Below the pieces are notes generated by a model that saw only the letters and a list, made by a program, of their open reading frames with translations, was not told where the DNA came from and ran no database searches. This document shows positions 1 through 64,000 of a stretch of DNA of 64,000 nt, in pieces. How positions within the stretch are numbered: the first letter of the stretch is position 1; each line of letters opens with the position of its first letter. Source of the stretch: a virus; the IMG/VR virus record IMGVR_UViG_3300032236_001304, positions 1 to 64,000 of that record. The stretch is one strand, 5' to 3'. The position numbers and the translations under genes were made by a program.

Positions 1-44
1 AAAACGATATGATTGAAGGTCCTTTTGATGATTTTGAATTATAA
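1..44 (+). CDS. 3' end of a gene truncated by the window edge
   Basis: Open frame ...NDMIEGPFDDFEL* ending TAA at 42-44. Confidence 0.4.
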   Translation, partial: NDMIEGPFDDFEL

Positions 45-57
45 ACATAAATAGGAT

Positions 58-195
58 ATGACAATACAAACTGCAATAAAACTAATCAATAAAATGATTA
101 AGATAAGTAAAGTCAATATACACGTTAACCTACCTAATAAGGAAAAACAAAACTTTACTATCCATATAAACGAATTGAAACCGTCTAACGAATAA
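58..195 (+). CDS. small hypothetical protein (45 aa)
   Basis: ATG58-TAA195, MTIQTAIKLINKMIKISKV...; below the ORF-track cutoff, on the same strand as all genes. Confidence 0.5.
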   Translation: MTIQTAIKLINKMIKISKVNIHVNLPNKEKQNFTIHINELKPSNE

Positions 196-510
196 CGGCG
201 TATCATTAAATAATTTCTAATAAAAGTGTTAATTATTAGACCGTATCAAATAACGGCTATAAGTGTATCATATATATAAATCCGTATATTGATATATAAA
301 GAGACAAAAATAAGGTAGTCCGTATAAGAATTAAACACTTTTACCCACTTTCCCCCACAATTCAACACACATAAGGGTTACAAAGAGAATAAAATAGATT
401 GAAAGCGTGTTAGAAAGCAGAATAGACCTTATCCATTCATTCAGTCGGACCGCAAAATTTTTTAGGGGATATTTTTACACACTTAGTTCACATAAAAAGA
501 TTCGATATAA

Positions 511-542
511 TTTGGCTGATAAATAATATTTTCGTATCTTTG
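511..542 (+). promoter_or_regulatory. Bacteroidota-type housekeeping-sigma promoter
   Basis: TTTG (511-514), 20-nt spacer, TATCTTTG (535-542); matches the -33/-7 consensus TTTG/TAnnTTTG. Confidence 0.75.
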
Positions 543-548
543 TATAGT

Positions 549-649
549 AAACGGGTTAGGACAGAATAATACAATATTCTCAAATGGTTGCTTAGTTACT
601 CCTTTTACAACTCCCTCAAATAGTGACCTCCTAACCCGTTTCTTTTTTT
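549..649 (+). ncRNA. candidate small RNA closed by a 13-bp terminal stem, with CU-rich anti-SD-like motifs
   Basis: AAACGGGTTAGGA (549-561) is the exact reverse complement of TCCTAACCCGTTT (629-641), followed by a T tract; begins right after the promoter. Confidence 0.5.
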
Positions 650-660
650 AAACTAATCGA

Positions 661-1020
661 ATGAATATAAAACAATTCAATAGAAATCACGCACTTAGAG
701 TAATGACATGGTGCAAAGTGAATGTGGGCGTGAATTACAGAAGGTCCTATTTGCCGGTCTTAGAATGGCATAGTAAAGGTGAAGACTGTGGCGATTATGA
801 TTTCGAAGATAATATAATTTCAGTTTATAAAAATCAGCATAATTCAGTAGTGGAAATTATTTCTACAATTATACATGAATGGTGTCACTATAAACAAAGC
901 ACAAAAAAATACTACGAATACGATGAAATTTTTGATTACCATGAAAATCCCTTTGAAATTCAAGCAAACGAATTGGCGGATAAATTGAAGTGGAAATGCA
1001 AAAAGGACCTGTTTCGTTAG
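661..1020 (+). CDS. HExxH zinc metallopeptidase-like protein
   Basis: IIHEWCH motif plus downstream NPFEIQA (probable third Zn ligand Glu). Confidence 0.65.
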   Translation: MNIKQFNRNHALRVMTWCKVNVGVNYRRSYLPVLEWHSKGEDCGDYDFEDNIISVYKNQHNSVVEIISTIIHEWCHYKQSTKKYYEYDEIFDYHENPFEIQANELADKLKWKCKKDLFR

Positions 1021-1093
1021 AAATTATCTAATTAGTCCCCGGTGTGAAATGAAAAATATCTAATAAAAACGAATATATTTAGATTTTTTCTAA
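1017..1093. promoter_or_regulatory. two TTAGA-N5-TCTAA palindromes (operator-like)
   Basis: TTAGAAATTATCTAA 1017-1031 and TTAGATTTTTTCTAA 1079-1093. Confidence 0.4.
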
Positions 1094-1110
1094 TATGATA
1101 GGGGAAAATG

Positions 1111-1224
1111 CATAAGTCGTTGATTTTCAATGATTTATGTAAGTAATTGAATGTCAATGAGTTATGCCGGTCCCCTTATATATGTTTTTTTATCATATGT
1201 AACTTGTTGATTATCTATAAAAAA
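1111..1224. repeat. tandem palindromes TAA-N4-TTGA-N3-TCAA-N4-TTA
   Basis: Full copies at 1113-1137 and 1140-1164, degenerate copy at 1200-1224; another full copy at 16579-16603. Confidence 0.7.
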
Positions 1225-1245
1225 CTTTTAAAAATAGTTTACTTA

Positions 1246-1279
1246 TTTGCCTTTTGTATTGATATTTTTAGTATCTTTA
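1246..1279 (+). promoter_or_regulatory. probable Bacteroidota-type promoter
   Basis: TTTG 1246-1249 and TATCTTTA 1272-1279 (22-nt spacer) upstream of the 1327 ORF. Confidence 0.45.
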
Positions 1280-1326
1280 TGTATTGAGTTGAGAGAGAGA
1301 CTCCTAATATTAAAAAAAATCTATAT

Positions 1327-1698
1327 ATGAATAACAAAATGACTAACCAATTTACCGACATCGCTTATAATACAGCTCGTAATGAGAGACCTGTATATAT
1401 TAATTTTTCAGCTACTAAATTAAGTTCGGCGGTTAAACCGAATACGATTGTAGAATTTACCGATTATATGGGTCGTAAGCATAAGGTAATATGTAGAAAC
1501 AAACCTGAAATGTTGAAAGCTATGCAGTTTTTTAGTATGTTGAAAAAAGAGTCCGCTTTTATTTCAATTGTATTAAATGATTATCCAATGTATCGTACTA
1601 ATAAAAAACACGCTACATTAGTTAAGCGTGAATTGAAGCAGTACTTGAAAATGAGTCCTAAGCAAATTGATAATATCCTTTTAATGAATTTGAAATAA
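1327..1698 (+). CDS. hypothetical protein
   Basis: 123-aa ORF with A-rich leader. Confidence 0.7.
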   Translation: MNNKMTNQFTDIAYNTARNERPVYINFSATKLSSAVKPNTIVEFTDYMGRKHKVICRNKPEMLKAMQFFSMLKKESAFISIVLNDYPMYRTNKKHATLVKRELKQYLKMSPKQIDNILLMNLK

Positions 1699-1794
1699 TT
1701 TGCCGGTCTAAATAAGGCCGGCTGAGCTGGGACCGTAAGGTTAGGGGCTCGGTAACTATCCCAATAAGGTTATTCAAAGTAACCGAAGCAAATT
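1697..1794 (+). ncRNA. candidate structured RNA (multi-stem, GNRA loop, possible pseudoknot)
   Basis: GC-rich intergenic island with complementary segments 1697-1703/1788-1794, 1702-1709/1715-1722, 1721-1727/1747-1753, acc-GTAA-ggt 1732-1741, 1728-1732/1759-1763, 1768-1773/1779-1784. Confidence 0.5.
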
Positions 1795-1821
1795 TCAAAA
1801 TAACAATAAAAATATTAATAT

Positions 1822-2205
1822 ATGAAAATTACAAATCAAACTAAGGTAACAAGAAAAGGTGCTAGTATTCAATCAACAATAGTAGGTAGAAACGCATTTC
1901 GTCGTAGTGAATCAATTGTAGTAAGTATTAAAAAAGAATGTGTATGTGCTACGTATGATGGCAAATTTACATTAGAGATTACCACTACTGAAAAACCGGG
2001 TAACGATATGGACTGGAATAAGAAAACAGGTCATTGGTCCGATTATCAAAAAAAGTTAATCGTTGAAGCTGGTGGTACTATTACTACTTGGGGACACGTA
2101 TACTTTAAGCGTATGTATAGCACGTATGGATTAGCCGCGGCACAATTTAATAGAATGATGAAGTTAGCGGTATTATTAACTAAAACACCAGAACATTTAA
2201 AATAA
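1822..2205 (+). CDS. hypothetical protein
   Basis: 127-aa ORF. Confidence 0.7.
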   Translation: MKITNQTKVTRKGASIQSTIVGRNAFRRSESIVVSIKKECVCATYDGKFTLEITTTEKPGNDMDWNKKTGHWSDYQKKLIVEAGGTITTWGHVYFKRMYSTYGLAAAQFNRMMKLAVLLTKTPEHLK

Positions 2206-2206
2206 T

Positions 2207-2314
2207 ATGATAACAATTTTTGAGGCATTAGTAATATCAGCCATTACAATTATTACCTACGCATTAGTATTAACAATCAAACAAATTAGAGATGAGAAAA
2301 AAGAGATCAGATAG
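2207..2314 (+). CDS. small single-pass membrane protein (35 aa)
   Basis: MITIFEALVISAITIITYALVLTIKQIRDEKKEIR*; fills the gap between neighbours; not in the ORF track. Confidence 0.6.
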   Translation: MITIFEALVISAITIITYALVLTIKQIRDEKKEIR

Positions 2315-2609
2315 AAATCATTTAATATACGAAATTATCAATGTAGAAAATGGTAAGCGTTATATAGGTGTTACGCAATGTATAGGTAGAGCGTTTAACT
2401 ATTCAGCATTACGCCGTTTCCAAAAACATATGAGCAGAGCTAAGCAAGAGAATAAAGACTGGGCTTTGTATAAAGATATGAAGAAGTGGGGTCCTGATGT
2501 TTATGATGTTTACGTCAAAGATGTAGTGAGAGGAAAGAAAGAAGCACATAAATTAGAGACCTTCTACTTACAAAATTTTAAATACGAATTAAATTCAACA
2601 CATAAATAA
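2292..2609 (+). CDS. GIY-YIG nuclease-domain protein
   Basis: LIYEIIN...RYIGVT, R..H, conserved Glu and LN at the C-terminus. Confidence 0.7.
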   Translation: MRKKRSDRNHLIYEIINVENGKRYIGVTQCIGRAFNYSALRRFQKHMSRAKQENKDWALYKDMKKWGPDVYDVYVKDVVRGKKEAHKLETFYLQNFKYELNSTHK

Positions 2610-2616
2610 TAAACAT

Positions 2617-2904
2617 ATGAGTAAAGAACTAACAAACGAACAGGAAGCAATGAGCCAATTATTTTCGGTATTATGTGCGGTAGTACAAAGTGATAGGACA
2701 CCAAAGGTAACAGCAGAAGCAGTTGTATCAACATTACAAAAATTATTTGAAGCAGAAGATGGTCCCTTTCAAGCTAATGATAATATGATGGGCATGACTA
2801 TGGCAATGGTAGATGCAATGAATGGCATAGTAAAGAAACGAAACAAACAAATACAAAGGATAGCGGAAGGCAATAGTATATTGGGTGACATAAACTGGAA
2901 CTAA
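2617..2904 (+). CDS. hypothetical protein
   Basis: 95-aa ORF. Confidence 0.7.
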   Translation: MSKELTNEQEAMSQLFSVLCAVVQSDRTPKVTAEAVVSTLQKLFEAEDGPFQANDNMMGMTMAMVDAMNGIVKKRNKQIQRIAEGNSILGDINWN

Positions 2905-2959
2905 TATAGCCGGTAACAAAAATAATTTCTTTAAACAATAAACAATAAATAATAAACAT

Positions 2960-3526
2960 ATGAGTAACGCATTAACAACAAACATGAAAACCTTAGTGAA
3001 TAACAATAAAGCTATCTATGATATAGTATATAATGGTATTAACCACAATCATAAAAAGCAAATTGCTGAATTCGTAGCTAGCGAAGTAAATACAATTAAG
3101 CAATTCATTAAAACTGACTTCGGATTTTGTGGTGAATTAAGTTTAGCTAAGAGAATGGCAATTGATGAATTACAAATCAAATTAGATAAGTATATGAATA
3201 AAATTAAAGTAGCACCTAAAAAGGTAGCGAAGAAAGTAAAGGCTAAGAAAGTAAAGCCGGTAGCAAAAAAGAAAACTACAAAGCAAACTATATTAGATAA
3301 GTACACAAAGCAATATAGTATAGTGACACAATACAGCGATAGCTTACTACAAGACGTATATAGTGTAGTATATAAAGGACAAACAATAAAAAGATTTGTT
3401 AACGAGAATTTAGCTAATAAATACATAGGACAAGAGGTCTTAGTGAAAGTAGGTGAGCATAACATAAGAACTGCAAAAAAGACAAAAGCGTTAAATGCTG
3501 AGTTAAGTGCAGAATTTGAAGGATAA
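2960..3526 (+). CDS. hypothetical protein with Lys/Ala/Val-rich basic linker
   Basis: KVAPKKVAKKVKAKKVKPVAKKK segment. Confidence 0.7.
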   Translation: MSNALTTNMKTLVNNNKAIYDIVYNGINHNHKKQIAEFVASEVNTIKQFIKTDFGFCGELSLAKRMAIDELQIKLDKYMNKIKVAPKKVAKKVKAKKVKPVAKKKTTKQTILDKYTKQYSIVTQYSDSLLQDVYSVVYKGQTIKRFVNENLANKYIGQEVLVKVGEHNIRTAKKTKALNAELSAEFEG

Positions 3527-3580
3527 TATTTTTTCTCTTTATAGGTTTTTTATTTTTTCTTTTTCATTTTTTTAGATTTG

Positions 3581-3609
3581 CCGGAGTGTTTCTACACTCC
3601 GGTTTTTTT
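3581..3609 (+). terminator. intrinsic terminator
   Basis: CCGGAGTGT-ttct-ACACTCCGG perfect 9-bp stem followed by T7. Confidence 0.9.
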
Positions 3610-3644
3610 ATGCCCTGAATTTTTTAGGCTCATTTTCACGCCTC

Positions 3645-3712
3645 CTCTACAACATAGAGCCAGCAAGGGTCCTACATAATATACAATGCTCTACAATTCA
3701 ATGCCAGCAAGG
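3645..3712. repeat. direct repeat CTCTACAA-N6-GCCAGCAAGG x2 (44-bp period)
   Basis: Copies at 3645-3668 and 3689-3712. Confidence 0.7.
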
Positions 3713-3866
3713 CTTTCAACGGGGTGGAGCTTCTCCATTTCATGTAATTAGACATATCAAAAAAAATTTATATATGTGCCTAGTACACATATATTGTGGG
3801 GTAAAAATTTTCACTCTAGGAAAGTTATATACTTATATGTGTTACACACAAACTAACTATGTTATA

Positions 3867-5150
3867 ATGAAGAAAATATATGTTTACATACCAATAGAGA
3901 ATGGACTACTCCATAGTTTTGATGAATTGGATTCTTTGAACATTACAAACGATAATAGAAAATTTAATTATCAATATGGGGGGTATGATGTAATAGTAAG
4001 AAATGAAAACTATTGGTGGGACCAAAGTATAGAATTAGAAACTGATGGGGTGCATATTATTAAATCTATGGTATTTGATAATGATAAGCATATTATACAT
4101 AACCTTATTAAAAAGGTAGAATATAACGATGAACTAAAGATAATCATCATAGGGGGTAATTTAGAACATTTTATTTTTTGTAGTAATAGTTTAAACGATG
4201 AAAAATATCTAATCCATAAAATTTCAGAAAGTAAAAATATTAAGCTATTACATAACATCCCGTTATTAGATATACCCAATACCCAGTTCTATCCTAAAAT
4301 ATTCATAAACGATTATATCAATATACAGAGATACGCCGCAGACCAAAAATTTATAGAGGCCTATTACTCACTCCGTCATATCTTTCCTAAAATAAAAAAA
4401 GAAAAAAGAATTGGAGTACATATAGGAGGAATCAATACTCCCATATCCGATAGAATAAGTTTAGTAAGGGGATTGATAGAGAAGGGTATGATAGATAACC
4501 CTAAGTTGTTTTACACTACACCTATACACCATCAATACGATACTCATTTAGAGGTATGTAATGAATTAGGTTATCCGTTTGAAAAGTATAAGAGGTTTGA
4601 TACTACGGACCAGGAAGCCCGTCATTCACTTTGTTATATACGAAAGGTTAATTATAGACCAGTTCGTTATCTAGCCCAAGCCACTATGTTATCTATGGAT
4701 TCGGATATAGAGTTGGTATATGAAACTAATATACAAGAAAATTCGGTATATCTATCTAAACTTACGGAGAAATCCTTAAAGATGTTCGCCCTCGGTAAAC
4801 CTTCGATGAATATAGACCCGTTTTATTATTGGATTACAAAAAAGTATGGGTTTGAAACTTATGATGAATTATATGGAGGAGAGTTATTAGACCATTTTGA
4901 TTTGTATAAGAATTTAGCTTATCACGACAATCTATCCGCTCCTCAAGAAATAATAGTTCATAAGACACCTATTGGTTGGATGGGTTTATTCGTTAAGAGA
5001 ATTGGTGAGTTATTAGATATGAGTGATACGGAGTGGAGGGAGTTAATGGATAGAATGGCAATAATATCTCAAAGGAATAGAGAAAGATTTGATTTACTTT
5101 ATTTTGAAGGTGGAGTGATAGATGAGTGTATAAAGTTAGGATGGATATAG
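3867..5150 (+). CDS. phage 'ET..TEK..KP' family protein, putative GT-B/GT10-like glycosyltransferase
   Basis: LVYETN...KLTEKSLK...GKP...GFETYDELYG; start moved to in-frame ATG3867, downstream of the ATACTTAT motif at 3829-3836. Confidence 0.55.
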   Translation: MKKIYVYIPIENGLLHSFDELDSLNITNDNRKFNYQYGGYDVIVRNENYWWDQSIELETDGVHIIKSMVFDNDKHIIHNLIKKVEYNDELKIIIIGGNLEHFIFCSNSLNDEKYLIHKISESKNIKLLHNIPLLDIPNTQFYPKIFINDYINIQRYAADQKFIEAYYSLRHIFPKIKKEKRIGVHIGGINTPISDRISLVRGLIEKGMIDNPKLFYTTPIHHQYDTHLEVCNELGYPFEKYKRFDTTDQEARHSLCYIRKVNYRPVRYLAQATMLSMDSDIELVYETNIQENSVYLSKLTEKSLKMFALGKPSMNIDPFYYWITKKYGFETYDELYGGELLDHFDLYKNLAYHDNLSAPQEIIVHKTPIGWMGLFVKRIGELLDMSDTEWRELMDRMAIISQRNRERFDLLYFEGGVIDECIKLGWI

Positions 5151-5198
5151 TGCCGTTATTTACCCAACCCCTTAATTTCCCTTATATTATTTTTTTAT

Positions 5199-5228
5199 TT
5201 CAGTTTATTATTGTATATTTGAGTATAA
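5199..5228 (+). promoter_or_regulatory. promoter with -7 box TATATTTG; near-duplicate of 8424-8453
   Basis: 28 of 30 nt identical to 8424-8453. Confidence 0.6.
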
Positions 5229-5240
5229 AACATTACTATT

Positions 5241-5975
5241 ATGAATACTATTGATTTCTCTCAACCCACAATCATTACAGCTAAACAATACGGTAAAACC
5301 ATTACAATCGAATTAGACCATAGTGACACTACTATTGACGAAGTGTTTGATGGTTTCTTAACGATACTGAATGGTTTAGGGTATTTACCTTCTACTATCA
5401 ATGATTACCTAAAAGATAAGGTAGTGGATATATATGATGATGAACATACCATTATTAAAAATGCTCTTTATACCGATGATGATAAGGATGAATGGTTTGA
5501 TGAAGAAGAGAAGTATTCCCGTATGGATATCATTGGTCAAAATGGTAATGAAGGTCTACATTATGATGAAGATGAAAATCCTTGGGGAGAAGATGAAGAA
5601 ACTTATTTAGCTACCGACGAGGATATTGAGGAGTGTGAGTATAACGAACTAAGCGAAGTGAGTGAGTTGAATGATAAGTTAGAATTACCGAAAGAGGAAT
5701 ATAAAGGTATCTATGTAGAGAAACCACATTTTGATTGGGATGATGAAGAATTGGATTGGCCCGTAGCTAATGATAAATTAAAAGCCGCCGTACAAAGATA
5801 TAGTGAAGAAGTAAAAAAGAGACATACACCAATTAGTGATTTCGATAGGGCAAATGGTTTTAATGGTAAATCTCTATTTGAACCATATAAAAAGAAACCA
5901 AATCAAAAAGTAACCGAAAAGAAAATGAATAAGAGTGTTGTAAAGAAAGGAAAGATAAAGGATTTAAAGAAATAA
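5241..5975 (+). CDS. acidic hypothetical protein
   Basis: 244 aa, D/E-rich centre with IIGQNGNEGLHY, basic tail. Confidence 0.7.
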   Translation: MNTIDFSQPTIITAKQYGKTITIELDHSDTTIDEVFDGFLTILNGLGYLPSTINDYLKDKVVDIYDDEHTIIKNALYTDDDKDEWFDEEEKYSRMDIIGQNGNEGLHYDEDENPWGEDEETYLATDEDIEECEYNELSEVSELNDKLELPKEEYKGIYVEKPHFDWDDEELDWPVANDKLKAAVQRYSEEVKKRHTPISDFDRANGFNGKSLFEPYKKKPNQKVTEKKMNKSVVKKGKIKDLKK

Positions 5976-6071
5976 TATATAGGGTTTACAAAATTTCGAA
6001 AAACGACTTAGACCCCACCCCATTTCCGCACCACCCCTCCCCTTAAATTATTTTAACCGATACTTATTGGT

Positions 6072-8411
6072 ATGGGTAGATTTGAAATTAAATTGGTTAA
6101 AAGATTAGACCCTCGTCCTAGAGTTAATATGTTTTTTACGGATGAGTTAGTAGAGTTATACGATACCTTATCATTTCAATCTGATAGTTACAATGTACGA
6201 AAATTTTTAGTTAGTAGAGAATACAATGGTAAATTAATTATACCCACCATACCTCCTGAAGTTTCTCCCTTAGTTATCTTTACTTATAATGGAAAAGGAA
6301 TACATGAGTGGTTAGTAGTAGAAGACTTAAATAAATTCAGTTCTATTACAATATTCATATTATCTACCGAAATGTATCCATTCACTTATGCTTCGAGTGA
6401 GGATGAAACTAAATATGAAAAGTGGTTTAAATCAAATAATATAAGAGTATTTTCATATTCACTACACAATAAAGATTTGTGGTATGATTATAGTTTATGG
6501 GAATTATCTTTTGATTGGCAATTAAAAACCTTAGTTAAGTTACATAAAGAGGATGAGGATAAAAAATTTAAATCAGCTAGTAAACGTATTGGTATTCACA
6601 TACATAGAAGAAATACTACACGAGATACAATTGTAAAAGGATGTATTTATCATAATGGTATAGATGATACATTACTAATAACTTTAAAAAATATTGGTGA
6701 ATTAGATATTACAGAGGATGATAGGTCTATAATAAATGAGTATTTAGATTTATATGATTTGCATACCGAAATGAAAATGCCGAAAAACATTGATAAATTT
6801 TATGAAGAATTATTTAGATTAACCCAATGTTCTCAATCAGAAATTGTAATGGAAACTTGGTTAGAAAATTGTGATCCATTATATGAAAAGTTTACAGAAA
6901 AAACTTTAAGATTATTAGTTGCCGGTAAACCCTTTATGTTTTCTGACCCGTATTCATATAGATTATGGAAAGATTATGGATTAGAAACTTACGATGAATT
7001 GTATGGTAAAGAATTAACTGATATATACAATACGTTCAGTTGTAGTGATAAAAAACTTAGACCCTATTTGTATGATTTAATTTATAGAATAAAACAATTA
7101 GCCGATTTACCTGAAGTAGAATGGAAATCTATATACACAAAAAGTTTAGAAAGGGCAGAACGTAATAGAATAAAACACAATACTATAATACCTATTTGGA
7201 AAAACATAGATAAATTAATAAATGATAGTCCACCCGTTAAACCAAATAAAAGAATATACACAACATATAATGAACAGGATAATATTTTTTCTACATCTTT
7301 ATTTGAACAAAATAAATATGAAGTAGTATACTTACAAAATTATTCAGTTAATGATGTAAATAACATATTAGATAGAGTTGATGATGGTGATATTTTTATT
7401 TTATTTGTAAATGAATTGTTTAATAAATTTAAAGGAAAAATAAATACTGCAAAAAATATAATTATAATAGCGGCAAATATGCAAGAGGTAATAGATTCAA
7501 ATGTTAAAAGAGATATTATTACTATGTATAATACAGAAAATTGTAAAGTTTATTTTTTAAATACTATTTTACAATCTTATTTTTCAGAATACGAATTATC
7601 ATTTCAATCCGGTGTTTCTACTTTTTCAAATTTATTTGGTGATATAAATTATATTGATAAAGATAGAACACAAAAATATAATTTTTTTAATCGTTCTATG
7701 AACATTAGAAGATTAAAAGTTTACGAGTTGTTAAAAAGAAATGGTTATGTTCCTGATACAGCCTATACATCGTTTGGTATGATATTATTATTATCAACGG
7801 CAAAAAGTGATATAAAATGTGCAAAAGATTATTTAGAATTAAGAAACGGAAATTTAGAGAAATATAAAGAATTGGGATTAGAAATAGATGTTGATTATAT
7901 TGATTCATTTGTAGATGAGTTTTCTTTATTAGACTACGATAGAGAATATATTAGAACTAACTTTAATGGTCCAGAATTAAGTCAATATCAATTTATAAAT
8001 AATTTAGCAAGTGAGTGTTATGCTGGATTTGCCATAGAAAGTAGTGAAGATACGTTTAGAAATCAACCAATTAAAGTTTCAGAAAAAACAATAAGATTTT
8101 GGTTTTATAGACAAATTTTCTTAACATTGCAAGAAAGAGGATTAACCTCAGAATTAAATAAAAATGGTATAGAAACATTTGAAGATGTATTTGGATTGAA
8201 TAAAAATTGGGATGAAACGGAAAACGAATTAGAAAGAATACATTTATTTGTAAAAGCAATATTATGGTTTAATTCATTATCATTAGATGAAATTAAAAAA
8301 ATATATAATACTCCACATATAAAATTAAGATTACAAAAAAATTATCAGTTTGTAGTTGGTGCATTTAATAAAGATAATCTATCATTGGAAATATTAAATA
8401 AAATAAGTTAA
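6072..8411 (+). CDS. double-domain 'TEK' family putative glycosyltransferase
   Basis: Two units: IVMET..FTEKTLR..GKPF..GLETYDELYG and AIES..VSEKTIR..GIETFEDVFG. Confidence 0.55.
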   Translation: MGRFEIKLVKRLDPRPRVNMFFTDELVELYDTLSFQSDSYNVRKFLVSREYNGKLIIPTIPPEVSPLVIFTYNGKGIHEWLVVEDLNKFSSITIFILSTEMYPFTYASSEDETKYEKWFKSNNIRVFSYSLHNKDLWYDYSLWELSFDWQLKTLVKLHKEDEDKKFKSASKRIGIHIHRRNTTRDTIVKGCIYHNGIDDTLLITLKNIGELDITEDDRSIINEYLDLYDLHTEMKMPKNIDKFYEELFRLTQCSQSEIVMETWLENCDPLYEKFTEKTLRLLVAGKPFMFSDPYSYRLWKDYGLETYDELYGKELTDIYNTFSCSDKKLRPYLYDLIYRIKQLADLPEVEWKSIYTKSLERAERNRIKHNTIIPIWKNIDKLINDSPPVKPNKRIYTTYNEQDNIFSTSLFEQNKYEVVYLQNYSVNDVNNILDRVDDGDIFILFVNELFNKFKGKINTAKNIIIIAANMQEVIDSNVKRDIITMYNTENCKVYFLNTILQSYFSEYELSFQSGVSTFSNLFGDINYIDKDRTQKYNFFNRSMNIRRLKVYELLKRNGYVPDTAYTSFGMILLLSTAKSDIKCAKDYLELRNGNLEKYKELGLEIDVDYIDSFVDEFSLLDYDREYIRTNFNGPELSQYQFINNLASECYAGFAIESSEDTFRNQPIKVSEKTIRFWFYRQIFLTLQERGLTSELNKNGIETFEDVFGLNKNWDETENELERIHLFVKAILWFNSLSLDEIKKIYNTPHIKLRLQKNYQFVVGAFNKDNLSLEILNKIS

Positions 8412-8414
8412 TAA

Positions 8415-8446
8415 TTTGGTTAGTTCAGTTTATTGTTGTATATTAG
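8415..8446 (+). promoter_or_regulatory. Bacteroidota-type promoter
   Basis: TTTG 8415-8418, 20-nt spacer, TATATTAG 8439-8446. Confidence 0.6.
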
Positions 8447-8461
8447 AGTATAAGATATAGT

Positions 8462-8716
8462 ATGGCACATTTAATACCCGGTTCACAACTTATACCCATT
8501 CCACCTAAACCCATCTTTGTAATGCGGTTACACAATTCTATGGATGATATGACCTATAATAGAACAAGAGAGGATATACATAAGTCCGAATTAGTAAAGG
8601 AATACCACGTCATTGTAATTAGAAGTGATAAAGATAAAGATGAGTTTGAGATGTATAATGCAGATAAGATAGAAAGACAAGATTGGAATAAAATAGTTAA
8701 TCAAATATTAAAATAA
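8462..8716 (+). CDS. hypothetical protein
   Basis: 84-aa ORF after promoter. Confidence 0.65.
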   Translation: MAHLIPGSQLIPIPPKPIFVMRLHNSMDDMTYNRTREDIHKSELVKEYHVIVIRSDKDKDEFEMYNADKIERQDWNKIVNQILK

Positions 8717-8717
8717 A

Positions 8718-8945
8718 ATGAGCGAACAAACACAACAACCACAAGAAGAAACACAAGTACAAGAACCACAATTAGAAATCCAACCAGTTAATTGGTATGA
8801 GTTTGATTGGGATAACAAAATTAAAACAATAGATGATATTAAAGTTATCTTTAAGAGTTTGAAAATGACAGTTAGTGATAAGGCAGAAGAATTTGATGTA
8901 TTAAAACAATATATCAAAGATGAAGTAGCTTACCAAACTAATTAG
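8718..8945 (+). CDS. hypothetical protein
   Basis: 75-aa ORF, closely spaced with the previous gene. Confidence 0.65.
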   Translation: MSEQTQQPQEETQVQEPQLEIQPVNWYEFDWDNKIKTIDDIKVIFKSLKMTVSDKAEEFDVLKQYIKDEVAYQTN

Positions 8946-8983
8946 TAAGTTTCCATATATTTATTCCTAAAAGGAGTAACATT

Positions 8984-9112
8984 ATGGCAAAAGCTAAATC
9001 AGCGGGTTCGAACAACAAGGTTTCATTCGGAAAAAGAAAAACAGGTTCCGCACAGAAATCTTACAACAAACACAGTCCAAAGCCAAAAACTTATCGTGGA
9101 CAAGGAAGATAG
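8984..9112 (+). CDS. small basic protein ending YRGQGR (42 aa)
   Basis: MAKAKSAGSNNKVSFGKRKTGSAQKSYNKHSPKPKTYRGQGR*; AAGGAG SD at 8971-8976, ATATTTAT at 8957-8964; YRGQGR tail recalled from small proteins of T4-like aquatic phages. Confidence 0.75.
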   Translation: MAKAKSAGSNNKVSFGKRKTGSAQKSYNKHSPKPKTYRGQGR

Positions 9113-9114
9113 AA

Positions 9115-9858
9115 ATGTTTAGTAGAGAAGTAACAAATGATTATGGTTCTTATAGTAGAGAAAATGATACTACCATTTTATTTAAAGGAGTATTTGACAA
9201 AAACTTTATAGAACTAAAGACAGTTGACCCTAATACGGAAACTTACAAAGTATTCAATTGTCCTTCTCAATCTATTAATTTCGCAGTAAAGTTGGGGAGT
9301 AATACATATATTCCCCAACATTTATTTGATAGATTAGTAACAGCATATAAAGAAAATAATCCATACTATACCGTAAACGATTTACTTACAATAGAAATGG
9401 ATTTATCTAAAACAATTGCATACATAGAAGGAAAGTATGGTGCAAAGGTAGAAACAAATACAATTACATATGTAGGTTCAACGACATCATTTACATCATC
9501 CGCAGCTAGTGGATCACCATCAGTTACCGGTTCTACTACAAATGTTAATGCAACTACAAAAACAGGTGTAAGTAGTAAGTTAGGTTTAGCAGGAGTTACA
9601 TCATTATCGTTTCAATTTTACAATGATAACATTTCCACCTCTTTAAATGAAGAAGCTATTATACAACATATATTATTTTTATTTGATGAAACAAATGTAA
9701 GAATTAGTGGAAAATATACTAATACTCAGTATCAAAGGAACGATGATTCACAAAGTGTTATATTAGAAAATCTACCGGCATCAACCGATGTAGTTAAGCC
9801 AGTTACAACAAGGGTTACTAATTTAGATGATTATCTAAGAGATGTACAACGAACTTAA
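9115..9858 (+). CDS. hypothetical protein with S/T-rich linker (possibly virion-associated)
   Basis: 247 aa; STTSFTSSAASGSPSVTGSTT segment. Confidence 0.65.
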   Translation: MFSREVTNDYGSYSRENDTTILFKGVFDKNFIELKTVDPNTETYKVFNCPSQSINFAVKLGSNTYIPQHLFDRLVTAYKENNPYYTVNDLLTIEMDLSKTIAYIEGKYGAKVETNTITYVGSTTSFTSSAASGSPSVTGSTTNVNATTKTGVSSKLGLAGVTSLSFQFYNDNISTSLNEEAIIQHILFLFDETNVRISGKYTNTQYQRNDDSQSVILENLPASTDVVKPVTTRVTNLDDYLRDVQRT

Positions 9859-9870
9859 TATTTATATTAT

Positions 9871-10281
9871 ATGGACATCAATAAGTTATTAAAAATTACA
9901 AATATGTACGCTAAAACTAATTGGAGAAAATATTTTGATGAAGGTGCCTCTCCGGCGGTTCATCAATATCTAACTGAAAATGGTGACAGATTATACCCTT
10001 GGATTCTAAAAATTATACAACAAGCAGTTGAAGATAATTTAGAAGAAGTGGCATTGATTAAGTTCACCGATTCTAAAATGTTTGCTACTATCGATAAGAG
10101 TGAGTATAAGGACCTCCTAAATAAAATGATGGAATACTTTATAGAAAAAGAGCAATACGAACAATGTGGAGCTATAAGGGATTTAATTGTATCTATCGAT
10201 AATCCACCTCAACCTAAACCTAAAAGGAAATATACAAAAAGAAAAAAAGTTACAGATGATTATACAAACACAAATATTTGA
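9871..10281 (+). CDS. protein with C-terminal UvrB/UvrC-like motif
   Basis: FIEKEQYEQCGAIRD resembles E.YE.AA..RD. Confidence 0.55.
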   Translation: MDINKLLKITNMYAKTNWRKYFDEGASPAVHQYLTENGDRLYPWILKIIQQAVEDNLEEVALIKFTDSKMFATIDKSEYKDLLNKMMEYFIEKEQYEQCGAIRDLIVSIDNPPQPKPKRKYTKRKKVTDDYTNTNI

Positions 10282-10918
10282 TAATATACTTTCTGTTGAA
10301 GAACAAGATATTTTATTAGAGTTTATGGAATCCGATTATAAAAATTGGACATTTTTACCATATATTTCTTTGGATGAAAAAGATGCTAAGATTGCAATTG
10401 ATGAAGGAATACTAAAGCAATTCCCAGCATATACATTTGATATTACAAAATCAAATTCATTAAAATATGAAAATATATTTAATATTTTGAAAAAAATAGA
10501 ATCAAATGTATGTAAAAATATAGGGGTTAAATTTCAACAAAATTATAGATATAAACTAAATTGTCAACCACCAATAGATAATTATACGATTGATGAATTA
10601 TATAAAAATATTCATTATGATAGACAAACTCAACATATGGTAATACTCTATTATGTTAACGACAGTGATGGCGATACTTTACTTTTTAAAAATAAAAGAG
10701 GACATGATGCACCTGCAAATAATAAAACAAAAAAAGAATGTCAGGATGGTATATTTGACAACGTAGAAATAATACAATCAATTACACCAAAGAAAGGTAG
10801 GGCAGTGATATTTGATGGAACATCATTGCATACGGCAGGTTGGTCTAATACGCAAAATAGATACGCGGTAAATCTAAATATAATATTAGAAAATAATAAA
10901 AAAACAAATTTAATATAA
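10256..10918 (+). CDS. 2OG-Fe(II) oxygenase
   Basis: HYD..LYYVNDSDGDT..FDGTSLH..R; probable start ATG10256 (MIIQTQIFDNILS). Confidence 0.8.
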   Translation: MIIQTQIFDNILSVEEQDILLEFMESDYKNWTFLPYISLDEKDAKIAIDEGILKQFPAYTFDITKSNSLKYENIFNILKKIESNVCKNIGVKFQQNYRYKLNCQPPIDNYTIDELYKNIHYDRQTQHMVILYYVNDSDGDTLLFKNKRGHDAPANNKTKKECQDGIFDNVEIIQSITPKKGRAVIFDGTSLHTAGWSNTQNRYAVNLNIILENNKKTNLI

Positions 10919-10922
10919 AATT

Positions 10923-11459
10923 ATGACAACATATATACCGAATCTTTTAACAAAAGAAGAATGTGAACATTTAGTAAAAGAATTTGACAATGAAAAAAAT
11001 AAATATCCAAACGGAGATGATACAAGTGACTTAACAGGTAATTCACTTGGATATTCAAGTAAAAATAATGAATTTAACAAATATTTAAATAAATTAAAAC
11101 CAAAAATATTGGAATTTTATCCTGAAAATACTGACTTGGCCAATGTCAACACATATGTTAGAGAGTATTTGAATAATTCAAAATTGGGTAGACATATAGA
11201 TAGAATGGATATTGGTGCAACGCTTTCATTATGTTTGGAATTTAATATAAAAAATGAATGGCCATTGTGTGCTGAAATAGAGGGAGAGGCAAAATGTTTT
11301 AATTTAAATGTTGGAGATGGATTATTAATGACAACCGCATATAAAACACCACATTGGAGAGATACAATGTTTTGTGATGAAAATGAAAGAGTAGTTCAAC
11401 TTTTTATACATTGGAAAGAAACCGAATATGTAACTAAAAAAATAAAAACAATACTATAA
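10923..11459 (+). CDS. 2OG-Fe(II) oxygenase
   Basis: REY..LGRHID..GDG..HWR..VQLFIHW. Confidence 0.8.
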   Translation: MTTYIPNLLTKEECEHLVKEFDNEKNKYPNGDDTSDLTGNSLGYSSKNNEFNKYLNKLKPKILEFYPENTDLANVNTYVREYLNNSKLGRHIDRMDIGATLSLCLEFNIKNEWPLCAEIEGEAKCFNLNVGDGLLMTTAYKTPHWRDTMFCDENERVVQLFIHWKETEYVTKKIKTIL

Positions 11460-11460
11460 A

Positions 11461-11994
11461 ATGGTAACAAAATATGAAAATGTATTATCGGATGAGTTAT
11501 ATATTGAAGTAATCGAATATGTTAATAATATTATAAAAAATAAAAAAACAAAACTTACATCTTCTAATTTAGAATGGGATGATAAGCTTAAAGGAAATAG
11601 TGAAGCAGTTTTAAGATATGAATTTGATAATAGTGATTCATTAATTTTTAAAAAAATAAAAAAAGAACTAGAAAATAAAATTCCATATTTTATACAAAGA
11701 ATGGTTTTACATTTGTGGCCTAATTTAAGTTATATAACTTGGCACGATGATAGTCAATCTACTGCCGCATTAACTTTATATTTGAATAAAAATTGGGATG
11801 ATAATTGGGGTGGTTATTTAATGTACAAAGAAGATAATGAAATAAAGGCAATTAAACCGGAAAAGAATTTAGCAGTTTTACAAGAAAATAAAGTTGGACA
11901 TTGTGTAACAACAATTAATATGGGAGCAGATACTAGGATATCATTACAATTTTTTTTAAAGCAAAATTTAAAAAAAATAAAAACATTACTTTAA
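11461..11994 (+). CDS. prolyl-4-hydroxylase-like 2OG-Fe(II) oxygenase
   Basis: WHDD..LYLNKNWDDNWGG..HCV..RISLQ. Confidence 0.85.
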   Translation: MVTKYENVLSDELYIEVIEYVNNIIKNKKTKLTSSNLEWDDKLKGNSEAVLRYEFDNSDSLIFKKIKKELENKIPYFIQRMVLHLWPNLSYITWHDDSQSTAALTLYLNKNWDDNWGGYLMYKEDNEIKAIKPEKNLAVLQENKVGHCVTTINMGADTRISLQFFLKQNLKKIKTLL

Positions 11995-12021
11995 TCTATT
12001 TAAATTAATAAAAAATATAAT

Positions 12022-12600
12022 ATGGCATTTACACATATAGAAATACCAAATTTTTTAACAAAAGAAGAATGTAATAAAATATTAGATTTTTCTTTAAATA
12101 ATTTAGAATTAAAACCAGGAGTAACTGGTCCAACTGGGGAATTATCAAAATATAGAAAATCAAGTATTGAATTATATCCGTATTATAATAAATTTCCATT
12201 TTTATTAGAAAAAATAAGTAAAGTAGTTGATGAATATATAAATGTAAAAGGACATGATTTAGAATATAGAAAAGAAAAATTTCAATTCACACAATATAAA
12301 GTAGGTGAATATTATAATTGGCATGGGGATAGAGAACCCGGTGGTAAAAATGATATTTTAATTTCAGGTCGTTATTGTACTATTGTTATACAATTAAATG
12401 ATGAATATAATGATGGTAATTTAGAATTGGAATTATTTAATGGAGAGCATGTAATAGTTGAAAAAGGAATAGGTAATATGGTTATATTTTTAGCTGAACT
12501 TAAACATAGAGTAGTTCCAGTAAGTTATGGTGAACGATATACCTTAGTAAATTGGATAGGTATTAAACCAAAAGAAAACTATAAAAAAACATTAATATAG
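12022..12600 (+). CDS. PKHD/P4H-type 2OG-Fe(II) oxygenase
   Basis: QFTQY..YNWHGD..QLND.Y.DG.L..HRVVPV..GERYTLVNW. Confidence 0.85.
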   Translation: MAFTHIEIPNFLTKEECNKILDFSLNNLELKPGVTGPTGELSKYRKSSIELYPYYNKFPFLLEKISKVVDEYINVKGHDLEYRKEKFQFTQYKVGEYYNWHGDREPGGKNDILISGRYCTIVIQLNDEYNDGNLELELFNGEHVIVEKGIGNMVIFLAELKHRVVPVSYGERYTLVNWIGIKPKENYKKTLI

Positions 12601-12656
12601 TTTAGGTAAAATTAAAAAGTAGATATTTATATTAAAATAATAAAAAGAATAATAAT

Positions 12657-14156
12657 ATGAGAACAGTATTAATAGGTTCGGATTTTATGTATGATTCCAA
12701 TGGTAATTTAAAATTATTGGAAATAAATACAAATATAACTTGGGAAGGTTTGATGAAAGTTGAAGAAACCGCTGATATATTTGATTTAACAGGTTTAGAT
12801 ACTTTTGTTAAAACTAATAATTTTAGTCAAATACACTATGTTGGTGATATTGTAGATTTAAGTAATTTATTAAAATCATATTGTGATGAAAATTCATTAT
12901 TATATTCTTTTTATCATGTAGGTGGAGATGCTTTAACCGTTCCATATATTGAAGATGCGGAAGACATATTAATAATAAGAAGTGCATATGATACAACTGC
13001 ATTAGTAGATGATACATATTGTGCTGATAAGATTAATTTTATGAATCTTATTAAAAATGAATCATTTGGTTCTCAATTTGCTGTAATTAATGATAATAAT
13101 ATTTTACAAAACAATATAACAGAAATTATTGATAATGGAATTCATCCAAATTTTATTTTAAAAGCAAGTAGCCCTCATTATGATGTTGAGGTATATCCAA
13201 AAGTATTTAAAGTAACAAACCAAACTGAATTAGATACTTTAATTGCAAATAATGTTACAAATGAGTATTTCTTAATGCCATTTTATCTTAATACAAATAA
13301 AACATATAATGGACACCTTGAAATTATAAGAAGCTATAATTTATTAGTTCCACCAAATTTAGAATCAATTCAAATTGGACAATATACTAAATTAAACGAA
13401 AATATATTATTAGATAATGTTACATATAATGAAACAACATTTGAAATTGATGCAATGTATAGAGATAGTTATGTATCAGTTCAAAAAATGTCAGCATTAC
13501 CAAAGGTATTAGATACCGATTTAATTGAAATGGCAGATGGTACATTTAAAACTCCAGCTGAATTAGTAGTAGGTGATTTATTAAAAACAATAGATATTCC
13601 AAATCCTAATAATGAAGATACAGCAAATCCTACTATGAATTATGGTATTACATATGATACATTTATTGGTGGTACAAATTATTCATCAAAACCATTATTA
13701 GCTAAAAAACAAATTAATTCATTTGTAGTAATAAATACTATTACATTTGATGATGATACTAACTGGTATGATGCTGAGTTTTCTTCGTATTTAATAAACA
13801 GAAATGATAATATACAATTTGAAACTTTGATGGAATTAAAATCTGGTGATATTATGTTATTGATAGATAGTTCATCTGAAACATTAAATATTGTTGAAAA
13901 AACAATTAAATCAACACATACAACAAAACAAATTTTTAGTGGTTGGGAATTAACTGTTGAAATTCCTCACTTATTTTTAACTAAAAATCCAGAATCCACG
14001 GTTAATGCTAATTCATATGTTCAGTATGTTGCTGTTCAACACAACGCAGCTTGTCCATATGGTGCATGTTCACCTTGTAGTAATCCATGTGCAAGTTGTC
14101 TTAAACCAAATCCATATTGTGCACCTCAAAATGTATGTGTTTCAACGCATTGTTAA
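12657..14156 (+). CDS. circularly permuted ATP-grasp-like domain + Hint domain + 36-aa Cys/Pro-rich C-terminal peptide
   Basis: GSDFMYDSNGNLKLLEINTN resembles the glutathione-synthetase motif RSDYM..LKQIEINT; Hint motifs LIEMADGTFK..ELVVGD, ELTVEIPHLF and VQHN; then AACPYGACSPCSNPCASCLKPNPYCAPQNVCVSTHC. Confidence 0.7.
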   Translation: MRTVLIGSDFMYDSNGNLKLLEINTNITWEGLMKVEETADIFDLTGLDTFVKTNNFSQIHYVGDIVDLSNLLKSYCDENSLLYSFYHVGGDALTVPYIEDAEDILIIRSAYDTTALVDDTYCADKINFMNLIKNESFGSQFAVINDNNILQNNITEIIDNGIHPNFILKASSPHYDVEVYPKVFKVTNQTELDTLIANNVTNEYFLMPFYLNTNKTYNGHLEIIRSYNLLVPPNLESIQIGQYTKLNENILLDNVTYNETTFEIDAMYRDSYVSVQKMSALPKVLDTDLIEMADGTFKTPAELVVGDLLKTIDIPNPNNEDTANPTMNYGITYDTFIGGTNYSSKPLLAKKQINSFVVINTITFDDDTNWYDAEFSSYLINRNDNIQFETLMELKSGDIMLLIDSSSETLNIVEKTIKSTHTTKQIFSGWELTVEIPHLFLTKNPESTVNANSYVQYVAVQHNAACPYGACSPCSNPCASCLKPNPYCAPQNVCVSTHC

Positions 14157-14188
14157 TATAATAAATTAATTTAATAAAAATACAAAAT

Positions 14189-14281
14189 ATGTCAAAAATA
14201 ATAACCGATTCAGATATCAATATAATGAATACAACATTAAACCAAGTGGGTGCATTAATTATTGCGGTTCATACTTCTTAA
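14189..14281 (+). CDS. small peptide (30 aa)
   Basis: MSKIITDSDINIMNTTLNQVGALIIAVHTS*, A-rich leader; not in the ORF track. Confidence 0.5.
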   Translation: MSKIITDSDINIMNTTLNQVGALIIAVHTS

Positions 14282-14307
14282 TAAAATAATACTAAAAATA
14301 AGTTATA

Positions 14308-14634
14308 ATGGATTTAGATTTTAAAGAAATTACCAGTGCGTGGTATAATAAATTTGTACATACAAACGAAATGAAAGAATTGGCAGATAATAGATTAAAT
14401 ATCTGCTTAGATTGTCCATCTAAATTGGAGGGTATTACAGGATTTCCATTTAGATTAAGATGTGGTGAATGTGGTTGTCCATTAAAAGCAAAAGTATATA
14501 CGGATAAAACATATTTAGATGAAGGGGGTTCTTGTCCATTAAACAAATGGAAAGATATCGAAATAGAACACTTTAAAAAATATAATAAGGCAGAATTCAT
14601 AAAACCGGACAAAAACAAAAAAACATTATTGTAA
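14308..14634 (+). CDS. Cys-rich Zn/Fe-binding protein
   Basis: RLNICLDC..CGECGCPL..K..CPLNKW. Confidence 0.7.
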   Translation: MDLDFKEITSAWYNKFVHTNEMKELADNRLNICLDCPSKLEGITGFPFRLRCGECGCPLKAKVYTDKTYLDEGGSCPLNKWKDIEIEHFKKYNKAEFIKPDKNKKTLL

Positions 14635-15321
14635 ATGTCATTATTAATTAATGATGAATTAATATGGGTTTCAACTCCCAAGTCTGCAAGTACTTCTATA
14701 TTTAATGCTTTTTTAAATTCTAAATTAAACTTAAAAAAAGTAAATGGCTGGGAGTGGAATCAAAATGCACATTTGAGTTTGAACATATTAAAAAATGAAT
14801 TTGGTGATAAAGAAAGTGTTTGCATTACAAGAGATTGGTTTCAAAAATGGATTAGTGCGTTAAATTATATTTGGGATGTTATTGAATATTCTACTCCATT
14901 TGAAACAATATGTAAATGGGAAGAATTAGATAATACTTTTATATATAAACTATTTGATGAATCTTTTTTAAATACATTACATTTTTGCAGTAATGAAGGT
15001 TTAATGGTTTGTTTTCGTAAAATATTATTAAATCCAAATAATTTTACAGATAAGGATTATGAACCTTGGTTTAGAATGATGGGGTTGTTAATTTCAGAAA
15101 AATATTACAAAAGTAATCAAAAATGCACTTACGAATTTGATATTAAAGATATTGATAAATTTATCAATTTTATTGAAAATAGATTTGGTGAAAAACTTGT
15201 ATTAGAAAATACAAATAAATCAACAAGAAGAGAAAATAAAATAATCTTAAATGATGAATTAAAACAATTTGTTTGGGATAATTTTGAAAAAAGATTTGAG
15301 AAAACAAATCATTTAATATAA
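14635..15321 (+). CDS. sulfotransferase family protein
   Basis: PAPS-binding loop STPKSASTS and ITRD..KWISA. Confidence 0.7.
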   Translation: MSLLINDELIWVSTPKSASTSIFNAFLNSKLNLKKVNGWEWNQNAHLSLNILKNEFGDKESVCITRDWFQKWISALNYIWDVIEYSTPFETICKWEELDNTFIYKLFDESFLNTLHFCSNEGLMVCFRKILLNPNNFTDKDYEPWFRMMGLLISEKYYKSNQKCTYEFDIKDIDKFINFIENRFGEKLVLENTNKSTRRENKIILNDELKQFVWDNFEKRFEKTNHLI

Positions 15322-16581
15322 ATGAAAAATACAAATATAATAATATATGTTCATCATTATTATTGTGATTCATTATTATATAAATTAATACATAATACTA
15401 GCGATAAACAAATTTATATAGATGATACTAAAATTGGATATGTAATTTGTAAATATAAAAATATTTCAATTAAATTAGTATTTAATCCAAATATACACGA
15501 TGCGAGTGATGGCTATCATTTAATTGATTTTTATACAACAAAAAAACAAAAATTTATAGATACAAAATACAATAATATTGAATTAGATTCTATAAACAAT
15601 TTAGATGATTCAATTTCGGTAGCAAATGTTATTTATAATAATATCAAAGATAAAAAAGATTGGATTGTACTTTTTTTAAGAACAGAAAAGTTATTTTATA
15701 AATACGAGAACAAATTAAATGATATAAATTTTCTTAAAATAGAAAATTCATTAGAACAATTAAAAAATCATAAAATAATATCGGATAATTGCTTTTTGAA
15801 TGATATCATTGAAGTTAGATATCCAAATTATTATTTTGCATTTACTAATACAATATATCAATGGAACGAAATGATTGGTATTAGATGGTATTATGAATTT
15901 AATCAAATTTATAATAATTTAAATTTTGAGTATAATATAGGGTATTCAGTAAGAAATTTAAAAGAACATAGAACAAAATTATTAATAGAATTATCAAAAC
16001 TAAAAATTAATAAATTATTTTTAACTAAAAGTGATACTGCACAATATGGTGAATACTTTAAAGAACTACCACTTTTAACAAATATAACTACAAATTCAAC
16101 AATAGGAAAAGAAGATTTTGATAATTTAAAATATATACAATTTTCATTTAATATTGGATTAGATTTATTTTTTAGAATTTTTTCAAAATCAAAAATGCAA
16201 ATATTAGATGAAAGTTGGGCATGGTCAACCGGAGATTTTACATCACAGTATTTATCAGAAAAAACAATTGGATTAATAATGGCAGGCATACCATTTATAT
16301 CAATACATCCATATCCATTAGAATTGTTAGAAAAAATTATAGGAATTAGAGAACATCCATTTAAAAAAGAATCAATTTATATAAAAGGAAATCCGGTTAA
16401 AACTGCCAATTTTATTAAAACTTTTATGGATGATTTTGAAAAAAATTATATATTGTGTAAAGATTGGTTAGATGAATGTAGAGAATTATTTTTAAATAAG
16501 ATAAACACAGAAAATTCTTTGTTAGATTTAATGCTTATTTCTTTTAAAAAGGAAAATAACGTAAGTATTAAATTATTATAA
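15322..16581 (+). CDS. 'TEK' family putative glycosyltransferase
   Basis: ILDES..YLSEKT..AGIPFI. Confidence 0.55.
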   Translation: MKNTNIIIYVHHYYCDSLLYKLIHNTSDKQIYIDDTKIGYVICKYKNISIKLVFNPNIHDASDGYHLIDFYTTKKQKFIDTKYNNIELDSINNLDDSISVANVIYNNIKDKKDWIVLFLRTEKLFYKYENKLNDINFLKIENSLEQLKNHKIISDNCFLNDIIEVRYPNYYFAFTNTIYQWNEMIGIRWYYEFNQIYNNLNFEYNIGYSVRNLKEHRTKLLIELSKLKINKLFLTKSDTAQYGEYFKELPLLTNITTNSTIGKEDFDNLKYIQFSFNIGLDLFFRIFSKSKMQILDESWAWSTGDFTSQYLSEKTIGLIMAGIPFISIHPYPLELLEKIIGIREHPFKKESIYIKGNPVKTANFIKTFMDDFEKNYILCKDWLDECRELFLNKINTENSLLDLMLISFKKENNVSIKLL

Positions 16582-16605
16582 TTAATTGATTATCAATAAG
16601 TTATA
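16577..16605. repeat. palindrome of the 1113/1140 family at the cassette end
   Basis: TATAATTAATTGA-TTA-TCAATAAGTTATA. Confidence 0.65.
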
Positions 16606-16622
16606 AAAAATACCCTTATTTA

Positions 16623-16654
16623 GTTGGTAAAGTCATAAAAAAGTCGTATCTTTA
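16623..16654 (+). promoter_or_regulatory. Bacteroidota-type promoter
   Basis: GTTG, 20-nt spacer, TATCTTTA 16647-16654. Confidence 0.55.
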
Positions 16655-16678
16655 GGTATAAACCTTAAACACTAAAAT

Positions 16679-17287
16679 ATGAAGATTTTATCAATTATTG
16701 GTATTGTATTATTATGTGCATGTAATAAAGATGTTACACAACCAATACCAACACAACCCACAATTACATTTTCAATTGATTCGGCTTTAACCGCAAATGG
16801 TAAACAATCTTTATCTAAAGATAATAATGGGTTTTATCATTTAATATTATCTACAACATCAAATCAAACATTAAGTAGAATAACTGGTAAATTATTAGTA
16901 GATGGTAAACCCAATAAAACACCATCGGCAGTTGATTATGATATTGAATGGACAAGTTCACATTTTTGGGTAATAAAAGCAGGGGAAACCATTGGTAAAG
17001 TAGTTAAAACTTACTTTAATCCATATACAGGACAATTACAAACATCACAATTACCAAACTTAATTTCACAATCAGATGTTGTAGTTCCAATTGTAAATTC
17101 ATCATCTTATAGTGATGTAACTACCGGTGAAGTAAATACAATGTTTGCTCCGGTATATCAAATGAAAGGTGATACGATTACTGTCGTAGGTAAAGTTGTA
17201 TATAGTATTGAAATCCCTAAAGATAAATTATTTTCTACAATAAAGATGGATTCCATTCAAAAATCTATAAGAATTATTTGTGATTAG
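16679..17287 (+). CDS. lipoprotein
   Basis: MKILSIIGIVLLCAC signal peptide with lipobox Cys. Confidence 0.7.
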   Translation: MKILSIIGIVLLCACNKDVTQPIPTQPTITFSIDSALTANGKQSLSKDNNGFYHLILSTTSNQTLSRITGKLLVDGKPNKTPSAVDYDIEWTSSHFWVIKAGETIGKVVKTYFNPYTGQLQTSQLPNLISQSDVVVPIVNSSSYSDVTTGEVNTMFAPVYQMKGDTITVVGKVVYSIEIPKDKLFSTIKMDSIQKSIRIICD

Positions 17288-17307
17288 AAAAAAAAGTTGT
17301 ATATTTG
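17277..17307 (+). promoter_or_regulatory. Bacteroidota-type promoter (probably leaderless mRNA)
   Basis: TTTG, 19-nt spacer, TATATTTG 17300-17307; ATG 4 nt later. Confidence 0.7.
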
Positions 17308-17311
17308 AGTT

Positions 17312-17614
17312 ATGATAACAATGCCACAAACACCGATTACTGACCATTCGTTTAAGAAGTGGGGAGCAATTAAAATAGAGGAAAATGATGGTGAATCCGA
17401 TTTTTATTATTGGATATTACCATTACCAAAAGAAGATGATGATTTTAGTGATAGACCTACACTTATATCGATAGCAAGTGATGAGTGGAAAAATATGGAT
17501 TTAAATGAGGGAGAATATTTGGTAACTTTATTTGATAATTTACCAATGTTAGAAACCGAGGAAGAAATTGAATTATTATATAAAATCTTAACTAAAGAAA
17601 ATTTAACAAAATGA
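17312..17614 (+). CDS. hypothetical protein
   Basis: 100-aa acidic ORF. Confidence 0.7.
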   Translation: MITMPQTPITDHSFKKWGAIKIEENDGESDFYYWILPLPKEDDDFSDRPTLISIASDEWKNMDLNEGEYLVTLFDNLPMLETEEEIELLYKILTKENLTK

Positions 17615-18252
17615 TTTATAACGAAGATTGTTTAGATACACTTAATCGTAATTTAGAATACGATTATATTATCACCTCTCCACCGGATTTTGATGAGATT
17701 GGTGCAGATACTAAAGATATAAAACCTTATATTGAATTCTTAAAAGAACGTTTTGCAAAATTTAATCCTAAAAACGATGTAGTAACAATATTCGTTTCAG
17801 ATAGGAAAGCAGAAGGAACTGTCATTCAAAAGCATAATATTATTTCTAATATAATGATTGAGAATGGGTGGCAATTAAAGACTCAAAAAATTTGGGTTAA
17901 AAAAGAAGATACAATTGATATGTACCGACATGGTTATACTTTTATTCTTACATTTGGTAGAAACAATTCTAAACATCCATTATTACCGGATGTATTTAGT
18001 GAACGATTTGTACCAGCTACACCAGAATATACTTACAATTTTTCACCTAATATTGTAAAACAATTTGTTGAAAAATATACAACTAAAAATCAAATAGTTT
18101 TTGACCCATTTATGGGTAGTGGAACTACGGCAATTGTATGTGTAGAAAATGGTAGAAATTATGTAGGTAGTGAAATTATTGAAATAACCTGTAAAATTGC
18201 TGAGAATAGAATTAGTAAAATTATAAATGCAGATAAATTTTTTAAACTATAA
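17611..18252 (+). CDS. N4/N6 DNA methyltransferase, beta-class motif order
   Basis: TSPPDF (motif IV variant) precedes FDPFMGSGTT (motif I). Confidence 0.8.
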   Translation: MIYNEDCLDTLNRNLEYDYIITSPPDFDEIGADTKDIKPYIEFLKERFAKFNPKNDVVTIFVSDRKAEGTVIQKHNIISNIMIENGWQLKTQKIWVKKEDTIDMYRHGYTFILTFGRNNSKHPLLPDVFSERFVPATPEYTYNFSPNIVKQFVEKYTTKNQIVFDPFMGSGTTAIVCVENGRNYVGSEIIEITCKIAENRISKIINADKFFKL

Positions 18253-18255
18253 ATT

Positions 18256-18957
18256 ATGAAACAAAGAACAAAAACGGCTGAAGAAATAAAAGCAAACTAT
18301 GATAAGTTTATTGCTATTATTAAGAAGTATTTTACCGGTGAAAGATTAGACAAGTTATTGTTTATGTATTCCGAAGATGAATTGGGTATGAATTTAGCAA
18401 TGTCTCCTGCAAGTGGGAGATTACTTTATCACAATTGTTATGATGGGGGATATATTGACCATATCTTTAACGTATGCAAAAATGCATTAAAAGTAAAAGA
18501 ATTATTTGCATTGCAAGGTGGTAAGATTGATTTTACCGATGAAGAATTAATGTTTGCCGCATTACACCATGACTTAGGTAAATTAGGTACAAAAGGAAAT
18601 ATTCATTATGTAAAAAATACAAATAAGTGGGAAATTGAAAATAGAATGGATTTCTATAAAAGAAATGATGATATCCCATTTATGAGTTTAACGGATAGAA
18701 CTTTCTTTACATTGCAACACTATGGTATTAGTTATACTGAAAATGAATATTTTGGTATTAAACTTACCGATGGGTTATATGATGAAGATAATGAAAAATA
18801 TTTAAAAACATTTAATGTTAAAAACACATTACGTTCAACCATTCAGTACATATTACATTGGGCAGATTTTATGAGTACAATTATTGAACGTCAAGAAGAA
18901 TTATCAAAACAGTCAGAAAAAACTGACAACTTTACTTTTAATGTTGGAAAATTCTAA
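18256..18957 (+). CDS. HD-domain phosphohydrolase/nuclease (YhaM-like)
   Basis: SPAS..YH..GGYIDH..HHDLGK..LHWAD. Confidence 0.8.
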   Translation: MKQRTKTAEEIKANYDKFIAIIKKYFTGERLDKLLFMYSEDELGMNLAMSPASGRLLYHNCYDGGYIDHIFNVCKNALKVKELFALQGGKIDFTDEELMFAALHHDLGKLGTKGNIHYVKNTNKWEIENRMDFYKRNDDIPFMSLTDRTFFTLQHYGISYTENEYFGIKLTDGLYDEDNEKYLKTFNVKNTLRSTIQYILHWADFMSTIIERQEELSKQSEKTDNFTFNVGKF

Positions 18958-19034
18958 CAAATTGTCAGTTTATACCCAATGGTATGAGATTTGTATTATA
19001 TAGAATATTATTAACAAAACAAAAACATTAAATT

Positions 19035-19442
19035 ATGTATTTAGTAGATTACAACAAATTGATTGAAGATTGGTTCACAAATGATTACAGCCAAAATTGG
19101 AAAACATCAGGTACAAAATCTTACAAAGTATCAGCACAAAGATTAGCAATTGATATTACCGATGAAACATTACAAATCGGATTATTAGTTCCTGGACATT
19201 CCGCAGAAACATTAACATTAGATTATGACTCTGATAAAATTAGGGTTAAATCTAAACCAAACGAAACAACTCCTTCTAAAATTGAAAATGAATTAGTATT
19301 ATCAATAGATGAAACATTAAGCATTGGAAAAGATTGGGATGGTGCACAGGCGGAAGCGACAATTACAAACGGTGTTCTTTATATATCTATTCCAAAGTTT
19401 GAGGAAAGAAAGCCAAAAAAATTATCCATTAAAGTTGGATAG
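19035..19442 (+). CDS. small heat shock protein (Hsp20/alpha-crystallin)
   Basis: VPG..AEATITNGVLYISIPK..PKKLSIK. Confidence 0.8.
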   Translation: MYLVDYNKLIEDWFTNDYSQNWKTSGTKSYKVSAQRLAIDITDETLQIGLLVPGHSAETLTLDYDSDKIRVKSKPNETTPSKIENELVLSIDETLSIGKDWDGAQAEATITNGVLYISIPKFEERKPKKLSIKVG

Positions 19443-19464
19443 TTCAGTTATTTTTAGTATCTTT

Positions 19465-19495
19465 AAGGGTAGTCACAAAAGACTACCCTTTTTTT
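19465..19495 (+). terminator. intrinsic terminator overlapping the next promoter (TATCTTTA 19458-19465)
   Basis: AAGGGTAGTC-acaaaa-GACTACCCTT followed by a T tract. Confidence 0.85.
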
Positions 19496-19499
19496 ATTT

Positions 19500-20390
19500 A
19501 TGGCAGAATATTCACAAGTATTACCCTTACGAACCGATATAAAGGTGGTAGACCAATTTGGATTCTTACCCCTATCAATTAATAGACCTACCAAAGAATC
19601 GAAGCTAAAGTGGCACGATGCATATCTTAACGATGGTATGGATGAACAACGCCGTAGTGACACATCAGAGTTTTTACCAGGCTATACATTCTCCGAATTC
19701 CACGCAGGCTTAGCTGAGCAAGTATATAAGTTTTGGAGTATGAAAGGTAGTAAGGTAGTTGACCCATTTGCAGGTAGAGTAACAAGAGGATTTGTTGCAA
19801 CTAAGTTAGGTAGAGATTATACCGGATTTGAAATTTCACCAAGAACATATGAAAGAGTACAAACACATTTTGAAGCGCATGGGGTTAAACCACATGTAAT
19901 TAATAGTGATGGTACTTTAATGGAAGAAATTTCAGATAAGAGTGCAGATTTAATTTTTACTTGTCCACCTTACTTTAATTTAGAAAGATACGAATCAGTT
20001 CCTGGTCAATTAAGTGATGAGAATAGATACGAATCATTTATGAGCAAAATTGATGTTTGTATTTCTAATTGCTATAGAGTTTTAAAGAGTGGAGCATTTG
20101 CATGTTGGGTTGTAGGTGATTTAAGGACGGGTGGTGAGTTTCAAAACTTTCATGGAGATGTTATCAATTCTTTCAAAAAGCACGGATTTAATCAGCACGA
20201 TATAGTTATACTAGAAAATATTTCACCATTCGCAGCATTACAAATTGGAAAAACTGCGGCAAAACGTTACACATCGAAGGTACATGAATACCTTTTAGTT
20301 TTCAGAAAGCCAGGAGATTATGAGATTCCAAAATATTGCTCACCTGATGAATTAGAACAAGAAACAAAATTAGCAGAATTTTTTAAATAA
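19500..20390 (+). CDS. N4/N6 DNA methyltransferase, alpha-class motif order
   Basis: VDPFAG precedes FTCPPY; HEYLLVFRK. Confidence 0.8.
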   Translation: MAEYSQVLPLRTDIKVVDQFGFLPLSINRPTKESKLKWHDAYLNDGMDEQRRSDTSEFLPGYTFSEFHAGLAEQVYKFWSMKGSKVVDPFAGRVTRGFVATKLGRDYTGFEISPRTYERVQTHFEAHGVKPHVINSDGTLMEEISDKSADLIFTCPPYFNLERYESVPGQLSDENRYESFMSKIDVCISNCYRVLKSGAFACWVVGDLRTGGEFQNFHGDVINSFKKHGFNQHDIVILENISPFAALQIGKTAAKRYTSKVHEYLLVFRKPGDYEIPKYCSPDELEQETKLAEFFK

Positions 20391-20396
20391 ACAAAT

Positions 20397-20579
20397 ATGA
20401 GATACAAAGAACAAATCAGAAAACAATTAGAGAACATTGAAATTAGAGTTAATTATTTGAAACAAGCAACTGAGGGTAGTAAACCAATTACACCTACGGA
20501 TGCTATTAAAATGATTGATGAAGTTTTATATAGTTTAGGTAAAGTTAACGAATTAGTAGATTTAGAAAGAGAGGGATAA
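20397..20579 (+). CDS. hypothetical protein
   Basis: 60-aa helical ORF, stop overlaps next start. Confidence 0.6.
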   Translation: MRYKEQIRKQLENIEIRVNYLKQATEGSKPITPTDAIKMIDEVLYSLGKVNELVDLEREG

Positions 20580-21667
20580 TGAACTGGCTAAAATGGTTGG
20601 TTGGTATTTCGGCAATAATCATAGCAGGTTGTGCCGCATTCTTTTCAGTAACAGGATTGGGTGTTCTATTTAGTGGAGCGGCCACTTCTGTTATGGTGAT
20701 GGCTGGAGCATTGGAGTTCGCTAAATTAGTGTCAGCAACTTATTTGAAGCAAGAATGGGACACTATTAAGGGATTTAACAAATGGTATCTAACATCGGCG
20801 GTCGCATTATTAATGTTAATCACATCAGCTGGTATTTTTGGTTATCTTTCTAACGCTTTTCAACAACAAAATCTTAAATTACAACAAGTAGATAGAGAAA
20901 TTGCAGTTTATACAACAAAAATAGAACAAAATCAGTCACAAATTACTCAACTAAACACTCAATTAACCAATTTATCCTCAACACAAGGTAAAATTTTGGA
21001 TAATGGTAAGGTAAATAATCGTTTATTAAAGAGTATTGATAGTAAAGATAAGCAAAGTGCACAAATTAATAAAAAAATTAGTGATTTGCAAGATGAAAAT
21101 TCTAAAAATAACGAAGAAATCAACAAAATTAAGATTTCTAACTTAGATTTGGAGAAAGAAGTGGGTGGATTCCGATTTGTAGCCGAAGCTTTTGGTGTAG
21201 AATTGAAAAAAGTAGTAAAATTCTTCATATTTTTGATTGTAATTGTGTTTGACCCGCTAGCGGTAGCACTTATTATCGCATTTAATGGATTAATTGCTAA
21301 AAAAGAAGAAGAAATTAAACATTTTCCTGGTCCAATCGCATTAGGTCAACAAGCTGAAGCAAAAGACTATGAAGCCGGTATGACTGATGATGAATTACGT
21401 GGTTTAGATGATTTAATGGAAGAAAACTATAAGAATTATGAGGTATATGGTGATAAAACCGAAGAAACCCCTATAATACAACAAAATCCAATACCATATT
21501 ACGAAGAACCTGATTTTAATTGGGATAACAAGAATTTGTGGATAAATAATCCAGCAGCAGTGAAATATTGGATGCAAAATGGTAATTCTATTCACAAATA
21601 CAATAAATTATATAGAGACCATCTAAAAGAGATAGATAATAACGATACAACAACAAAAACATATTAA
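20579..21667 (+). CDS. membrane protein with coiled coil
   Basis: Three N-terminal TM segments ([26 protein letters not shown]), heptad region, [12 protein letters not shown]. Confidence 0.75.
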
Positions 21668-21671
21668 AATA

Positions 21672-22196
21672 ATGCAACTAGGACAATATTCATATAGTGA
21701 TGGTGGAATAAAAATAATAAGTGAACCATCTCATAATACCGAATTAATTATAGGTAAATTTTGTTCTATTGCAGCAAATGTTACGGTATTTTTAGGTAAT
21801 AATCATAGAACTGATTGGATTAGTACATATCCATTTGGACATGCACATCAAAATACTTTTAATAAATTTAATGGGGAAGGACACCCATCTACAAAAGGTA
21901 ATGTAATTATTGGTAATGATGTATACATCGGAACATCAGCTGTTATTATGAGTGGTGTTACAATTGGTGATGGGGCAGTTATTGGAGCAAGTAGTGTAGT
22001 TACTAAAGATGTACCACCATATACTATTTATGCAGGAAATCCAGCTGTATTTAAGAAAAAAAGATTTAGTGATGAAGATATTAACTTTTTATTAGATTTA
22101 AAATGGTGGGATTTGGAAAATAGTGTTATAAACGATATTTCACCCATATTATGTTCGGGTGATATGCAAAAATTAAAAGATTACTTTAAAAAATAA
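21672..22196 (+). CDS. CatB/Vat-like hexapeptide O-acetyltransferase
   Basis: [41 protein letters not shown]. Confidence 0.9.
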
Positions 22197-22199
22197 AAT

Positions 22200-22832
22200 A
22201 TGTATTCAGTTATTATACCTACAATGTGGAAATGTGATAGATTCCAACAAACACTTAGAGAATTAAGTGCACATGAGTTAGTTGGGGAAATTATTTTAAT
22301 AGATAACACCCAAAATGATTTAAAACTAGAATTGCCAAAATTAATTCATATTTTAGAAGGAAAAAATACTTATGTTACCGCACCTTGGAATAAAGGAGTT
22401 AAAATATCAAAGTATGATAAACTTTTAATTCTAAATGATGATATTTTTATGAATTGGAATATTTTAGATATACTATATCCACATATTACGGAACAGATTG
22501 GTTTAATTGGTTTGGATGAAATTGAGTATAATACTGAACCAAATAAGGAGTTTGGGTTAGAACCAATTGAAAGAAGAAATGGTGGGTGGGGGTGCGCAAT
22601 ATTTGTTCATAAAGAAAACTATTCACCAATACCTGAGGAAATGAAATTATGGGGACAAGATGATTGGTTATTTGTAAAAGCAAGAAATAGAAGAAAACAA
22701 AACTATAAATTGGTGGGATGCAGAATAAATGGCGAATTATCAGTAACAAATGATATTTTGGATACTGACCCAATCATTAGAAAAATAAGAGAAAACGATT
22801 TACGATTAAAACAACAATATAATTTATTTTAG
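22200..22832 (+). CDS. glycosyltransferase family 2
   Basis: SVIIPT, EIILIDN, WNKG, LNDD, GQDDW. Confidence 0.8.
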   Translation: MYSVIIPTMWKCDRFQQTLRELSAHELVGEIILIDNTQNDLKLELPKLIHILEGKNTYVTAPWNKGVKISKYDKLLILNDDIFMNWNILDILYPHITEQIGLIGLDEIEYNTEPNKEFGLEPIERRNGGWGCAIFVHKENYSPIPEEMKLWGQDDWLFVKARNRRKQNYKLVGCRINGELSVTNDILDTDPIIRKIRENDLRLKQQYNLF

Positions 22833-22834
22833 TT

Positions 22835-23491
22835 ATGTACTTACAAACACCTTACAAAATCAATTACGATACAACGAAATATGATTTTAGAAAAATAGTT
22901 TCAGAAATGTTAGAAGTATGGGAAGGTGATACTACCCCATTAGAAGATTTACATACATTGGAACATTATGATTTATTAGTTAGAGAAAAAGACCAATCTA
23001 CAATTTGGCATAAAAGATATTATGAAAAATATAAAACACAATTCTTACCAACCTATTTAGAATTAGTTAAAGAACTTAAAGAAAGGTTTGGGTATGATGA
23101 AATTATATATCAGGCTATCCCAACGTTCAGAGTTCAATTAGCGGAAGGTAATTTAGGAGTTGGTGAATGGCATAAAGATAGTACTTACAATCATGGAGTG
23201 ACAGAAGTAAACTTTTGGATGCCATTTGTAAATACCAACGAACAAAATACAATATGGATGGAGAGTGTAGAGGATAAAGGTGATTACAAACCATATACGG
23301 TTAATTACGGTGAAATATTGGTATTTAGTGGTGCTAATCTATTTCATGGTAATAAAAACAATGATAGTAACCAAACTAGAGTATCAGTTGATTTTCGTTT
23401 AGTAGATCCAGCTAAATTTATACCAAATGAGGCAGGTTCAATTAATATGAAGGCAAAATTTGATATTGGTGGATATTTTGAAAAAATTTAA
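22835..23491 (+). CDS. StrG-like 2OG-Fe(II) oxygenase
   Basis: PTFRV..WHKD..H..EVNFWMP..LFHGN..TRVSVDFR. Confidence 0.7.
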   Translation: MYLQTPYKINYDTTKYDFRKIVSEMLEVWEGDTTPLEDLHTLEHYDLLVREKDQSTIWHKRYYEKYKTQFLPTYLELVKELKERFGYDEIIYQAIPTFRVQLAEGNLGVGEWHKDSTYNHGVTEVNFWMPFVNTNEQNTIWMESVEDKGDYKPYTVNYGEILVFSGANLFHGNKNNDSNQTRVSVDFRLVDPAKFIPNEAGSINMKAKFDIGGYFEKI

Positions 23492-23500
23492 TTAAAAATT

Positions 23501-23911
23501 ATGGCATATAGTGATAAAGTATTGGACCATTATAGTAACCCTAAGAATGTAGGAACTCTGGATAAGAGTAAATCTAATGTGGGTACTGGTTTAGTAGGAG
23601 CACCTGAATGTGGTGATGTGATGAGATTACAAATCGAAGTGGAGAACAACATCATAACAGATGCTAAGTTCAAAACCTTTGGATGTGGTTCTGCAATTGC
23701 AGCTAGTTCCCTAGCAACTGAATGGTTGAAAGGAAAGAGTTTGGATGAGGCAGTAACAATTGATAATATGGATTTGGTAGAGGAATTGAATCTACCACCT
23801 GTTAAAATACATTGTTCGGTGTTGGCTGAGGATGCAATCAAATCGGCAATTAACGATTATAGAAAAAAACAAGGATTAGAAGAATTAATTTTTGAAGAAA
23901 CTCACATATAA
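23501..23911 (+). CDS. iscU: Fe-S cluster scaffold IscU
   Basis: GAPECGDVM, FKTFGCGSAIA, LPPVKIHCSVLAEDA. Confidence 0.97.
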   Translation: MAYSDKVLDHYSNPKNVGTLDKSKSNVGTGLVGAPECGDVMRLQIEVENNIITDAKFKTFGCGSAIAASSLATEWLKGKSLDEAVTIDNMDLVEELNLPPVKIHCSVLAEDAIKSAINDYRKKQGLEELIFEETHI

Positions 23912-24243
23912 TGGTAACAATTTCAGAAAAAGCATTAAATCATGTAATCAATCTAATGGTGGAAGCCGGAATGACACCGGAAACACATAATTTAAGAGTT
24001 GGTGTTAAGGGTGGTGGATGTAGTGGATTATCTTATACAATGGATTTTGATGACATTATAACCGATATGGATGAAGTGGTAGAAGTAGATAGTGGATTGA
24101 AAGTAGTAATAGATAAAAAATCAGTTTTATACCTATTTGGAACACAACTTACTTATTCCGATGGTTTGAATGGTAAAGGATTTCAATGGGAAAATCCTAA
24201 CGCAAGTAGAACGTGTGGATGTGGAGAAAGTTTTGCATTATAA
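23911..24243 (+). CDS. iscA: Fe-S carrier IscA/HesB
   Basis: GGGCSGLSY, NPNASRTCGCGESF. Confidence 0.95.
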   Translation: MVTISEKALNHVINLMVEAGMTPETHNLRVGVKGGGCSGLSYTMDFDDIITDMDEVVEVDSGLKVVIDKKSVLYLFGTQLTYSDGLNGKGFQWENPNASRTCGCGESFAL

Positions 24244-24256
24244 ATGCTACTTATTA

Positions 24257-24288
24257 TTTGGAAATTAAATTAATTAAATGTATATTTG
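24257..24288 (+). promoter_or_regulatory. Bacteroidota-type promoter
   Basis: TTTG, 20-nt spacer, TATATTTG. Confidence 0.7.
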
Positions 24289-24305
24289 TTTAATAAACAT
24301 TACAT

Positions 24306-24923
24306 ATGATAAAAATAGTAACAGAAACATCGGTATTAAGAAAACCAATTCCTAACACACCATTTACAAAAGAAGAACAAGATTTAGCAACAGCAGCATT
24401 ATTAACATCCGTAACCGAACAACAAGGTTTAGGTATGAGTGCAAATCAAATTGGATTAAATAAAAGAATTTGTGTAGTTAATGTAAGAGAAACTCCATTG
24501 GTATTAGTTAATCCAGAAATTGTTGAAGAAGGACAAGATAAGTTAATTTATTTTGAAGGTTGTTTATCTTTACCTAAAACTATGAAAAAACCTATTAAGA
24601 CAGTTCGTTCTTATAGTGTTAAAGTAAAAGCAGATAATTTTCCTGAAGTATTAGAATTTAAAACAGAAACTAGAAATCATAAAGATATTAATGAATTATT
24701 TAGTGATGTTGATTTATTAGAATCGGTTTGTGTTCAACATGAAATTGACCATTTAAACGGAATTACAATTAGAGATAGACAATATACTGAAACTGTCCGT
24801 TTAACTTCATTTGCTAAATTGGGTAGAAATGAAAAACTTTTATTAAAGAAGGGCGAAGAAACACTTTCAGTTAAGAAAAAGAATTTATCAACTTACTTAG
24901 AACAAGGATGGGAGGTAGCATAA
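24306..24923 (+). CDS. def: peptide deformylase
   Basis: GLGMSANQIG, EGCLS, QHEIDHLNG. Confidence 0.95.
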   Translation: MIKIVTETSVLRKPIPNTPFTKEEQDLATAALLTSVTEQQGLGMSANQIGLNKRICVVNVRETPLVLVNPEIVEEGQDKLIYFEGCLSLPKTMKKPIKTVRSYSVKVKADNFPEVLEFKTETRNHKDINELFSDVDLLESVCVQHEIDHLNGITIRDRQYTETVRLTSFAKLGRNEKLLLKKGEETLSVKKKNLSTYLEQGWEVA

Positions 24924-24924
24924 T

Positions 24925-25197
24925 ATGATAATAACAATATTAATATTACTTACACTTACATTGACCTACATCATTTGGAATCTTCTAAAGAAATTAGAAA
25001 AATTAGAAGAATTAGTAGAAGCACAGGATGTAAAATTACAATATAATGTAGATAAACTTATTGCTATGTATATGGCAATGAAAGAGATTGATACCAATGG
25101 TGCATTTGAAAGTGATGATGAAGTTGGAACTATATTCAACGATTTAAAAGAAACTATTGAAAAAAACTTAAAAGAAATAGAAGAAACTAATGGGTAG
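24925..25197 (+). CDS. membrane-anchored coiled-coil protein
   Basis: N-terminal TM; FESDDEVG. Confidence 0.65.
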   Translation: MIITILILLTLTLTYIIWNLLKKLEKLEELVEAQDVKLQYNVDKLIAMYMAMKEIDTNGAFESDDEVGTIFNDLKETIEKNLKEIEETNG

Positions 25198-25918
25198 AAA
25201 GAAAAAAGACACCCGTTATTTTACGGAGCAAACAGAAGCAGCTATTATCGCATATAATAAATCCGATAATCAATTAGAAAGAAATAAATTATACGCTGAA
25301 CATATTCATTATTCATTTTATAAGTTAGCGGAGAACGTATTAAATACTTGGGGATTTACATACTTTGATGATGATAAAGAGGATATTAAACATGAAGTAA
25401 TATCATTCCTATTAGAAAAAATACATAAGTTTGAAGAGGGTAAGGGTAAAGCATTTAGTTATTTTACTATTGCAGCTCGTAACTATCTTATATTAAATAA
25501 TAATGCAAATTATAAAAGATTTAAAGCAACATCACAATTAAGTGTAATGCCAGATAGTTGGGATTTAGAAAATGATTTTAAACAAACGGCACACAATGAA
25601 GAATTTAAAACATTTAATGAACGAATGTTACAATATTGGGATTTAAATCTTAATAGAGAATTTACAAAGAAAAGAGATATTCAAATTGCAGATGCTGTTT
25701 TAGAATTATTTAGAAGAGCAGAGTATATTGAGTCATTTAATAAAAAATCGTTATACTTATTGGTGAGAGAAATGACAGGTTATAAAACACACTATATAAC
25801 TAAAGTTGTTTCTAAAATGAAAGAAACTCAAATGAAATTGTATTATCAATTTTTAGATGAGGGGGATATTACACAAGAATCTAAAGATCCATTTTGGAAA
25901 AGAGTAATTGTTAAATGA
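25190..25918 (+). CDS. phage sigma factor, T4 gp55-like (late transcription)
   Basis: RYFT.., KIHKF..KAFSYFTIAARN resembles the gp55 region-2 motif F(A/S)YFT. Confidence 0.65.
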   Translation: MGRKKKDTRYFTEQTEAAIIAYNKSDNQLERNKLYAEHIHYSFYKLAENVLNTWGFTYFDDDKEDIKHEVISFLLEKIHKFEEGKGKAFSYFTIAARNYLILNNNANYKRFKATSQLSVMPDSWDLENDFKQTAHNEEFKTFNERMLQYWDLNLNREFTKKRDIQIADAVLELFRRAEYIESFNKKSLYLLVREMTGYKTHYITKVVSKMKETQMKLYYQFLDEGDITQESKDPFWKRVIVK

Positions 25919-27609
25919 GAATATTAGGAATATCAGCTTTTTATCACGATTCAGCTGCAGCACTTATTGTTGATGGTAAAGTATTTTCAGCACAAGAAGA
26001 AGAAAGATTTACAGGTATAAAACACGACCAAAGATTTCCCATTAATTCTATTAAGTGGATTTTAAAACAAAATAAACTTAAGATTAATCAAATAGATAAG
26101 ATTGTTTGGTACGAAGATCCTAAAAAGAAATATGAAAGATTTAAGGAACAATACCATAAATATTTTCCTAAAACTTGGAGATTAACTAAAAAATTATTAA
26201 CTTGGAAATCTAATAATGATATTGATTCTATTATTAGAAATACTTTAGGTTATAAAGGTAATATAGAATATGTAGAACATCATCTTTCTCATTTAGCATA
26301 TTCATTTTATACATCACCATTTACCGATGCACATTTATTTTCCGTTGATGGAGTTGGTGAAAACGAAACAGCAGTATTAGGTTTAGGTTTAAAAGGTAAA
26401 TACATCCAACAATTAGAAAGAAACTTTTTCCCACATTCATTGGGTTTATTATACGCATCAGTTACGGCATTTTTAGGATTCAAACCTAATAGTGGTGAAT
26501 ACAAAGTAATGGGATTGGCAGCATGGGGAAATGATAAAGATGTTTATAGAGAACAATTTGAAAAGCTAGCAAAACTAAACGGAAACACATTAGAATTGGA
26601 TATGAAATATTTTTCATTCCATTATTCAGAAAGAGGTATGTTTACTTCTAAAATGGCTGAGTTATTTAATATTGCACCTAGAACACCCGAAAGTGAGATA
26701 GAGCCACAATATATGGACATTGCATTTTCCTTACAAGCGCATTACGAAAGATTATTCTTTGCAATGTTAAATAAATTTCATTCACACTACCCAATGGATA
26801 ATTTATGTTTAAGTGGTGGTTGTGCATATAATGGTTTAGCAAATGGTAAGATAACACTAAATACTCCTTATAAGAATGTTTATGTACCACCTGCTCCTTC
26901 TGATGCAGGTAGTGCTATTGGTTGTGCATTGTATGTTTGGAATAAAGATGTTACTAAAATCAATATGACAAACACAACACCCTATTTAGGACCACATTAT
27001 ACTCACGCTGATTATAGAAATGCAATTGAACAATTGGTCCCAAAGGATAAATGGGAAAACACTACTAATCCAATAACACTTACTAAAAAAGTTGCTAAAT
27101 TAATTAATGATGGTGCAATTATAGGTTGGTTCAAAGGTAATAGTGAATTTGGACAAAGAGCATTAGGACATCGTTCTATTTTAGCTAACCCAACTATTCC
27201 AGATATTAAACCTAAAGTAAATAGAGTTATCAAAAAAAGAGAAGGTTTCCGACCATTTGCACCTATGGTAATTGCAGATGAAGCTAATAACTACTTTGAA
27301 ATGTTAGGACAAGAAGTTCCTTATATGAATCAGGTATTTAAAGTTAAGGATGATTTTATTGCAGGTTTACCATCAATTACTCACGCCGATGGAACAGCAA
27401 GAGTTCAGACAGTAAAAAGAGAATTTAACACAGACATATATTTCTTACTTAAAGAATTTAAAAAATTAAGTGGATATCCTATTCTACTTAACACCTCATT
27501 TAATTTAAGAGGTCAAACAATGGTATTAGACCCTGTAACAGCTATTAAAACATTTTACGATTGTGAAATGGATTATTTGGTGTTGGGTAGTTATATCATT
27601 AGTAAGTAA
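25915..27609 (+). CDS. carbamoyltransferase (NodU/CmcH/TobZ family)
   Basis: HDSAAA, EEERF, HHLSH, DGVGE, EYKVMGLA, GGCAYN, EFGQRALGHRSIL, RPFAP, LNTSFN. Confidence 0.93.
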   Translation: MRILGISAFYHDSAAALIVDGKVFSAQEEERFTGIKHDQRFPINSIKWILKQNKLKINQIDKIVWYEDPKKKYERFKEQYHKYFPKTWRLTKKLLTWKSNNDIDSIIRNTLGYKGNIEYVEHHLSHLAYSFYTSPFTDAHLFSVDGVGENETAVLGLGLKGKYIQQLERNFFPHSLGLLYASVTAFLGFKPNSGEYKVMGLAAWGNDKDVYREQFEKLAKLNGNTLELDMKYFSFHYSERGMFTSKMAELFNIAPRTPESEIEPQYMDIAFSLQAHYERLFFAMLNKFHSHYPMDNLCLSGGCAYNGLANGKITLNTPYKNVYVPPAPSDAGSAIGCALYVWNKDVTKINMTNTTPYLGPHYTHADYRNAIEQLVPKDKWENTTNPITLTKKVAKLINDGAIIGWFKGNSEFGQRALGHRSILANPTIPDIKPKVNRVIKKREGFRPFAPMVIADEANNYFEMLGQEVPYMNQVFKVKDDFIAGLPSITHADGTARVQTVKREFNTDIYFLLKEFKKLSGYPILLNTSFNLRGQTMVLDPVTAIKTFYDCEMDYLVLGSYIISK

Positions 27610-27643
27610 GTTTTTAATTACACAATATTTATAAAAAAGATTT

Positions 27644-28066
27644 ATGGCAAATGTAGACATGAATTTTCCTTTATTTAAGGGAAAAACATTTAGTGATTTG
27701 TTGGGAGATATTTATGAGAACCAACAAAGTAAAAAGAAAAACATTTCAGGTCTTATCGAAGAAATGAGAAAGTTGGTAACTAAACCATCCGATGTAATTA
27801 CTATTGGTCCTATTATTACTCAATTGATAGAAGCTAGTATTAGTAATGATGACCACCTTATTAAAATTGCAAACATAGCACAAAAATTGGTATTAGCAAA
27901 CACTAAGAAGGCAGGTGATGAAGGGTGGTTAAGTGAAGATGATAAAAAAGCATTGTTAGAAGAAATGGACACGGTTGCAAAAGAAATCACACAAAATACC
28001 GAAGATAAGATTGAAGATTTAGAATTTGAGATTGAAAACTTAAAAGAAACATTAGGAAATAAATAA
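27644..28066 (+). CDS. helical hypothetical protein at the start of the late block
   Basis: 140 aa, preceded by ATATTTAT 27625-27632. Confidence 0.7.
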   Translation: MANVDMNFPLFKGKTFSDLLGDIYENQQSKKKNISGLIEEMRKLVTKPSDVITIGPIITQLIEASISNDDHLIKIANIAQKLVLANTKKAGDEGWLSEDDKKALLEEMDTVAKEITQNTEDKIEDLEFEIENLKETLGNK

Positions 28067-29373
28067 TGGCAACTAGTAATTTTTTATCATCACAGATTAT
28101 AAAAGGAGTAGGTGCAGCAAACACACCATTTGAGCAATTTGATATTGGTGTAGTTCATACCGTTATATTAAAAGTTGATGATATTAAAAAAGATATATCC
28201 GATAATGATATAAATTATAAAGGATATTCTATTAGTGATTTTATTACCAAAGATGGTTTATATTATGGTGCAATTTATTATAGATTAATTGGTGGTGGAG
28301 GAACGGAAGTTAATGAAAGTGATTTACCCCATGCTTTTCCACTTAAAAGAGAATTTTTAGCATTACCCGTTAAGGATGAATTGGTAAAAATATATAAATC
28401 GGGAGGTAAAGATTATTATGAAAAAATTACACCCGAAAATTCACCAAATTTTAATACGGCACCTGATTTGGTTATTTCAACTACAAAATTGACAAAAGAA
28501 GGCAGTGGTTCGGATAATACTTCAAAGGCAGATACATATGCGGAATCAAATGCTACAAATATACCAAATTCCGCAGCAAAGGGTGAAACAGAAACTATAA
28601 GAGCAGGTTTTAGTGGTAAGTACTTTAAAAAAAATATGAATATTCACCAATTAGCAATGAATGAGGGTGATACCTTATTGCAGGGTAGATTTGGTAATAG
28701 TATTCGTTTTAGTGGTTATATACATGATGATAAAGATAATGGAACACAATATCCAGCTATATTAATTCGTAATGGTGAAAATTCGGATAATCAACAGAAA
28801 AAAATATATGATGTAGTAACCGAAGATATTAACAAAGATGGTACATCAATTCAAATAACATCTGGAAAATATAAAACATTATTATCACCAACAGTTAAAG
28901 TTGCAAAACAAGCAAATGATCAATATCCATCATCGGACCAATTAATAGGTGACCAATTAGTAGTTAATAGTGGTAGAGTAATTGTTTCATCAAAAACAGC
29001 TGAGACTTTTTTGTTCAGTAAGAAAAAATTTAGTATCTTTACGGATGATGTTGTTACCATAGATACAGAAAAAGGTTATAAACTAATTTCTCAAAATGGA
29101 AATATTGAAATAAGTGCAAGACACAATAAAAATATTATATTTGGTGTTGCAACTGGTGGTAAGATTTTTCACGGTAGAGATGGTGCAGACCAACAAGCTA
29201 TCTTAGGTAACAAATTGGTAGATTTATTAGGACAATTAATTGATGCTATAAACGTAATGCAATTTCAAACTTTCTTTGGACCAACTTTTCCAGGACCTAT
29301 GGATAAAGCAACTTTAAATACAATAAAAGCTCAATTAAAAACTACATTATCTAAAAATAATTATTTGATATAA
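28066..29373 (+). CDS. baseplate hub/spike protein (gp5-like)
   Basis: EGDTLLQGRFGNSIRFS, beta-repeat C-terminal region, position before gp25/gp6. Confidence 0.55.
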   Translation: MATSNFLSSQIIKGVGAANTPFEQFDIGVVHTVILKVDDIKKDISDNDINYKGYSISDFITKDGLYYGAIYYRLIGGGGTEVNESDLPHAFPLKREFLALPVKDELVKIYKSGGKDYYEKITPENSPNFNTAPDLVISTTKLTKEGSGSDNTSKADTYAESNATNIPNSAAKGETETIRAGFSGKYFKKNMNIHQLAMNEGDTLLQGRFGNSIRFSGYIHDDKDNGTQYPAILIRNGENSDNQQKKIYDVVTEDINKDGTSIQITSGKYKTLLSPTVKVAKQANDQYPSSDQLIGDQLVVNSGRVIVSSKTAETFLFSKKKFSIFTDDVVTIDTEKGYKLISQNGNIEISARHNKNIIFGVATGGKIFHGRDGADQQAILGNKLVDLLGQLIDAINVMQFQTFFGPTFPGPMDKATLNTIKAQLKTTLSKNNYLI

Positions 29374-30488
29374 TGAGTTGGAGCCAGTTTAAAAAAGAAG
29401 TTGGAACAAAAATGAATTCGTATACATTTAAAGATGCTACGGAATTTGCGAAATACTTTACAAAAAAATATGATGAGGCGGTAAAACGAGGAACGGATAA
29501 TATAACAAAAAATCCGGTTAAGAAAGGTAATATAGAAATGATGGAAGCATCTATCATAAGTGGGATGTTACAAGGAATTGCAAGTACTAATCCGGCTATT
29601 TCAAAACAATCATATACTACGTTAGGTAATGGAGTTAAAGCATATTGGACAGGTGCAGAATTACAAATTATTGCAACACCATTAATACCTGCACCAGGAA
29701 CTATTGCAAATATAAAAACAACTAAGAATATTGTAACAAATCCAGGTAAGTTTTCAAAAGATGATATGGGGCCTGCAAAAAATACCGAAGTTTTTTTAAA
29801 TACTTTTATTTCTTTGGCAGATGCACATTTAGCTACAATAAGTGGTATGGCAGAAACGATTTCACAATACCCACCACCTGCACCGCCAGGAAAAGGAATT
29901 GTAATGTGGGCAGGTTACAAAGTTCCAAAAGGTAATAGTGATGAGGTAGAATTACCTTGGGATAGAATATTTAACGCAGGAAAAAATGCTCTTATTGCAT
30001 ATTTAAAAAAACAAAATGTTTCCGATGATGTTATTAAACAAGGATTTGGTGCGGGTTCAGGACTAATTAATGTAATTTACAATTTAAAAGATTATGTACA
30101 CAATGATGTGGTAAATAGAGAAAATATTAATTATTTTGTAAGTAGAGAAACAAAACTATATTTTGATGGAATACTTATCAACACGTTTTTATCGGTAATA
30201 GATACGGGATTCAAAACATTATCGTTTAAAGATAGAATATTATTCAAAGCAGGTAGAAACATACCATCAGTTAAAGTAAGAATTAAGTCCGCCGTTGGGT
30301 TTGCATTAGAAAATGTTTTTGATGGTATGTATGAGGAAGTTATTATCATTCGTAAGGAAACTAATATAAAATATCCACCAGGGTATATAGCTGATTATCT
30401 TGATGCTTTAACTGGAATGAGTAATTATATAACATCACAAGAAACTCCATTACGTGAAGCAATATTTAATAAAATTATGTCGTTATAA
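29373..30488 (+). CDS. putative virion protein
   Basis: Within the baseplate block; YPPPAPPG. Confidence 0.55.
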   Translation: MSWSQFKKEVGTKMNSYTFKDATEFAKYFTKKYDEAVKRGTDNITKNPVKKGNIEMMEASIISGMLQGIASTNPAISKQSYTTLGNGVKAYWTGAELQIIATPLIPAPGTIANIKTTKNIVTNPGKFSKDDMGPAKNTEVFLNTFISLADAHLATISGMAETISQYPPPAPPGKGIVMWAGYKVPKGNSDEVELPWDRIFNAGKNALIAYLKKQNVSDDVIKQGFGAGSGLINVIYNLKDYVHNDVVNRENINYFVSRETKLYFDGILINTFLSVIDTGFKTLSFKDRILFKAGRNIPSVKVRIKSAVGFALENVFDGMYEEVIIIRKETNIKYPPGYIADYLDALTGMSNYITSQETPLREAIFNKIMSL

Positions 30489-30533
30489 TAAAATTATTTA
30501 AAACAAATACTTATATAAAGAAAACAAACAATT

Positions 30534-31010
30534 ATGGATCAAAAAGACTTAATTAAGGCATTAGTGAAAGTATTAAGAGAAGATATCAAAAAAACTCTTA
30601 AAGAAGAAATTCGTAAAGCCGTACATGAAGTGTTAAACGAACAAGTTGAAACACCAAAACAAAAGGTGAATGAAGGTTACCAAATGAAATCAAAAGATGA
30701 TGGTAGTTGGGGTACAATAGATTATTCACAAAGAGCAGCAGCTCCGGTTAGACCTATGATATCTCCAGCGGATTTAGGATATGGTGATGGGTTTGATAAT
30801 TATATGCAGCCAGAAGTAACACCAGCTAGTAGTTGGGGTGGAAACGAAGAATATGGTTCATATATGCAAGGTCAACAAGAAGAACAAGGTATTCCGTTGC
30901 ATGTTAAAGCACAAATGGCAGCACAAAGAAATCCACAGGCAGCAGCACCTGTGTTAAAAGCATTAAATAGAGATTATTCGGCATTAGTAAAAAAATTCAA
31001 TAAGGGGTAA
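30534..31010 (+). CDS. hypothetical protein
   Basis: 158 aa; ATACTTAT 30507-30514 upstream. Confidence 0.7.
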   Translation: MDQKDLIKALVKVLREDIKKTLKEEIRKAVHEVLNEQVETPKQKVNEGYQMKSKDDGSWGTIDYSQRAAAPVRPMISPADLGYGDGFDNYMQPEVTPASSWGGNEEYGSYMQGQQEEQGIPLHVKAQMAAQRNPQAAAPVLKALNRDYSALVKKFNKG

Positions 31011-31015
31011 TGTAA

Positions 31016-31441
31016 GTGGCAATTCAATTAGAAAAAAAATTTGTAATTGATACACAAGATAAAAGTGTAGGATTAGCATTACCATTACGTGGAGCTGATA
31101 CTGGGTATTTTGCTGTAAACTATACTACAAAAGACCAAGTTAAAACTAATATTAAAAATCTTATATTAACTGAACCTGGTGAAAGATTGGGTAATCCTAA
31201 CTTTGGAACACCATTGAGAAAATATATTTTTGAACCTTATATGGAGGGTGAATTTGAAATGCATATAGAAGATGCAATTACAACTGCAATTTCTACTTAT
31301 ATGCCATACGTTAATATTCAATCCATCATATTTGATAATAATACAACAAACAAAGATAAACATTTGGTTAATTTAGAATTAAAATATTCAATAAATTTTT
31401 CAGCAGTTCCGACTGTTGATACATTAACGGTAACACTATAA
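31016..31441 (+). CDS. baseplate wedge protein, gp25/GPW family
   Basis: NLILTEPGER..PNFGTPLRKYIFE; GTG start. Confidence 0.9.
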   Translation: MAIQLEKKFVIDTQDKSVGLALPLRGADTGYFAVNYTTKDQVKTNIKNLILTEPGERLGNPNFGTPLRKYIFEPYMEGEFEMHIEDAITTAISTYMPYVNIQSIIFDNNTTNKDKHLVNLELKYSINFSAVPTVDTLTVTL

Positions 31442-31442
31442 T

Positions 31443-33473
31443 ATGGCACTACAACCGATAGATAAAAGTTGGTCTTCAAATAAAAAAGACATTAAATATG
31501 TAAACAGAGATTTTGCATCTTTAAAGCAAGCATTAGTTGAATTTACTAAAACATATTTCGCTAATACAAATAGTGATTTTACAGATGCATCTCCTGGTAT
31601 GATGTTTATAGAGCAAGCTGCGTATGTAGGTGATGTTTTATCATATTATACCGATGCTCAATTAAAAGAATCATTTATTAATGCAGCATCTAACTATAAA
31701 AACATTTTAAGCCACGCACAAAATTTTGGATATGTTCCTAAGATTAGTAGACCGGCAACAACTACATTAACGGTGTATCAACAAGTTCCATCTATAAATG
31801 TAGCGGGTAATTATGAACCGGATTTTACATATTGTGTTAAGATTAAAGAGGGAATGCAAGTTAAATCAAAATCAAATAACAATATTACATTTACAACAAC
31901 AGATGTAGTAGATTTTGGAAATTCAATAAATAGAACAGTATCGGTACTTTCATTTGACCAATCTAATAATCCTAATTTTTATTTATTAACAAAGACTGTT
32001 CCAGCTATTAGTGCAACACTTGTAACTGAAACATTCCCATTAGGTTCATTTACACCAAACCCTACTTTTAATATTGTAGATTCAAACTTTATAAAAGTAG
32101 TTTCAATTTCAGATAATTCAAACAATTATTATGAAGTTCCATATTTGGCACAAGAAATGGTGTATATTAAAGAACCAAATGCGGCATTATACGATAGTAC
32201 TTTAGTATCAGATTCGGATGTTACTCCTTACAATTTAAAGTTAATTAAAACTAATAGAAGATTTACTACAAGAGTAACCGATGTTGATACGATTCAATTA
32301 AGATTTGGAGCAGCAAGTGAAACTACGGCAGATGAAATGATTATACCTAATACTAAAAATGTAGGATTAGGATTAAACAATTCAATTAGTAGATTAGAAC
32401 AATCATTTGACCCTTCTAACTTTTTAAAGACATCCACATATGGTATTGCACCGTCTGGAACTAATAATCAATTGACGGTAAAATATTATAGTGGTGGTGG
32501 TATATCATCTAACGTAGCATCAAATGAATTACGAACAATATCTTTATTAGAATTTGATGAAGATTTATTAGCATTTAATACAATTACATCACCAACATAT
32601 CAAACAGCAAAAGCATCAATAGCAGTGGATAATTTAGTTCCTGCAACTGGTGGTAGAGGTATTGAAACATTGGATGAAATTAGAGAAAATGCAATTGCAA
32701 ATTTTGCATCACAAAATAGAGCAGTAACTAAACAAGATTACGAAGTTAGAGCATTATCGATGGATGCTGCCTTTGGTAGTATCGCTAAAGTATATGTAGA
32801 ACAAGATTCTGCGGCAGATATCAATCCAACACAAAATGTATTGAGAGATCCACAAAGTAGATCTGAGTTTCTTAATATGACAAAATCTTTGGTAGGAAAG
32901 AGTGATACTGAAATACAAACTGCAATAGATTCTTTCTTAAAATCCAAACATACTTTTAATGCAGATAATAACCCATTTGCAATCAATATGTACACATTGG
33001 GGTATAATTCTAACGGAAACCTTACAACGTTGAATAGCGCAACTAAAAACAACCTTAAAACGTATTTAAACGATTATAGATTGATTACGGATGCTGTTAA
33101 TATATTAGATGGATTTATTATTAATATAGGAGTAGAATTTGAAATAACAGTTTATTCTAATTATAATAAAAGAGAAGTAGTATTAAGTTGTTTACAATCG
33201 GTAACAAATTATTTTAATATTAATAATAGAAAAATAAATCAACCTATAAACATTAGTGAATTAGAATTAGAAATTGCTAATGTAGATGGTGTAGCATCCG
33301 TACCTAAAGTAAATATTACAAATATATGTGGGGATGGAACGGATAGTAGTTATTCTAAATATGTTTATGATATTACAGCAGCAACTAAGAATAAAATTGT
33401 ATATCCTTCATTAGACCCTTCTATTTTTGAATTGAAGTTTCCATCAACGGATATTAAAGGGAGAGCATTATAA
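31443..33473 (+). CDS. baseplate wedge protein, T4 gp6-like
   Basis: RDF..DFTDASPG..YVGDVLSYY..ESF; GG..ET.DEIR..QNRAVT..DY. Confidence 0.85.
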   Translation: MALQPIDKSWSSNKKDIKYVNRDFASLKQALVEFTKTYFANTNSDFTDASPGMMFIEQAAYVGDVLSYYTDAQLKESFINAASNYKNILSHAQNFGYVPKISRPATTTLTVYQQVPSINVAGNYEPDFTYCVKIKEGMQVKSKSNNNITFTTTDVVDFGNSINRTVSVLSFDQSNNPNFYLLTKTVPAISATLVTETFPLGSFTPNPTFNIVDSNFIKVVSISDNSNNYYEVPYLAQEMVYIKEPNAALYDSTLVSDSDVTPYNLKLIKTNRRFTTRVTDVDTIQLRFGAASETTADEMIIPNTKNVGLGLNNSISRLEQSFDPSNFLKTSTYGIAPSGTNNQLTVKYYSGGGISSNVASNELRTISLLEFDEDLLAFNTITSPTYQTAKASIAVDNLVPATGGRGIETLDEIRENAIANFASQNRAVTKQDYEVRALSMDAAFGSIAKVYVEQDSAADINPTQNVLRDPQSRSEFLNMTKSLVGKSDTEIQTAIDSFLKSKHTFNADNNPFAINMYTLGYNSNGNLTTLNSATKNNLKTYLNDYRLITDAVNILDGFIINIGVEFEITVYSNYNKREVVLSCLQSVTNYFNINNRKINQPINISELELEIANVDGVASVPKVNITNICGDGTDSSYSKYVYDITAATKNKIVYPSLDPSIFELKFPSTDIKGRAL

Positions 33474-34558
33474 TGGTATTATTTTATACAGCATCACAAG
33501 ATGCAACTATATATTTACAACAACCTTATCAAAACACTGGTATTGATGAAATGTTGGAAATATCTAAACAATATTACGGTGATACATCTGATATGAGTAG
33601 AGTATTAATTCAATTTGATAATATTGAATTACCAAATGTTCCATTTAGTGCATCATTACAATTAAAGATAACAAAGGCAGATGAAATTCCTGCTAGATTT
33701 AGTATTGAAGCATATCCAATTAGTGGTAGTTGGGAAATGGGTACTGGTACTCGTTTTGATAATTTAACTACTAATGGTGCAACTTGGATGTATAGAAATG
33801 GAGATGATACAAATTCTAATTGGTATACACATATGGATGGTATTACGGCATCATATGATCTGTATGTAGATGGTGATGCAAGTGGATGGGGTGGTAGTTG
33901 GTATACATCATCAGTAGTATCTCAATCTTTTAATTATAGATTAGATGATATTAATTTAGATGTTACTCAATTCTTTGAAAGATGGGCAGATAATGAATTA
34001 ATTAATAATGGTATTATACTTAAATTTCCAAAAAGTGCAGAAACTGATAATGTTGATTATGGTAGTATTAAAATATTCTCAAAAGAAACTAATACAATAT
34101 ATCAACCTAAATTAGTTATTACTTATTTAGAAGATGATGTGGTTAGTGGAAGTTTAACTACAATTACAGATTATGTAAATGCTAGTCAATATGATGTTCA
34201 ATATAGAGTGTATTCTCCTAATTTAAAAACAACATATCACAAAGGACAAAAGATAACAATAAAAATAGATGCAAGAGAATTATATCCAATCAAACAATTT
34301 AATTCTACATTTGCATACCAAGTTAAATATTACTTACCATCAACCGCATATTATAGTGTGATTGACACGGTAACAAAAGAAACCCTAATACCATACTCCG
34401 ATGCAAGTAGAGTGGTACAAGGTGAATATAACAACTTAATTAAATTAAACTTTAGTAACTGGCCTATTGGTAGAAATTATACATTATTAATCAAATCAAT
34501 CGATAGTGATGATAATGAACAAATTTTTGAAGTAGGTTCATTTGACATATACGAATAA
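33473..34558 (+). CDS. virion structural protein
   Basis: DATIY..NTGIDE..SWEMGTG..NNG..FSKET..PKL; follows gp6. Confidence 0.6.
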   Translation: MVLFYTASQDATIYLQQPYQNTGIDEMLEISKQYYGDTSDMSRVLIQFDNIELPNVPFSASLQLKITKADEIPARFSIEAYPISGSWEMGTGTRFDNLTTNGATWMYRNGDDTNSNWYTHMDGITASYDLYVDGDASGWGGSWYTSSVVSQSFNYRLDDINLDVTQFFERWADNELINNGIILKFPKSAETDNVDYGSIKIFSKETNTIYQPKLVITYLEDDVVSGSLTTITDYVNASQYDVQYRVYSPNLKTTYHKGQKITIKIDARELYPIKQFNSTFAYQVKYYLPSTAYYSVIDTVTKETLIPYSDASRVVQGEYNNLIKLNFSNWPIGRNYTLLIKSIDSDDNEQIFEVGSFDIYE

Positions 34559-35622
34559 TGGCAATAGAAAAAAAATATATCAATCTTTCGGATACATCTA
34601 ATGAAACTAATGTCGTTACTAAATTATATGTTGACCAATACAATACATCTGAATTAATTAAATCGGTAGATACGAAAGTTACGGAATTAATTCAACCATT
34701 ACCAAACGCAAATTTAGATTTAGTACCAAAGCCGGTTTATGATGCAGAATTATCGCATAGTGCAGATTTACAAAAACAAGTTAATAATTTACAAAATGAA
34801 GTAACTGATTTAACTACACAGGTTCAATCATTAACAGCCGATAGTAGTTCATTATATACATCAAATGATAATTTTAGGCTTATAAATGCAAAGTTAGAAA
34901 ATTCCGTAGCATCAATTCAACAAACGGTATTAGAATTAAGAACTAACTTAACTACATCATTAACTAAAGCGATTAATGAAGCAACAGAAAGAACTGCATT
35001 AGAAGCTGAAAATAATGGTTTGACTGCTCAAAAGAATGCATTAATTAAACAAATCGATACTTTAAATAATTTATTAGCACAAGCAAACGCAACAATACAA
35101 GTAGCACAACAACAATTAAGTGCAAAACAGCAAGCAATTGCGGCTGGTGGTGTTTCTACCGGTGAATTAGCTACTATTATATTTGATGCGGGTGATATTA
35201 CTAAATCTAAATTAACCGCAATGATAAACCAAGATTATAATGGTGGACCTAACGGTGTTCAAAATAAGTTTACTAAACCTGGTGATAATAATGGAGAAGG
35301 GTATGTTACTTATTTTGATGTAGTTGCAGGACCTAAAGATATTATAGTTGATACAAATGCAACGGGTGGATATACTATTGTTCCATGGAATTTTGGTGTT
35401 TCTTTACCGGTTACATTAAAAGCAAATGAAACAAAAAGATTTAATATGGTAGACCCTAACCAACAATGGTTAAATACATATCCTGGTAATGATGGTGGAA
35501 GTTTTTGGAAAGCATCTAAACCAACAGTATCTATGTTTACATTTTCAGTTGTAGTTAAAGATATAGACCCTAATGGAAAAACCGAAAATAAAAACTTTAC
35601 TGGTAAAATTTGGAAACACTAA
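34558..35622 (+). CDS. coiled-coil virion protein
   Basis: Long heptad region plus beta-rich C-terminus. Confidence 0.55.
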   Translation: MAIEKKYINLSDTSNETNVVTKLYVDQYNTSELIKSVDTKVTELIQPLPNANLDLVPKPVYDAELSHSADLQKQVNNLQNEVTDLTTQVQSLTADSSSLYTSNDNFRLINAKLENSVASIQQTVLELRTNLTTSLTKAINEATERTALEAENNGLTAQKNALIKQIDTLNNLLAQANATIQVAQQQLSAKQQAIAAGGVSTGELATIIFDAGDITKSKLTAMINQDYNGGPNGVQNKFTKPGDNNGEGYVTYFDVVAGPKDIIVDTNATGGYTIVPWNFGVSLPVTLKANETKRFNMVDPNQQWLNTYPGNDGGSFWKASKPTVSMFTFSVVVKDIDPNGKTENKNFTGKIWKH

Positions 35623-35625
35623 TAT

Positions 35626-36888
35626 ATGGCAATAAACGATTTTAAAAATATTGAAAACATTAATCTTAATTTAGATTCAACTGCTCAGTTAATCAATTCT
35701 AAAGATTTAAAGATATTCAAAACAAGTGCTAAAAACATTACTGATTTTGGAATGTCAAAGAATGATGTTATTGAGTTTAGAGTATATGATATTTCAAATA
35801 ATTTATTAGAACAAACCGGTGGAATAAAAGTAAGATATATCCATAAAAATGATTTATCAAAATATCTTAAAAGTGATGTTGATTCAAAAACACAAGAATT
35901 AATTTATGATATTGATGTTGAAAAATTAATTAGAGAAGCTGGATATGGTAATGGTGAATTTAAAGTATCTTTTAATTTTTTAAAGAACTATGTAGGAAAT
36001 GAGGATAAAAAACAAAGAGTTTGGATACATGAAGTTTCACCAAGTAGAACTGAAATAAGAATAATGCCTTTATTGAGCACAGATGATAGTTTAAATTCAA
36101 AAGTTATTCATAGATACAATTCTTTATTAGAAAAGGGAAATGAATTAAGAGAAAATATTTCTATTATAAAGAATGCAATAGATTCAATTCAAAATCAAAT
36201 AAGTGATTTAATAGATAACTATTTTGTATCAAAACATGGTAAAGTTTGGTTAGATGTTGTATTAAGAGATTATAAATTTAATGATTTAAATTATACGGCA
36301 TTTAAAGAAAAGATTTTTAATGATTTTAAAAATTCTGTGTATTATCAATTAGATGGAAAAGAATATAATATTAATTCTGCAAATTATGGTAAAAACTCAA
36401 TTAACCCATTTGATATAGATGAATTTTTATCTACATCAGATGTATTAGTATTATTACAAAATAGATTATTTGAATCAATTGAATATAGTGCATCTAAAAT
36501 TGCACAATACGATATTCCACAAATAATAAAAGATTATACACAAACTAAAGTAGATTCACAATTGTTACAATCATTGTTAGATACAAATTACACAACTAAA
36601 AGTAATTTAACACAAAACAATAAATTAGGAACAATTAAACAATCAACAGTTACTATTGATACTACACCTCCTGTTGAAAAGAAAAAAGAAGATGTGATTA
36701 TACCAACACCACCAGCAGAACCTCCAACACCACCGCCACCTACAAAGGGTGGAGTAAGTAGTGGAGCAGGTGCAGCTGGTAGTGGTAATGCTAGATATAT
36801 ACAAGATTACACAGCTGCCGATATTCATCAATTAGGTAGTACTGGAGAAAGAGTTAATAAAGCTTTAGTACAAGATGTATATCAATAA
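35626..36888 (+). CDS. putative baseplate protein
   Basis: EVSPSRTEIR motif, Pro-rich tail, gene context. Confidence 0.55.
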   Translation: MAINDFKNIENINLNLDSTAQLINSKDLKIFKTSAKNITDFGMSKNDVIEFRVYDISNNLLEQTGGIKVRYIHKNDLSKYLKSDVDSKTQELIYDIDVEKLIREAGYGNGEFKVSFNFLKNYVGNEDKKQRVWIHEVSPSRTEIRIMPLLSTDDSLNSKVIHRYNSLLEKGNELRENISIIKNAIDSIQNQISDLIDNYFVSKHGKVWLDVVLRDYKFNDLNYTAFKEKIFNDFKNSVYYQLDGKEYNINSANYGKNSINPFDIDEFLSTSDVLVLLQNRLFESIEYSASKIAQYDIPQIIKDYTQTKVDSQLLQSLLDTNYTTKSNLTQNNKLGTIKQSTVTIDTTPPVEKKKEDVIIPTPPAEPPTPPPPTKGGVSSGAGAAGSGNARYIQDYTAADIHQLGSTGERVNKALVQDVYQ

Positions 36889-36914
36889 AAATTAAATAAA
36901 AATATTTATACTCA

Positions 36915-39900
36915 ATGGGATATTTAGAAAATTTGTATTCAAAAAATATGACGGGTGGTAACTACATTCCGTTTAATTCATTAGATATTTTTAATGAAAC
37001 TATTAGTAGTGGAACTAGTGGTAATAGTGGTGGATATACACCTGCAGTCAAATCACCCGGAAACGATTTAAAAATATTTCTTACAAATACAAGTCAGTAT
37101 AAAGGACAAATGACCTTTAATGTTCAAAATCAGAACTATAATGAAGGTACATCGATTGCAATTGATTCAAACACAATTAATGATAGTTTATTAATTAAAC
37201 CAATTGTAAATGATGGATATACATTAAAAAATTATTTTCAATTTGTAAAAGGTTCTAATGGTAAGATTCTGTTTAATACTTACAATGGTAGAAATGAATT
37301 ACAAGGAACTAAGCAATTAGAGTTACCCGATACACTTGATTTGGGATTTGATTTGGATGTAACACCTAAAATAGTTACAAAAACAACAGCTACTAAAATA
37401 CAATCTGTTTTTTTAACTACTAATTATAATAATTCTACATTAAATAATGAATTAGAAGTAACTATTGGTTCAAATGATTTATCATCACCAAAAAAATTAA
37501 AAATAGGTGATTCGGTAGATATTTCAAATATTAACAATACATCATCCGATTTAAATATTTCGGTTAGTGGATTATCATCGTTTAATTTAAAAAATATTAG
37601 ATGGCAATATGCTAATAAATTTAGTAGTAATAGTGTATTTGATATAAATGATTTTAATATATTAACAGGTGATACAACCGCGGTAATAAAAAATACAATA
37701 TTCAATTCTAATATTGTATTATTAATAGAAGTAGTTCCTAATACTGCAAATTATCCTACACTAACATTAGATAAAAATACAATAACTACTAATATTGCGG
37801 AAAGTGTTTTTGCTAATAAGAGTGATTATTCAATTAATGTTGATTGTAAAATAACAAAAGCTGATTCGGTAAAAATTAAAACGCCATATAGAGAATTTAC
37901 ACAAACTGTAAGTAATGGTATTTTTTTAGATTTACAAAATGACTTTAAAAATAATGAAGGACAGTTTAAAGTATTATTGACACCATATTCAAATTTATAT
38001 GGTGATGGAATTACACAATCAATATTAATAACAATTGGTAAAGTATTTGATACTCCAATTATAGATAAAATAGATTATCCAACAAATGTAACAATACCTG
38101 TTTATAGTTTTGGTGATACTAATTTTACAATACTTTTTGAAAGTACGTTAGCTAATAAAGTATTAATATATCATACAAAAGAAGATGATGTAAATTTATT
38201 TGGCAAATTTAACGCAAATGATAAAATAATATTAAACTATAATTCTATTAAAGCATTTAATACAAATGCAACCTTAGATTTATTAATAGTTCCATATAAT
38301 GGAAACATTAAAGGTGAAATAGAAAGAATTAGTATTTCATTTGATGATCCTGGATTTTATGTTTCTACACAAAATTTAAAAGATGAATTATTTAATGCAA
38401 TTGCATCACAATTAAAACTTAATTTAAATAAATCAAGTTATTTAAATCATTTAACATCATTTGATGTAGATGATAAGCAAATTATTATTTCAAATTGGGA
38501 TACTGATACTAATACCTTTACTAAATTTAAAACCGATGAATTAGGTAATCAAATTCCCGATGGTCAAATAAGTAAAACTATTGTATTAAAATTATATGAA
38601 CCATTACCAACGAATATTAATAAAAATGATACTCTTTGGATTTCTGAATTAATGGCATTACCAATATTACAATCGGTTGTAATTAGTGGTAATAATGAAG
38701 ATAATTGTATTCCATTAAGAGCTGCTAATTTTAATATTGAAGTTGATTTTGTTAAAGGACAATCTACCGGATTTGAGTCATATGATAGTTTAATATTAAG
38801 TGGTTCTACTACATCTCAACAATTAATAGACAAATATTTAACTGAAAATTTTATTGATGTTAAAGGTATTAATATTAAGTATGCAAGTGGTTCTACTCCT
38901 ACATTTGAAAATTTTGTAAAGTATAGTAGTGCAGTTGAAAGATTAGCAAACTTTAGATATAAAAAAGAATTGGCTGAATGGTATGATGATAAAATCAATA
39001 CATTATCAGATGTAGCTACATCAACTACTACTGCATTAAATTTAGATATTCAAAATTATATTACTAAAAAAACAAATTTAGTAACTGGATTTGATGGTTG
39101 GGAAACATATCTAACACAAAGTGTATTTACGGGTTCTTTTAATAATAATATAGATGTATATAATAATTACTATACATTGGCAAGTGAATATGATAGAACT
39201 AACAATAATGCTTTAAAAAACAATTTACCATTACATATTATTGATGATAATAATAATTTAGATTATGTATTATTCTTAGATATGGTTGGTAATTATTTTG
39301 ATATCTTGTGGGCATATATTAAAGGTATAAGTGACCAACGTAAAATATCAGAACAAAAGAGTGATGGTATAAGTGATGATTTGTTATATCAATATTTAAA
39401 ATCATTTGGATGGGATGCTAAAAATTTAAATTCTAATAAACAACTTTGGGATTATACATTTGGTTATAATAATGAAGGTGTTACTGGTTCATTTACATCT
39501 GATGTTCATTTGGGTGAAAATAATACATTAATTACACCTGAAGCAGCTAATTCACAAATTTGGAGAAGAATTGCAAATAACTTACCTTATTTATTAAAAC
39601 ATAAAGGTAGTATTAGAGGTATTAATGCATTACTTACTTGTTATGGTATACCGGCATCTAATATTTCTATTATGGAGTTCGGTGGCCCTAATATACAAAC
39701 CGTAGAAGATTCACCTAAATTTATATACGATAGTTTAACACATAATTTAGTATTTGATAATGTAAGTGCTAGTTTAAATATTCCATTCAACGGAACACCT
39801 AAACCACAATCAATTGAGTTTAAATTTAAACCAAATGATTTTGAATCATATACATTTATAACAGGTAGTAATTTTAAAATAGGAATTGTAGCGAATAATT

Positions 39901-41699
39901 CAGGCGATGTAATTGGTAAAAAATATGGTTATTTAAAAATAAACAATCAATTATTTGATAATATATCATATCCGTTTTACGATGGTAATTATCATAGTAT
40001 ATTAATTAACAAAAGTGGTAGTTCAATTACTACATATGTTAAAACAAATGATAAAGACAGAATTATACATAGTGCTGAGTGGAATGCTACTATTGTAGAA
40101 AGTGATTACGAAAATACAACTACATTATCATTCACAGGATTTAAAGGTCATTTAGAAGAGTTTAGATTATGGAATACTAACTTAAGTGAGAGTGTATTTG
40201 ATAATCACGTAATAATGCCTGAGGCGATAAATGGTAATGATATTTATGGTTCTACAAATGATTTATTATTAAGATTAGATTTTGAAAGACCACAGAGTTT
40301 ATTTACTACTAGTTCAATTAATAATGTAGCACCTAATTTAAACTATATAGATTCAGTAGAAACTATTGGTTTTGCAAGTGCATCTAATTATCCATGGAAT
40401 TATGAAGTATTAGAAAGACAAGTATCTTTAACAATTCCTAATAGTGGAGCAAGTAGATATTACACTAATAAAGTAAGATTAGAATCACAACAATTAGTAG
40501 GTAATTTATCTCCAACAAAAAGAGCAACTAAAAAAGCATTTGAAACATCTACAAAAGATTCTAATAGAGTAGGTTTATTTTTCTCACCTAATAAAGATTT
40601 GGATTTAGATATTGCAAAATCATTGGGTGGTGAATCATTTGATGATTTTATCGGTGACCCTCAATATGAATATGGATATACAACTTATCCTGAATTAGAT
40701 ACTATACGAAACTATTATTTTGAAAGAGTAGGTGAACGAAACTTATATGAGTTTATTCGTTTAATTAAATTCTATGATAAATCATTATTTGTTAATTTAA
40801 AAGAAATGTTGCCAGTTAGAGCAAATGCTACAACAGGTCTTTTAATAGCACCACATTTATTAGAAAGAAATAAAGTTAAAATAAATAGACCCAAAGTTGA
40901 AGCAGAGAGTTTAGAGGGTATTGTAAAAGAAACTCAAATTACAGATTTAGTTGGTAATTATAATGTATTAGATAGTGAATTAGATTTAAGAGATACATTA
41001 AATAATATAAGTGCAATTAATGAAGATTTAGATGCGGAAATAAATGCAACTGATACCTACAATTTTGCTGCAGAAGATTTAACATATGAAGTTACAATTG
41101 ATAATGATTTGGGAAATGTAGCTAGTGCAGAATGGGAAACGTATGATGGAACAATTGATTATAATAGATATGCTGGAACGTTAACAACTGAATTTGAATT
41201 ACTTGGTTCTGGGCAAGTTGTTGGTATGGGATTATATGATGATTATGGATTTAATACTTATTTTACAAACGGATATGGAAAATATCATTATGAAGAAAAT
41301 GGTTCATTTAAATCTAAAGGTGTAAGAGGATTTTTAGTAACTAGAAAACATACTTATTTATATCCAAGTGCAAGTATTAATGGTATTGTATCTACGGTGG
41401 CGACTTCATCTTTTTCACAAGATTTAATTATACAAGATTTTAGTTCTAGTTTAGGATTACAAGGAGATCCTAATATAATTAGTATCGTTACAGCAAGTGG
41501 ATATTTACCATCTCATCATATTTATAAAGGTGAAAAACACACTGGTATGCAGAATTTGTTTTACAATGGTTCTAAACAAACAAAATATACTACAATAGAC
41601 GGTAAAGATGCAGTTGAAACATTTGTAACTAATCCAACTACATTACGAGTTACTAAACAAGGTAGAAGTAATAACGAACCAATCTTAGAAGTTGATTAA
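36915..41699 (+). CDS. large baseplate wedge-like structural protein (1594 aa) with LamG-like segment
   Basis: FLDMVGNYFD..NNLPYLLKHKGS..CYGIP..EFGG; FKGHLEEFRLW. Confidence 0.65.
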   Translation: MGYLENLYSKNMTGGNYIPFNSLDIFNETISSGTSGNSGGYTPAVKSPGNDLKIFLTNTSQYKGQMTFNVQNQNYNEGTSIAIDSNTINDSLLIKPIVNDGYTLKNYFQFVKGSNGKILFNTYNGRNELQGTKQLELPDTLDLGFDLDVTPKIVTKTTATKIQSVFLTTNYNNSTLNNELEVTIGSNDLSSPKKLKIGDSVDISNINNTSSDLNISVSGLSSFNLKNIRWQYANKFSSNSVFDINDFNILTGDTTAVIKNTIFNSNIVLLIEVVPNTANYPTLTLDKNTITTNIAESVFANKSDYSINVDCKITKADSVKIKTPYREFTQTVSNGIFLDLQNDFKNNEGQFKVLLTPYSNLYGDGITQSILITIGKVFDTPIIDKIDYPTNVTIPVYSFGDTNFTILFESTLANKVLIYHTKEDDVNLFGKFNANDKIILNYNSIKAFNTNATLDLLIVPYNGNIKGEIERISISFDDPGFYVSTQNLKDELFNAIASQLKLNLNKSSYLNHLTSFDVDDKQIIISNWDTDTNTFTKFKTDELGNQIPDGQISKTIVLKLYEPLPTNINKNDTLWISELMALPILQSVVISGNNEDNCIPLRAANFNIEVDFVKGQSTGFESYDSLILSGSTTSQQLIDKYLTENFIDVKGINIKYASGSTPTFENFVKYSSAVERLANFRYKKELAEWYDDKINTLSDVATSTTTALNLDIQNYITKKTNLVTGFDGWETYLTQSVFTGSFNNNIDVYNNYYTLASEYDRTNNNALKNNLPLHIIDDNNNLDYVLFLDMVGNYFDILWAYIKGISDQRKISEQKSDGISDDLLYQYLKSFGWDAKNLNSNKQLWDYTFGYNNEGVTGSFTSDVHLGENNTLITPEAANSQIWRRIANNLPYLLKHKGSIRGINALLTCYGIPASNISIMEFGGPNIQTVEDSPKFIYDSLTHNLVFDNVSASLNIPFNGTPKPQSIEFKFKPNDFESYTFITGSNFKIGIVANNSGDVIGKKYGYLKINNQLFDNISYPFYDGNYHSILINKSGSSITTYVKTNDKDRIIHSAEWNATIVESDYENTTTLSFTGFKGHLEEFRLWNTNLSESVFDNHVIMPEAINGNDIYGSTNDLLLRLDFERPQSLFTTSSINNVAPNLNYIDSVETIGFASASNYPWNYEVLERQVSLTIPNSGASRYYTNKVRLESQQLVGNLSPTKRATKKAFETSTKDSNRVGLFFSPNKDLDLDIAKSLGGESFDDFIGDPQYEYGYTTYPELDTIRNYYFERVGERNLYEFIRLIKFYDKSLFVNLKEMLPVRANATTGLLIAPHLLERNKVKINRPKVEAESLEGIVKETQITDLVGNYNVLDSELDLRDTLNNISAINEDLDAEINATDTYNFAAEDLTYEVTIDNDLGNVASAEWETYDGTIDYNRYAGTLTTEFELLGSGQVVGMGLYDDYGFNTYFTNGYGKYHYEENGSFKSKGVRGFLVTRKHTYLYPSASINGIVSTVATSSFSQDLIIQDFSSSLGLQGDPNIISIVTASGYLPSHHIYKGEKHTGMQNLFYNGSKQTKYTTIDGKDAVETFVTNPTTLRVTKQGRSNNEPILEVD

Positions 41700-41755
41700 A
41701 AATAATGTAAAGAAAAAATATTTTATATATTTATAAAAAGAAATAACAAACTATT

Positions 41756-42379
41756 ATGGCATATTTAGATAACACAACGATTACAGTAGATGCTATCCTT
41801 ACAAAAAAAGGAAGAGAAAAATTAGCAGCTGGTCAACCTTTAAACATTACACAATTTGCATTAGGTGATGATGAAATTGATTATAATTTATATGATGCAG
41901 CACATCCAAAAGGAAGTGCTTTTTATGATTATGCAATTTTAAAAACACCAATTTTAGAAGCATCTCCGGATGAAACACAAGCATTAAAATACAAATTAGT
42001 AACTTTACCAAAAGGTACAGTAAAAATACCTGTGGTTTCAATTAATGTTGCATCTATTGCAGCAAAAACTACCGGTGGTAAATTCCCTATCACTCCTTCA
42101 ACTTCACCAGCGGGTAATTTGAATGGTGGTTATACAGCAGTATTAGGAAATAAAAATGCTGGTACTATTGTTGGTGAAGGTTTAGCAAATGTAACAACAA
42201 CTTCAACTACATTTACAAATAGTGTAACTGCAACTGCTGAAGTAGTTAAAGGTATGACATTTACTTTCATTCCTAATAGTTCATTAACTTCTACATTAAC
42301 AACAACATTAACTATATTTGGTAACGAAACTGGTGGTAGTATTACTATTCCTGTAACCGTTACTTATGTAGCTGCATAA
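41756..42379 (+). CDS. virion structural protein
   Basis: VDAILTKKGRE..ITQFALGDDEIDY. Confidence 0.65.
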   Translation: MAYLDNTTITVDAILTKKGREKLAAGQPLNITQFALGDDEIDYNLYDAAHPKGSAFYDYAILKTPILEASPDETQALKYKLVTLPKGTVKIPVVSINVASIAAKTTGGKFPITPSTSPAGNLNGGYTAVLGNKNAGTIVGEGLANVTTTSTTFTNSVTATAEVVKGMTFTFIPNSSLTSTLTTTLTIFGNETGGSITIPVTVTYVAA

Positions 42380-42396
42380 AATAATAAAAAACGAAT

Positions 42397-43629
42397 ATGG
42401 CAACTTTAGGTACAAATACCGGAACACAATTAACCAATGATTTAGCAACGTATCTTAACCAACAGAAACAAAATGCTAATGGTACATTAGATACAACTCA
42501 ATTGGCGGCAATCATTAACAACTATCTTACAACAGGTGAGAAGTTAGTAATGGAAACAGGTACAACTACAAATTCAGTATATAAAGCATTTAACACAACT
42601 GATGTAGTACCTGCTAAAAATGAAATCGTAACAACTGGTATATTTAGTAATGGTAGTGGTAGCTTAAGCCAATTTTTTACAAGTTCTACATCAAATGTAG
42701 CTGGTAATGGTTTAAAATTTTATTCTGGTTCAGTTACTTCACCTTATTATTATAATGTATATGCATCATCTGCATCTACTGCTCCAGTTGAATTTTCAGT
42801 AGGATATGGTCATATTAGTGGTGCAGGTGTGCCAAATACAGCAGCAGATCCTAATTCAACTTTAGCTACTAAAGCTACTTATTTTCAATATAGAGCGTTA
42901 TTAACTGATACTGGTGAAAATTATTTTACATTTTATTCTGGTAGTACATTAGATGGATATTCATCAAACGATATTTATTTTATTAATTTAAGTAGAGCAA
43001 ATTACAGAGAAAGAATGGATGCAGGTAACTGGGAAATTCATTTGAGTGGCTCTAAAGGTATTTATACATTCATAGACAATAGTGGTGAAAAATTCAACAC
43101 AGTAAATAGTGGTACAAACGAATTTAATATCGTAAGTGGTACATTGAATTTAGGAACTACAAATCCAGCAACAATTGCTTCAGTTACAGCATCTAATGGA
43201 CAAGGATTTGGTAAATTCTATCCTGATTATGGTATTTTAGTATTCAACCCAACTGCATTAAGTGCTAGTGTTGGTGGTGAATTAGGTGGTTCTACTCAAT
43301 CTTCTTCATATGATTATTCACAAAACGATTTCTTAAATGCAATTAGTGGTGGTGCATATTTTGAAGCAAGAAGAATTGAAAACGTATCAACTGCACACTA
43401 TTTTGTAAGAGTTAATAACAGAGAATTCAATTTTTCAAATAACCCTACTTATACTGATGCTACTGGTTCATTTATTGAGCCTACTTTTACAACAGATCCT
43501 TTAACTTATATTACAACCGTTGGATTGTTTAACGATGCAAACGAAATGATTGCAGTTGCTAAAACATCTCAACCAATAGCTAAATCTTTCAGTAAAGAAT
43601 TATTATTGAAAGTTAAATTAGATTTCTAA
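42397..43629 (+). CDS. virion structural protein
   Basis: EFNFSNNPT..YITTVGLFND..AVAK..VKLDF. Confidence 0.65.
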   Translation: MATLGTNTGTQLTNDLATYLNQQKQNANGTLDTTQLAAIINNYLTTGEKLVMETGTTTNSVYKAFNTTDVVPAKNEIVTTGIFSNGSGSLSQFFTSSTSNVAGNGLKFYSGSVTSPYYYNVYASSASTAPVEFSVGYGHISGAGVPNTAADPNSTLATKATYFQYRALLTDTGENYFTFYSGSTLDGYSSNDIYFINLSRANYRERMDAGNWEIHLSGSKGIYTFIDNSGEKFNTVNSGTNEFNIVSGTLNLGTTNPATIASVTASNGQGFGKFYPDYGILVFNPTALSASVGGELGGSTQSSSYDYSQNDFLNAISGGAYFEARRIENVSTAHYFVRVNNREFNFSNNPTYTDATGSFIEPTFTTDPLTYITTVGLFNDANEMIAVAKTSQPIAKSFSKELLLKVKLDF

Positions 43630-43676
43630 AATATTGTTTGAAAGTATCGTAGAACAAAAATCAAACAACATAAACT

Positions 43677-43704
43677 AACCCAACCTTAAAAAAGTTGGGT
43701 TTTT
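43677..43704 (+). terminator. intrinsic terminator
   Basis: AACCCAAC...GTTGGGTT followed by a T tract. Confidence 0.75.
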
Positions 43705-43730
43705 GTTTAATAAGATATTTATAATAGATT

Positions 43731-44783
43731 ATGTTAAAACACATTCAAAAATCCGATATTAATTTACGACCATTTAAGGTTTATAAATCGTTTGGTGCAA
43801 ATGAAACGGATTATCCAGTAGCAATTGCAGAAGAATCTAGTGATTTAGGATATACTGATGATACTATTTTAGAAAGAAAGACATTATATCATAGAATAAA
43901 AACTATGTATTATAATGGTGATAATGCATTAAATCCATTTTTATCATACGGAACATTTAAACCAACTTATAGTAATTTAGAATCTGCAAAACAACGTTCT
44001 TTAAAAGATAGAGCATTGGTTTTAAAAATTCCACAAATTAAATTTGGTGAAGAAATAAAACCAGGTTCGATTAATTTATTAAATAATGATTTAAATGAAA
44101 TAATATATGATGATTCATATGGTAATTTAAGTTCAAATTATAATTCATATGAATTATTAAAGTTTGATATAGAAAATGCAGATTTTTGGTTTTACGATGC
44201 TGATTCACAGATTGTTAAAACTAAAATAATATATTGTGATGTTGAAGTGGGAGAATTATTAATAGCAACTTTAAATTCTATACAAGAAACTGTTTTTATA
44301 TTATTAAGAGTAGATGTAGAACTTGCAAAAATTTCATTTTTAGGAACATTTAAACATACTGATTTAAATTTATCTATTATTGGAAATGTTATTTATTCAC
44401 ATGGTGTTATTATATTAACAAGAGACACCGGTATAAATGAAGCAAGAGAAAATTCATTACAACAATATACGTTAGAATATAAATCTACGAATACTATTTA
44501 TGAAAATGAAATATTATTAGTAGTAGGTGAGGATGAATTTAATGTATCTACAAATAAAAGTTCACAAATAGAAATAGATGGTTCAATGTTCCAATCTCCA
44601 TTATTTGCAGAATATGAGTATAGTTCATCCGTAGATCCAATTGGTTCTTATTTAGCACCTTATATAACCACCATTGGTTTATATGATGAGAATATGGATA
44701 TGGTAGCAATTGCTAAGTTGGCAACACCTGTAAAATCGACACCAGACCTACCTGTAAATTTCTTAGTAAGATTTGATACTTAA
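43731..44783 (+). CDS. virion structural protein with C-terminus paralogous to 42397-43629
   Basis: EFNVSTN..PYITTIGLYD..AIAKL..VRFDT. Confidence 0.65.
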   Translation: MLKHIQKSDINLRPFKVYKSFGANETDYPVAIAEESSDLGYTDDTILERKTLYHRIKTMYYNGDNALNPFLSYGTFKPTYSNLESAKQRSLKDRALVLKIPQIKFGEEIKPGSINLLNNDLNEIIYDDSYGNLSSNYNSYELLKFDIENADFWFYDADSQIVKTKIIYCDVEVGELLIATLNSIQETVFILLRVDVELAKISFLGTFKHTDLNLSIIGNVIYSHGVIILTRDTGINEARENSLQQYTLEYKSTNTIYENEILLVVGEDEFNVSTNKSSQIEIDGSMFQSPLFAEYEYSSSVDPIGSYLAPYITTIGLYDENMDMVAIAKLATPVKSTPDLPVNFLVRFDT

Positions 44784-44786
44784 TAT

Positions 44787-45488
44787 ATGATTAAAATTTA
44801 TTATCATGTTTTTGCAAAAAATGGTGTTATTGATATTTTAAATGAACACTTTGAATTAATTGAAAAATATTTTAATTTTGAATACGAATTAAACATTGGA
44901 ATTTGTTACGATACTGAAAATAATTTACCAGAAGTTACTGAGTATTTAAATAATAAAAAATGTATAATAAGAAATACAGCGTCTGCAAAGGATTTGACTT
45001 CTGAATGGGTTACTTTAAATTTAATAGAGGGTGATAAACCTACATTTGCAGATGATGATATTATTTTATATTTACATACAAAAGGAATTACAAGAATTAA
45101 TGATGACTTGTATGATAATGTTTGTTCTTGGAGACAAATGTTAAATTATTTTTTATTAGAAAGGATTAATGATATATTAGTAATTTTTAATAATACAGAT
45201 TATAATATGTATTGTATTAGTAAACATAGTTATAATTCCGAATTAGAACCTGAACATTTTCATATGAATGGTAATTTTTGTGCATTAAAAGGTAAATATG
45301 TTAAAACCATAGATACCACATTAGGTAACAGATCTGCAAAAAATGATGTTGAAAATAGATTTTGGCAAATGGGGTTGGATAGAAATCTATATGAAGCATA
45401 TCCATTAAGAGGTAATATTGATTTTTATCATAGTTACTTTAAAAGAAAAGATTATGAAATAAAAGGAAAAACTATTATATTTATATAA
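44787..45488 (+). CDS. putative glycosyltransferase inserted in the late block
   Basis: IYYH..E..TL..LYLHTKG..WR..M..GNF. Confidence 0.5.
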   Translation: MIKIYYHVFAKNGVIDILNEHFELIEKYFNFEYELNIGICYDTENNLPEVTEYLNNKKCIIRNTASAKDLTSEWVTLNLIEGDKPTFADDDIILYLHTKGITRINDDLYDNVCSWRQMLNYFLLERINDILVIFNNTDYNMYCISKHSYNSELEPEHFHMNGNFCALKGKYVKTIDTTLGNRSAKNDVENRFWQMGLDRNLYEAYPLRGNIDFYHSYFKRKDYEIKGKTIIFI

Positions 45489-45499
45489 AACAAAACACA

Positions 45500-45712
45500 A
45501 TGGCAATTATAGACACATACAATAAAAGTGGAATAGCAGCAAAAATTGATAATAATGCTAAAACAGCAGGATTTAAGGCTAACGAACAACAAGGTGATCC
45601 TTCACAATTTGATTTAAGTGCAACTACTTTAGATAAAAAAGATTTAAACGGAAATGCAACCGCTCCTTATACTCCTAAGAAGACGTATGAAGATGTTACT
45701 CCTAGAAAATAA
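45500..45712 (+). CDS. hypothetical protein
   Basis: 70-aa ORF after ATATTTAT 45477-45484. Confidence 0.65.
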   Translation: MAIIDTYNKSGIAAKIDNNAKTAGFKANEQQGDPSQFDLSATTLDKKDLNGNATAPYTPKKTYEDVTPRK

Positions 45713-45714
45713 TA

Positions 45715-46119
45715 ATGGCAAAAAAAGTTACAAAAAAAGGTTGGGTAGCAAAAAAGAATGGTTTTAAAAGTGGTTTAGAAGATACCGTTTCCCAACAAAT
45801 AGAAAGTAAAGGAATTAAAGTAGAATATGAAACAGAGGAAGTTAAATATATCATCCCTGCTTCACCTCACACTTATCATCCTGATTTTAAGTTACCTAAT
45901 GGTATCAGGGTAGAAACGAAAGGTAGATTTGTATTAGCTGATAGAAAGAAACATATATTAGTTAAAGAACAAAATCCTCAATTAGATATTCGTTTCGTAT
46001 TTACCAATTCAAAGAACAAAATCAACAAAAAATCCAAAACTACCTATGCAGATTGGTGTGAAAAGAATGGATTTAAGTATGCCGATAAGGTAATACCAGA
46101 CGAATGGTTTACCGAATAA
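45715..46119 (+). CDS. T7 endonuclease I-like Holliday junction resolvase
   Basis: FKSGLE, YHPDF.LPNG, ETKGRF..DRKKH, DIRFVF, TTYADWC. Confidence 0.92.
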   Translation: MAKKVTKKGWVAKKNGFKSGLEDTVSQQIESKGIKVEYETEEVKYIIPASPHTYHPDFKLPNGIRVETKGRFVLADRKKHILVKEQNPQLDIRFVFTNSKNKINKKSKTTYADWCEKNGFKYADKVIPDEWFTE

Positions 46120-46151
46120 TTTGGTAAATTCAACTATTTTCCGTATATTTG
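46120..46151 (+). promoter_or_regulatory. Bacteroidota-type promoter (probably leaderless primase mRNA)
   Basis: TTTG, 20-nt spacer, TATATTTG 46144-46151; ATG at 46156. Confidence 0.7.
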
Positions 46152-46155
46152 ATAT

Positions 46156-47157
46156 ATGGAGATAATACAACTATTTGATAAATACATTGGACCAAGCAAA
46201 GCTCTTAAGAAAAATGAGCATGCATATCATTGTCCTTTCTGTCATCATCACAAACCAAAACTACAAATAAACGATAAAACCCATAAGTTCCATTGTTGGA
46301 CTTGTAATGCGGGTGGTAATCTTATGTATTTGGGTAAAAAAATTGGAATGGGTGAATTAGACCTAACTGATTTATATGCTAGATGTGGAATGAGTGAAGA
46401 GGTTAGACAGAAATTAAAAGAAGATTGGGGTGGTTCTATTAAAGAATTATTAGATAAAATTACAGCAGAACAAGAAGAAGAACAAGCTGAAAACACATCA
46501 CAATTATTTTTACCACCTGAATTTAAATCAGCATTAGAACTAAAAATAGATAAGAAAAATCCAATTGAAGGACATGCAATAAAATATCTTAAAGAAAGAG
46601 GTATAACTAAAAAACATATCATTAGATATAACATTGGATTTTGTCAAAAAGGATTATATGCAGGTAGAGTTATTATTCCATCATATGATAGTAGAAATCA
46701 ATTAAATTATTTTATAGCAAGAAGTATATTTCCTGATGAGAAACAAAAATACAAAAATCCTCCTGTTTCTAAAGATGTTATAGTATTTTCTAATCAAATT
46801 GACTGGAAACAACCTATCACTTTATGTGAGGGAGTATTTGATGCAATTGCTTTGAAAAGAAATGCTATTCCATTATTAGGTAAATTTGTTCAAAAAACCT
46901 TAATGGGTGCTATTAAAAATACTAACCCAGATGTGTATATTTGTTTAGATTCGGATGCACAAGAAGATGCAATGGTATTATATAACAAAATAAAACCATA
47001 TGTAAAGTCGGTGAAAAACATTAAGTTAGATGGTAAGGATGCGGGTGAAAATAGTTTCCAAAATATTTTGAAATATCAGAAAAATTCCGTAACTTTAAGT
47101 TGGGAAAGCGTATTAAGAGAAAAACTATATAATATAAGTTCTTCTATATTAAAATAA
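46156..47157 (+). CDS. DNA primase (Zn ribbon + TOPRIM)
   Basis: CPFC..HCWTC, YLKERGI, RVIIP, KYKNP, CEGVFDA, LDSD. Confidence 0.9.
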   Translation: MEIIQLFDKYIGPSKALKKNEHAYHCPFCHHHKPKLQINDKTHKFHCWTCNAGGNLMYLGKKIGMGELDLTDLYARCGMSEEVRQKLKEDWGGSIKELLDKITAEQEEEQAENTSQLFLPPEFKSALELKIDKKNPIEGHAIKYLKERGITKKHIIRYNIGFCQKGLYAGRVIIPSYDSRNQLNYFIARSIFPDEKQKYKNPPVSKDVIVFSNQIDWKQPITLCEGVFDAIALKRNAIPLLGKFVQKTLMGAIKNTNPDVYICLDSDAQEDAMVLYNKIKPYVKSVKNIKLDGKDAGENSFQNILKYQKNSVTLSWESVLREKLYNISSSILK

Positions 47158-47164
47158 ACAATAA

Positions 47165-50100
47165 ATGAATAAATTAAAAAGAATTTATCACATTGCAGAC
47201 ATTCACATTAGAAATCTAAAAAGACACCAGGAATATAGAGAGGTATTTGATAGATTATTTAATGACATAAAAAACAGGGGAACTGAAGATTCCCTTATTT
47301 ATTTAGCGGGGGATTTGGCTCACGCAAAATTAGAAATGTCACCGGAGCTTCTTAACGAAATAAATTATTTTCTTAAGAAATGTTGTGAATTATGTCCTAC
47401 CATATTAATCGCTGGTAATCATGATTGTAATTTGAATAATGCTGGTAGATTAGATGTATTGAGTCCAATTGTAGAAGCATTAGATTTACCTAATTTAACT
47501 TATTTAAGAAATACTCAAAGTTATACCTATGGGGGTGTAAGATTTGATACTTTCTCTATTTTTGATGAGAAAGAAAATTGGGTATTTGAACCATTAACAT
47601 CTGATACTAAAAATATTGCATTGTTTCATGGACCTGTATTAGATGCAACTACTGATGTTGGTTATACAATTTCATCTCGTCATTTTACATCAGAAATGTT
47701 TGATGGATATGATTTAGCCCTATTAGGTGATATCCATAAAAGACAAACTATGATTTCACCTAAAGGTTGTAAAGTAGTTTATCCAGGTTCTTTGATTCAA
47801 CAAAATCATGGTGAAGCATTAGATAAACATGGTTATGCTATTTGGAATATGGATGATTTATCAGTTGAATATGTAGATGTTCAAAATGATTATGGTTATT
47901 ATACTTTACATGTTGAGAATGGTATAGTACCTGATGTAACTGATATGCCTCAGAAACCTCGTCTTAGAGTGTTTGTATCTAAAACCGATGCAGCAGATAT
48001 TAAGAGAGTTACTACTGAAATTAAAAAGAAATATAAAGTAGATGAGTTTACTATTACTCGTACCGACACTTTAGCTCGTTTAAGGACGGGTAATAAGGAT
48101 GGTAAGTTGAATGTAGGTAATGTGAACGATCCTCAATACCAAGCTGGTCTTATTAAAGATTACTTAGGTAGAAACTATATGTTGGATGATGAAACATTGG
48201 GTAAGATTGAGGACTTGAACAATAAACTAAACAAAAGATTAAATGATGATGATTTAGTTAAGAACATAGCTTGGAAACCAATTCGTTTTGAGTTTGATAA
48301 TATGTTCAGTTATGGAGAAGATAATATCGTTAACTTTGAAAATATGAAAGGGTTAATGGGTGTGTTCGCTCCAAACGCAAGTGGTAAATCTTCTTTGTTT
48401 GATGCATTATCATTTTGTATATTTGATAAGAGTAGTAGAGCTTTCAAAGCAGCTAACATTCTAAACAATCGTAAAACATCATTTAATTGTAAGTTAGAGT
48501 TCGATATCAATGATGAAAGATTTTTTATTGAAAGAACCGCTAAAACAAGTAAGAAAGGTGATTCAGTTAAATGTGATGTAAACTTTTGGAAAATAGAAGG
48601 TGATGAAATTGTAAACCTAAATGGTGATGAACGTAGAGGAACTGATAAAGTAATTGAATCTTATTTAGGTAAATATGAAGATTTTGTTTTAACTGCATTA
48701 TCTTTACAAGGAAACAATTCTCTATTCATTGATAAATCTCAATCAGAAAGAAAGGATTTATTAGCTCAATTTATGGGTATTAATGTCTTTGATAAGTTAT
48801 ATGACTTAGCAAGTGAAGATATTAAAGAAGTTCAGGTTTTATTAAGAAATTTTAAGAGAACAGATTTTACATCAGAGTTGGCAACAGCAGAAAGTAAATT
48901 AGAATTATTAAAAGATGATTACGAAGAATTTGAAATTGAGAAAGAACGTTATGAAGATAGACAAGATGAATTAAATGAACAAATAACTAATTTATCAGCT
49001 CAATTAGTTCCTATGGATGGTAATTTAGATATTAATGATTTGAATACCAAAAAACAACAATTACAAAATAGTTTAGAGGAATTAAAAGAATTAAGTATTA
49101 CCAAAGCTACAACTCTTAGTGATATTGTTGCTAAGGTAGTAGAACTAAAAAAATTATTAGCTGAAAAAGAAAATCCTAATGGTGTTAATATAGAAGTTGT
49201 ATATTCTAATTATCAAAAAGAACAAAAAGCATTAGTTGAAGCAACTAAAGTATATGATAATGCAAAATTACATTTAAGTTTAGCAAAAGAAAAGATTAAA
49301 CATTTGGATAATCATGAATATGACCCTAATTGTAAATTTTGTTGTGATAATACTTTTGTAAAAGATGCAATGAATGCAAAAAACACATTACCTCAAATAC
49401 AAGAGATAGTAAATCAAGCTATAATAGATTGTACTGGTATTCAACAAACATTGGATACTATGGAAGGTATAGAGGAACAATACAAAGAAGTAACGGAATT
49501 AAAAGCTAAAATACACAAAGGAGTACAAGCACATACAAATAAAACTTTAGAATTTAGTGGTATGGTTACTCAAAAAGAGTTATACGAAGCACAATTAACA
49601 GCAGTTGATTTAGATATTGAAAGATACTATGCCAACGAAGCAAACATTCAAAACAATGATTCTTTAGAGGAACAAATTGATATTAAGAAACAAGAATTAG
49701 CTGGAGTTAGTAAAGACCTAAGAGAGATAGCAACTAGATTATTAGAGTTAAATGGGCAGATAGTTCAAACACAATCTTACATTACATCAGTTACCGATAA
49801 GATGGCTGAAGCAAAAGATTTAGAAGAAAAGTTCCAAATCTACGAATACTATTTAGATGCAGTTAAAAGAGATGGTGTTTCATATGAATTGATTGCAAAG
49901 GCTCTACCAGTGATAGAAGGTGAGGTAAATAACATCTTACAACAAATTGTAGAGTTCGGTATCGTTTTTGATATGAGTGGTAAGAATGTGAACGCTAGGA
50001 TTGTTTATGAGGATCAGCATTGGCCATTAGAAATGTGTAGTGGTATGGAAAAGTTCGTTAGTGGATTGGCAATTAGAGTTGCACTTATTAATGTATGTAA

Positions 50101-50311
50101 CTTACCTCGTCCAAACTTTTTAGTAATTGATGAAGGATTTGGAACATTAGATAGTGATAACTTACAATCTATCTTTATGATGTTTGATTATCTTAAAACA
50201 CAATTTGATTTCATTAATATCATTTCTCACTTGGATGCAATGCGAGATGTAGTAGATACATTAGTTGAAATTAAAAAAATAGATGGGTTCTCACAAATAC
50301 AATATAAATAA
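47165..50311 (+). CDS. fused Mre11/SbcD-Rad50/SbcC (gp47-gp46) recombination nuclease
   Basis: DIH, GD and GNHD phosphoesterase motifs; Walker A APNASGKSS; CKFC hook; SGME signature; Walker B IDEGFGTLD. Confidence 0.92.
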   Translation: MNKLKRIYHIADIHIRNLKRHQEYREVFDRLFNDIKNRGTEDSLIYLAGDLAHAKLEMSPELLNEINYFLKKCCELCPTILIAGNHDCNLNNAGRLDVLSPIVEALDLPNLTYLRNTQSYTYGGVRFDTFSIFDEKENWVFEPLTSDTKNIALFHGPVLDATTDVGYTISSRHFTSEMFDGYDLALLGDIHKRQTMISPKGCKVVYPGSLIQQNHGEALDKHGYAIWNMDDLSVEYVDVQNDYGYYTLHVENGIVPDVTDMPQKPRLRVFVSKTDAADIKRVTTEIKKKYKVDEFTITRTDTLARLRTGNKDGKLNVGNVNDPQYQAGLIKDYLGRNYMLDDETLGKIEDLNNKLNKRLNDDDLVKNIAWKPIRFEFDNMFSYGEDNIVNFENMKGLMGVFAPNASGKSSLFDALSFCIFDKSSRAFKAANILNNRKTSFNCKLEFDINDERFFIERTAKTSKKGDSVKCDVNFWKIEGDEIVNLNGDERRGTDKVIESYLGKYEDFVLTALSLQGNNSLFIDKSQSERKDLLAQFMGINVFDKLYDLASEDIKEVQVLLRNFKRTDFTSELATAESKLELLKDDYEEFEIEKERYEDRQDELNEQITNLSAQLVPMDGNLDINDLNTKKQQLQNSLEELKELSITKATTLSDIVAKVVELKKLLAEKENPNGVNIEVVYSNYQKEQKALVEATKVYDNAKLHLSLAKEKIKHLDNHEYDPNCKFCCDNTFVKDAMNAKNTLPQIQEIVNQAIIDCTGIQQTLDTMEGIEEQYKEVTELKAKIHKGVQAHTNKTLEFSGMVTQKELYEAQLTAVDLDIERYYANEANIQNNDSLEEQIDIKKQELAGVSKDLREIATRLLELNGQIVQTQSYITSVTDKMAEAKDLEEKFQIYEYYLDAVKRDGVSYELIAKALPVIEGEVNNILQQIVEFGIVFDMSGKNVNARIVYEDQHWPLEMCSGMEKFVSGLAIRVALINVCNLPRPNFLVIDEGFGTLDSDNLQSIFMMFDYLKTQFDFINIISHLDAMRDVVDTLVEIKKIDGFSQIQYK

Positions 50312-50331
50312 TATTTATATTAAATACTACT

Positions 50332-50991
50332 ATGTTTAATCAAAACTTATTTGATGAATTAAAAACCAAAGGGTTTTTAGAACTTAAATTAGAAAATTTA
50401 TTTCCAGATAGATTTGCAAAATTTGTAGAAATTTCTACAAAATTAAAAAAAACAAATTTTATTAATGCATGTCATACTGGGATAGATAATAATTGGTCAC
50501 ATAATGTACCATTTAATGAATTAGAAAAAATTAAAGAAAGAGGATTGAATAGTAATTCAATTTGGCAATTTTGGTTTTTTGATGGAAATTTAAATTTATA
50601 CATTTCACATGAAGATATTATATTTTTAAAAAAATTAATTACTGATATTCGTGATATTATTTATCCATTAGATGTTTTAAACGCCGATGGTAGAAACGAT
50701 GGTAATATAGAATTAACACTATATAATAAAGGTTGTTTTGTAGGTCCACATGAGGATGGTAATGGTGGAGATAAATTATGTAATCTTTTAATTTATTTAA
50801 ATGAAGATTATGAAGAAGGATTTGGTGGAGAAATTGTAATAAATGATAATATAATAAAACCATTATTAGGAAATATAGTAGTATTAGATTTCTTATATGT
50901 AAATCCAACACATTCTGTTAACACAATAGTAAAAGATGGGTTTAATAGATTTGCATTAATCACACCATTCTTTAAAAATGAATATTTATAA
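50332..50991 (+). CDS. 2OG-Fe(II) oxygenase (P4H-like)
   Basis: PHEDG..LIYLN..GGE..HSV..RFA. Confidence 0.8.
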   Translation: MFNQNLFDELKTKGFLELKLENLFPDRFAKFVEISTKLKKTNFINACHTGIDNNWSHNVPFNELEKIKERGLNSNSIWQFWFFDGNLNLYISHEDIIFLKKLITDIRDIIYPLDVLNADGRNDGNIELTLYNKGCFVGPHEDGNGGDKLCNLLIYLNEDYEEGFGGEIVINDNIIKPLLGNIVVLDFLYVNPTHSVNTIVKDGFNRFALITPFFKNEYL

Positions 50992-51009
50992 AAAAGAATA
51001 TTCAATAAA

Positions 51010-54000
51010 ATGGCCGTTGATATAAAAGTTGCTCCGGATGAGAAATTAGAATTAGTACAAACATACGTTACAGATACTAATCCAAATTCAGATTACTTTG
51101 TTATAAGTGAACTACCTGATACATTTTCAGGTGGTAAAAATGCATTCTTAATAGCAGGTTCAGATAAATTATTAAGCAACACAGAAATAAAAATTCAAGT
51201 TAGAGATGCAGCAGGTAACGTTTGTTATATAGAGTTTTCAAATGGTTTACCAACTGAGTATTATGAAGGAAATTCTAAAGTAGTAGCAGTATATGTATAC
51301 CCTACTTTAACTGCATTTGGTCCAGCAACAATTACAATATTAGGTCAATTAAAAGATACGCCTCCTGAATGGAATGGGTTATATAGTGTAAAATGGCAAA
51401 GACAGGTTAATATAAATCCTGCATTAGCTAACACAACAAGAGTAAGATTATACAAAAGACCTGCGGTTTCAATTAAAGAATTATTACAACCACTTTATTC
51501 AATTGTAAGTGGAAGTAAAGTAGCATCATTAGTTACTCAATCATTTGCATCAATTACGGTAAATCAATTAGAAACATTTGCTGGTGATGTAAAAAGAGTA
51601 AAGGTATATAGAACATCGGCGGGTGATATATCTGATTATGAATTAATACAAGATATTTCAATAGAAGCTAAAAATCTTTTAACTACATATGCGTTGAGTG
51701 GTAGTGTAGTAGGAAATGCGGGTTTATTTGGTCCTGATAGTTTAAGTAAAGTTTGGAATACCGGTTCTTTATATGCAACATTAAATTCGACATATGTAAC
51801 AGATGGGTTAGAATTAACAGGTAGTGGATATTTTAAATATACATCATCATTAAATTTATTAAGTTCAAATACATATGAATTAGAATTAGATACATTTTAT
51901 ACAGGTTCAACTGCTACAAATTTAGTAGCATATATTAGTGGTACTCAAAATGGAGTAATTCCAATTACTACATTTAGTGGTTCAACTCCAACTAAAAACT
52001 TTGGAACAACTACAATACCATTTACAATTCCAAATGATGAACCAACGGCAAGTTTATATCTTTCACAATCAAGTGGAATTAACCAATGGCATGTTGGAAA
52101 CATATCATTAAACCTTTCACAAGATACAGCATTTTCACCAAACGAAGTTAGTTTTATTACATCAATGCCGACAGTATTGGGTAACGAAACATTTAATTTT
52201 AAATTTGAATTATATGATGTAAACAATAATTATGTACCAGTTGCAGTGACAGCAAGTGCATTATTTAACGGTGGTAATAACAATATTGGTGGAACATTAT
52301 TAATAGTTAGTTCATCAACATCAGCATCAAATGCATATACATCAGCATCTATATTAGCATTATCACAATCGGTAAGTGGAACAATTGGTATAGTAACTGG
52401 TAGTGTATCATTTGTAAGTACATCGGTTTCATCATCATTATCACAATCGTTTGGTGCAACTGCAGCAGCTAGTGCAAGTTTACAAAGTTCATCTTTATAT
52501 ATTAGTGCATCGGTTAGCGGCACTATTTCAAATGTTTCTCAAAGTGCAAGTTCATCATTATCATTAGTTTCTCAAAGTGTTAGTAAAAGTATTGCATCTA
52601 TAAGTGCATCGGCTGCAAGTGCATCTAATTTTAACTATGCATATACAACGTATTTAGATGGAAATATTTTTACAGATTCAACCGGTAAATTAATTAAAAC
52701 GCCGGCGACATCATCTACTCAAAATGGATTATATACAGGACAACAATACTTAGGATTTTATAGTGGAAGTAGTTGGAAAACCTATATGGCTAACAATGGT
52801 AATTTCTATTTAACATCATCGGTAGCAGGTGGTGGTTTTATGGCATGGAATGCAGCTGCAGCAAATTTGGCAATAGCAGGAAATATAACAATATTAGGTG
52901 GAGATGCAGCAACAACTGCATCAGTAACTACTGCTGTAAATAATGGTACTGCCTCATTAAGTCAATCATTAGCACCAAATATATTTACAGATTCAAATGG
53001 TAAAATTGTAAGACCTCCAACAAATCCTGCTTCAAATTATGGTTTATTTTTAGCGAGTGATCATTTAGGATTTTATAGTGCAAGTGCAACCGATGGTGGG
53101 ACTTGGAAAACTTATATGGATAATAGCGGAAAATTTTATTTGACAGGTTCTGCTTCAAACTATCTTAAATGGGATGGCAGTGTATTAACAATAGCTGGTG
53201 CAATTAATATTGTTGGTGGACAAGCAGCAACTGATATTGCAAACGCAGCATCATCTGGTTCAAATGCATTATCATATGCAGTTGCAAATAATGCAACTGC
53301 ATCTGCAGCAGCCGCATCACAAGCAGCAACTGCAGCATCAACGGCAGCAAACTACGCACTTATAAATGCAAATACATCATCGATATCTGCAGCAGCTACA
53401 GCAGCTGGTTTTGCACTTATAAATGCAAATACTGCATCTATATTTACAGACTCAACCGGAAAAATAAATAAAACACCTGCAACCGGTTCACAAACTGGAT
53501 TATTTTTAGGTGATTCATATTTGGGTTATTACAATGGTAGTAATTGGAAAACCTATATGCAAAATAATGGTAATTTTTATTTAAGTGGAACAAATGGATA
53601 TTTAAGTTGGAATGCAGGAGCAGATACATTAGGAATTAAAGGTGATATTATTGCAACAAATATTACCGCAACAACAACGGGAAATATAGCGGGTTGGAAT
53701 ATAGATGGTAGTAGATTTTACAAATCAGTAACTAACGTTGGATTACTTGAAATTAAATCTTCTGATAATACAATTTCAATGTATGATACTGCTAATAATT
53801 TAAAATTACAAATAAATCCGACTAATACTCAACCTACTATAACAATACCAAGTAATACAACAACAATTGGTGCAGTTCAAGGAACATTCAAAATTCCACC
53901 TGGCGTATATACAAATAGTCAATATTATTCTGAAACAGTTGCATCATTTACATTAACGGGTGCATTAAATGAAGTATTCGTAGATGATATAGGTCCTAAA

Positions 54001-54999
54001 TTTTATGATAGTGCACTTAGTGCAGCAGATAATGCAATGAATTACTTTGGTAACTATTGGAGATACTTAAAAGTACAAGGTGTTAAATATTATTTGTATT
54101 TACAATTAATAAATCAATCAACAGGACAAGCAAGACAATATACTATTGCATATATTCAATGTGATTTACCATATAATCCAGCAGATGGTGCATCAAATTA
54201 TAAAAATGGTTCTTTAACTACATCACCTGCACTATTTTCAAATTTAGCAGCTGGAAATTATACATTAGGATTAATACATTATGCGGAAGCTACTCAAATA
54301 GCTAATCCATATGTACCATCTTCTCCAGGTGATGGTATAACAGTTTATCCATGGACATCTACTCAAAATGGTGTTCTTAATGTAACGTATGGTTCATCAA
54401 ACGCATATTCTGTATTAAACGCGGGTGGATTATCTTTGTATCAAGGTTCTCAGAATTATGTAAAAGCAGTTTCACCGGGAAGTGGTACGGATGCATATTT
54501 TACAGTTAAAGGAAGAACTAGTTTTATAAATTCAGTAACCATCGGTGGTACATTGAATGCAAACTTTAAACAATTCCAAATTACACATCCATTAGATAAA
54601 AATAAATGGTTATTTCACTCAGCAATAGAAGCACCAAGAGCGGATTTGATTTATAGAGGAACAATTGAATTATTAAATGGAAGTGGTAGTGTTAATATAG
54701 ATAGTCAATCTAAAATGATGGATGGTACTTTTGTTGCATTAACAAAAAATAGACAATTATTTTTACAAAACAATGTTAGTTTTGATAAAGTAATTGGAAC
54801 AATAGATGGTGCAATTGTAAATGTAATTTGTGAAAATAAAAATTCAAATGATAAAATTGGTTGGATGGTAGTAGCAGAAAGAAATGATACTGAAATTTTA
54901 GCATCTAAATTATATAATACAAGTGGTAGCTATATACCAGAACGATATAAAGATTCTGTTTTTACAGAAAATTATACAATTGATAGTGGTTCAATTTAA
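51010..54999 (+). CDS. tail fibre / long structural protein with internal repeats and C-terminal chaperone-like domain
   Basis: S/A/T-rich stalks, three IFTDS.GK..WKTYM..G.FYL repeats, C-terminal KQFQITHPL..L.H..IEAP..YRG. Confidence 0.7.
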   Translation: MAVDIKVAPDEKLELVQTYVTDTNPNSDYFVISELPDTFSGGKNAFLIAGSDKLLSNTEIKIQVRDAAGNVCYIEFSNGLPTEYYEGNSKVVAVYVYPTLTAFGPATITILGQLKDTPPEWNGLYSVKWQRQVNINPALANTTRVRLYKRPAVSIKELLQPLYSIVSGSKVASLVTQSFASITVNQLETFAGDVKRVKVYRTSAGDISDYELIQDISIEAKNLLTTYALSGSVVGNAGLFGPDSLSKVWNTGSLYATLNSTYVTDGLELTGSGYFKYTSSLNLLSSNTYELELDTFYTGSTATNLVAYISGTQNGVIPITTFSGSTPTKNFGTTTIPFTIPNDEPTASLYLSQSSGINQWHVGNISLNLSQDTAFSPNEVSFITSMPTVLGNETFNFKFELYDVNNNYVPVAVTASALFNGGNNNIGGTLLIVSSSTSASNAYTSASILALSQSVSGTIGIVTGSVSFVSTSVSSSLSQSFGATAAASASLQSSSLYISASVSGTISNVSQSASSSLSLVSQSVSKSIASISASAASASNFNYAYTTYLDGNIFTDSTGKLIKTPATSSTQNGLYTGQQYLGFYSGSSWKTYMANNGNFYLTSSVAGGGFMAWNAAAANLAIAGNITILGGDAATTASVTTAVNNGTASLSQSLAPNIFTDSNGKIVRPPTNPASNYGLFLASDHLGFYSASATDGGTWKTYMDNSGKFYLTGSASNYLKWDGSVLTIAGAINIVGGQAATDIANAASSGSNALSYAVANNATASAAAASQAATAASTAANYALINANTSSISAAATAAGFALINANTASIFTDSTGKINKTPATGSQTGLFLGDSYLGYYNGSNWKTYMQNNGNFYLSGTNGYLSWNAGADTLGIKGDIIATNITATTTGNIAGWNIDGSRFYKSVTNVGLLEIKSSDNTISMYDTANNLKLQINPTNTQPTITIPSNTTTIGAVQGTFKIPPGVYTNSQYYSETVASFTLTGALNEVFVDDIGPKFYDSALSAADNAMNYFGNYWRYLKVQGVKYYLYLQLINQSTGQARQYTIAYIQCDLPYNPADGASNYKNGSLTTSPALFSNLAAGNYTLGLIHYAEATQIANPYVPSSPGDGITVYPWTSTQNGVLNVTYGSSNAYSVLNAGGLSLYQGSQNYVKAVSPGSGTDAYFTVKGRTSFINSVTIGGTLNANFKQFQITHPLDKNKWLFHSAIEAPRADLIYRGTIELLNGSGSVNIDSQSKMMDGTFVALTKNRQLFLQNNVSFDKVIGTIDGAIVNVICENKNSNDKIGWMVVAERNDTEILASKLYNTSGSYIPERYKDSVFTENYTIDSGSI

Positions 55000-55009
55000 A
55001 ATAAAATAA

Positions 55010-56023
55010 ATGTTTGATTTATTAGTTACAACCGGAGCAGGTAATGTTCCGATGGGTGGAAGTGATATATGGGTAAATAATTTTTTAGAAAATGTAGTAC
55101 CATTTTTAAATTACGATACTGTATTATTAATTGATGGTAGAATGCCTAATGGATTTGATCCTGATTCTATTCCGTGTCAATTTTGTTTTTCAAAAGAACA
55201 ACCTCTATTAGTAGAACCGCTTTTAAGAAATTGTAGAAGAATACATTTTTTACATAACAATTATTATCGTAGAGATGAATTATGGGAATATAAACATAAA
55301 TTTCATACAATATTTTGTCACGCTTACATCAAAGAAATTATAAACACTAATGTAGATTTAGGATTAGATAGAGTATACTTACCTACTACAATGGATTTAC
55401 AATGGGAACAGGATGTAATGAATCAATGTAAACAAATTGTTTGGATTGGGTGTAATGATGGTTTGGTACAAAAAGATTTTAAAAATAAAACAATACAAAT
55501 ACCAAATTATTATGAGTTTCAAATCCGTAATGAATATAATTGGAATACAGATAAAATAGGATATGCAGCACGTAGTGAGACAAGAAAGTGTTTTCATTTT
55601 TTAGATAAACATAAAGGATACGTTTGTACAGACTGGATGGGATATGAAAATTTAAAAGAAGGATTAAATTTAGATTTGAAAAAGGTAAGATTTTATCCAT
55701 ATAATTTGGATAATCACAAAAATTTCTTTAACTTAGACTTTACGATATTTCACGGTTGTTATGTAAACGAACCTTTTGGTTATTCTATATTTAACGCAGT
55801 AGATTATGGTAAGCTTCCAATACTAAACAAATATTGGATGCCAAGAATACCATACAAATATAGAGCATCAACAAAAGAAGAATTTAATAAAATGTATGAA
55901 ATAATGTGTAATGATTTTGAAGTTGAAAGACAATATCAATTCAAACTATTAAAAGAAGCATTATCTATATATGATAATAAAAATGAATGGATAATGAAAA
56001 TAGTTAATCTGTTAAATAAATGA
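55010..56023 (+). CDS. GT-B (GT4-like) glycosyltransferase
   Basis: GGSD near N-terminus; EPFGYSIFNAVDYGKLP. Confidence 0.7.
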   Translation: MFDLLVTTGAGNVPMGGSDIWVNNFLENVVPFLNYDTVLLIDGRMPNGFDPDSIPCQFCFSKEQPLLVEPLLRNCRRIHFLHNNYYRRDELWEYKHKFHTIFCHAYIKEIINTNVDLGLDRVYLPTTMDLQWEQDVMNQCKQIVWIGCNDGLVQKDFKNKTIQIPNYYEFQIRNEYNWNTDKIGYAARSETRKCFHFLDKHKGYVCTDWMGYENLKEGLNLDLKKVRFYPYNLDNHKNFFNLDFTIFHGCYVNEPFGYSIFNAVDYGKLPILNKYWMPRIPYKYRASTKEEFNKMYEIMCNDFEVERQYQFKLLKEALSIYDNKNEWIMKIVNLLNK

Positions 56024-56757
56024 AAAAAAAATTATTAGTTGTAGGATGTTCATATTCCGCAAAAGCAAAACATAATGAATATATTGTATGGTCGGATTTT
56101 TTAGAACAGGATTTAGATATAGAAATAGATAATTTTGCAGAACATGGAGCTAGTAATATTTTAATACGAAGAATATTACAAACAAAATTAGCAGAAAAAA
56201 AATATGATTATGTAATTGTTCAATGGAGTACAATTGATAGATGGGATTATCCTAAAACAACATATCCAACGTACCACCCATTTGGTTCAGATACATCGGC
56301 ATCAGGATATAAAGATGCTTTTTATATGCACTATTATAATAGTTATGGAGCAATTATGGATACATTAGATAATATTATTTTAGCACAATATATGTTAGAA
56401 AAATACAATACACCATATACAATGATTTCAATGGGTAATTTATTTGAAATGGAAGCTTCAATAGAAGCAATTAAAATATTATTAACCAATAAAGGAGATT
56501 ATACTACAATTAAAACTAATAATATTTTAAATAATACACCCAATAATTCAGATTATGATAATATTAGTTCAGTATTAAAACTTATAGATTTTTCTAAATT
56601 TAATTTTACAACAATTCCAAATAATTATTTTGGTGGAGGAATGATTGAATTTTTATTAGAAAAAGGAGATGCACCACAATTTAAATTTCATTATAATACT
56701 GAACAACATAAAATTTTTTCGGATGAATTTATAAAACCAATTTTACAAAAAATATAA
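56020..56757 (+). CDS. SGNH-like protein
   Basis: VGCSY, N.A..GASN, VQWS..R, HY..H. Confidence 0.6.
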   Translation: MKKKLLVVGCSYSAKAKHNEYIVWSDFLEQDLDIEIDNFAEHGASNILIRRILQTKLAEKKYDYVIVQWSTIDRWDYPKTTYPTYHPFGSDTSASGYKDAFYMHYYNSYGAIMDTLDNIILAQYMLEKYNTPYTMISMGNLFEMEASIEAIKILLTNKGDYTTIKTNNILNNTPNNSDYDNISSVLKLIDFSKFNFTTIPNNYFGGGMIEFLLEKGDAPQFKFHYNTEQHKIFSDEFIKPILQKI

Positions 56758-56764
56758 TATAAAA

Positions 56765-57601
56765 ATGGAAGAAAATAAATTATATATAATAACCGGTGGG
56801 GATTCGTTTAGTACGAATACACAAAATATGGATAATATGCATTCATTGAGAGCATTATTAACATCAACAAATATAAACTATTTTAATCATTTAGAATATG
56901 ATTATAGATCAAATGGAATTAATGCAGAATTTTTTAATTTAGGTTACCCATCGGCAGGAAATCATTATATTTTAGATACCGTAAAAGATAAAGTTAATGA
57001 ATTATTATCAAATGGAATTGAAGCAAAGAATATTATAGTTTTTACTCAATTTACATATTTTATGAGAAATTTAGAATCATTAGATACTGAAAAAATTATA
57101 AAAAAAGAACATATTGCAGATTATTATCAATTACACCAAATAAATTATTCAAAAGATGAAATATATAATATTGTATATAAACATTTAACTGATATACTTG
57201 ATTTTGGTAAATGGTTAGATGAGAAAAAAGATATTAAATTCAAATTCTTTTTTCCACATGATGTATTTAATGTTAAAAATAATATATTACAATTATTATT
57301 AAATAGAAATGAAAAAATAAAACAAAAAATATTAGAATTAAAACCATATTTTTTGTATAATGATCCAAATACATTAGCGGGAATATACGAAAATTATATC
57401 AAAAGTAATCATGATAATATATGGTCAGCATATGTATCTAATACCGATTTACATTATAATTCAATTGTATATTATTATTGGTATATAGAAAAAATAAAAC
57501 CATTTATATTTCCACAAGAAAATGTTAAACATATAATAGAAGAAGAAGAATTAGAACAACAAAAAGAAGAACTTAAAAGAATTTTTTTAAAAAAATTATA
57601 A
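56765..57601 (+). CDS. SGNH-like protein
   Basis: GGDSFS, NLG..SAGN, QFT..R, DLHY. Confidence 0.55.
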   Translation: MEENKLYIITGGDSFSTNTQNMDNMHSLRALLTSTNINYFNHLEYDYRSNGINAEFFNLGYPSAGNHYILDTVKDKVNELLSNGIEAKNIIVFTQFTYFMRNLESLDTEKIIKKEHIADYYQLHQINYSKDEIYNIVYKHLTDILDFGKWLDEKKDIKFKFFFPHDVFNVKNNILQLLLNRNEKIKQKILELKPYFLYNDPNTLAGIYENYIKSNHDNIWSAYVSNTDLHYNSIVYYYWYIEKIKPFIFPQENVKHIIEEEELEQQKEELKRIFLKKL

Positions 57602-58357
57602 ATGATAACAAATAAAGATTACATTAAAGAATTTATTTCTAATAATCAAGAAATAGATGATTACGGAGACCAGGTTTTATTAAGTGTTCCATATCGATGG
57701 TCACACGGTGCTACAGATGACCATTTAGGTGACGGTTTAATTATATATTCACTTATTCAATATATGAGAGCAAAGGTATGTGTTTGTTTAGGAAGTGGTG
57801 GCGGATTTATACCAAGAATTATGACACAGGCTAGATATGATTTATGGAATCAAAATATATTTGAAGGTAATGGTGATTTTAATCATGGTGATATTGGATG
57901 TACTTATATTGTAGATGCTGCAAATGGAATCGGTGGTAATGTAAATTGGTTAAAAGAAGAATCATTCTTTAGAAGAACATTTTGGCCTAGAATTATAAAC
58001 GATACAACCGCAAATGCATTTCATAATTACTTTGTATTGAATGATATTAAGATAGATTATTTACATATTGATGCAGGGCATAGTTATGAAAATGTAAAAG
58101 AAGATTTTGATTTATACTCTCAATTGATGAGTGAAAATGGAATCATTTCTATACATGATACTGACCCTAATTATGCAGATAAATACATAGTGACAAATGA
58201 AGTTAAAGATAGGGGTGATTTTGATGATTGGAATGGACCAATTCAATTAGCAAAAGAAATAGATACTACAAAATGGGAGGTATTTAATTTATTTAATTTT
58301 GGTATATTAAAAAATAAACCAGCATCAACTGGATTAACATTGGTAAGAAAAAAATGA
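57602..58357 (+). CDS. class I SAM methyltransferase (Methyltransf_24-like)
   Basis: LGSGGG, IDYLHIDAGHSYE..DF, GIISIHD. Confidence 0.8.
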   Translation: MITNKDYIKEFISNNQEIDDYGDQVLLSVPYRWSHGATDDHLGDGLIIYSLIQYMRAKVCVCLGSGGGFIPRIMTQARYDLWNQNIFEGNGDFNHGDIGCTYIVDAANGIGGNVNWLKEESFFRRTFWPRIINDTTANAFHNYFVLNDIKIDYLHIDAGHSYENVKEDFDLYSQLMSENGIISIHDTDPNYADKYIVTNEVKDRGDFDDWNGPIQLAKEIDTTKWEVFNLFNFGILKNKPASTGLTLVRKK

Positions 58358-59202
58358 TAAGATTAGTTACAGTAACAGGTAGTAGAACAAACACATTAAA
58401 ACATATGTTAAATCACTATAAAAATATGGTGGATGAAATGTATGTTGTTGTATATGAATGGGATGGATTTAGTACATATGATGAAGTAGAAAAAATTGTA
58501 AAAGAATTTCCAACTGCACAAATTATAAAAAGAACAACTAAAGAAAAGTTTAATTGGGAATATGTAACTTACTTATATAATCAAACTAAAATGTTATTTC
58601 CTAACGATTGGTGGATTATTTCGGATGATGATGAATTTCAAGTGTATTCAAAAGTAATTTCAGATATTATAAAAATATGTGATGAAAGTGGATATGAATT
58701 TGTAACCGGCGGATTTGTAGATAGAATAGGTAAGAACGGTACATTTGCTGAAATAAAAGAAGATTCTAATCTATGGGAGTTATTTCCAATGGTGGGATTT
58801 TTTAGATATCCTTTAAGTGGAGCATGTCCTAATAAAGTAACGATGTGTAAAGGATATATAGAACTTACTCCTGGTCAACATTATGCAAAAATAGATGGAC
58901 AAACCACTTGGAAATGGCAAGGATGGAATCATCCACTAAGATTTCCAACAACTCAAAACTTTACACAAGTACATCATTTTAAATGGGATAGTACAGTCTT
59001 AGATAGATTACAGGATGTTGCAAATGTTGGGCAAGTATATTCTTACTCAAAAGAATATCAAGAAATGTACGATGCTATAAAACTAAATAATTTTAAAATT
59101 GATATTTATGATGAGAGATTTTTAATGGAAGAAGTTAAAACACCAACATATTGGTCATACAAAAATTGGAACAAACTTTCTAAAATAATACTCTCCATTT
59201 AA
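58354..59202 (+). CDS. GT2-like glycosyltransferase
   Basis: HY.., WWIISDDDEF, FVDR, GQH, HHFKW. Confidence 0.7.
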   Translation: MIRLVTVTGSRTNTLKHMLNHYKNMVDEMYVVVYEWDGFSTYDEVEKIVKEFPTAQIIKRTTKEKFNWEYVTYLYNQTKMLFPNDWWIISDDDEFQVYSKVISDIIKICDESGYEFVTGGFVDRIGKNGTFAEIKEDSNLWELFPMVGFFRYPLSGACPNKVTMCKGYIELTPGQHYAKIDGQTTWKWQGWNHPLRFPTTQNFTQVHHFKWDSTVLDRLQDVANVGQVYSYSKEYQEMYDAIKLNNFKIDIYDERFLMEEVKTPTYWSYKNWNKLSKIILSI

Positions 59203-59234
59203 TTTGGTTTTTTAAATAAAATTTGTTACATTTA
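59203..59234 (+). promoter_or_regulatory. Bacteroidota-type promoter
   Basis: TTTG, 20-nt spacer, TACATTTA; ATG at 59238. Confidence 0.5.
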
Positions 59235-59237
59235 AGT

Positions 59238-60719
59238 ATGGTTAATCATAAATTAGCAATCATTGTACCATATAGAGATAGACGTGATCATTTAGATACG
59301 TTTATTCCACATATGAAGGAATTTCTTAAAGATAAAGGAATTGCTTACAAAATATTTGTCATTGAACAATCTGATGATAAACCTTTTAATTATGGAAAAC
59401 TTTGTAATGCAGCATTTAGTTTAATAAAAGATGATTTTGATTATTTTTGTTTTCATGATGTAGACCAATTACCAATTAATGATAGTTGTGATTATTCATA
59501 TAAAGAATATCCAGTACATTTAGCAACTAGAGCTTCTGCACATAATGATAGATTACCTTACTTACAATATTTTGGTGGTGCAGTTATTTTTACTAAAGAA
59601 GATTTTGAAAAAATTAATGGTTATTCAAATGAATACTATGGATGGGGATATGGTGATATAGATTTAATATTTAGATGTTCTCAAAAAGAATTAGATGTAG
59701 ATTATGTGTATGCATATCCAAAAGTAAATAGTGAATATGAAATTGGTGAAATGGAAGAAACGGATTCATTAAAATCAGAAAAAATACATTCAATAAAATT
59801 TGATGGAGAAACATTTTTAGAAATTAAACCAAACAAATTTTTAAAAAGTTTAACATCAGATAGTTTTACCGTTTCAATGTGGATTAAACCAGAAGATAAT
59901 TTATTGAAACAACAATACATTTTAAGTTGGCCGGGATTTAATTCAGGTGTATCATTAAATTTAGATAATCAATTAATTTTCAATTTTTGGAACTCACAAA
60001 AAATTTATTATTACAATTATAAAAAAATTAAACCAAACGAATGGAATCATTTAATTGTTAATGTAAACTTCGATGATAATAAATTAAAAATGTGGTTAAA
60101 TGGAATTGAATTACAACCAAACAAAGATGCATCGGTTAATTTTAAAACACCATTATTTGATTATTCGGAATCAAACATTTATATAGGATGTGGTTCAATT
60201 AATAAAGAATTTTATACAGGTGAATTAAGTAATCTTTATATGTTTGATTATACTTTAACACCAGGTGAAATAGAAAAATTATATTTGAATGGATTATATT
60301 TAAACAAATTTTTACAAACAAAATTTGAACCTGTGGTAAGATATGAATTTGATAACTTTTATAAACAATATTTTATAGATAAAAGCAAAACCCATAATCA
60401 CGCTAAAGTATTTGGAAAAGCAGGAACAGATTATTTAAAATTAGTATCAGAAGTAACAATAGAAAAAGTATCAGAAATTCCAATACCACATAGAGTAGCA
60501 GGTGAATATCAATCATTAGAGCACGATGGTGATTTAGATATCAAAGATAAGTTTAATGGATTTGATCCTGATACATTAGAAAATAAAAAGATTTTCTTTG
60601 ATGATATATTTTCAAAAAGATTTTCTACGGATAAAATAGGATTGAGTTCTCTTAAATTTAAATTAATTGAAAATGAAGAATTTGATAATAAAACAAATTG
60701 GATTAAAGTAATATTATAA
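59238..60719 (+). CDS. GT7 (beta-1,4-galactosyltransferase-like) with inserted LamG domain
   Basis: IIVPYRDR, FNYGKL, FHDVD, YFGG, NGYSNEYYGWGYGDIDL; LamG-like FTVSMWIKP..WNH..YTGELSNL. Confidence 0.8.
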   Translation: MVNHKLAIIVPYRDRRDHLDTFIPHMKEFLKDKGIAYKIFVIEQSDDKPFNYGKLCNAAFSLIKDDFDYFCFHDVDQLPINDSCDYSYKEYPVHLATRASAHNDRLPYLQYFGGAVIFTKEDFEKINGYSNEYYGWGYGDIDLIFRCSQKELDVDYVYAYPKVNSEYEIGEMEETDSLKSEKIHSIKFDGETFLEIKPNKFLKSLTSDSFTVSMWIKPEDNLLKQQYILSWPGFNSGVSLNLDNQLIFNFWNSQKIYYYNYKKIKPNEWNHLIVNVNFDDNKLKMWLNGIELQPNKDASVNFKTPLFDYSESNIYIGCGSINKEFYTGELSNLYMFDYTLTPGEIEKLYLNGLYLNKFLQTKFEPVVRYEFDNFYKQYFIDKSKTHNHAKVFGKAGTDYLKLVSEVTIEKVSEIPIPHRVAGEYQSLEHDGDLDIKDKFNGFDPDTLENKKIFFDDIFSKRFSTDKIGLSSLKFKLIENEEFDNKTNWIKVIL

Positions 60720-60729
60720 AATAAAGTAT

Positions 60730-60996
60730 ATGGCAAAAGAAGTAAAAACCGATAACTTAAGTATCGAAGAAAGAACAGTTTTGGCTTTAGAAAGACAAGC
60801 AAAAGCATATGAAAGAATGGCTGGTGCACAAGAAGACTTAGCTGATTGGTTTCATGGATTCGATAGAAAGACTTGGACTGAAAAGTTAGAGTGGTACTTA
60901 CATGAGTTCTATCAAATTATGAAAACTAAGCAAGTAGGTGGTTCTATATCTAGACCTGATAGAGGTTATGAGAGAGAAGCAGATGAGCAAAAATAA
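60730..60996 (+). CDS. hypothetical protein
   Basis: 88-aa ORF. Confidence 0.65.
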   Translation: MAKEVKTDNLSIEERTVLALERQAKAYERMAGAQEDLADWFHGFDRKTWTEKLEWYLHEFYQIMKTKQVGGSISRPDRGYEREADEQK

Positions 60997-62404
60997 AAAA
61001 CTAGCAGTTGTAGTTCCTTATAGAGATAGGAAATCACATTTAGATATTTTCATAGAATATATGGAAACCTATTTAAATGAATATGATTATTCTATTTACA
61101 TCATCGAACAAAATGATGACAGACCTTTTAATAGAGGTAAACTTCTTAACATTGGTGCAAAGGTAGCAATGAAAGAGGGATGTGATTATTTTGCGTTTCA
61201 TGATGTTGATATGTTACCACAACCTGGTGTTGATTATTCCTTTGCAGATGTTCCTACACATTTATCTACCGAATTAGATGGTGATGTTCCATTTTTAGAT
61301 TACTTTGGTGGAGTTACATTATTTAACGTACAGGATTTTAAAATCATTAACGGATATTCAAATGAGTATTGGGGTTGGGGATTTGAAGATGATGACCTAT
61401 TATATAGATGTATTGGTAAAGGATTATCATTAGAAACTAAAAAGATAGGATTACCAGAAAAAGAATTTTTAATTAACTATTTTAAATTTAATGGTTCATC
61501 ATCTTACATTAGAATACCATACAAAAATATGAGTTCGGTATTTAGTGGTGATTTTACTATTTCAATGAAAATAAAACCGGAAGATTGTAAAATAAATCAA
61601 AACGTAGAGTTTGATGAATATTATGCAGTATCAATTCCAGGTAGAAATACAGGTATATCATACACATCATTTAAAAGATATAAATCAGAAATTTGGGATA
61701 AGGAAGGCAATTCAAACTCAATTCAATCAGATATATTAGGAGAAGTTTGGTCACATTTAGTTATGGTTAAAGTTGATGATAAATTATCATTTTACCTTAA
61801 TGGTGAATTAATTGAAGAAAAGGAAATTGGATTGGAAATATTTAATTACACTACCGATTATTTTTATATTGGTGTAGGTAATCCAAATGAAGAAATAAAT
61901 AAATTTTATTTTAAAGGATTAATTTCAGAATTTGCAGTTTGGAACATTGGATTAGATGATAACAATGTAAAGGAAATATATGAAAACTCGTATTATAAAT
62001 CAATTCTAAATGATTATAGAAGATATAATAAATCTAAATATTTAAAATGTTATTATGATTTTAAAAACTTTAGAGATAATGTAATTCAGGATTTGAGTGG
62101 TAATAAAAATAATGGTTTTATTTATAACTGTGAAGATGGTTATTTGATTAATAAATTTGAAACTGAAATTGTAGTTCCAACAAGAAGAGATGGAAAATTC
62201 AAAACACTTAAACATAAATCAAATTCAACAATTGGTAATAGTTGGGTTCATTATGAAACAAGAAAAAACCAAAAGAGATTTTATAATGAAATGAAAGGAA
62301 ACATTGTAGATTTGAATATAGATGGGTTAAATAGTTGTAGATATAAATTAATAGATGAAGAACAACTTACTAACAAAACTAAATTAATTAAAGTAGAATT
62401 ATAA
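60983..62404 (+). CDS. GT7 with inserted LamG domain
   Basis: VVPYRDR, FNRGKLLN, FHDVD, WGWGFEDDDL; LamG-like WSH..YLNG..FKGLISEFAVW; probable start ATG60983. Confidence 0.85.
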   Translation: MSKNKKLAVVVPYRDRKSHLDIFIEYMETYLNEYDYSIYIIEQNDDRPFNRGKLLNIGAKVAMKEGCDYFAFHDVDMLPQPGVDYSFADVPTHLSTELDGDVPFLDYFGGVTLFNVQDFKIINGYSNEYWGWGFEDDDLLYRCIGKGLSLETKKIGLPEKEFLINYFKFNGSSSYIRIPYKNMSSVFSGDFTISMKIKPEDCKINQNVEFDEYYAVSIPGRNTGISYTSFKRYKSEIWDKEGNSNSIQSDILGEVWSHLVMVKVDDKLSFYLNGELIEEKEIGLEIFNYTTDYFYIGVGNPNEEINKFYFKGLISEFAVWNIGLDDNNVKEIYENSYYKSILNDYRRYNKSKYLKCYYDFKNFRDNVIQDLSGNKNNGFIYNCEDGYLINKFETEIVVPTRRDGKFKTLKHKSNSTIGNSWVHYETRKNQKRFYNEMKGNIVDLNIDGLNSCRYKLIDEEQLTNKTKLIKVEL

Positions 62405-63852
62405 TGCACAAATTAGGAGTATGTGTACCATATAGAAATAGAGAAGCTCATTTAAAAGAGTTTTCACCAAGAGTTCATAAATTCTTAAAGGAGCAAGGTA
62501 TTGAACATAAAATTTATTTTGCACATCAATGTGATGATAAATTGTTCAATAGAGGTAAAATGAAAAACATTGCAGCAAAACACGCATTTGATGATGGGTG
62601 TGATTATATTGTATGGCACGATATAGATATGGTACCAGAAGATGAGTCTTGTGATTATAGCTTCAATCCTGAGAACCCTAAACATTTAGCTGTAAGAATA
62701 TCTCAAACAGATTATAACCTCAAATATGAGGAGTATTTTGGTGGTGCAGTACTATTCACAAAAGAACAAGTTGAAGCAACTAATGGTTATTCAAATGATT
62801 ATTGGGATTGGGGTATGGAAGATGATGATTTATTTTGGAGATGTGTATTGACAGGAAACGCAGAACAACATTATTTATCAGAACAATTTAAAAATCAAAA
62901 ATATGGTTATTTCAATGGTAAAGATAGTTTTGTAAAAATTGAACCTAGTAGGAGTATTAGAAATCTTTGTTCACGTTCTCATTCAGTTTCAATGTTAGTT
63001 AGAGCACATCAACAAGAAGAAAAAGTTCCTATTTATTTAATTGGTGATGAAGATAGAAGATTTTGTGAATATCCAATACTTCGTAGACCAGGACATGATT
63101 GGGGTATATCTTATAACAATAGTAGAGCATTTACTACAATGTTATGGAACAACGAAAGAAACTTTTTATACCTTTGGGCAAAAAGATACGAACAACAATG
63201 GACATGGGTTACATTGACGGTAGATGATGATAATAAAGAAATTTCACTTTATATCAATGGAAAAAAGAGCGATGCCAGATTTGGTACAGGATTATCCTCT
63301 CCGTTGATTTACGAGGGGTTTTTAAAGAGGTATGGTACTGAAGCTTACTATTTAGGTACAACAACTTCGGTAGGTGAAAATGAGGTTAATAAGTGGTTTA
63401 AAGGTGATATTGCAAAAGTAATGATGTGGGATAGATGTTTAGACGAAGATGAAATTTTGGATTTTCCTAACGATGCAGTATTAGAATATGATTTTGAAAA
63501 CATAACGGATAATATTTTAGAAGATTTGAGTGGTAATGAAAATAATGGTATAATTCATAATGTTGAAATTAAAGAAGAAGATATTTTGAAAGTTCACAAT
63601 ACTATCTTACCTTTCCGTAGAGATGGTAAGTTTGAATGTTTACCACATCAAACGGAAGGATTGATTAGTGTAGGTGGTGTAGATAAATGGGCAAAGGGTG
63701 AAACAACTGCAAGAAATGAAAGAAGATATATTTTAGAAATGCAGCAGGGTAAGTATAATTGGAAAAATGATGGAATGAATAGTTTAGAATATGAACTAAT
63801 ATCAGTAGATGATATTGGTAACAATTCTGTAATAATAAATTGTAAAGCATAA
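62404..63852 (+). CDS. GT7 with inserted LamG domain
   Basis: CVPYRNR, FNRG, WHDID, YWDWGMEDDDL; LamG-like LYING..FKGDIAKVMMW. Confidence 0.85.
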   Translation: MHKLGVCVPYRNREAHLKEFSPRVHKFLKEQGIEHKIYFAHQCDDKLFNRGKMKNIAAKHAFDDGCDYIVWHDIDMVPEDESCDYSFNPENPKHLAVRISQTDYNLKYEEYFGGAVLFTKEQVEATNGYSNDYWDWGMEDDDLFWRCVLTGNAEQHYLSEQFKNQKYGYFNGKDSFVKIEPSRSIRNLCSRSHSVSMLVRAHQQEEKVPIYLIGDEDRRFCEYPILRRPGHDWGISYNNSRAFTTMLWNNERNFLYLWAKRYEQQWTWVTLTVDDDNKEISLYINGKKSDARFGTGLSSPLIYEGFLKRYGTEAYYLGTTTSVGENEVNKWFKGDIAKVMMWDRCLDEDEILDFPNDAVLEYDFENITDNILEDLSGNENNGIIHNVEIKEEDILKVHNTILPFRRDGKFECLPHQTEGLISVGGVDKWAKGETTARNERRYILEMQQGKYNWKNDGMNSLEYELISVDDIGNNSVIINCKA

Positions 63853-64000
63853 TGGGACAGTACGAAAAATTTGAAAAGGTAAGAAGACAACTAAATGATG
63901 TAGGTGCAGGATTTTGTTTAGCAAAATGGATGCAGGTAACATTACATTTACATATTGGACATAACCATAGTTGTCACCATCCACAAACACATAAAATATC
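63852..64000 (+). CDS. radical SAM protein, N-terminal twitch/SPASM-like segment (truncated by window edge)
   Basis: MGQYEKFEKVRRQLNDVGAGFCLAKWMQVTLHLHIGHNHSCHHPQTHKI...; FC.AKW..SCHHP recalled from phage rSAM N-termini; CxxxCxxC not within the window. Confidence 0.6.
   Translation, partial: MGQYEKFEKVRRQLNDVGAGFCLAKWMQVTLHLHIGHNHSCHHPQTHKI

What the first reader, a model, noticed from the sequence alone, without database searches (positions are those of the whole stretch)
511..649. Promoter-driven small RNA with anti-Shine-Dalgarno motifs and a 13-nt match to one phage RBS
Seen: a consensus promoter is followed by a ~95-nt unit whose ends form a perfect 13-bp stem plus U-tract. It carries three CU-rich motifs: ACTCCTTT (598-605), ACTCCCTC (610-617) and ACCTCCT (626-632, the anti-SD core of the 16S 3' end). 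GTTACTCCTTTTA (595-607) is exactly complementary to TAAAAGGAGTAAC (8968-8980), the RBS of the YRGQGR gene. Inference: an early trans-acting sRNA that silences SD-led late mRNAs, or a mimic of the 16S tail. The latter matters because Bacteroidota ribosomes sequester their anti-SD using bS21/bS18/bS6.
Basis: partly seen in the sequence, partly recalled or inferred. Interest (0 to 1): 0.75.

Follow-up and report, generated by a model that had tools for sequence, protein, structure and literature searches.

The report
Phage small RNA masking two start sites
An uncultured freshwater phage encodes a conserved, tightly folded RNA of about 100 bases whose exposed loop matches the ribosome-landing sites of two of the phage's own genes, so it most likely acts as a small regulatory RNA that controls their translation.

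Summary
Window 548-649 encodes a real structured RNA. It sits behind a Bacteroidota-type promoter (511-542) and is closed by a 13-bp stem plus U-tract. A covariance model found it in 37 loci (29 distinct). 98.7% of pair cells are paired, and 11 pairs carry compensatory changes (0/500 shuffles). There is no Rfam match and no bacterial copy.

Only the first CU-rich motif is conserved: GUUACUCC(U/C)UUU, in the loop of helix P3. The second motif varies. The third (ACCTCCT) is base-paired and kept in 5 of 29.

The 13-nt match to 8968-8980 is exact. Genome-wide it is within chance (P about 0.38). For the loop against start regions it is not (0/2000).

Three comparative results support trans pairing:
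- The 42-aa gene is the only strong-SD gene among 69 ORFs in the window.
- Its GGAGUAAC start region occurs only in the RNA-bearing clade (1 of the 80 best-matching loci, taken from at least 468 hits).
- In relatives, a second gene (cREC domain) carries the same motif, and there two loop changes are matched by two target changes.

Against: target 1 shows no compensation, it is already locked in its own hairpin, and no transcript data exist.

Best reading: a phage trans-acting antisense RNA, analogous to P1/P7 c4, with terminator read-through into ORF 661-1020. The 16S-tail mimic idea is not supported.

The parts
511..542 (+). Bacteroidota-type promoter: TTTG (511-514), 20-nt spacer, TAtcTTTG (535-542). 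The predicted start lies about 547-549, at the foot of P1.
   Evidence: (15 such patterns in the window against 7.3 expected). TTTGG and TCGTATCTT are invariant in the alignment. The consensus itself is recalled, not tested.
548..649 (+). Structured RNA of about 100 nt: a three-way junction (P1, P2, P3) ending in a U-tract.
   Evidence: CM R1 scores 116 bits here. 37 hits, 29 distinct; 98.7% of cells paired; 11 pairs with double changes.
549..561 (+). P1 5' strand. It pairs with 629-641. The 11 inner pairs are conserved and co-vary.
   Evidence: helix 1, 4 of 11 pairs with changes on both sides, 99% paired.
563..580 (+). P2 hairpin AGAAUA / UAUUCU, with invariant stem sequence and a variable loop.
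586..628 (+). P3: stem 586-592 with 622-628, enclosing a 29-nt loop.
   Evidence: all 7 pairs of helix 3 show changes on both sides.
593..609 (+). Proposed seed: the unpaired, conserved loop segment UAGUUACUCCUUUUACA. GUUACUCC is invariant. Two positions vary (A/G at 594, U/C at 603).
   Evidence: (29 of 29 distinct).
629..649 (+). P1 3' strand (629-641) and U-tract (642-649): a terminator-like 3' end.
   Evidence: 4-8 T in the 9 nt after P1 in 29 of 29 distinct copies.
661..1020 (+). 119-aa HExxH metalloprotease-like ORF. Its ATG lies 10-20 nt after P1 in every copy and it has no promoter of its own, so it is probably expressed by read-through.
   Evidence: Peptidase_M78 4.1e-3, below cut-off; phrog_87 3.3e-6.
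8953..8987 (+). Target 1 start-region hairpin: CCAUA-UAU-UUAUUCCU-AAA-AGGAGUAA-CAU-UAUGG. It sequesters both the SD-like motif and the AUG.
   Evidence: MFE -14, z -3.4; conserved in 10 of 10 loci; AUG unpaired probability 0.01 or less.
8968..8980 (+). 13-nt site UAAAAGGAGUAAC, exactly complementary to 595-607. It covers the hairpin loop and the 3' arm.
   Evidence: (rank 1 of 91 start regions, -18.1 kcal/mol).
8984..9112 (+). 42-aa basic protein gene (ends ...KSYNKHSPKPKTYRGQGR). The only strong-SD gene in the window.

Best explanation
Window 548-649 encodes a phage trans-acting antisense small RNA.

A host-type promoter starts transcription at the foot of helix P1. P1 closes a three-way junction and, with the U-tract behind it, ends most transcripts. 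Some transcripts read through and become the mRNA of the metalloprotease-like ORF 661-1020.

Helix P3 displays an unpaired seed, GUUACUCC(U/C)UUU. The seed pairs with the start regions of two phage genes that carry the motif GGAGUAAC a few bases before the AUG. In this SD-poor genome that motif is otherwise absent. The two genes are the 42-aa basic protein gene (window 8968-8980) and, in fuller relatives, a cREC-domain gene that is not on this contig.

Pairing covers about -16 to -4 (target 1) or up to -1 (target 2). It should therefore keep the 30S subunit off and lower translation.

Shown: the RNA's structure, its conservation, the seed, the complementarity, and the co-variation at target 2.
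Inferred: the transcript ends, the timing, and the direction of the effect (repression).
For: Structure. Three helices with 98.7% of cells paired and 11 pairs with double changes (0/500 shuffles). z = -4.85.

Seed. GUUACUCC is invariant and unpaired in 29 of 29 distinct copies.

Target 1.
- Exact 13-nt complement.
- Best of 91 start regions in G000 and best of 97 in G003 (0/200 and 1/200 shuffled cores as good).
- Loop against start regions: 0/2000 shuffles reach 13 nt.
- 8-13 nt kept in 11 of 11 genomes where both are seen.
- Only 1 of 69 ORFs in the window has AAGGAG.
- Among the 80 best-matching loci for the 42-aa family (at least 468 hits in all), 79 have ordinary A-rich leaders. None of the 80 shows the RNA. 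The one with GGAGTAAC is a close relative whose RNA region is off the locus.

Target 2.
- An unbiased start-region scan in G001 ranked the cREC gene first (-20.3; 1/200 shuffles).
- Its 9 closest homologues of 70 loci carry G(G/A)GTAAC before the ATG, and the other 61 do not.
- Where the loop reads UUGGUUACUCCC, the target reads GGGGGUAACCAA. Where the loop reads UAGUUACUCCUUU, the target reads AAAGGAGUAACA. That is two compensated positions.
- Own loop -20.5 against foreign loops -12.5 kcal/mol. With accessibility included, -10.

3' end. 4-8 T after P1 in 29 of 29.
Against: - No transcript data. The 3' end, the abundance and the timing are untested.
- Target 1 shows no compensatory change. 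The 8 class-2 loops (U to C) introduce an A.C mismatch, leaving 8 contiguous pairs.
- One relative (L162) changes GGAG to GGAA and compensates within its own hairpin. Its RNA is not seen.
- Target 1 is already closed by a cis hairpin. Repression by an RNA looks redundant there, and the accessibility-corrected energy is weak: -2.4 to -6.7, and positive for class 2 with the duplex chosen by the program.
- A whole-genome duplex scan does not single out target 1 in G000. G-rich coding sites score better.
- A 13-nt match somewhere in the genome is expected by chance (P about 0.38).
- The target 2 co-variation rests on two lineages (G001/G002, and the contigs of L005/L006), so it is one evolutionary event at two positions.
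- Target 2 is not on this window's contig.
- The RNA always abuts ORF 661-1020, so a cis role cannot be excluded.
Confidence: 0.55

Rival explanations
1. Cis-acting leader. The element is the 5' untranslated region of ORF 661-1020 and works as a transcription attenuator or protein- or ligand-binding leader that sets read-through into the metalloprotease-like gene. The complementarity to other start regions is incidental.
For: - The RNA was found directly upstream of that ORF in all 37 model hits. The 4 loci without a hit lack upstream sequence.
- The ATG follows P1 by only 10-20 nt, and no separate promoter motif lies between.
- The stem sequence of P2 is invariant, as for a binding site.
Against: - P1 is a perfect helix of 11-13 bp, far more stable than a typical switching helix.
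- I saw no alternative antiterminator pairing by eye. This was not searched systematically.
- The most conserved unpaired segment is a loop, not a junction.
- The reading does not explain the clade-restricted GGAGUAAC start regions or the compensated changes at the cREC gene.
Confidence: 0.2
2. Decoy or mimic. The CU-rich loop imitates the 3' tail of 16S rRNA. It would titrate a host factor such as bS21, bS18 or bS6, or another pyrimidine-binding protein, and so change how the SD-blind host ribosome reads the phage's SD-bearing genes.
For: - The loop shares CUCCUUU with the anti-SD region. The canonical core CCUCC is quoted in PMC9976891 (passages seen).
- The host phylum sequesters its anti-SD, and its one SD-led gene is regulated through bS21-free ribosomes (abstracts and passages).
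Against: - The invariant loop lacks CCUCC. The only exact CCUCC (627-631) is paired and present in 5 of 29.
- Class-2 loops read CUCCC.
- The positions that vary co-vary with an mRNA flank (GGUUAC with GUAACC) that has no counterpart in the rRNA tail as I recall it.
Confidence: 0.07
3. A real structured RNA with an unrelated function, for example replication, packaging or defence evasion near a genome end. The matches to the two start regions reflect shared ancestry and the small sample, not function.
For: - The raw 13-nt match is within genome-wide chance.
- Target 1 is invariant and explained by its own hairpin.
- The relatives are close (68-85% protein identity), so conservation alone is weak evidence.
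- The RNA sits beside a conserved non-coding region of about 330 nt where many contigs end.
Against: - Two separate genes, about 45 kb and 7 kb from the RNA in G001, both carry the complement at the same distance from their AUG.
- Both gene families lack the motif outside the clade.
- The double compensation at target 2.
Confidence: 0.15

Closest known systems
c4 antisense RNA of phages P1 and P7
   Same: A phage-encoded small RNA acts in trans on the phage's own mRNA. Its recognition sequences are displayed in loops and pair around a ribosome-binding site to block translation. Loop and target differ together between related phages. Source: review PMC12197685, passage seen. The P1/P7 co-variation is partly recalled.
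   Different: - No sequence or structural homology (no Rfam hit).
- Here the fold is a three-way junction whose closing stem doubles as the terminator.
- Here there are two dispersed targets.
- Host phylum Bacteroidota, inferred.
- No link to immunity is known.
C/U-rich-seed sRNAs that mask Shine-Dalgarno sites (RoxS/RsaE, FsrA of Firmicutes)
   Same: An unpaired pyrimidine-rich loop pairs with purine-rich ribosome-binding sites on several mRNAs.
   Different: - Those are chromosomal, have many targets, and work in SD-dependent hosts (recalled).
- The Rfam FsrA model matched only weakly, on the opposite strand: 17.1 bits against a gathering score of 80, E 0.34.
- Here the host is presumed SD-blind and the regulon appears to be two genes.
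rpsU (bS21) autoregulation through its lone strong SD in Flavobacteriales
   Same: A genome almost free of SD motifs keeps an SD on one gene (here two) as a regulatory operator rather than a general start signal. Sources: PMC9976891 passages and the abstract of PMC13000453.
   Different: There the partner is the 16S tail of bS21-free ribosomes. Here the best-matching, co-varying partner is a phage RNA, and the conserved flank UAAC is not complementary to the rRNA tail as I recall it.
Bacteroides base-pairing sRNAs such as GibS
   Same: Small RNAs of the same phylum that pair with start regions through unpaired segments. Source: PMC7366714, listing and abstract only.
   Different: Those are chromosomal and not related in sequence (no Rfam hit). 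None is reported from a phage in the searches.

Membership tests
Trans-acting base-pairing sRNA (c4-like antisense regulator) | Own promoter and intrinsic terminator that delimit a short transcript | tested here: met
   By sequence only. TTTG-N20-TAtcTTTG at 511-542, conserved. P1 plus 4-8 T in 29 of 29. The transcript itself was not observed.
Trans-acting base-pairing sRNA (c4-like antisense regulator) | Conserved, unpaired seed | tested here: met
   GUUACUCC is invariant in the P3 loop in 29 of 29 distinct copies.
Trans-acting base-pairing sRNA (c4-like antisense regulator) | Complementarity to target start regions that is conserved and co-varies | tested here: met
   Target 1: 8-13 nt in 11 of 11 genomes, with no compensation. 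Target 2: two compensated positions across two lineages. A modest sample.
Trans-acting base-pairing sRNA (c4-like antisense regulator) | Discrete stable transcript and seed-dependent change in target expression | not testable with these tools
   No RNA run was available to test this, and no host is known.
Any curated RNA family (Rfam 15) | Score at or above the family's gathering threshold | tested here: not met
   0 hits in the whole window. The best weak hits in 380-760 are 17-18 bits against gathering scores of 35-80.
Riboswitch or transcription attenuator | Mutually exclusive terminator and antiterminator folds, with a conserved ligand-pocket junction | tested here: inconclusive
   P1 is a perfect 11-13 bp helix. 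The junctions are short and only partly conserved. No alternative fold was noticed, but no systematic search was made.
16S rRNA 3'-tail (anti-SD) mimic | Exposed, conserved CCUCC core with its tail context | tested here: not met
   CCUCC at 627-631 is paired and kept in 5 of 29. The exposed invariant loop reads CUCC(U/C)UUU. The core sequence is taken from PMC9976891.
tRNA, tmRNA or tRNA-like element | Cloverleaf recognised by ARAGORN | tested here: not met
   0 genes in the window.

The most novel reading that the evidence does not exclude
In a host whose ribosomes cannot read Shine-Dalgarno motifs, this phage clade may have re-purposed SD-like sequences as private operators for its own small RNA. 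The motif GGAGUAAC would then be an address for the RNA, not for the ribosome.

At the 42-aa gene the RNA would invade a hairpin that buries the AUG, entering through the AAA loop. It would act as a switch that can open the start region as well as mask it, or it would compete with bS21-free ribosomes for that site. Phage gene expression would then be tied to the state of the host's anti-SD sequestration.
Probability: 0.15. Interest if true: 0.8.

Novelty: new member of a known kind. Interest (0 to 1): 0.6.

Why it matters
Regulatory RNAs of phages are known almost only from phages of Proteobacteria and Firmicutes. Three full-text searches turned up none from a phage of Bacteroidota. That phylum starts translation without Shine-Dalgarno pairing.

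This element offers:
- a well-supported new RNA family (29 variants, three co-varying helices);
- a short, testable target list of two genes;
- a natural pair of seed and target variants that predicts the outcome of compensatory-mutation tests.

It also raises a question: why do two otherwise ordinary, widespread phage genes acquire an SD-like, RNA-addressable start region in just this clade? Answering it may show how large freshwater phages time the expression of their genes.

Tried and rejected
- Rfam at gathering level on the whole window and at E up to 10 on 380-760: nothing credible.
- ARAGORN: no tRNA.
- The sigma-70 and terminator scan is not suited to this phylum and missed P1, because its loop limit is 8 nt.
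- Phage GenBank blastn of 400-1100: no match.
- Pattern scan of bacterial and archaeal genomes: 0 hits, so no sign of a host or prophage copy.
- The look-up of sequencing runs: no RNA holder listed.
- Whole-genome RNAduplex scan with the full P3 loop: dominated by G-rich coding sites. Not specific.
- RNAcofold of the RNA with the start region gave no intermolecular pairs. I reject this as evidence, because cofold cannot represent pairing between two closed loops. I replaced it with duplex plus opening energies. Those are themselves rough, because the duplex program extended into the P3 stem.
- Consensus fold of the conserved region upstream of the promoter: -3.55 kcal/mol, no convincing structure.
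- Identity of the 42-aa protein: no hit in Pfam, PHROGs or NCBIfam. The PDB profile search gave only chance-level MADS-box matches (E 0.13).
- Neighbours of the cREC gene: a cupin and a ferredoxin-like ORF. No functional lead.
- Pattern AAGGAGTAAC...ATGGCNAA in viral contigs: too generic.
- One hit (L369) is not a start region and was dropped from the counts.
- The covariance-model search of the contigs holding L183-L186 and L189 found nothing. These are fragments that need not cover the RNA region, so this says nothing about absence.
- Supplementary files of the bS21 papers (rpsU SD alignments) could not be seen. They might allow a comparison of host rpsU start regions with the seed.
- Structure prediction, fold search, complex prediction, the two large protein searches and the protein atlas were not used.

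Full report
**What the window is.** The window is the first 64 kb of an 88,442-base IMG/VR viral contig, estimated 41% complete. Genes run almost entirely on the + strand: 68 of 69 crude ORFs. Their leaders are A/T-rich and lack Shine-Dalgarno (SD) motifs. TTTG-N17-23-TAnnTTTG promoter patterns are enriched (15 against 7.3 expected). Both features point to a Bacteroidota host. That inference rests on recalled consensus and agrees with earlier notes e1-6115608 and e1-6115593.

**Checking the observation.**
- Promoter boxes at 511-514 and 535-542.
- A perfect 13-bp stem, 549-561 with 629-641.
- A U-tract at 642-649.
- Three CU-rich motifs, and the exact 13-nt reverse complement between 595-607 and 8968-8980.

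The RNA folds into a three-way junction at -27.5 kcal/mol, z = -4.85.

**Is it a real RNA?** The downstream 119-aa ORF has 11 relatives in viral contigs and 35 in metagenome contigs. A covariance model built from 9 copies found the element in 37 of 41 sources searched, giving 29 distinct sequences. It is always directly upstream of that ORF. The four loci without a hit have 61 nt or less of upstream sequence.

On the model-fitted alignment, 98.7% of 632 cells are standard pairs. Eleven of 23 pairs show changes on both sides, against a shuffled mean of 7.6. The covariation score is 0.295 against 0.146. For each of these measures, 0 of 500 shuffles reach the observed value. Sliding the 3' partners drops pairing to 33-49%. 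The alignment was fitted to the structure, which favours it. But an independent MAFFT/RNAalifold run gave the same three helices.
- P1 (11 conserved pairs) and P3 (7 pairs, all co-varying) are well supported.
- P2 never varies in stem sequence.

Rfam has no match. There is no tRNA, no paralogue in the window and no copy in 185,579 bacterial and archaeal species genomes by a strict pattern. This is a new, phage-restricted RNA family.

**Which parts are conserved.** GUUACUCC lies at the 5' side of the P3 loop and is invariant in 29 of 29. Two flanking positions vary: UAG or UGG before it, and CCU or CCC after it. The haplotype counts are AG/U 19, GG/C 8, GG/U 1 and AG/C 1. The third motif, the only one with the true anti-SD core CCUCC, is base-paired in P3/P1 and kept in 5 of 29. 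The 9 nt after P1 hold 4-8 T in all 29. The ATG of the next ORF follows P1 by 10-20 nt.

**Is the 13-nt match more than chance?** Taken alone, no. In 2000 dinucleotide shuffles of the RNA, 38% have a complementary match of 13 nt or more somewhere on the sense strand of the contig. Against the 90 start regions the figure is 3.25%. For the 18-nt loop against start regions it is 0 of 2000. The last test was framed after seeing the data. An energy scan of the 19-nt loop core against all start regions ranks the 42-aa gene first in this genome (-18.1 kcal/mol; next best -12.9; 0 of 200 shuffled cores as good). It is also first in relative G003.

**The target is peculiar.** Of 69 ORFs in the window, only the 42-aa gene has AAGGAG. 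Its protein family is very widespread: at least 468 tblastn hits in IMG/VR. Among the 80 best-matching loci, 79 have ordinary A-rich leaders, and none of the 80 shows the RNA. The single exception (L153) is a near-twin of relative G003 whose RNA region lies off the locus.

The SD-type start region is found in 17 true IMG/VR contigs, all of this clade. In the 11 genomes where RNA and target can both be read, the exact complement is 13 nt (2 genomes), 11 nt (4) or 8 nt (5). The 8-nt cases are the class-2 loops. There the U-to-C change creates an A.C mismatch that the target does not compensate.

The start region is itself a conserved hairpin. It buries both the SD-like arm and the AUG: MFE -14, z -3.4, AUG unpaired probability 0.01 or less. 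One relative (L162) changes both arms together and weakens the match to the seed. Target 1 is therefore constrained mainly by its own fold. With opening costs included, pairing with the RNA is only mildly favourable: -2.4 to -6.7 kcal/mol for class-1 loops.

**A second target, found without looking for it.** In relative G001, which has a class-2 loop, the top-ranked start region was not the 42-aa gene. It was a 145-aa gene (-20.3; 1 of 200 shuffled cores as good). That gene encodes a cREC_REC domain (PF20274, 9.5e-22). It sits directly after an intrinsic terminator.

Seventy homologous loci were fetched. The nine closest carry G(G/A)GTAAC just before the ATG, and the other 61 do not.
- In the contigs of L005 and L006, the loop reads UAGUUACUCCUUU and the site reads AAAGGAGUAACA (11 pairs).
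- In G001 and G002, the loop reads UUGGUUACUCCC and the site reads GGGGGUAACCAA (12 pairs, one G.U).

Both loop changes (A to G and U to C) face complementary target changes (A to C and A to G). The G001 site prefers its own loop by 8 kcal/mol, -20.5 against -12.5. With accessibility included the value is about -10. This is the strongest evidence for pairing in trans. It comes from only two lineages, and the gene is not on this window's contig.

**Mechanism.** The RNA most likely starts at the foot of P1 and ends at the U-tract, giving a closed, nuclease-resistant molecule that displays its seed in the P3 loop. The seed covers -16 to -4 of target 1, and reaches -1 of target 2. That should exclude the 30S subunit. 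Repression is therefore the default reading (inferred).

ORF 661-1020 is a small HExxH protein (phrog_87 metallo-protease 3.3e-6; Peptidase_M78 below cut-off). It has no promoter motif of its own, so it would depend on terminator read-through. The element can thus be both a small RNA and a leader.

Many contigs end within 900 nt upstream of the RNA: 15 of 29 distinct loci. The region between is conserved non-coding DNA. The RNA may therefore lie near a genome end, which would fit early expression. This is conjecture.

**Rivals.**
- A purely cis attenuator explains the adjacency but not the two clade-restricted, co-varying targets.
- A 16S-tail mimic is contradicted by the loss of CCUCC and by co-variation in a flank unrelated to the rRNA.
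- Coincidence remains possible, given close relatives and few lineages.

**Comparison with known systems.** In function it resembles the c4 antisense RNA of P1/P7: loop-displayed recognition elements that pair around a ribosome-binding site of the phage's own mRNA (review PMC12197685, passage). It also resembles C/U-rich-seed sRNAs of Firmicutes (recalled). It is not homologous to any curated family.

The context echoes the lone strong SD of rpsU in Flavobacteriales, which serves regulation through bS21-free ribosomes (PMC9976891 passages; abstracts). Here the co-varying partner is an RNA. Three full-text searches listed no small RNA from a Bacteroidota phage.

**Verdict.** The structured RNA is certain. 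The trans-acting reading is the best supported, at about 0.55. The claims of several anti-SD motifs, many SD-led late genes and rRNA mimicry are not supported. Expression data are missing.

Noticed in passing
window 200-510 (invariant core GTCGGACCGCAAAATTTTTTAG at 444-465): A non-coding region of about 330 nt just upstream of the RNA's promoter is conserved across relatives, with several invariant blocks (GTATCAAAT, TATTGATA, CCCACAA, AAGGGTTACAAAGA). Its consensus fold is weak (-3.55 kcal/mol), so it may work at the DNA level, for example as an origin, in packaging or as operator sites.
   Followed up: partly
window 1-547; loci L002, L004, L007, L011, L032, L039, L041, L043, L055: Assemblies often break just upstream of the RNA. 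In 15 of 29 distinct loci the RNA lies within 900 nt of the locus start, and this window's contig starts 547 nt before it. This may mark a genome terminus or a repeat.
   Followed up: no
window 8984-9112: The 42-aa basic protein (MAK...FGKRK.GSA.KSYNKH.P.PK.YRGQGR) belongs to a very widespread phage family, with at least 468 hits in IMG/VR, in otherwise unrelated contigs. It has no Pfam, PHROG, NCBIfam or PDB relative. Function unknown.
   Followed up: partly
window 8953-8987: The start region of the 42-aa gene is a conserved hairpin with a 3x3 internal loop that pairs the AUG (UAUGG with CCAUA) and the SD-like arm. One relative (L162) changes both arms together.
   Followed up: yes
L181 1430-1938 (relative G001): A cREC_REC (cyclic-phosphate processing receiver) gene starts about 20 nt after a strong intrinsic terminator (GGGGAUAA-GAAA-UUAUCCCC plus U6), with no room for a promoter. 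It must rely on read-through.
   Followed up: partly
window 661-1020: A small 119-aa protein with an invariant HEWxH motif, weakly similar to ImmA/IrrE (M78) metalloproteases and to phrog_87. It is always coupled to the RNA.
   Followed up: partly
window 1239-1330: A second promoter-like site (TTTG ... TAtcTTTA) precedes ORF 1327-1698. The early-looking small genes here seem to have individual host-type promoters.
   Followed up: no
window 2292-2609: A 105-aa GIY-YIG nuclease-like ORF (PF01541, 1.1e-4), perhaps a homing endonuclease.
   Followed up: no
window 33440-33475: ORF 33473-34558 has AAAGGGAGAG before its ATG. It is the second-best start-region match to the loop core in this genome (-12.9 kcal/mol), much weaker than target 1.
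   Followed up: no

What the first reader, a model, noticed from the sequence alone, without database searches (positions are those of the whole stretch)
10256..16581. Candidate phage RiPP-like system: an ATP-grasp/Hint precursor surrounded by tailoring enzymes
Seen: one co-oriented, visibly AT-richer cassette encodes four tandem 2OG-Fe(II) oxygenases, an ATP-grasp-Hint-peptide fusion (12657-14156), a 30-aa peptide, a CxxC protein, a sulfotransferase and a GT-like enzyme. Established: P4H-type oxygenases hydroxylate Pro and other residues, ATP-grasp ligases form amide or ester bonds (as in graspetides), and Hint domains self-cleave. Inference: the fusion is a self-processing precursor. Its released 36-aa core (8 Cys, 6 Pro, 2 Tyr, 4 Ser) would be hydroxylated, sulfated, glycosylated and possibly cyclised or ligated. 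An ATATTTAT late-type motif (12623-12630) precedes the fusion gene, so the product may decorate the virion or act late in infection. I do not recognise this architecture as a described system.
Basis: partly seen in the sequence, partly recalled or inferred. Interest (0 to 1): 0.92.

Follow-up and report, generated by a model that had tools for sequence, protein, structure and literature searches.

The report
Phage self-cleaving precursor of variable cystine peptides
A widespread group of uncultured aquatic phages carries an undescribed gene module in which a ligase-plus-self-cutting protein ends in a hypervariable cysteine-rich peptide and sits among small enzymes that all share one C-terminal tail, which looks like a new way for viruses to make modified mini-proteins.

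Summary
The 499-aa protein (12657-14156) folds with high confidence into three parts: a glutathionylspermidine/glutathione-synthetase-type ATP-grasp domain (1-278), a Hint domain (280-463) and a 36-aa, 8-Cys tail. It has no Pfam, PHROG, NCBIfam or PDB sequence match.

Relatives are numerous: 1076 protein clusters at 90% identity and 80 IMG/VR loci. None is in cultured phage records. All relatives keep His-Asn at the Hint end. None has a conserved Hint N-terminal nucleophile.

The part after His-Asn diverges completely, from 18 to 1242 aa. The small forms always have 6, 8 or 10 Cys and one conserved Lys in a C-x-K motif.

New points:
- The 30-aa ORF is a real gene, present in 80 of 80 loci.
- The six-Cys protein is adjacent in 79 of 80 loci.
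- 176 of 188 cassette proteins of unrelated folds end in a shared basic-T/S-L-I tail, against 9 of 82 neighbours.
- The number of oxygenase genes tracks the number of cargo prolines (rho about 0.75).
- One distant locus holds four invertible alternative cargos.

The sulfotransferase call is weakly supported and the GT call is unsupported. Cleavage and chemistry are inferred, not shown. I found no published description in nine literature searches. The earlier scan notes on this same genome had already listed the tail and the C-terminal-only Hint.

The parts
10256..10918 (+). 2OG-Fe(II) oxygenase 1 (220 aa from the ATG; a TTG at 10187 is also open); ends ...KKTNLI
   Evidence: Pfam PF13640 at 24.6 bits (below the cut-off of 27) and phrog_274 at E 7.5e-23. 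Tail seen.
10923..11459 (+). 2OG-Fe(II) oxygenase-like 2 (178 aa); ends ...KKIKTIL
   Evidence: No Pfam hit. phrog_2954 at E 2e-18 and phrog_61 '2OG-Fe(II) oxygenase' at E 0.0017. Relatives in 30 of 80 loci.
11461..11994 (+). 2OG-Fe(II) oxygenase 3 (177 aa); ends ...KKIKTLL
   Evidence: Pfam PF13640 at 41.1 bits.
12022..12600 (+). 2OG-Fe(II) oxygenase 4 (192 aa); ends ...YKKTLI
   Evidence: Pfam PF13640 at 42.3 bits and phrog_61 at E 5.5e-28. Relatives in 64 of 80 loci.
12624..12631 (+). TATTTATA promoter-like motif, 26 nt before the fusion ATG
   Evidence: The same motif lies about 20-27 nt upstream of the fusion start in most of 50 unique upstream regions. In the window, 9 of 15 + strand ATATTTAT matches lie 13-34 nt before ORF starts.
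12657..13490 (+). ATP-grasp ligase domain of the fusion (aa 1-278), GspS/glutathione-synthetase type, with the E-x-N motif at the N-terminus
   Evidence: VIA Z 8.5 (2io7 GspS), 8.3 (7uka YgiC) and 7.7 (2wyo GS), all spanning residues 1-278. RimK, ArgX and PurK align only from about residue 55. E22, N24, R108, D118 and R225 are invariant in 89 sequences; D9 and K169 are conserved in at least 90%.
13494..14045 (+). Hint autoprocessing domain (aa 280-463) ending in His462-Asn463; no N-terminal nucleophile
   Evidence: VIA Z 14.8-14.5 to the NpuDnaB intein, BIL2 and Hedgehog; Foldseek E about 1e-7. Asn is invariant. The penultimate residue is His in 161 of 162. The residue at intein position 1 is K, H or L.
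14046..14156 (+). Variable cargo (aa 464-499: 8 Cys, 6 Pro, single Lys in C-L-K) plus the stop codon
   Evidence: Low pLDDT of 48-63. In 142 unique small cargos the Cys count is 6, 8 or 10, and C-x-K occurs in 135 against about 34 expected.
14189..14281 (+). Conserved 30-aa peptide gene
   Evidence: A homologous 24-30-aa ORF lies next to the fusion in 80 of 80 loci L002-L081. There is one hit per locus, always on the + strand.
14308..14634 (+). 108-aa six-Cys ('CxxC') protein; ends ...NKKTLL
   Evidence: Adjacent to the fusion in 79 of 80 loci. W12, R29, C36, C52, C55, C57, K62 and W81 are among the invariant residues in 41 sequences. AF2 pLDDT 82.5 with a disordered tail. No PDB fold match; best Z 3.8.
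14635..15321 (+). 228-aa sulfotransferase-like protein (weak call); ends ...KTNHLI
   Evidence: Relatives in 47 of 80 loci. Sulfotransfer_2 matches 1 of 25 relatives at E 5.5e-5. Atlas lead.
15322..16581 (+). 419-aa protein of unknown family ('GT-like' not supported); ends ...SIKLL
   Evidence: No family hit; phrog_10670 only at E 0.0072. A relative in 1 of 80 loci.

Best explanation
This is a phage module that makes a hypervariable, disulfide-rich and enzymatically modified mini-protein from a large self-cleaving precursor.

The minimal unit is the fusion protein plus the 24-30-aa peptide. Nearly all loci add the six-Cys protein and a changeable set of 2 to about 15 small enzymes. In this window those are four 2OG-Fe(II) oxygenases, a sulfotransferase-like protein and one unknown protein.

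Proposed course (all inferred):
1. The enzymes and the six-Cys protein dock through their common flexible C-terminal tail (basic-basic-x-K/N-T/S-L/I-I/L-COOH) on the conserved N-terminal 463 residues of the precursor. That region then acts as a giant 'leader'.
2. The docked enzymes modify the C-terminal cargo in cis. Proline hydroxylation is the best-supported step.
3. Asn463 then cyclises, helped by His462, and cuts the cargo off with a free N-terminus. Splicing and N-terminal cleavage are excluded.
4. The ATP-grasp domain keeps its Mg-ATP residues. It spends ATP to form one amide bond involving the cargo, most likely at the single conserved Lys or at the new N-terminus. The carboxylate partner could be the C-terminus of the small peptide, the cargo's own C-terminus (cyclisation) or a tail.

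The product would serve as a specificity determinant in phage-host conflict, either a binder or virion decoration, or an inhibitor.

Shown here: the folds, the conservation, the tail, the synteny and the correlation.
Inferred: docking, cleavage, hydroxylation of the cargo, ligation and biological role.
For: Folds:
- The AF2 model has pLDDT 89.9.
- The Hint domain scores Z 14.8 and the GspS/GS-type ATP-grasp domain Z 8.5; Foldseek agrees.

Catalytic residues:
- E22, N24, R108, D118, R225 and N463 are invariant, and D9, K169 and H462 are conserved in at least 90% of 89 sequences sharing as little as 23% identity.
- The penultimate residue is His in 161 of 162.

Only C-terminal cleavage is possible:
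- There is no conserved C/S/T at intein position 1.
- The +1 residue is variable, with Cys in 1 of 162.
- Per passages of the intein review PMC4031507, C-terminal cleavage occurs when the terminal residue cyclises, assisted by His G:6 and His F:13.

Polymorphic cargo:
- Sequences diverge completely after HN, with lengths of 18-1242 aa.
- All 142 unique small cargos have an even Cys count: 6 in 28, 8 in 112 and 10 in 2.
- C-x-K occurs in 135 of 142 (34 expected) and there is a single Lys in 110 of 142.
- Two long cargos carry BACON domains.
- L084 has four copies of a 31-44-nt repeat encoding the AQAYISIEHN junction. Two are inverted, and each precedes a different cargo.

Synteny:
- The small peptide is present in 80 of 80 loci.
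- The six-Cys protein is present in 79 of 80, ox4-like genes in 64 of 80 and sulfo-like genes in 47 of 80.
- The same fusion-plus-six-Cys pair occurs in the most distant relatives, L084 and L106.

Tail:
- It is present in 176 of 188 unique cassette proteins, 9 of 82 conserved neighbours and 0 of 56 fusions.
- It is independent of the distance to the next gene: 23 of 23 when the gap exceeds 50 nt.
- The tail residues use several codon families, for example TCA and AGT for Ser, and TTA, CTA, CTT and TTG for Leu.
- In the own genome the tail is on 7 of 7 cassette proteins and 5 of 82 others.
- The one cyanophage oxygenase relative examined lacks it.
- The tail is disordered in the AF2 model of the six-Cys protein.

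Enzymes act on the cargo:
- Oxygenase gene count against cargo Pro count gives Spearman 0.74 (n = 41 unique cargos).
- After collapsing relatives the value is 0.70-0.76 (n = 11-20 clusters).
- Pro is the strongest positive of the 20 residues.
Against: - Nothing here shows cleavage, docking or any modification.
- The block F His that helps Asn cyclisation in inteins is present in only 89 of 156 sequences, and the usual block B Thr/His is not evident.
- Some inteins cut at the C-terminus only after the N-terminal steps (PMC4031507 passages).
- The oxygenase-proline correlation rests on 11-20 semi-independent clusters. Oxygenases were counted only by tblastn to the window's four, within truncated flanks. 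Gly and cargo length correlate negatively, so a composition or clade effect is not excluded.
- Sulfo-like presence does not track cargo Tyr (p 0.58).
- L073 has the fusion and the small peptide but no six-Cys protein and no tailed enzymes within its 5.2 kb, so docking is not essential to the core.
- Cargos of several hundred to 1242 aa do not fit a small-peptide product.
- Five tail-like ends occur outside the cassette in the own genome.
Confidence: 0.5

Rival explanations
1. Tagging or ligation machine. The shared tail is not a docking handle but the substrate. The GspS-type ATP-grasp activates the C-terminal alpha-carboxylate of each tail-bearing protein, or of the small peptide. It then joins that carboxylate to the cargo's conserved Lys or to the N-terminus freed by Asn cyclisation. 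The proteins would thereby become covalently linked to the variable Cys-rich module, which is formally like LysW/LysX or a ubiquitin-like conjugation run in reverse.
For: - The closest ATP-grasp structures are GspS, YgiC, glutathione synthetase and trypanothione synthetase. From recalled knowledge, these activate the C-terminal carboxylate of a peptide and join it to an amine.
- The Mg-ATP residues are invariant.
- One Lys is conserved in an otherwise hypervariable cargo.
- The tail always sits at the extreme C-terminus and is disordered.
- A small Cys-rich protein with a C-terminal tail next to an ATP-grasp recalls LysW/LysX. ArgX-LysW is a weak structural hit at Z 5.6.
- The minimal locus L073 keeps only the fusion and the small peptide.
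Against: - One Lys and one N-terminus per cargo cannot accept 7-15 different tailed proteins.
- Covalently tagging cytoplasmic enzymes has no obvious use.
- The LysW tail is acidic and ends in Glu (recalled), whereas this tail is basic and aliphatic.
- No complex prediction could be run.
Confidence: 0.17
2. Non-cleaving structural protein. The Hint domain is a degenerate scaffold, and the whole 499-aa protein (or its long-cargo relatives) is a virion or cell-surface-binding protein with a variable tip, as in tail-fibre tips. The neighbouring enzymes modify something else, or modify the tip without release.
For: - The N-terminal nucleophile, block B and often the block F His are absent.
- Some cargos carry BACON domains, as surface or virion binding modules do.
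- The L084 arrangement resembles tail-fibre tip switching by inversion (the analogy to phage Mu is recalled).
- A promoter-like TATTTATA motif is shared with large, probably structural genes.
Against: - Asn463 is invariant and His462 is present in 161 of 162 across sequences that share as little as 23-30% identity. That is hard to explain without chemistry at that bond.
- The repeat in L084 ends exactly at the HN codons.
- An active-looking ATP-grasp is not expected in a fibre.
- No structural-protein family matches.
Confidence: 0.15
3. Polymorphic-toxin-like weapon. The cargo is a toxin or bacteriocin-like peptide released by the Hint domain, as in polymorphic toxins, and set free at lysis. 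The conserved six-Cys protein or the small peptide acts as immunity factor or chaperone.
For: - A HINT autopeptidase directly upstream of a variable C-terminal domain is the documented architecture of polymorphic toxins (passages of PMC3482391).
- Orphan alternative cargos lie downstream in L084.
- The Atlas lists viral PT-HINT clusters among the look-alikes at score 0.92-0.93, which is a lead only.
Against: - No trafficking or secretion domain was found, and no known toxin domain appears in ten long cargos.
- The candidate 'immunity' genes are conserved rather than co-varying with the cargo.
- Pfam PT-HINT does not match.
- A lytic phage has little need for immunity.
Confidence: 0.1
4. Unrelated neighbours. 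The oxygenases and other enzymes act on DNA, glycans or metabolites. The tail is a degradation, localisation or host-hub signal that has nothing to do with the fusion protein.
For: - Phage 2OG oxygenases are common in cyanophages that have no match to the fusion.
- L073 has the fusion without any of these enzymes.
- The genome has a separate glycan-type island (earlier scan notes).
Against: - The tail is confined to the genes around the fusion: 176 of 188 against 9 of 82.
- It is absent from the one cyanophage relative checked.
- Oxygenase number tracks cargo proline.
- The cassette always sits beside the fusion although its content changes.
Confidence: 0.08

Closest known systems
Bacterial intein-like (BIL) and PT-HINT autoprocessing domains of polymorphic toxins
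   Same: A Hint fold (Z 14.7 to BIL2) sits immediately before a polymorphic C-terminal module. It ends in His-Asn, so C-terminal release by Asn cyclisation is plausible. One locus has orphan alternative modules downstream. HINT release of toxin tips is described in PMC3482391 (passages).
   Different: It is fused to an ATP-grasp ligase instead of a trafficking or filament region. There is no N-terminal nucleophile, no Pfam PT-HINT match, no recognisable toxin and no co-varying immunity gene. It is phage-encoded, and the cargo is usually a 30-45-aa cystine peptide.
RiPP pathways for disulfide-rich or ATP-grasp-modified peptides (graspetides; conotoxin- and cyclotide-like products)
   Same: A gene-encoded precursor has a conserved part and a variable core. 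Tailoring enzymes are clustered with it and the conserved part is removed proteolytically. An ATP-grasp enzyme lies in the cluster. Hydroxyproline in Cys-rich peptides is known from conotoxins (recalled).
   Different: The 'leader' is a 463-aa two-domain enzyme that would cut itself off. Recognition appears inverted: a common tail on the enzymes rather than a leader motif read by each enzyme. The ATP-grasp is of GspS/GS type, not the RimK-like graspetide type, since RimK aligns only from about residue 55 at Z 5.5. The cargo has almost no Asp or Glu (1.8% and 1.7%) for omega-ester or amide rings. Some cargos are large proteins.
Glutathionylspermidine synthetase / YgiC-YjfC / glutathione synthetase ATP-grasp clade
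   Same: These are the best structural matches to residues 1-278, including the N-terminal strand that carries E-x-N. D9, E22 and N24 are conserved. They plausibly correspond to the Mg ligands of GspS, but that correspondence is recalled and was not aligned here.
   Different: There is no sequence-level similarity. The domain is only 278 aa, it is fused to Hint, and its substrates are unknown.
LysW/LysX amino-group carrier system
   Same: A small Cys-containing protein with a flexible C-terminal tail is encoded next to an ATP-grasp ligase. ArgX-LysW is a weak structural hit at Z 5.6.
   Different: The tail is basic and aliphatic, not acidic. The same tail is also carried by enzymes of several folds. 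The six-Cys protein has no PDB fold match. The ATP-grasp belongs to another clade.
Invertible tail-fibre tip and shufflon systems (phage Mu G segment, R64 shufflon; recalled)
   Same: In L084 a constant 5' gene part can be joined to alternative 3' parts. The parts are flanked by direct and inverted copies of a 31-44-nt repeat.
   Different: This was seen in 1 of 67 loci only. No recombinase was identified in that locus. The repeat coincides with the Hint cleavage junction.

Membership tests
Inteins (protein splicing) | Hint fold | tested here: met
   VIA Z 14.8 (4o1r), rmsd 2.5, 139 aligned residues; Foldseek E 1.5e-7.
Inteins (protein splicing) | Cys/Ser/Thr nucleophile at intein position 1 | tested here: not met
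   The position aligned to intein residue 1 (about 283) is K 31, H 23, L 13, I 5, T 4, S 3 in 89 sequences.
Inteins (protein splicing) | Cys/Ser/Thr at +1 of the C-extein | tested here: not met
   The +1 residue is A 26, L 20, Y 17, F 16, G 16 and so on; S 10, T 7 and C 1 of 162.
Inteins / BIL (C-terminal cleavage) | Terminal Asn preceded by His (block G) | tested here: met
   N463 is invariant in 89 sequences; His in 161 of 162 and Gln in 1.
Inteins / BIL (C-terminal cleavage) | Block F His (F:13) assisting Asn cyclisation | tested here: inconclusive
   His in 89 of 156; otherwise M, K, R or Y. It is present in the window protein as H437.
PT-HINT (Pfam PF07591) | Match to the family HMM | tested here: not met
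   No Pfam family at E up to 0.1. There is only an Atlas look-alike lead at 0.92-0.93.
ATP-grasp superfamily | ATP-grasp fold | tested here: met
   VIA Z 8.5 (2io7), 8.3 (7uka) and 7.7 (2wyo) over residues 1-278. Foldseek E about 1e-5 to YjfC, YgiC and yeast GS. The Z values are moderate, but one clade fills the list.
ATP-grasp superfamily | Conserved Mg-ATP binding residues (E-x-N, Lys, Arg) | tested here: inconclusive
   E22, N24 and R225 are invariant, and K169 and D9 are conserved in at least 90%. Their assignment to ATP and Mg sites is by motif recall, not by a residue-level structural alignment.
ATP-grasp superfamily | Match to a Pfam or NCBIfam ATP-grasp model | tested here: not met
   No hit.
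Graspetide RiPPs | Core peptide with Thr/Ser/Lys and Asp/Glu side chains for omega-ester or amide rings | tested here: not met
   Cargo composition is D 1.8% and E 1.7%. The small peptide has Thr and one acidic residue but is conserved, not a variable core.
Polymorphic toxin systems | Variable C-terminal domain after a processing domain | tested here: met
Polymorphic toxin systems | N-terminal trafficking domain, known toxin domain and cognate immunity gene | tested here: not met
   Pfam on ten long-cargo proteins gave only BACON in two of them. The downstream genes are conserved rather than co-varying.
2OG-Fe(II) oxygenase, P4H-like (PF13640) | Score above the Pfam gathering cut-off | tested here: met
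   ox3 at 41.1 and ox4 at 42.3 bits against a cut-off of 27. ox1 at 24.6 is below it. ox2 has no Pfam hit, only PHROGs.
Sulfotransferase (PF03567 and relatives) | Match to a family model | tested here: inconclusive
   The window protein has none. One of 25 relatives matches Sulfotransfer_2 at E 5.5e-5. A profile search against PDB found nothing. The Atlas cluster share is 13%.
Glycosyltransferase | Match of 15322-16581 to any GT model | tested here: not met
   No Pfam, NCBIfam or meaningful PHROG hit. No structure was predicted.
LysW-type carrier protein | Zn-ribbon with an acidic tail ending in Glu | tested here: not met
   The tail consensus is K-K-x-K/N-T/S-L/I-I/L. There is no fold match. 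The LysW features are recalled.

The most novel reading that the evidence does not exclude
The fusion is a self-contained, ATP-driven peptide ligation device that couples two chemistries. Hint-mediated Asn cyclisation exposes an amine. The attached GspS-type ATP-grasp then uses a C-terminal carboxylate to form a new amide. The carboxylate would come from the universal small peptide, from the cargo itself, or from the tail shared by all cassette proteins. The outcome would be either head-to-tail or Lys-branched cyclic cystine mini-proteins made by a virus, or a new covalent protein-tagging system whose recognition signal is the K-K-x-K-T-L-I tail.
Probability: 0.22. Interest if true: 0.95.

Novelty: categorically new. 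Interest (0 to 1): 0.86.

Why it matters
If the model holds, phages encode a previously unrecognised way of making post-translationally modified, hypervariable cystine peptides and larger variable domains. The route has three unusual features:
- The 'leader' is an enzyme that removes itself.
- The tailoring enzymes are addressed by a common C-terminal tail rather than by a leader-binding domain.
- An ATP-grasp ligase is built into the precursor.

The family is abundant, with 1076 clusters at 90% identity, on contigs up to 335 kb. It evolves like a conflict locus, with variable cargo, a variable enzyme set and a cargo switch in one lineage, so it probably matters for host range or phage-host antagonism in aquatic Bacteroidota-type hosts.

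The parts could become tools. These are a C-terminal-cleaving Hint without a nucleophile requirement at +1, a portable recruitment tail, and a possible peptide ligase or cyclase.

The oxygenase-proline relation gives a direct, testable hypothesis for the long-puzzling multiplicity of 2OG oxygenases in marine phages.

Tried and rejected
Sequence-family searches of the fusion gave nothing: Pfam, PHROGs, NCBIfam, PDB sequences, and tblastn against 50,697 phage records.

For the six-Cys protein, fold searches gave no PDB match (best Z 3.8) and only uncharacterised phage proteins in BFVD. A tblastn search found one partial match in Roseobacter phage CRP-143, spanning three small annotated ORFs; I did not pursue it.

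For the sulfotransferase-like protein, a profile search against PDB found nothing meaningful.

I considered whether the shared tail is a DNA- or RNA-level signal, such as an A-rich leader for the next gene, and rejected it. The tail is independent of the gap to the next ORF, and its residues are encoded by different codon families.

Splicing or N-terminal cleavage by the Hint domain is rejected because the nucleophiles are missing.

A link between Tyr content and the sulfotransferase-like gene was not found.

The junction repeat was searched in 67 loci and found only in L084.

PHROG searches of genes that share the TATTTATA motif did not establish a 'late' class.

No RNA holder was listed for window 12000-15400.

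Nine literature searches returned no description of an ATP-grasp-Hint fusion with a Cys-rich cargo or of the shared tail. What I read:
- Passages only of PMC4031507, PMC7824862, PMC3482391 and PMC11118758.
- Nothing of Iyer et al. 2009 on amidoligases, because PMC3268129 is not held. That paper could bear on novelty.
- No supplements were consulted.

The docking or ligation question was therefore not tested by complex prediction, and synteny was taken from IMG/VR loci instead.

Full report
**What is in the window.**
The stretch lies in an 88,442-base IMG/VR virus record that CheckV rates 41% complete. All genes are on the + strand and GC is about 28%. A gp6-like baseplate wedge protein lies downstream.

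They are four oxygenase genes (10256-12600), a 499-aa ORF (12657-14156), a 30-aa ORF (14189-14281), a 108-aa Cys-containing ORF (14308-14634), a 228-aa ORF (14635-15321) and a 419-aa ORF (15322-16581).

Pfam PF13640 matches ox3 and ox4 above its cut-off and ox1 just below it. ox2 matches only oxygenase-type PHROG families.

The 499-aa protein, the 228-aa protein and the 419-aa protein have no hit in Pfam or NCBIfam; the 499-aa and 228-aa proteins also have none in PHROGs, and the 419-aa protein has only phrog_10670 at E 0.0072. The 499-aa protein also has no hit among PDB sequences or in 50,697 phage records.

**The fusion protein.**
I built an alignment of 89 relatives and used it for an AlphaFold2 model, which has mean pLDDT 89.9 and pTM 0.83. 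Only the last 36 residues are uncertain.

Residues 280-463 have a Hint fold. VIA-align gives Z 14.8 to the NpuDnaB intein, 14.7 to the Tetrahymena BIL2 domain and 14.5 to the Hedgehog autoprocessing domain. Many of these alignments end at model residue 463 or 464. Foldseek agrees at E about 1e-7.

Residues 1-278 match ATP-grasp enzymes of the glutathionylspermidine synthetase, YgiC/YjfC, glutathione synthetase and trypanothione synthetase group (Z 8.5 to 6.4). Those alignments start at residue 1 or 2. RimK, ArgX and PurK align only from about residue 55. The N-terminal strand carrying E22-x-N24 is therefore placed as in the GspS/GS clade. I recall that clade as permuted relative to classical ATP-grasp enzymes.

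E22, N24, R108, D118, P181, R225 and N463 are invariant across the 89 sequences. D9, K169 and H462 are conserved in at least 90%. Both domains therefore look catalytically maintained.

**What the Hint domain can do.**
- The residue aligned with intein position 1 is Lys, His or Leu.
- The residue after Asn463 is anything: A, L, Y, F, G and so on, with Cys once in 162.
- Splicing and N-terminal cleavage are therefore excluded.
- The terminal Asn is invariant, and the preceding residue is His in 161 of 162.

According to passages of the intein review PMC4031507, C-terminal cleavage results from cyclisation of the terminal residue, helped by His G:6 and His F:13. The F:13 His is present in the window protein but in only 89 of 156 relatives. 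Cleavage is thus plausible but not assured. The same review notes that some inteins cut only after the N-terminal steps.

**The family and its cargo.**
The word-indexed search found 1076 clusters at E up to 0.001. The best 120 are almost all 483-502 aa, with 50-73% identity over the full length.

The exhaustive search of 50%-identity representatives found 253 proteins. Among them are proteins of 600-1667 aa that match only residues 1 to about 463. Their sequences diverge entirely after a conserved ...IEHN.

I parsed 162 proteins, and the part after HN is 18-1242 aa long with a median of 38 aa. It is 9.7% Cys, against 0.6% in the N-part.

Among 142 unique cargos of 25-60 aa:
- The Cys count is 6 in 28, 8 in 112 and 10 in 2. 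It is never odd.
- A C-x-K motif occurs in 135, against about 34 expected from shuffles.
- 110 have exactly one Lys.
- Cargo identity is 37% (28% without Cys), against 60% for the N-part.

Two long cargos carry BACON domains.

The range of cargo sizes shows, however, that 'peptide' is only the commonest case.

**Neighbourhood.**
IMG/VR yielded 99 confirmed relatives, of which 80 loci were kept. I ran tblastn with the window's proteins at E up to 1e-5:
- The six-Cys protein is next to the fusion in 79 of 80 loci. It is usually directly downstream and lies upstream in three.
- ox4-like genes occur in 64 loci, sulfo-like in 47 and ox2-like in 30.
- The 419-aa protein has a relative in 1 locus.

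The 30-aa ORF scored in only 5 loci because it is so short. Reading the spacers directly showed a homologous 24-30-aa ORF in all 33 unique fusion-to-six-Cys spacers. A motif scan then found exactly one such ORF per locus, always on the + strand and beside the fusion, in 79 of L002-L081. The eightieth, L057, was already seen. It is a real, conserved gene.

Three further loci widen the picture:
- **L073:** this 5.2-kb contig has a ParB, methyltransferase and terminase context. It carries only the small ORF and the fusion, with no six-Cys protein or tailed enzymes in its 5.2 kb. That pair is therefore the minimal unit.
- **L084:** this is one of the most distant relatives and still pairs the fusion with a six-Cys protein and a Cys-rich cargo.
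- **L106:** this is a 248-kb contig titled as a Flavobacteriaceae MAG, at 28% identity. It shows the same pairing.

**The shared tail.**
An earlier scan note (e1-6115591) pointed out a common 'KK-T-L-I/L' ending on the cassette proteins. I tested it.

I defined cassette proteins only by homology to ox1-4, the six-Cys, sulfo-like and 419-aa proteins. The results are as follows:
- 176 of 188 unique proteins end in [TSNKQHR][LIVMF][LIVMF], preceded by Lys-rich positions. At position -4 K is 59% and N 32%. At -3 T is 46%. At -2 L is 78%. At -1 I is 57% and L 32%.
- Conserved non-cassette neighbours show this ending in 9 of 82.
- The fusion shows it in 0 of 56.
- It does not depend on how close the next gene is: 119 of 129 at gaps up to 10 nt, 29 of 30 at 11-50 nt, and 23 of 23 above 50 nt.

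Among ORFs that a tail pattern had already picked, the tail residues are written with several codon families. The tail is therefore a protein-level signal.

In the whole own genome, 7 of 7 cassette proteins and 5 of the 82 other ORFs have it. The one cyanophage oxygenase relative that I read lacks it. In the AF2 model of the six-Cys protein the tail is disordered.

A common C-terminal motif on proteins of at least four unrelated folds implies a common reader. The only universal cassette components without the tail are the fusion and the small peptide.

**Do the enzymes act on the cargo?**
In 41 loci with unique cargos and at least 5 kb downstream, the number of oxygenase genes correlates with the number of cargo prolines (Spearman 0.74).

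After collapsing loci whose N-parts are at least 80, 70 or 60% identical, rho is 0.76, 0.74 and 0.70, with n = 20, 14 and 11.

Of all 20 residues, Pro gives the strongest positive value. Gly (-0.65) and cargo length (-0.63) are negative.

This supports prolyl hydroxylation of the cargo. The clusters are few, the flanks are truncated and no tree-aware test was done. Sulfo-like presence shows no relation to Tyr.

**A cargo switch.**
In L084 the 31-44-nt stretch encoding AQAYISIEHN occurs four times. One copy is in the fusion gene, one is direct and two are inverted. Each is followed by a different Cys-containing reading frame of 69, 53, 149 or 75 aa. The six-Cys gene lies between two inverted copies.

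This is the layout of an invertible or recombining variable tip, and it marks the HN junction as the module boundary. It was found in 1 of 67 loci examined. No recombinase was evident in that locus.

**Expression signal.**
ATATTTAT is not enriched in the window: 18 matches against 34.75 expected. However, 15 of the 18 are on the + strand, and 9 of those lie 13-34 nt before ORF starts. TATTTATA sits about 20-27 nt before the fusion ATG in most of 50 unique upstream regions.

It is a plausible phage promoter element. Whether it is 'late' could not be shown.

**Reading.**
The best-supported account is a self-processing precursor system for a variable cystine mini-protein or a larger variable domain. 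It has a minimal core (fusion plus small peptide), a near-universal six-Cys helper, and an exchangeable set of tail-addressed enzymes.

I favour the tail as a docking handle on the conserved 463-residue part. The ATP-grasp would make one amide bond to the cargo, and Asn463 cyclisation would release it (confidence 0.5 for the ensemble).

The main rival reads the tail, or the C-terminus of the small peptide, as the ligase substrate (0.17). The remaining rivals are:
- A non-cleaving structural protein with a variable tip (0.15).
- A polymorphic-toxin-like weapon (0.10).
- Unrelated neighbours (0.08).

The complex-prediction tool that could have separated docking from ligation was unavailable.

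**Comparison with known systems and novelty.**
The module shares single features with several known systems: BIL/PT-HINT processing of polymorphic toxins (PMC3482391), RiPP pathways, the GspS/GS ligases, LysW/LysX and invertible fibre tips. It fails defining features of each (see Membership tests).

Nine literature searches found no description of this architecture or of the tail. The 2009 amidoligase survey could not be read.

I therefore rate it categorically new as a system. All chemistry remains inferred.

Noticed in passing
L084:9361-11075: A 31-44-nt repeat encoding the Hint C-terminal junction occurs four times, two direct and two inverted. Each copy precedes a different cargo frame, and the six-Cys gene sits between two inverted copies. 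This is a shufflon-like cargo switch in a 187-kb viral contig.
   Followed up: partly
L073:1901-3442: The minimal form of the module (small peptide gene directly upstream of a 487-aa fusion) lies between a DNA methyltransferase and a terminase-like gene on a 5.2-kb contig. There is no six-Cys protein and no tailed enzymes.
   Followed up: partly
window 8957-59109 (18 sites; e.g. 9858, 27625, 36902, 41727, 43715, 50311, 50982): The ATATTTAT/TATTTATA motif is strongly biased to the + strand (15 of 18), and 9 sites lie 13-34 nt upstream of ORF starts, including very large ORFs. It is a candidate phage promoter element.
   Followed up: partly
window 6072-8411: This is a 779-aa ORF with no family hit. 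Its relatives in other loci appear as two separate ORFs of about 428 and 396 aa, so it is fused here or split there.
   Followed up: no
window 47165-50311: A single 1048-aa ORF matches SbcD-like (residues 2-340) and SbcC-like (349-1047) PHROGs. It is a fused SbcCD-type nuclease.
   Followed up: no
window 25915-27609: This is a Nol/NodU-type carbamoyltransferase (phrog_1601, E 6.7e-124).
   Followed up: no
G000 65249-66052, 67844-69400, 79748-80611, 82459-83367 (outside the window): Four ORFs in the downstream island end in tail-like sequences (for example ...IKQTLI, ...EKRNKLI). One has a weak radical SAM hit and one a weak ConA-like hit. They may be chance matches or further tail-addressed proteins.
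   Followed up: partly
L106:7729-9795: A contig titled as a Flavobacteriaceae MAG carries the most distant module: a six-Cys protein ending ...KKNKTMI, a 540-aa fusion with a 10-Cys cargo, and a 50-aa ORF right after it. Its neighbours look phage-like, which gives a hint about the host.
   Followed up: partly

Follow-up and report, generated by a model that had tools for sequence, protein, structure and literature searches.

The window analysed here, a stretch of 64,000 nucleotides from an uncultured freshwater phage, contains a cassette of plus-strand genes for tailoring-type enzymes, most of which end in a similar short tail. The four upstream genes had been described as oxygenases in a first-pass annotation made from the letters alone. 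Pfam supports three of them as 2OG-Fe(II) oxygenases (10256..10918, 220 aa counted from the ATG at 10256, with a sub-threshold PF13640 match, E 5e-5; 11461..11994, 177 aa, PF13640 E 3.6e-10; 12022..12600, 192 aa, PF13640 E 1.5e-10), while the 178-aa product of 10923..11459 has no Pfam match and is oxygenase-like in that its N-terminal motif resembles those of its neighbours. In gene order these proteins end in NNKKTNLI (KKTNLI encoded at 10898-10915), KKIKTIL (11436-11456), KKIKTLL (11971-11991, followed by a 27-nt gap) and YKKTLI (12580-12597, followed by a 56-nt gap).

The next gene (12657..14156) encodes a 499-aa protein composed of an ATP-grasp-like domain, a Hint domain and a hypervariable Cys-rich peptide. 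It ends in CVSTHC and, as first annotated, lacks the tail, as do the flanking core genes. Directly 3' of it lies a conserved gene for an untagged 30-aa peptide (14189..14281), followed by a 108-aa CxxC (zinc-ribbon-like) protein with no Pfam match (14308..14634), ending in KNKKTLL (NKKTLL encoded at 14614-14631). The last two genes encode a sulfotransferase-like protein of 228 aa (14635..15321, ending in EKTNHLI, encoded at 15298-15318) and a GT-like protein of 419 aa (15322..16581, ending in NVSIKLL, with SIKLL encoded at 16564-16578). Neither has a Pfam match, and both labels, which go back to the first pass, are backed only by ESM Atlas look-alikes: clusters with PF03567 on 13-56% of their members for the former, and GT10 and GT-B clusters (scores 0.85-0.86, TM 0.5-0.6) for the latter. 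All eight C-termini first quoted are present at their genes, including that of a 233-aa protein encoded on the plus strand at 44787..45488, which ends in KGKTIIFI (45462-45485). This gene had been regarded as a stand-alone insert; the tail is there, but the gene is a displaced member of a tagged family found in the cassettes of two relatives, with 34-37% identity (blastp) to L162:13978-14652 (ending in SFNKLI), the last tagged cassette ORF of that locus, and to L036:19433-20077 (ending in FSKSLI), the last plus-strand ORF of the locus fetched. Judged by eye, the tagged enzymes are without signal peptides.

The consensus of the tail is Lys at -4, Thr or Ser (or Lys or Asn) at -3, Leu at -2 and Ile or Leu at -1, with a free carboxylate and a flexible linker; Lys or Arg occupies -4 or -5 in 170 of 192 distinct tags. 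It always lies in frame at the exact end of the ORF. In the AlphaFold2 model of the oxygenase encoded at 12022..12600 the tail is disordered, with a core pLDDT of ~96 and residues 184-192 forming a coil that falls to ~50. The linker is variable in the family of this enzyme and the tag near-invariant; linker columns have entropies of 2.2-2.8 bits and the tag columns from -5 to -2 entropies of 0.19-0.35 bits. The tail, approximately Lys-Thr/Ser-Leu-Ile, looks like a docking label on phage tailoring enzymes; we found no paper describing it.

Distribution of the tail in the contig and in related phages

When ORFs were called roughly on the 88,442-bp contig (at least 40 aa; longest ATG ORFs, chosen greedily and non-overlapping), the strict pattern K[TS][LIVFM][LIVFM]-COOH was found in 4/8 cassette ORFs versus 0/81 other plus-strand ORFs (Fisher p = 2.9e-5), and the same four-residue word occurred internally at only 20 of 27,757 positions (7.2e-4). 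The looser pattern [KR]x(0-2)-hydrophobic-hydrophobic-COOH matches 5/8 cassette ORFs versus 4/81 others, and the last two residues are both hydrophobic in 7/8 versus 9/81. EKTNHLI and SIKLL fail the strict pattern; these two are only weak variants of the tail first reported on seven cassette proteins. The tail itself is real and indeed a wider phenomenon than first reported. In the glycan island of the same contig, which is equally AT-rich, loose matches were seen by eye in ~4 of ~27 ORFs.

The enrichment at C-termini extends to relatives. Across 36 related viral loci and this genome, 21 of the 61 families with at least three members are tagged, the tail being present on 190 of their 241 members versus 6/269 in the remaining 40 families. 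The tagged folds include 2OG oxygenases, radical SAM proteins, Trp halogenases, GDSL/SGNH hydrolases and sulfotransferase-like proteins. For the oxygenase at 12022..12600, 84 of 85 homologues (39-100% identity) end in [KR][KQN][TS]-hydrophobic-hydrophobic. Tagged members make up 9/10 of the family of 10256..10918 (cluster 13), 20/26 of that of the CxxC protein (cluster 1), 3/3 of that of the GT-like protein (cluster 50) and 6/9 of that of 10923..11459 (cluster 16), where the untagged members include a homologue from cyanophage S-MbCM6 ending in AWDRG. Most full-length representatives of the sulfotransferase-like family, down to ~30% identity, end in K/R...hydrophobic-hydrophobic (by eye). The carriers belong to a single lineage of aquatic, uncultured phages that are large and myovirus-like.

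Comparison with untagged homologues identifies the tail as an add-on to the enzyme domains. Homologues in phage Melnitz-3 and Synechococcus phage S-MbCM6 end right after the last strand, and the glycan-island paralogues in the window (a ~400-aa family) lack the 10-residue extension present on the cassette copies. In control loci with untagged oxygenases the loose pattern occurs in 23/785 ORFs, set against 209/603 for the loci with which they were compared. The contig, family and control-locus counts agree with the tail not being a general property of AT-rich genes. Phage arrays of distantly related 2OG oxygenases and halogenases, with predicted roles in peptide or metabolite tailoring, have been described as a tandem dioxygenase and Trp-halogenase array in Synechococcus phage Syn9 (Iyer et al. 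2010, PMC2938197) and as a cyanophage halogenase/2OGFeDO/carbamoyltransferase cluster (Iyer et al. 2021, PMC7824862); the passages on these arrays in the two papers mention no shared C-terminal motif. Unlike the cassette, the Syn9 array lacks an ATP-grasp/Hint gene over the stretch covered, and 0/17 of its proteins are tagged.

Selection on the peptide

The suggestion that selection maintaining the tail acts on the peptide and not on the DNA had been drawn from differing Leu/Ile codons and from the gaps after 11994 and 12600, all of which are as described. It is supported by the nucleotide sequences of the relatives, because synonymous codons, all three stop codons and downstream gaps vary. 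Over their final five codons, 192 distinct tagged ORFs have a codon usage near that of the bulk of the same genes, both TCN and AGY encode the Ser of the tag, the stops are TAA (129), TGA (44) and TAG (19), and KKTLL has 10 nucleotide versions among 21 orthologues. The opposing view, in which the tail is a nucleic-acid by-product of an A-rich initiation region for the next gene, of a cassette junction or recombination word, or of AT-rich composition, appears largely refuted, and we give it very little weight. Such a by-product would be consistent with the slight third-position A excess of the tag relative to the bulk (Lys AAA 97% versus 89%, Thr ACA 63% versus 50%, Ile ATA 62% versus 48%) and with the next ORF lying within 5 nt of 120/185 tags; however, gaps of more than 25 nt follow 45/185, synonymous sites are free to vary even between two unrelated Ser codon boxes, the word always falls in frame at the ORF end, and equally AT-rich genes of the contig are untagged.

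The ATP-grasp/Hint protein as putative reader

Tagged genes are found directly downstream of the ATP-grasp/Hint gene, and the tag rate by gene rank is 80% at +1 and 84% at +2, falling to 0 at +12, with 0-23% upstream. At least three tagged ORFs occur in 72/75 loci anchored on this gene, a set that overlaps partly with the loci of the homologue survey. The gene is present in full in 17 and cut by the contig end in one of 22 tag-bearing records versus 0/23 control records, a co-occurrence that does not count as independent evidence because the records come from related phages and are all fragmentary (4-41% complete). Its own family is untagged (0/25). An alignment of the family reveals invariant E22, N24, R108, K169 and R225 and the motif H462-N463-x-x-C466, with many invariant residues, charged ones among them, in the N-domain. 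By Foldseek, the Hint part matches inteins, BIL and Hedgehog, whereas the nearest solved folds for the N-domain, YjfC and yeast glutathione synthase, are weak matches (TM by query 0.24-0.28). No tag dialects specific to single cassettes were found over 49 non-redundant loci, and this, together with the invariant residues of the N-domain, makes one invariant reader plausible. The missing dialects fit a conserved host reader equally well. Perfectly tagged but lone, an oxygenase in G002 (63.6 kb, estimated 33% complete) is found in a record lacking the ATP-grasp/Hint gene, where the Hint match is Hint-only and in a different, 561-aa protein; another lone tagged oxygenase is present on a 6.2-kb contig (L025), and both fit a reader other than the ATP-grasp/Hint protein. 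The 30-aa peptide gene occupies the same place in L001/2, L003, L005, L008, L011, L012 and L035 (tblastn), but is present in only 51/96 loci by motif scan, which makes it an unlikely universal partner for the tag.

Our preferred reading, to which we assign a probability of about 0.7, is that the tail serves as a short linear motif for recognition, placed at the very C-terminus, and marks the enzymes of the ATP-grasp/Hint/Cys-peptide pathway. The tail would have been acquired by many unrelated tailoring-type enzyme families in one phage lineage, and the tagged enzymes would all dock through it onto a shared partner with a single invariant site; the folded ATP-grasp/Hint part of the precursor is the best candidate for this partner. 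In this way the tag could recruit any enzyme carrying it to the Cys-rich peptide ahead of the release of that peptide by the Hint domain, so that interchangeable enzymes would plug onto a self-cleaving precursor. We infer both the binding of the tag and the identity of its reader, and we put the folded ATP-grasp/Hint protein in that role at somewhat below even odds; its N-domain resembles an active ligase and may be engaged with the peptide instead of the tails. The docking or address tag of the first-pass annotation is thus partly supported: the tail marks enzymes of unrelated fold tied to the ATP-grasp/Hint gene, and the docking role fits.

The main rival reading is that of a C-terminal degron, in which a host AAA+ protease would recognize the basic patch and non-polar free end and the enzymes would be unfolded or removed on schedule; candidates are ClpXP with a MuA-type C-terminal signal, FtsH and Lon. 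A disordered free terminus with basic residues, commonly at -4 or -5, before two non-polar ones is what such a protease might read, and both the dialect-free tags and the lone tagged oxygenase of G002 fit a conserved host reader. We nevertheless consider a degron unlikely: the tag is limited to enzymes from a single operon and to displaced relatives of these, the strict pattern is absent from accessory or early-looking genes elsewhere in the contig, similar enzyme arrays without the ATP-grasp/Hint gene are likewise untagged, and we know of no reason why exactly these enzymes should be unstable. Phage Mu transposase, MuA, offers a parallel: its ClpX signal, listed as RRKKAI in Table 1 of a review (PMC8138137), likewise places a basic patch ahead of the non-polar residues with which a phage protein ends. 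However, the exact MuA spacing, [KR][KR]x-hydrophobic, fits 14/192 tags and ssrA-like ends fit 0/192, the signal as tabulated has neither the Thr/Ser at -3 nor the Leu at -2, and the phage tag is common to about 20 enzyme families or more within one operon.

Two further proposals assign the tail a partner encoded by the phage. The ATP-grasp domain might activate the terminal carboxylate of tagged proteins and add a residue or amine, as do RimK and tubulin tyrosine ligase, which are C-terminal protein ligases of this activating type. The free alpha-carboxylate is the sole chemical group common to all tags, at a fixed distance from the Lys and the Thr/Ser, the N-domain has retained invariant charged residues, and glutathione synthase, one of its nearest folds, couples a peptide C-terminal carboxylate to an amine. 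This is improbable, since the fold match is weak, the Cys peptide of the same protein is a more obvious carboxylate, in cis, and modifying a dozen enzymes has no apparent benefit. Still more doubtful, and on a par with the by-product reading, is docking of the tail in the beta4/beta8 groove of the phage Hsp20 (19035-19442; PF00011 E 4e-8) as an oligomeric platform. The hsp20 gene lies 2.5 kb downstream of the cassette and is present in 12/22 tag-bearing records versus 2/23 controls, and its product itself ends in SIKVG. Small heat shock protein grooves bind short I-x-I/V peptides, but only 2/192 tags fit this pattern because their two hydrophobic residues are adjacent; moreover, hsp20 is common in T4-like cyanophages without tags, and in G001 (104 kb) a full cassette occurs without any match to Hsp20.

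Comparison with known recognition systems

Sliding-clamp-binding motifs (the tool-belt), PTS1/Pex5 and EEVD/TPR domains are systems in which C-terminal client tags address one receptor. As in the phage tag, a very short motif lies at or near a free flexible C-terminus behind a variable linker, is common to unrelated enzymes and is in principle sufficient to address one partner. The sequence of the phage tag differs (PTS1 fits 0/192), as does its setting, a phage operon in the bacterial cytoplasm, and we do not claim membership in any of these systems. The first-pass annotation had also pointed to class I PDZ ligands, [ST]-x-hydrophobic-COOH, which likewise require a free carboxylate and a hydrophobic last residue. 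This pattern fits 110/192 tags, but the other 82 have Lys, Asn, Arg or another residue in place of Ser/Thr, and the penultimate position, at which phage tags conserve Leu, is unconstrained in PDZ ligands. Searches of 22 different phage records with PDZ models gave no PDZ gene; likewise, no S41 gene was detected in G000 and no ClpP gene in the phage fragments covered. The PDZ proteases of bacteria (Tsp/Prc, DegS) are periplasmic, in contrast to the lack of signal peptides, as judged by eye, on the tagged enzymes.

In RiPP pathways several tailoring enzymes find one ribosomal peptide through leader-peptide/RRE recognition, and in borosins the precursor is fused to an enzyme; as proposed here, a large non-core part of the precursor is cut off later. 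Pfam scans of 18 tagged proteins (8 from the window, 10 from relatives) listed no RRE family among their matches. Our model would combine tool-belt with 'reverse leader' logic, the address being on the enzymes and the substrate being without it. Compared with RiPPs the polarity would be reversed, with a short motif on the enzymes and a 'leader' that is a folded 460-aa ligase/Hint protein.

The C-terminal tail in the contig

The contig (88,442 bp, of which the window covers the first 64 kb; 27.8% G+C; CheckV completeness 41%) derives from a tailed, myovirus-like phage, as indicated by a baseplate-wedge match, and 89 of its 92 rough ORF calls lie on the plus strand. The tagged enzyme block occupies 10256–16581 on the plus strand and opens with four oxygenase-type genes, three of which are supported by Pfam PF13640. 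These are followed by a 499-residue protein with ATP-grasp-like, Hint and Cys-rich parts (12657–14156), a 30-residue peptide gene directly after it (14189–14281), a CxxC protein, a sulfotransferase-like protein and, last, a GT-like protein, the latter two labelled from ESM Atlas look-alikes only. The C-termini that the first-pass annotation had listed as a shared tail were all found in the sequence. The stand-alone insert at 44787–45488 belongs to a tagged family of the cassette, from which it is displaced.

With rough ORF calls over the whole contig, the strict form of the tail, K[TS] followed by two terminal hydrophobic residues, is present on 4/8 cassette ORFs and on 0/81 others, and both last residues are hydrophobic in 7/8 and 9/81, respectively. 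The same four-residue word occurs internally at 20 of 27,757 positions, and the glycan island, of similarly low G+C, holds by eye about four matches in about 27 ORFs to a looser pattern (K or R, up to two residues, then two hydrophobic residues at the C-terminus). This internal word rate and the glycan island, which is just as AT-rich, rule out composition or chance as the cause of the tail. The four loosely tagged glycan-island ORFs lie beyond the end of the window (contig positions 65249–66052, 67844–69400, 79748–80611 and 82459–83367) and end in KQTLI, PKKLI, QRRII and RNKLI; that at 82459–83367 (RNKLI) has by eye an SGNH hydrolase-like start, MKGIIFSGCSF, in which it resembles the tagged SGNH families of relatives.

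Selection acts on the protein rather than on a nucleic-acid word. In 192 distinct tagged ORFs from this genome and its relatives, the final five codons show a synonymous usage near that of the bulk of the same genes, with A-ending codons slightly over-represented; Ser is encoded by both TCN and AGY, the stop codon is TAA in 129 cases, TGA in 44 and TAG in 19, and a gap of more than 25 nt precedes the next ORF after 45 of 185 tags. In 21 genes of one orthologue family, KKTLL has 10 nucleotide spellings, the differences falling at synonymous sites. A DNA or RNA word, or the initiation region of the next gene, is ruled out by this variation, and the protein-level selection proposed in the first-pass annotation from differing codons and from gaps of 27 and 56 nt, both confirmed in the sequence, is thereby borne out. 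Runs of AAAAAAA were seen, but a frameshift or slippery-site explanation was set aside, since the motif persists without the run where R, N, S or other residues are substituted.

Distribution of the tail among relatives and unrelated folds

The ATP-grasp/Hint protein, the CxxC protein and a downstream 202-residue gene served to retrieve loci of relatives. In these loci the tail is found on nearly all cassette ORFs save the ATP-grasp/Hint protein itself, and the flanking core genes lack it. Among homologues of the oxygenase at 12022–12600 (39–100% identity), 84/85 end in [KR][KQN][TS] followed by two hydrophobic residues; entropy is high (2.2–2.8 bits) in the linker at positions −10 to −8, between the last strand and the tag, and falls to 0.19–0.35 bits at −5 to −2, a conservation equal to that of the catalytic core. 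Most full-length representatives of the 228-residue sulfotransferase-like protein likewise have, by eye from the listing, a K/R...hydrophobic-hydrophobic end.

Clustering of 750 ORFs from the contig, 34 viral loci and two cultured-phage loci gave 61 families of three or more members. In 21 of these, half or more of the members carry the tag; 190/241 members are tagged in these families and 6/269 in the remaining 40. The family-weighted consensus is K at −4 (53%), T, S, K or N at −3, L at −2 (65%) and I at −1 (66%), with acidic residues, Gly and Pro depleted. Pfam identities among the tagged families include radical SAM, tryptophan halogenase and GDSL/SGNH hydrolase. Common ancestry can account for the oxygenase tails, but neither for the radical SAM, FAD halogenase, SGNH, sulfotransferase-like and CxxC families nor for paralogues that differ by the extension alone.

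The tail is an addition to these proteins. Alignments with cultured-phage homologues (25–32% identity) end before it, and the Melnitz-3 and S-MbCM6 proteins end directly after the last strand. In a family of about 400 residues, the cassette copies bear a ten-residue extension ending in K[ST]LI that the glycan-island paralogues lack. The loose pattern was found on 23/785 ORFs in 54 control loci, which contain distant oxygenases only, as against 209/603 in tag-bearing loci. Synechococcus phage Syn9 has a published array of dioxygenases and halogenases (PMC2938197), and the tag is present on 0/17 proteins of that array. In an AlphaFold2 model of the oxygenase, the core has a pLDDT of about 96 and the last nine residues (184–192) form a coil in which it drops to about 50; solved halogenase structures gave no clear picture of the tail. 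No fused (Rosetta-stone) forms of the oxygenase were found among longer proteins, although this is weak evidence.

Given the entropy profile, the low-pLDDT coil, the 21 tagged families and the tail-less outgroups and paralogues, the tag is a short linear motif in the general sense used here, namely 3–10 conserved residues in a disordered stretch with variable flanks, convergent in unrelated proteins. The tail is a real C-terminal motif that is maintained by selection and linked with the peptide pathway of the ATP-grasp/Hint protein. No description of it was found in open-access PMC and bioRxiv texts, the supplements of which may hold gene tables of Syn9-type clusters.

Linkage to the ATP-grasp/Hint gene

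Searched with a profile of 20 ATP-grasp/Hint proteins, 17/22 tag-bearing records gave a full-length match and one more holds a copy truncated at the contig end, against 0 of 23 control records with a full-length match; two further matches to the Hint part only belong to a different protein of 561/578 residues. IMG/VR holds 295 relatives of the protein, from which 80 loci were kept, 76 of them new; contigs of 211–336 kb are available for this lineage. Of the 75 loci anchored on the gene, 72 have three or more tagged ORFs; these loci partially overlap the earlier locus set and all come from related phages. The tag rate is 80% and 84% at the first and second downstream genes, about 50–70% from the third to the eighth and 0/35 at the twelfth, while upstream it is 0–23%. 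A caveat to this linkage is that one viral record (G002, 63.6 kb, 33% complete) has a single perfectly tagged oxygenase in 60 ORFs and lacks the ATP-grasp/Hint gene. A 211-kb viral contig (loci L147 and L163) contains two such genes, each with its own tagged genes; both tags of the small set end in KTLF (n = 2, given no weight) and the ten of the large set end in I, L or V. The ATP-grasp/Hint protein has no homologue among 50,697 GenBank phage records and, set against its relatives in IMG/VR, this indicates that the pathway is abundant but entirely uncultured.

Candidate readers and a proposed docking model

The tags fit known C-terminal motifs poorly, save for class I PDZ ligands. The pattern [ST]-x-hydrophobic-COOH fits 110 of the 192 distinct tags and not the other 82, and the four PDZ-like tails reported by the first-pass annotation correspond to 4/7 cassette tails in the window. 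No PDZ model matched in the phage record fragments searched (PF13180 in 0/2 records; PF17820 and PF00595 in 0/21 tag-bearing records), and neither an S41 protease (PF03572) nor a ClpP gene was found in the fragmentary viral record G000, so that no phage-encoded PDZ, S41 or ClpP reader emerged from these fragments. The PTS1 signal ([SAC]-[KRH]-[LM]-COOH) fits 0/192 tags. The dilysine retrieval signal (KKxx/KxKxx, with one Lys at −3 and another at −4 or −5) fits 13/192, the conserved Lys of the tags being that at −4. An Hsp20 gene (PF00011, E 4e-8) at 19035–19442, 2.5 kb downstream of the cassette, encodes a protein ending in ...SIKVG, and Hsp20 genes are present in 12/22 tag-bearing records versus 2/23 control records; its groove was rejected as the reader owing to a motif mismatch, the sHSP I-x-I/V anchor (two aliphatics one residue apart near the C-terminus) occurring in 2/192 tags.

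We infer that interchangeable enzymes dock onto the precursor protein through the tail; the main rival is a degron recognized by a host protease. For the latter, a K or R at −4 or −5 in 170/192 tags recalls the basic element of the MuA-type ClpX signal (RRKKAI-like, with two basic residues, one residue and a non-polar end), but the spacing of that signal fits only 14/192, and the ssrA-like [LIV]-A-A-COOH fits 0/192. Co-evolution of the tags with the ATP-grasp/Hint protein was assessed by counting same-residue pairs between different families within one cassette; the set comprised 352 tags of 58 families from 49 non-redundant loci. Observed pairs were close to the null at the last residue (554/1,234, null 551 ± 15), −2 (675, null 693), −3 (273, null 286) and −4 (500, null 505), and cassette-specific dialects gave no signal. 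The pocket of the reader must accordingly be constant, as would hold for a conserved host protein as well as for an invariant site of the ATP-grasp/Hint protein. As to the host, 185,579 species genomes yielded a single match to the tagged oxygenase family, on a 2,467-bp contig (VHCC01000116.1) of a Candidatus Pelagibacterales MAG, which could be a host hint or a binning artefact and is too little for a host call.

In its specific form, docking would amount to a 'reverse leader' or tool belt, to which we assign a probability of about 0.35. The substrate peptide would have no leader for each enzyme to recognize; instead, each enzyme would bear one common C-terminal plug of four to five residues, and this would be accepted by a hub, namely the ATP-grasp/Hint part of the precursor, which is folded and cleaves itself. 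On gaining the plug, any family of enzymes would be recruited to the hub, which would account for the rapid reshuffling of cassettes between phages and for the hypervariable Cys peptides. This differs from leader/RRE systems of RiPPs, where the enzymes carry the recognition element and the precursor a short leader, whereas here the shared element is on the enzymes; no RRE family is among the Pfam matches listed for 18 tagged proteins (8 from the window, 10 from relatives). If the tail is a docking plug, it would be a portable address by which any enzyme could be coupled to a single peptide-making platform. Ribosomal peptide pathways would then have a new principle of organisation, and the tag would offer a simple handle to engineer enzyme recruitment and a sequence signature to find all pathway members in metagenomes. 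If it is a degron instead, it would represent a new C-terminal signal for a host protease, used by phages.

A structure model of the proposed hub confirms the Hint fold (inteins, BIL, Hedgehog), and the nearest solved folds to its N-domain (about residues 1–280) are, as weak matches, YjfC and glutathione synthase. Residues D9, E22, N24, T25, R108, D112, D118, K169 and R225 are invariant in the N-domain of the window protein and 20 homologues, and it therefore looks, from the alignment, like an active ligase. In the window protein, the stretch before the Hint domain reads ...KMSAL/PKVLDTD, with Pro at Hint position 1. In the same alignment, the peptide past the invariant His-Asn varies extremely in both sequence and length, and in the short forms of the protein it is always Cys-rich. 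Long forms of 638–650 residues (L020:3178–5091 and L024:10362–12311, in two relatives) have a second Hint-like domain right after the Cys-rich peptide, starting C-F-V-[SA]-G-T and ending [TV]-H-N. The parts thus stand in the order Hint(HN)-peptide-(C)Hint, the arrangement on which split-intein circular ligation relies, and the product of these forms could therefore be a thioester or a cyclic peptide.

The 30-residue ORF at 14189–14281 is a real, strongly conserved gene, found by motif scan in 51/96 loci and always at the same position, with a consensus of about M-A-x-I-I-T-N-T-E-I-N-x-L-N-T-T...L-I-V-x-A-N-S. A Nol-like carbamoyltransferase is encoded at 25915–27609 (phrog_1601, E 7e-124), and the cyanophage cluster described in PMC7824862 also contains carbamoyltransferases. 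In several relatives, e.g. at loci L115, L163 and L172, homologues of the window's carbamoyltransferase, about 555 residues long, are encoded immediately upstream of the ATP-grasp/Hint gene.
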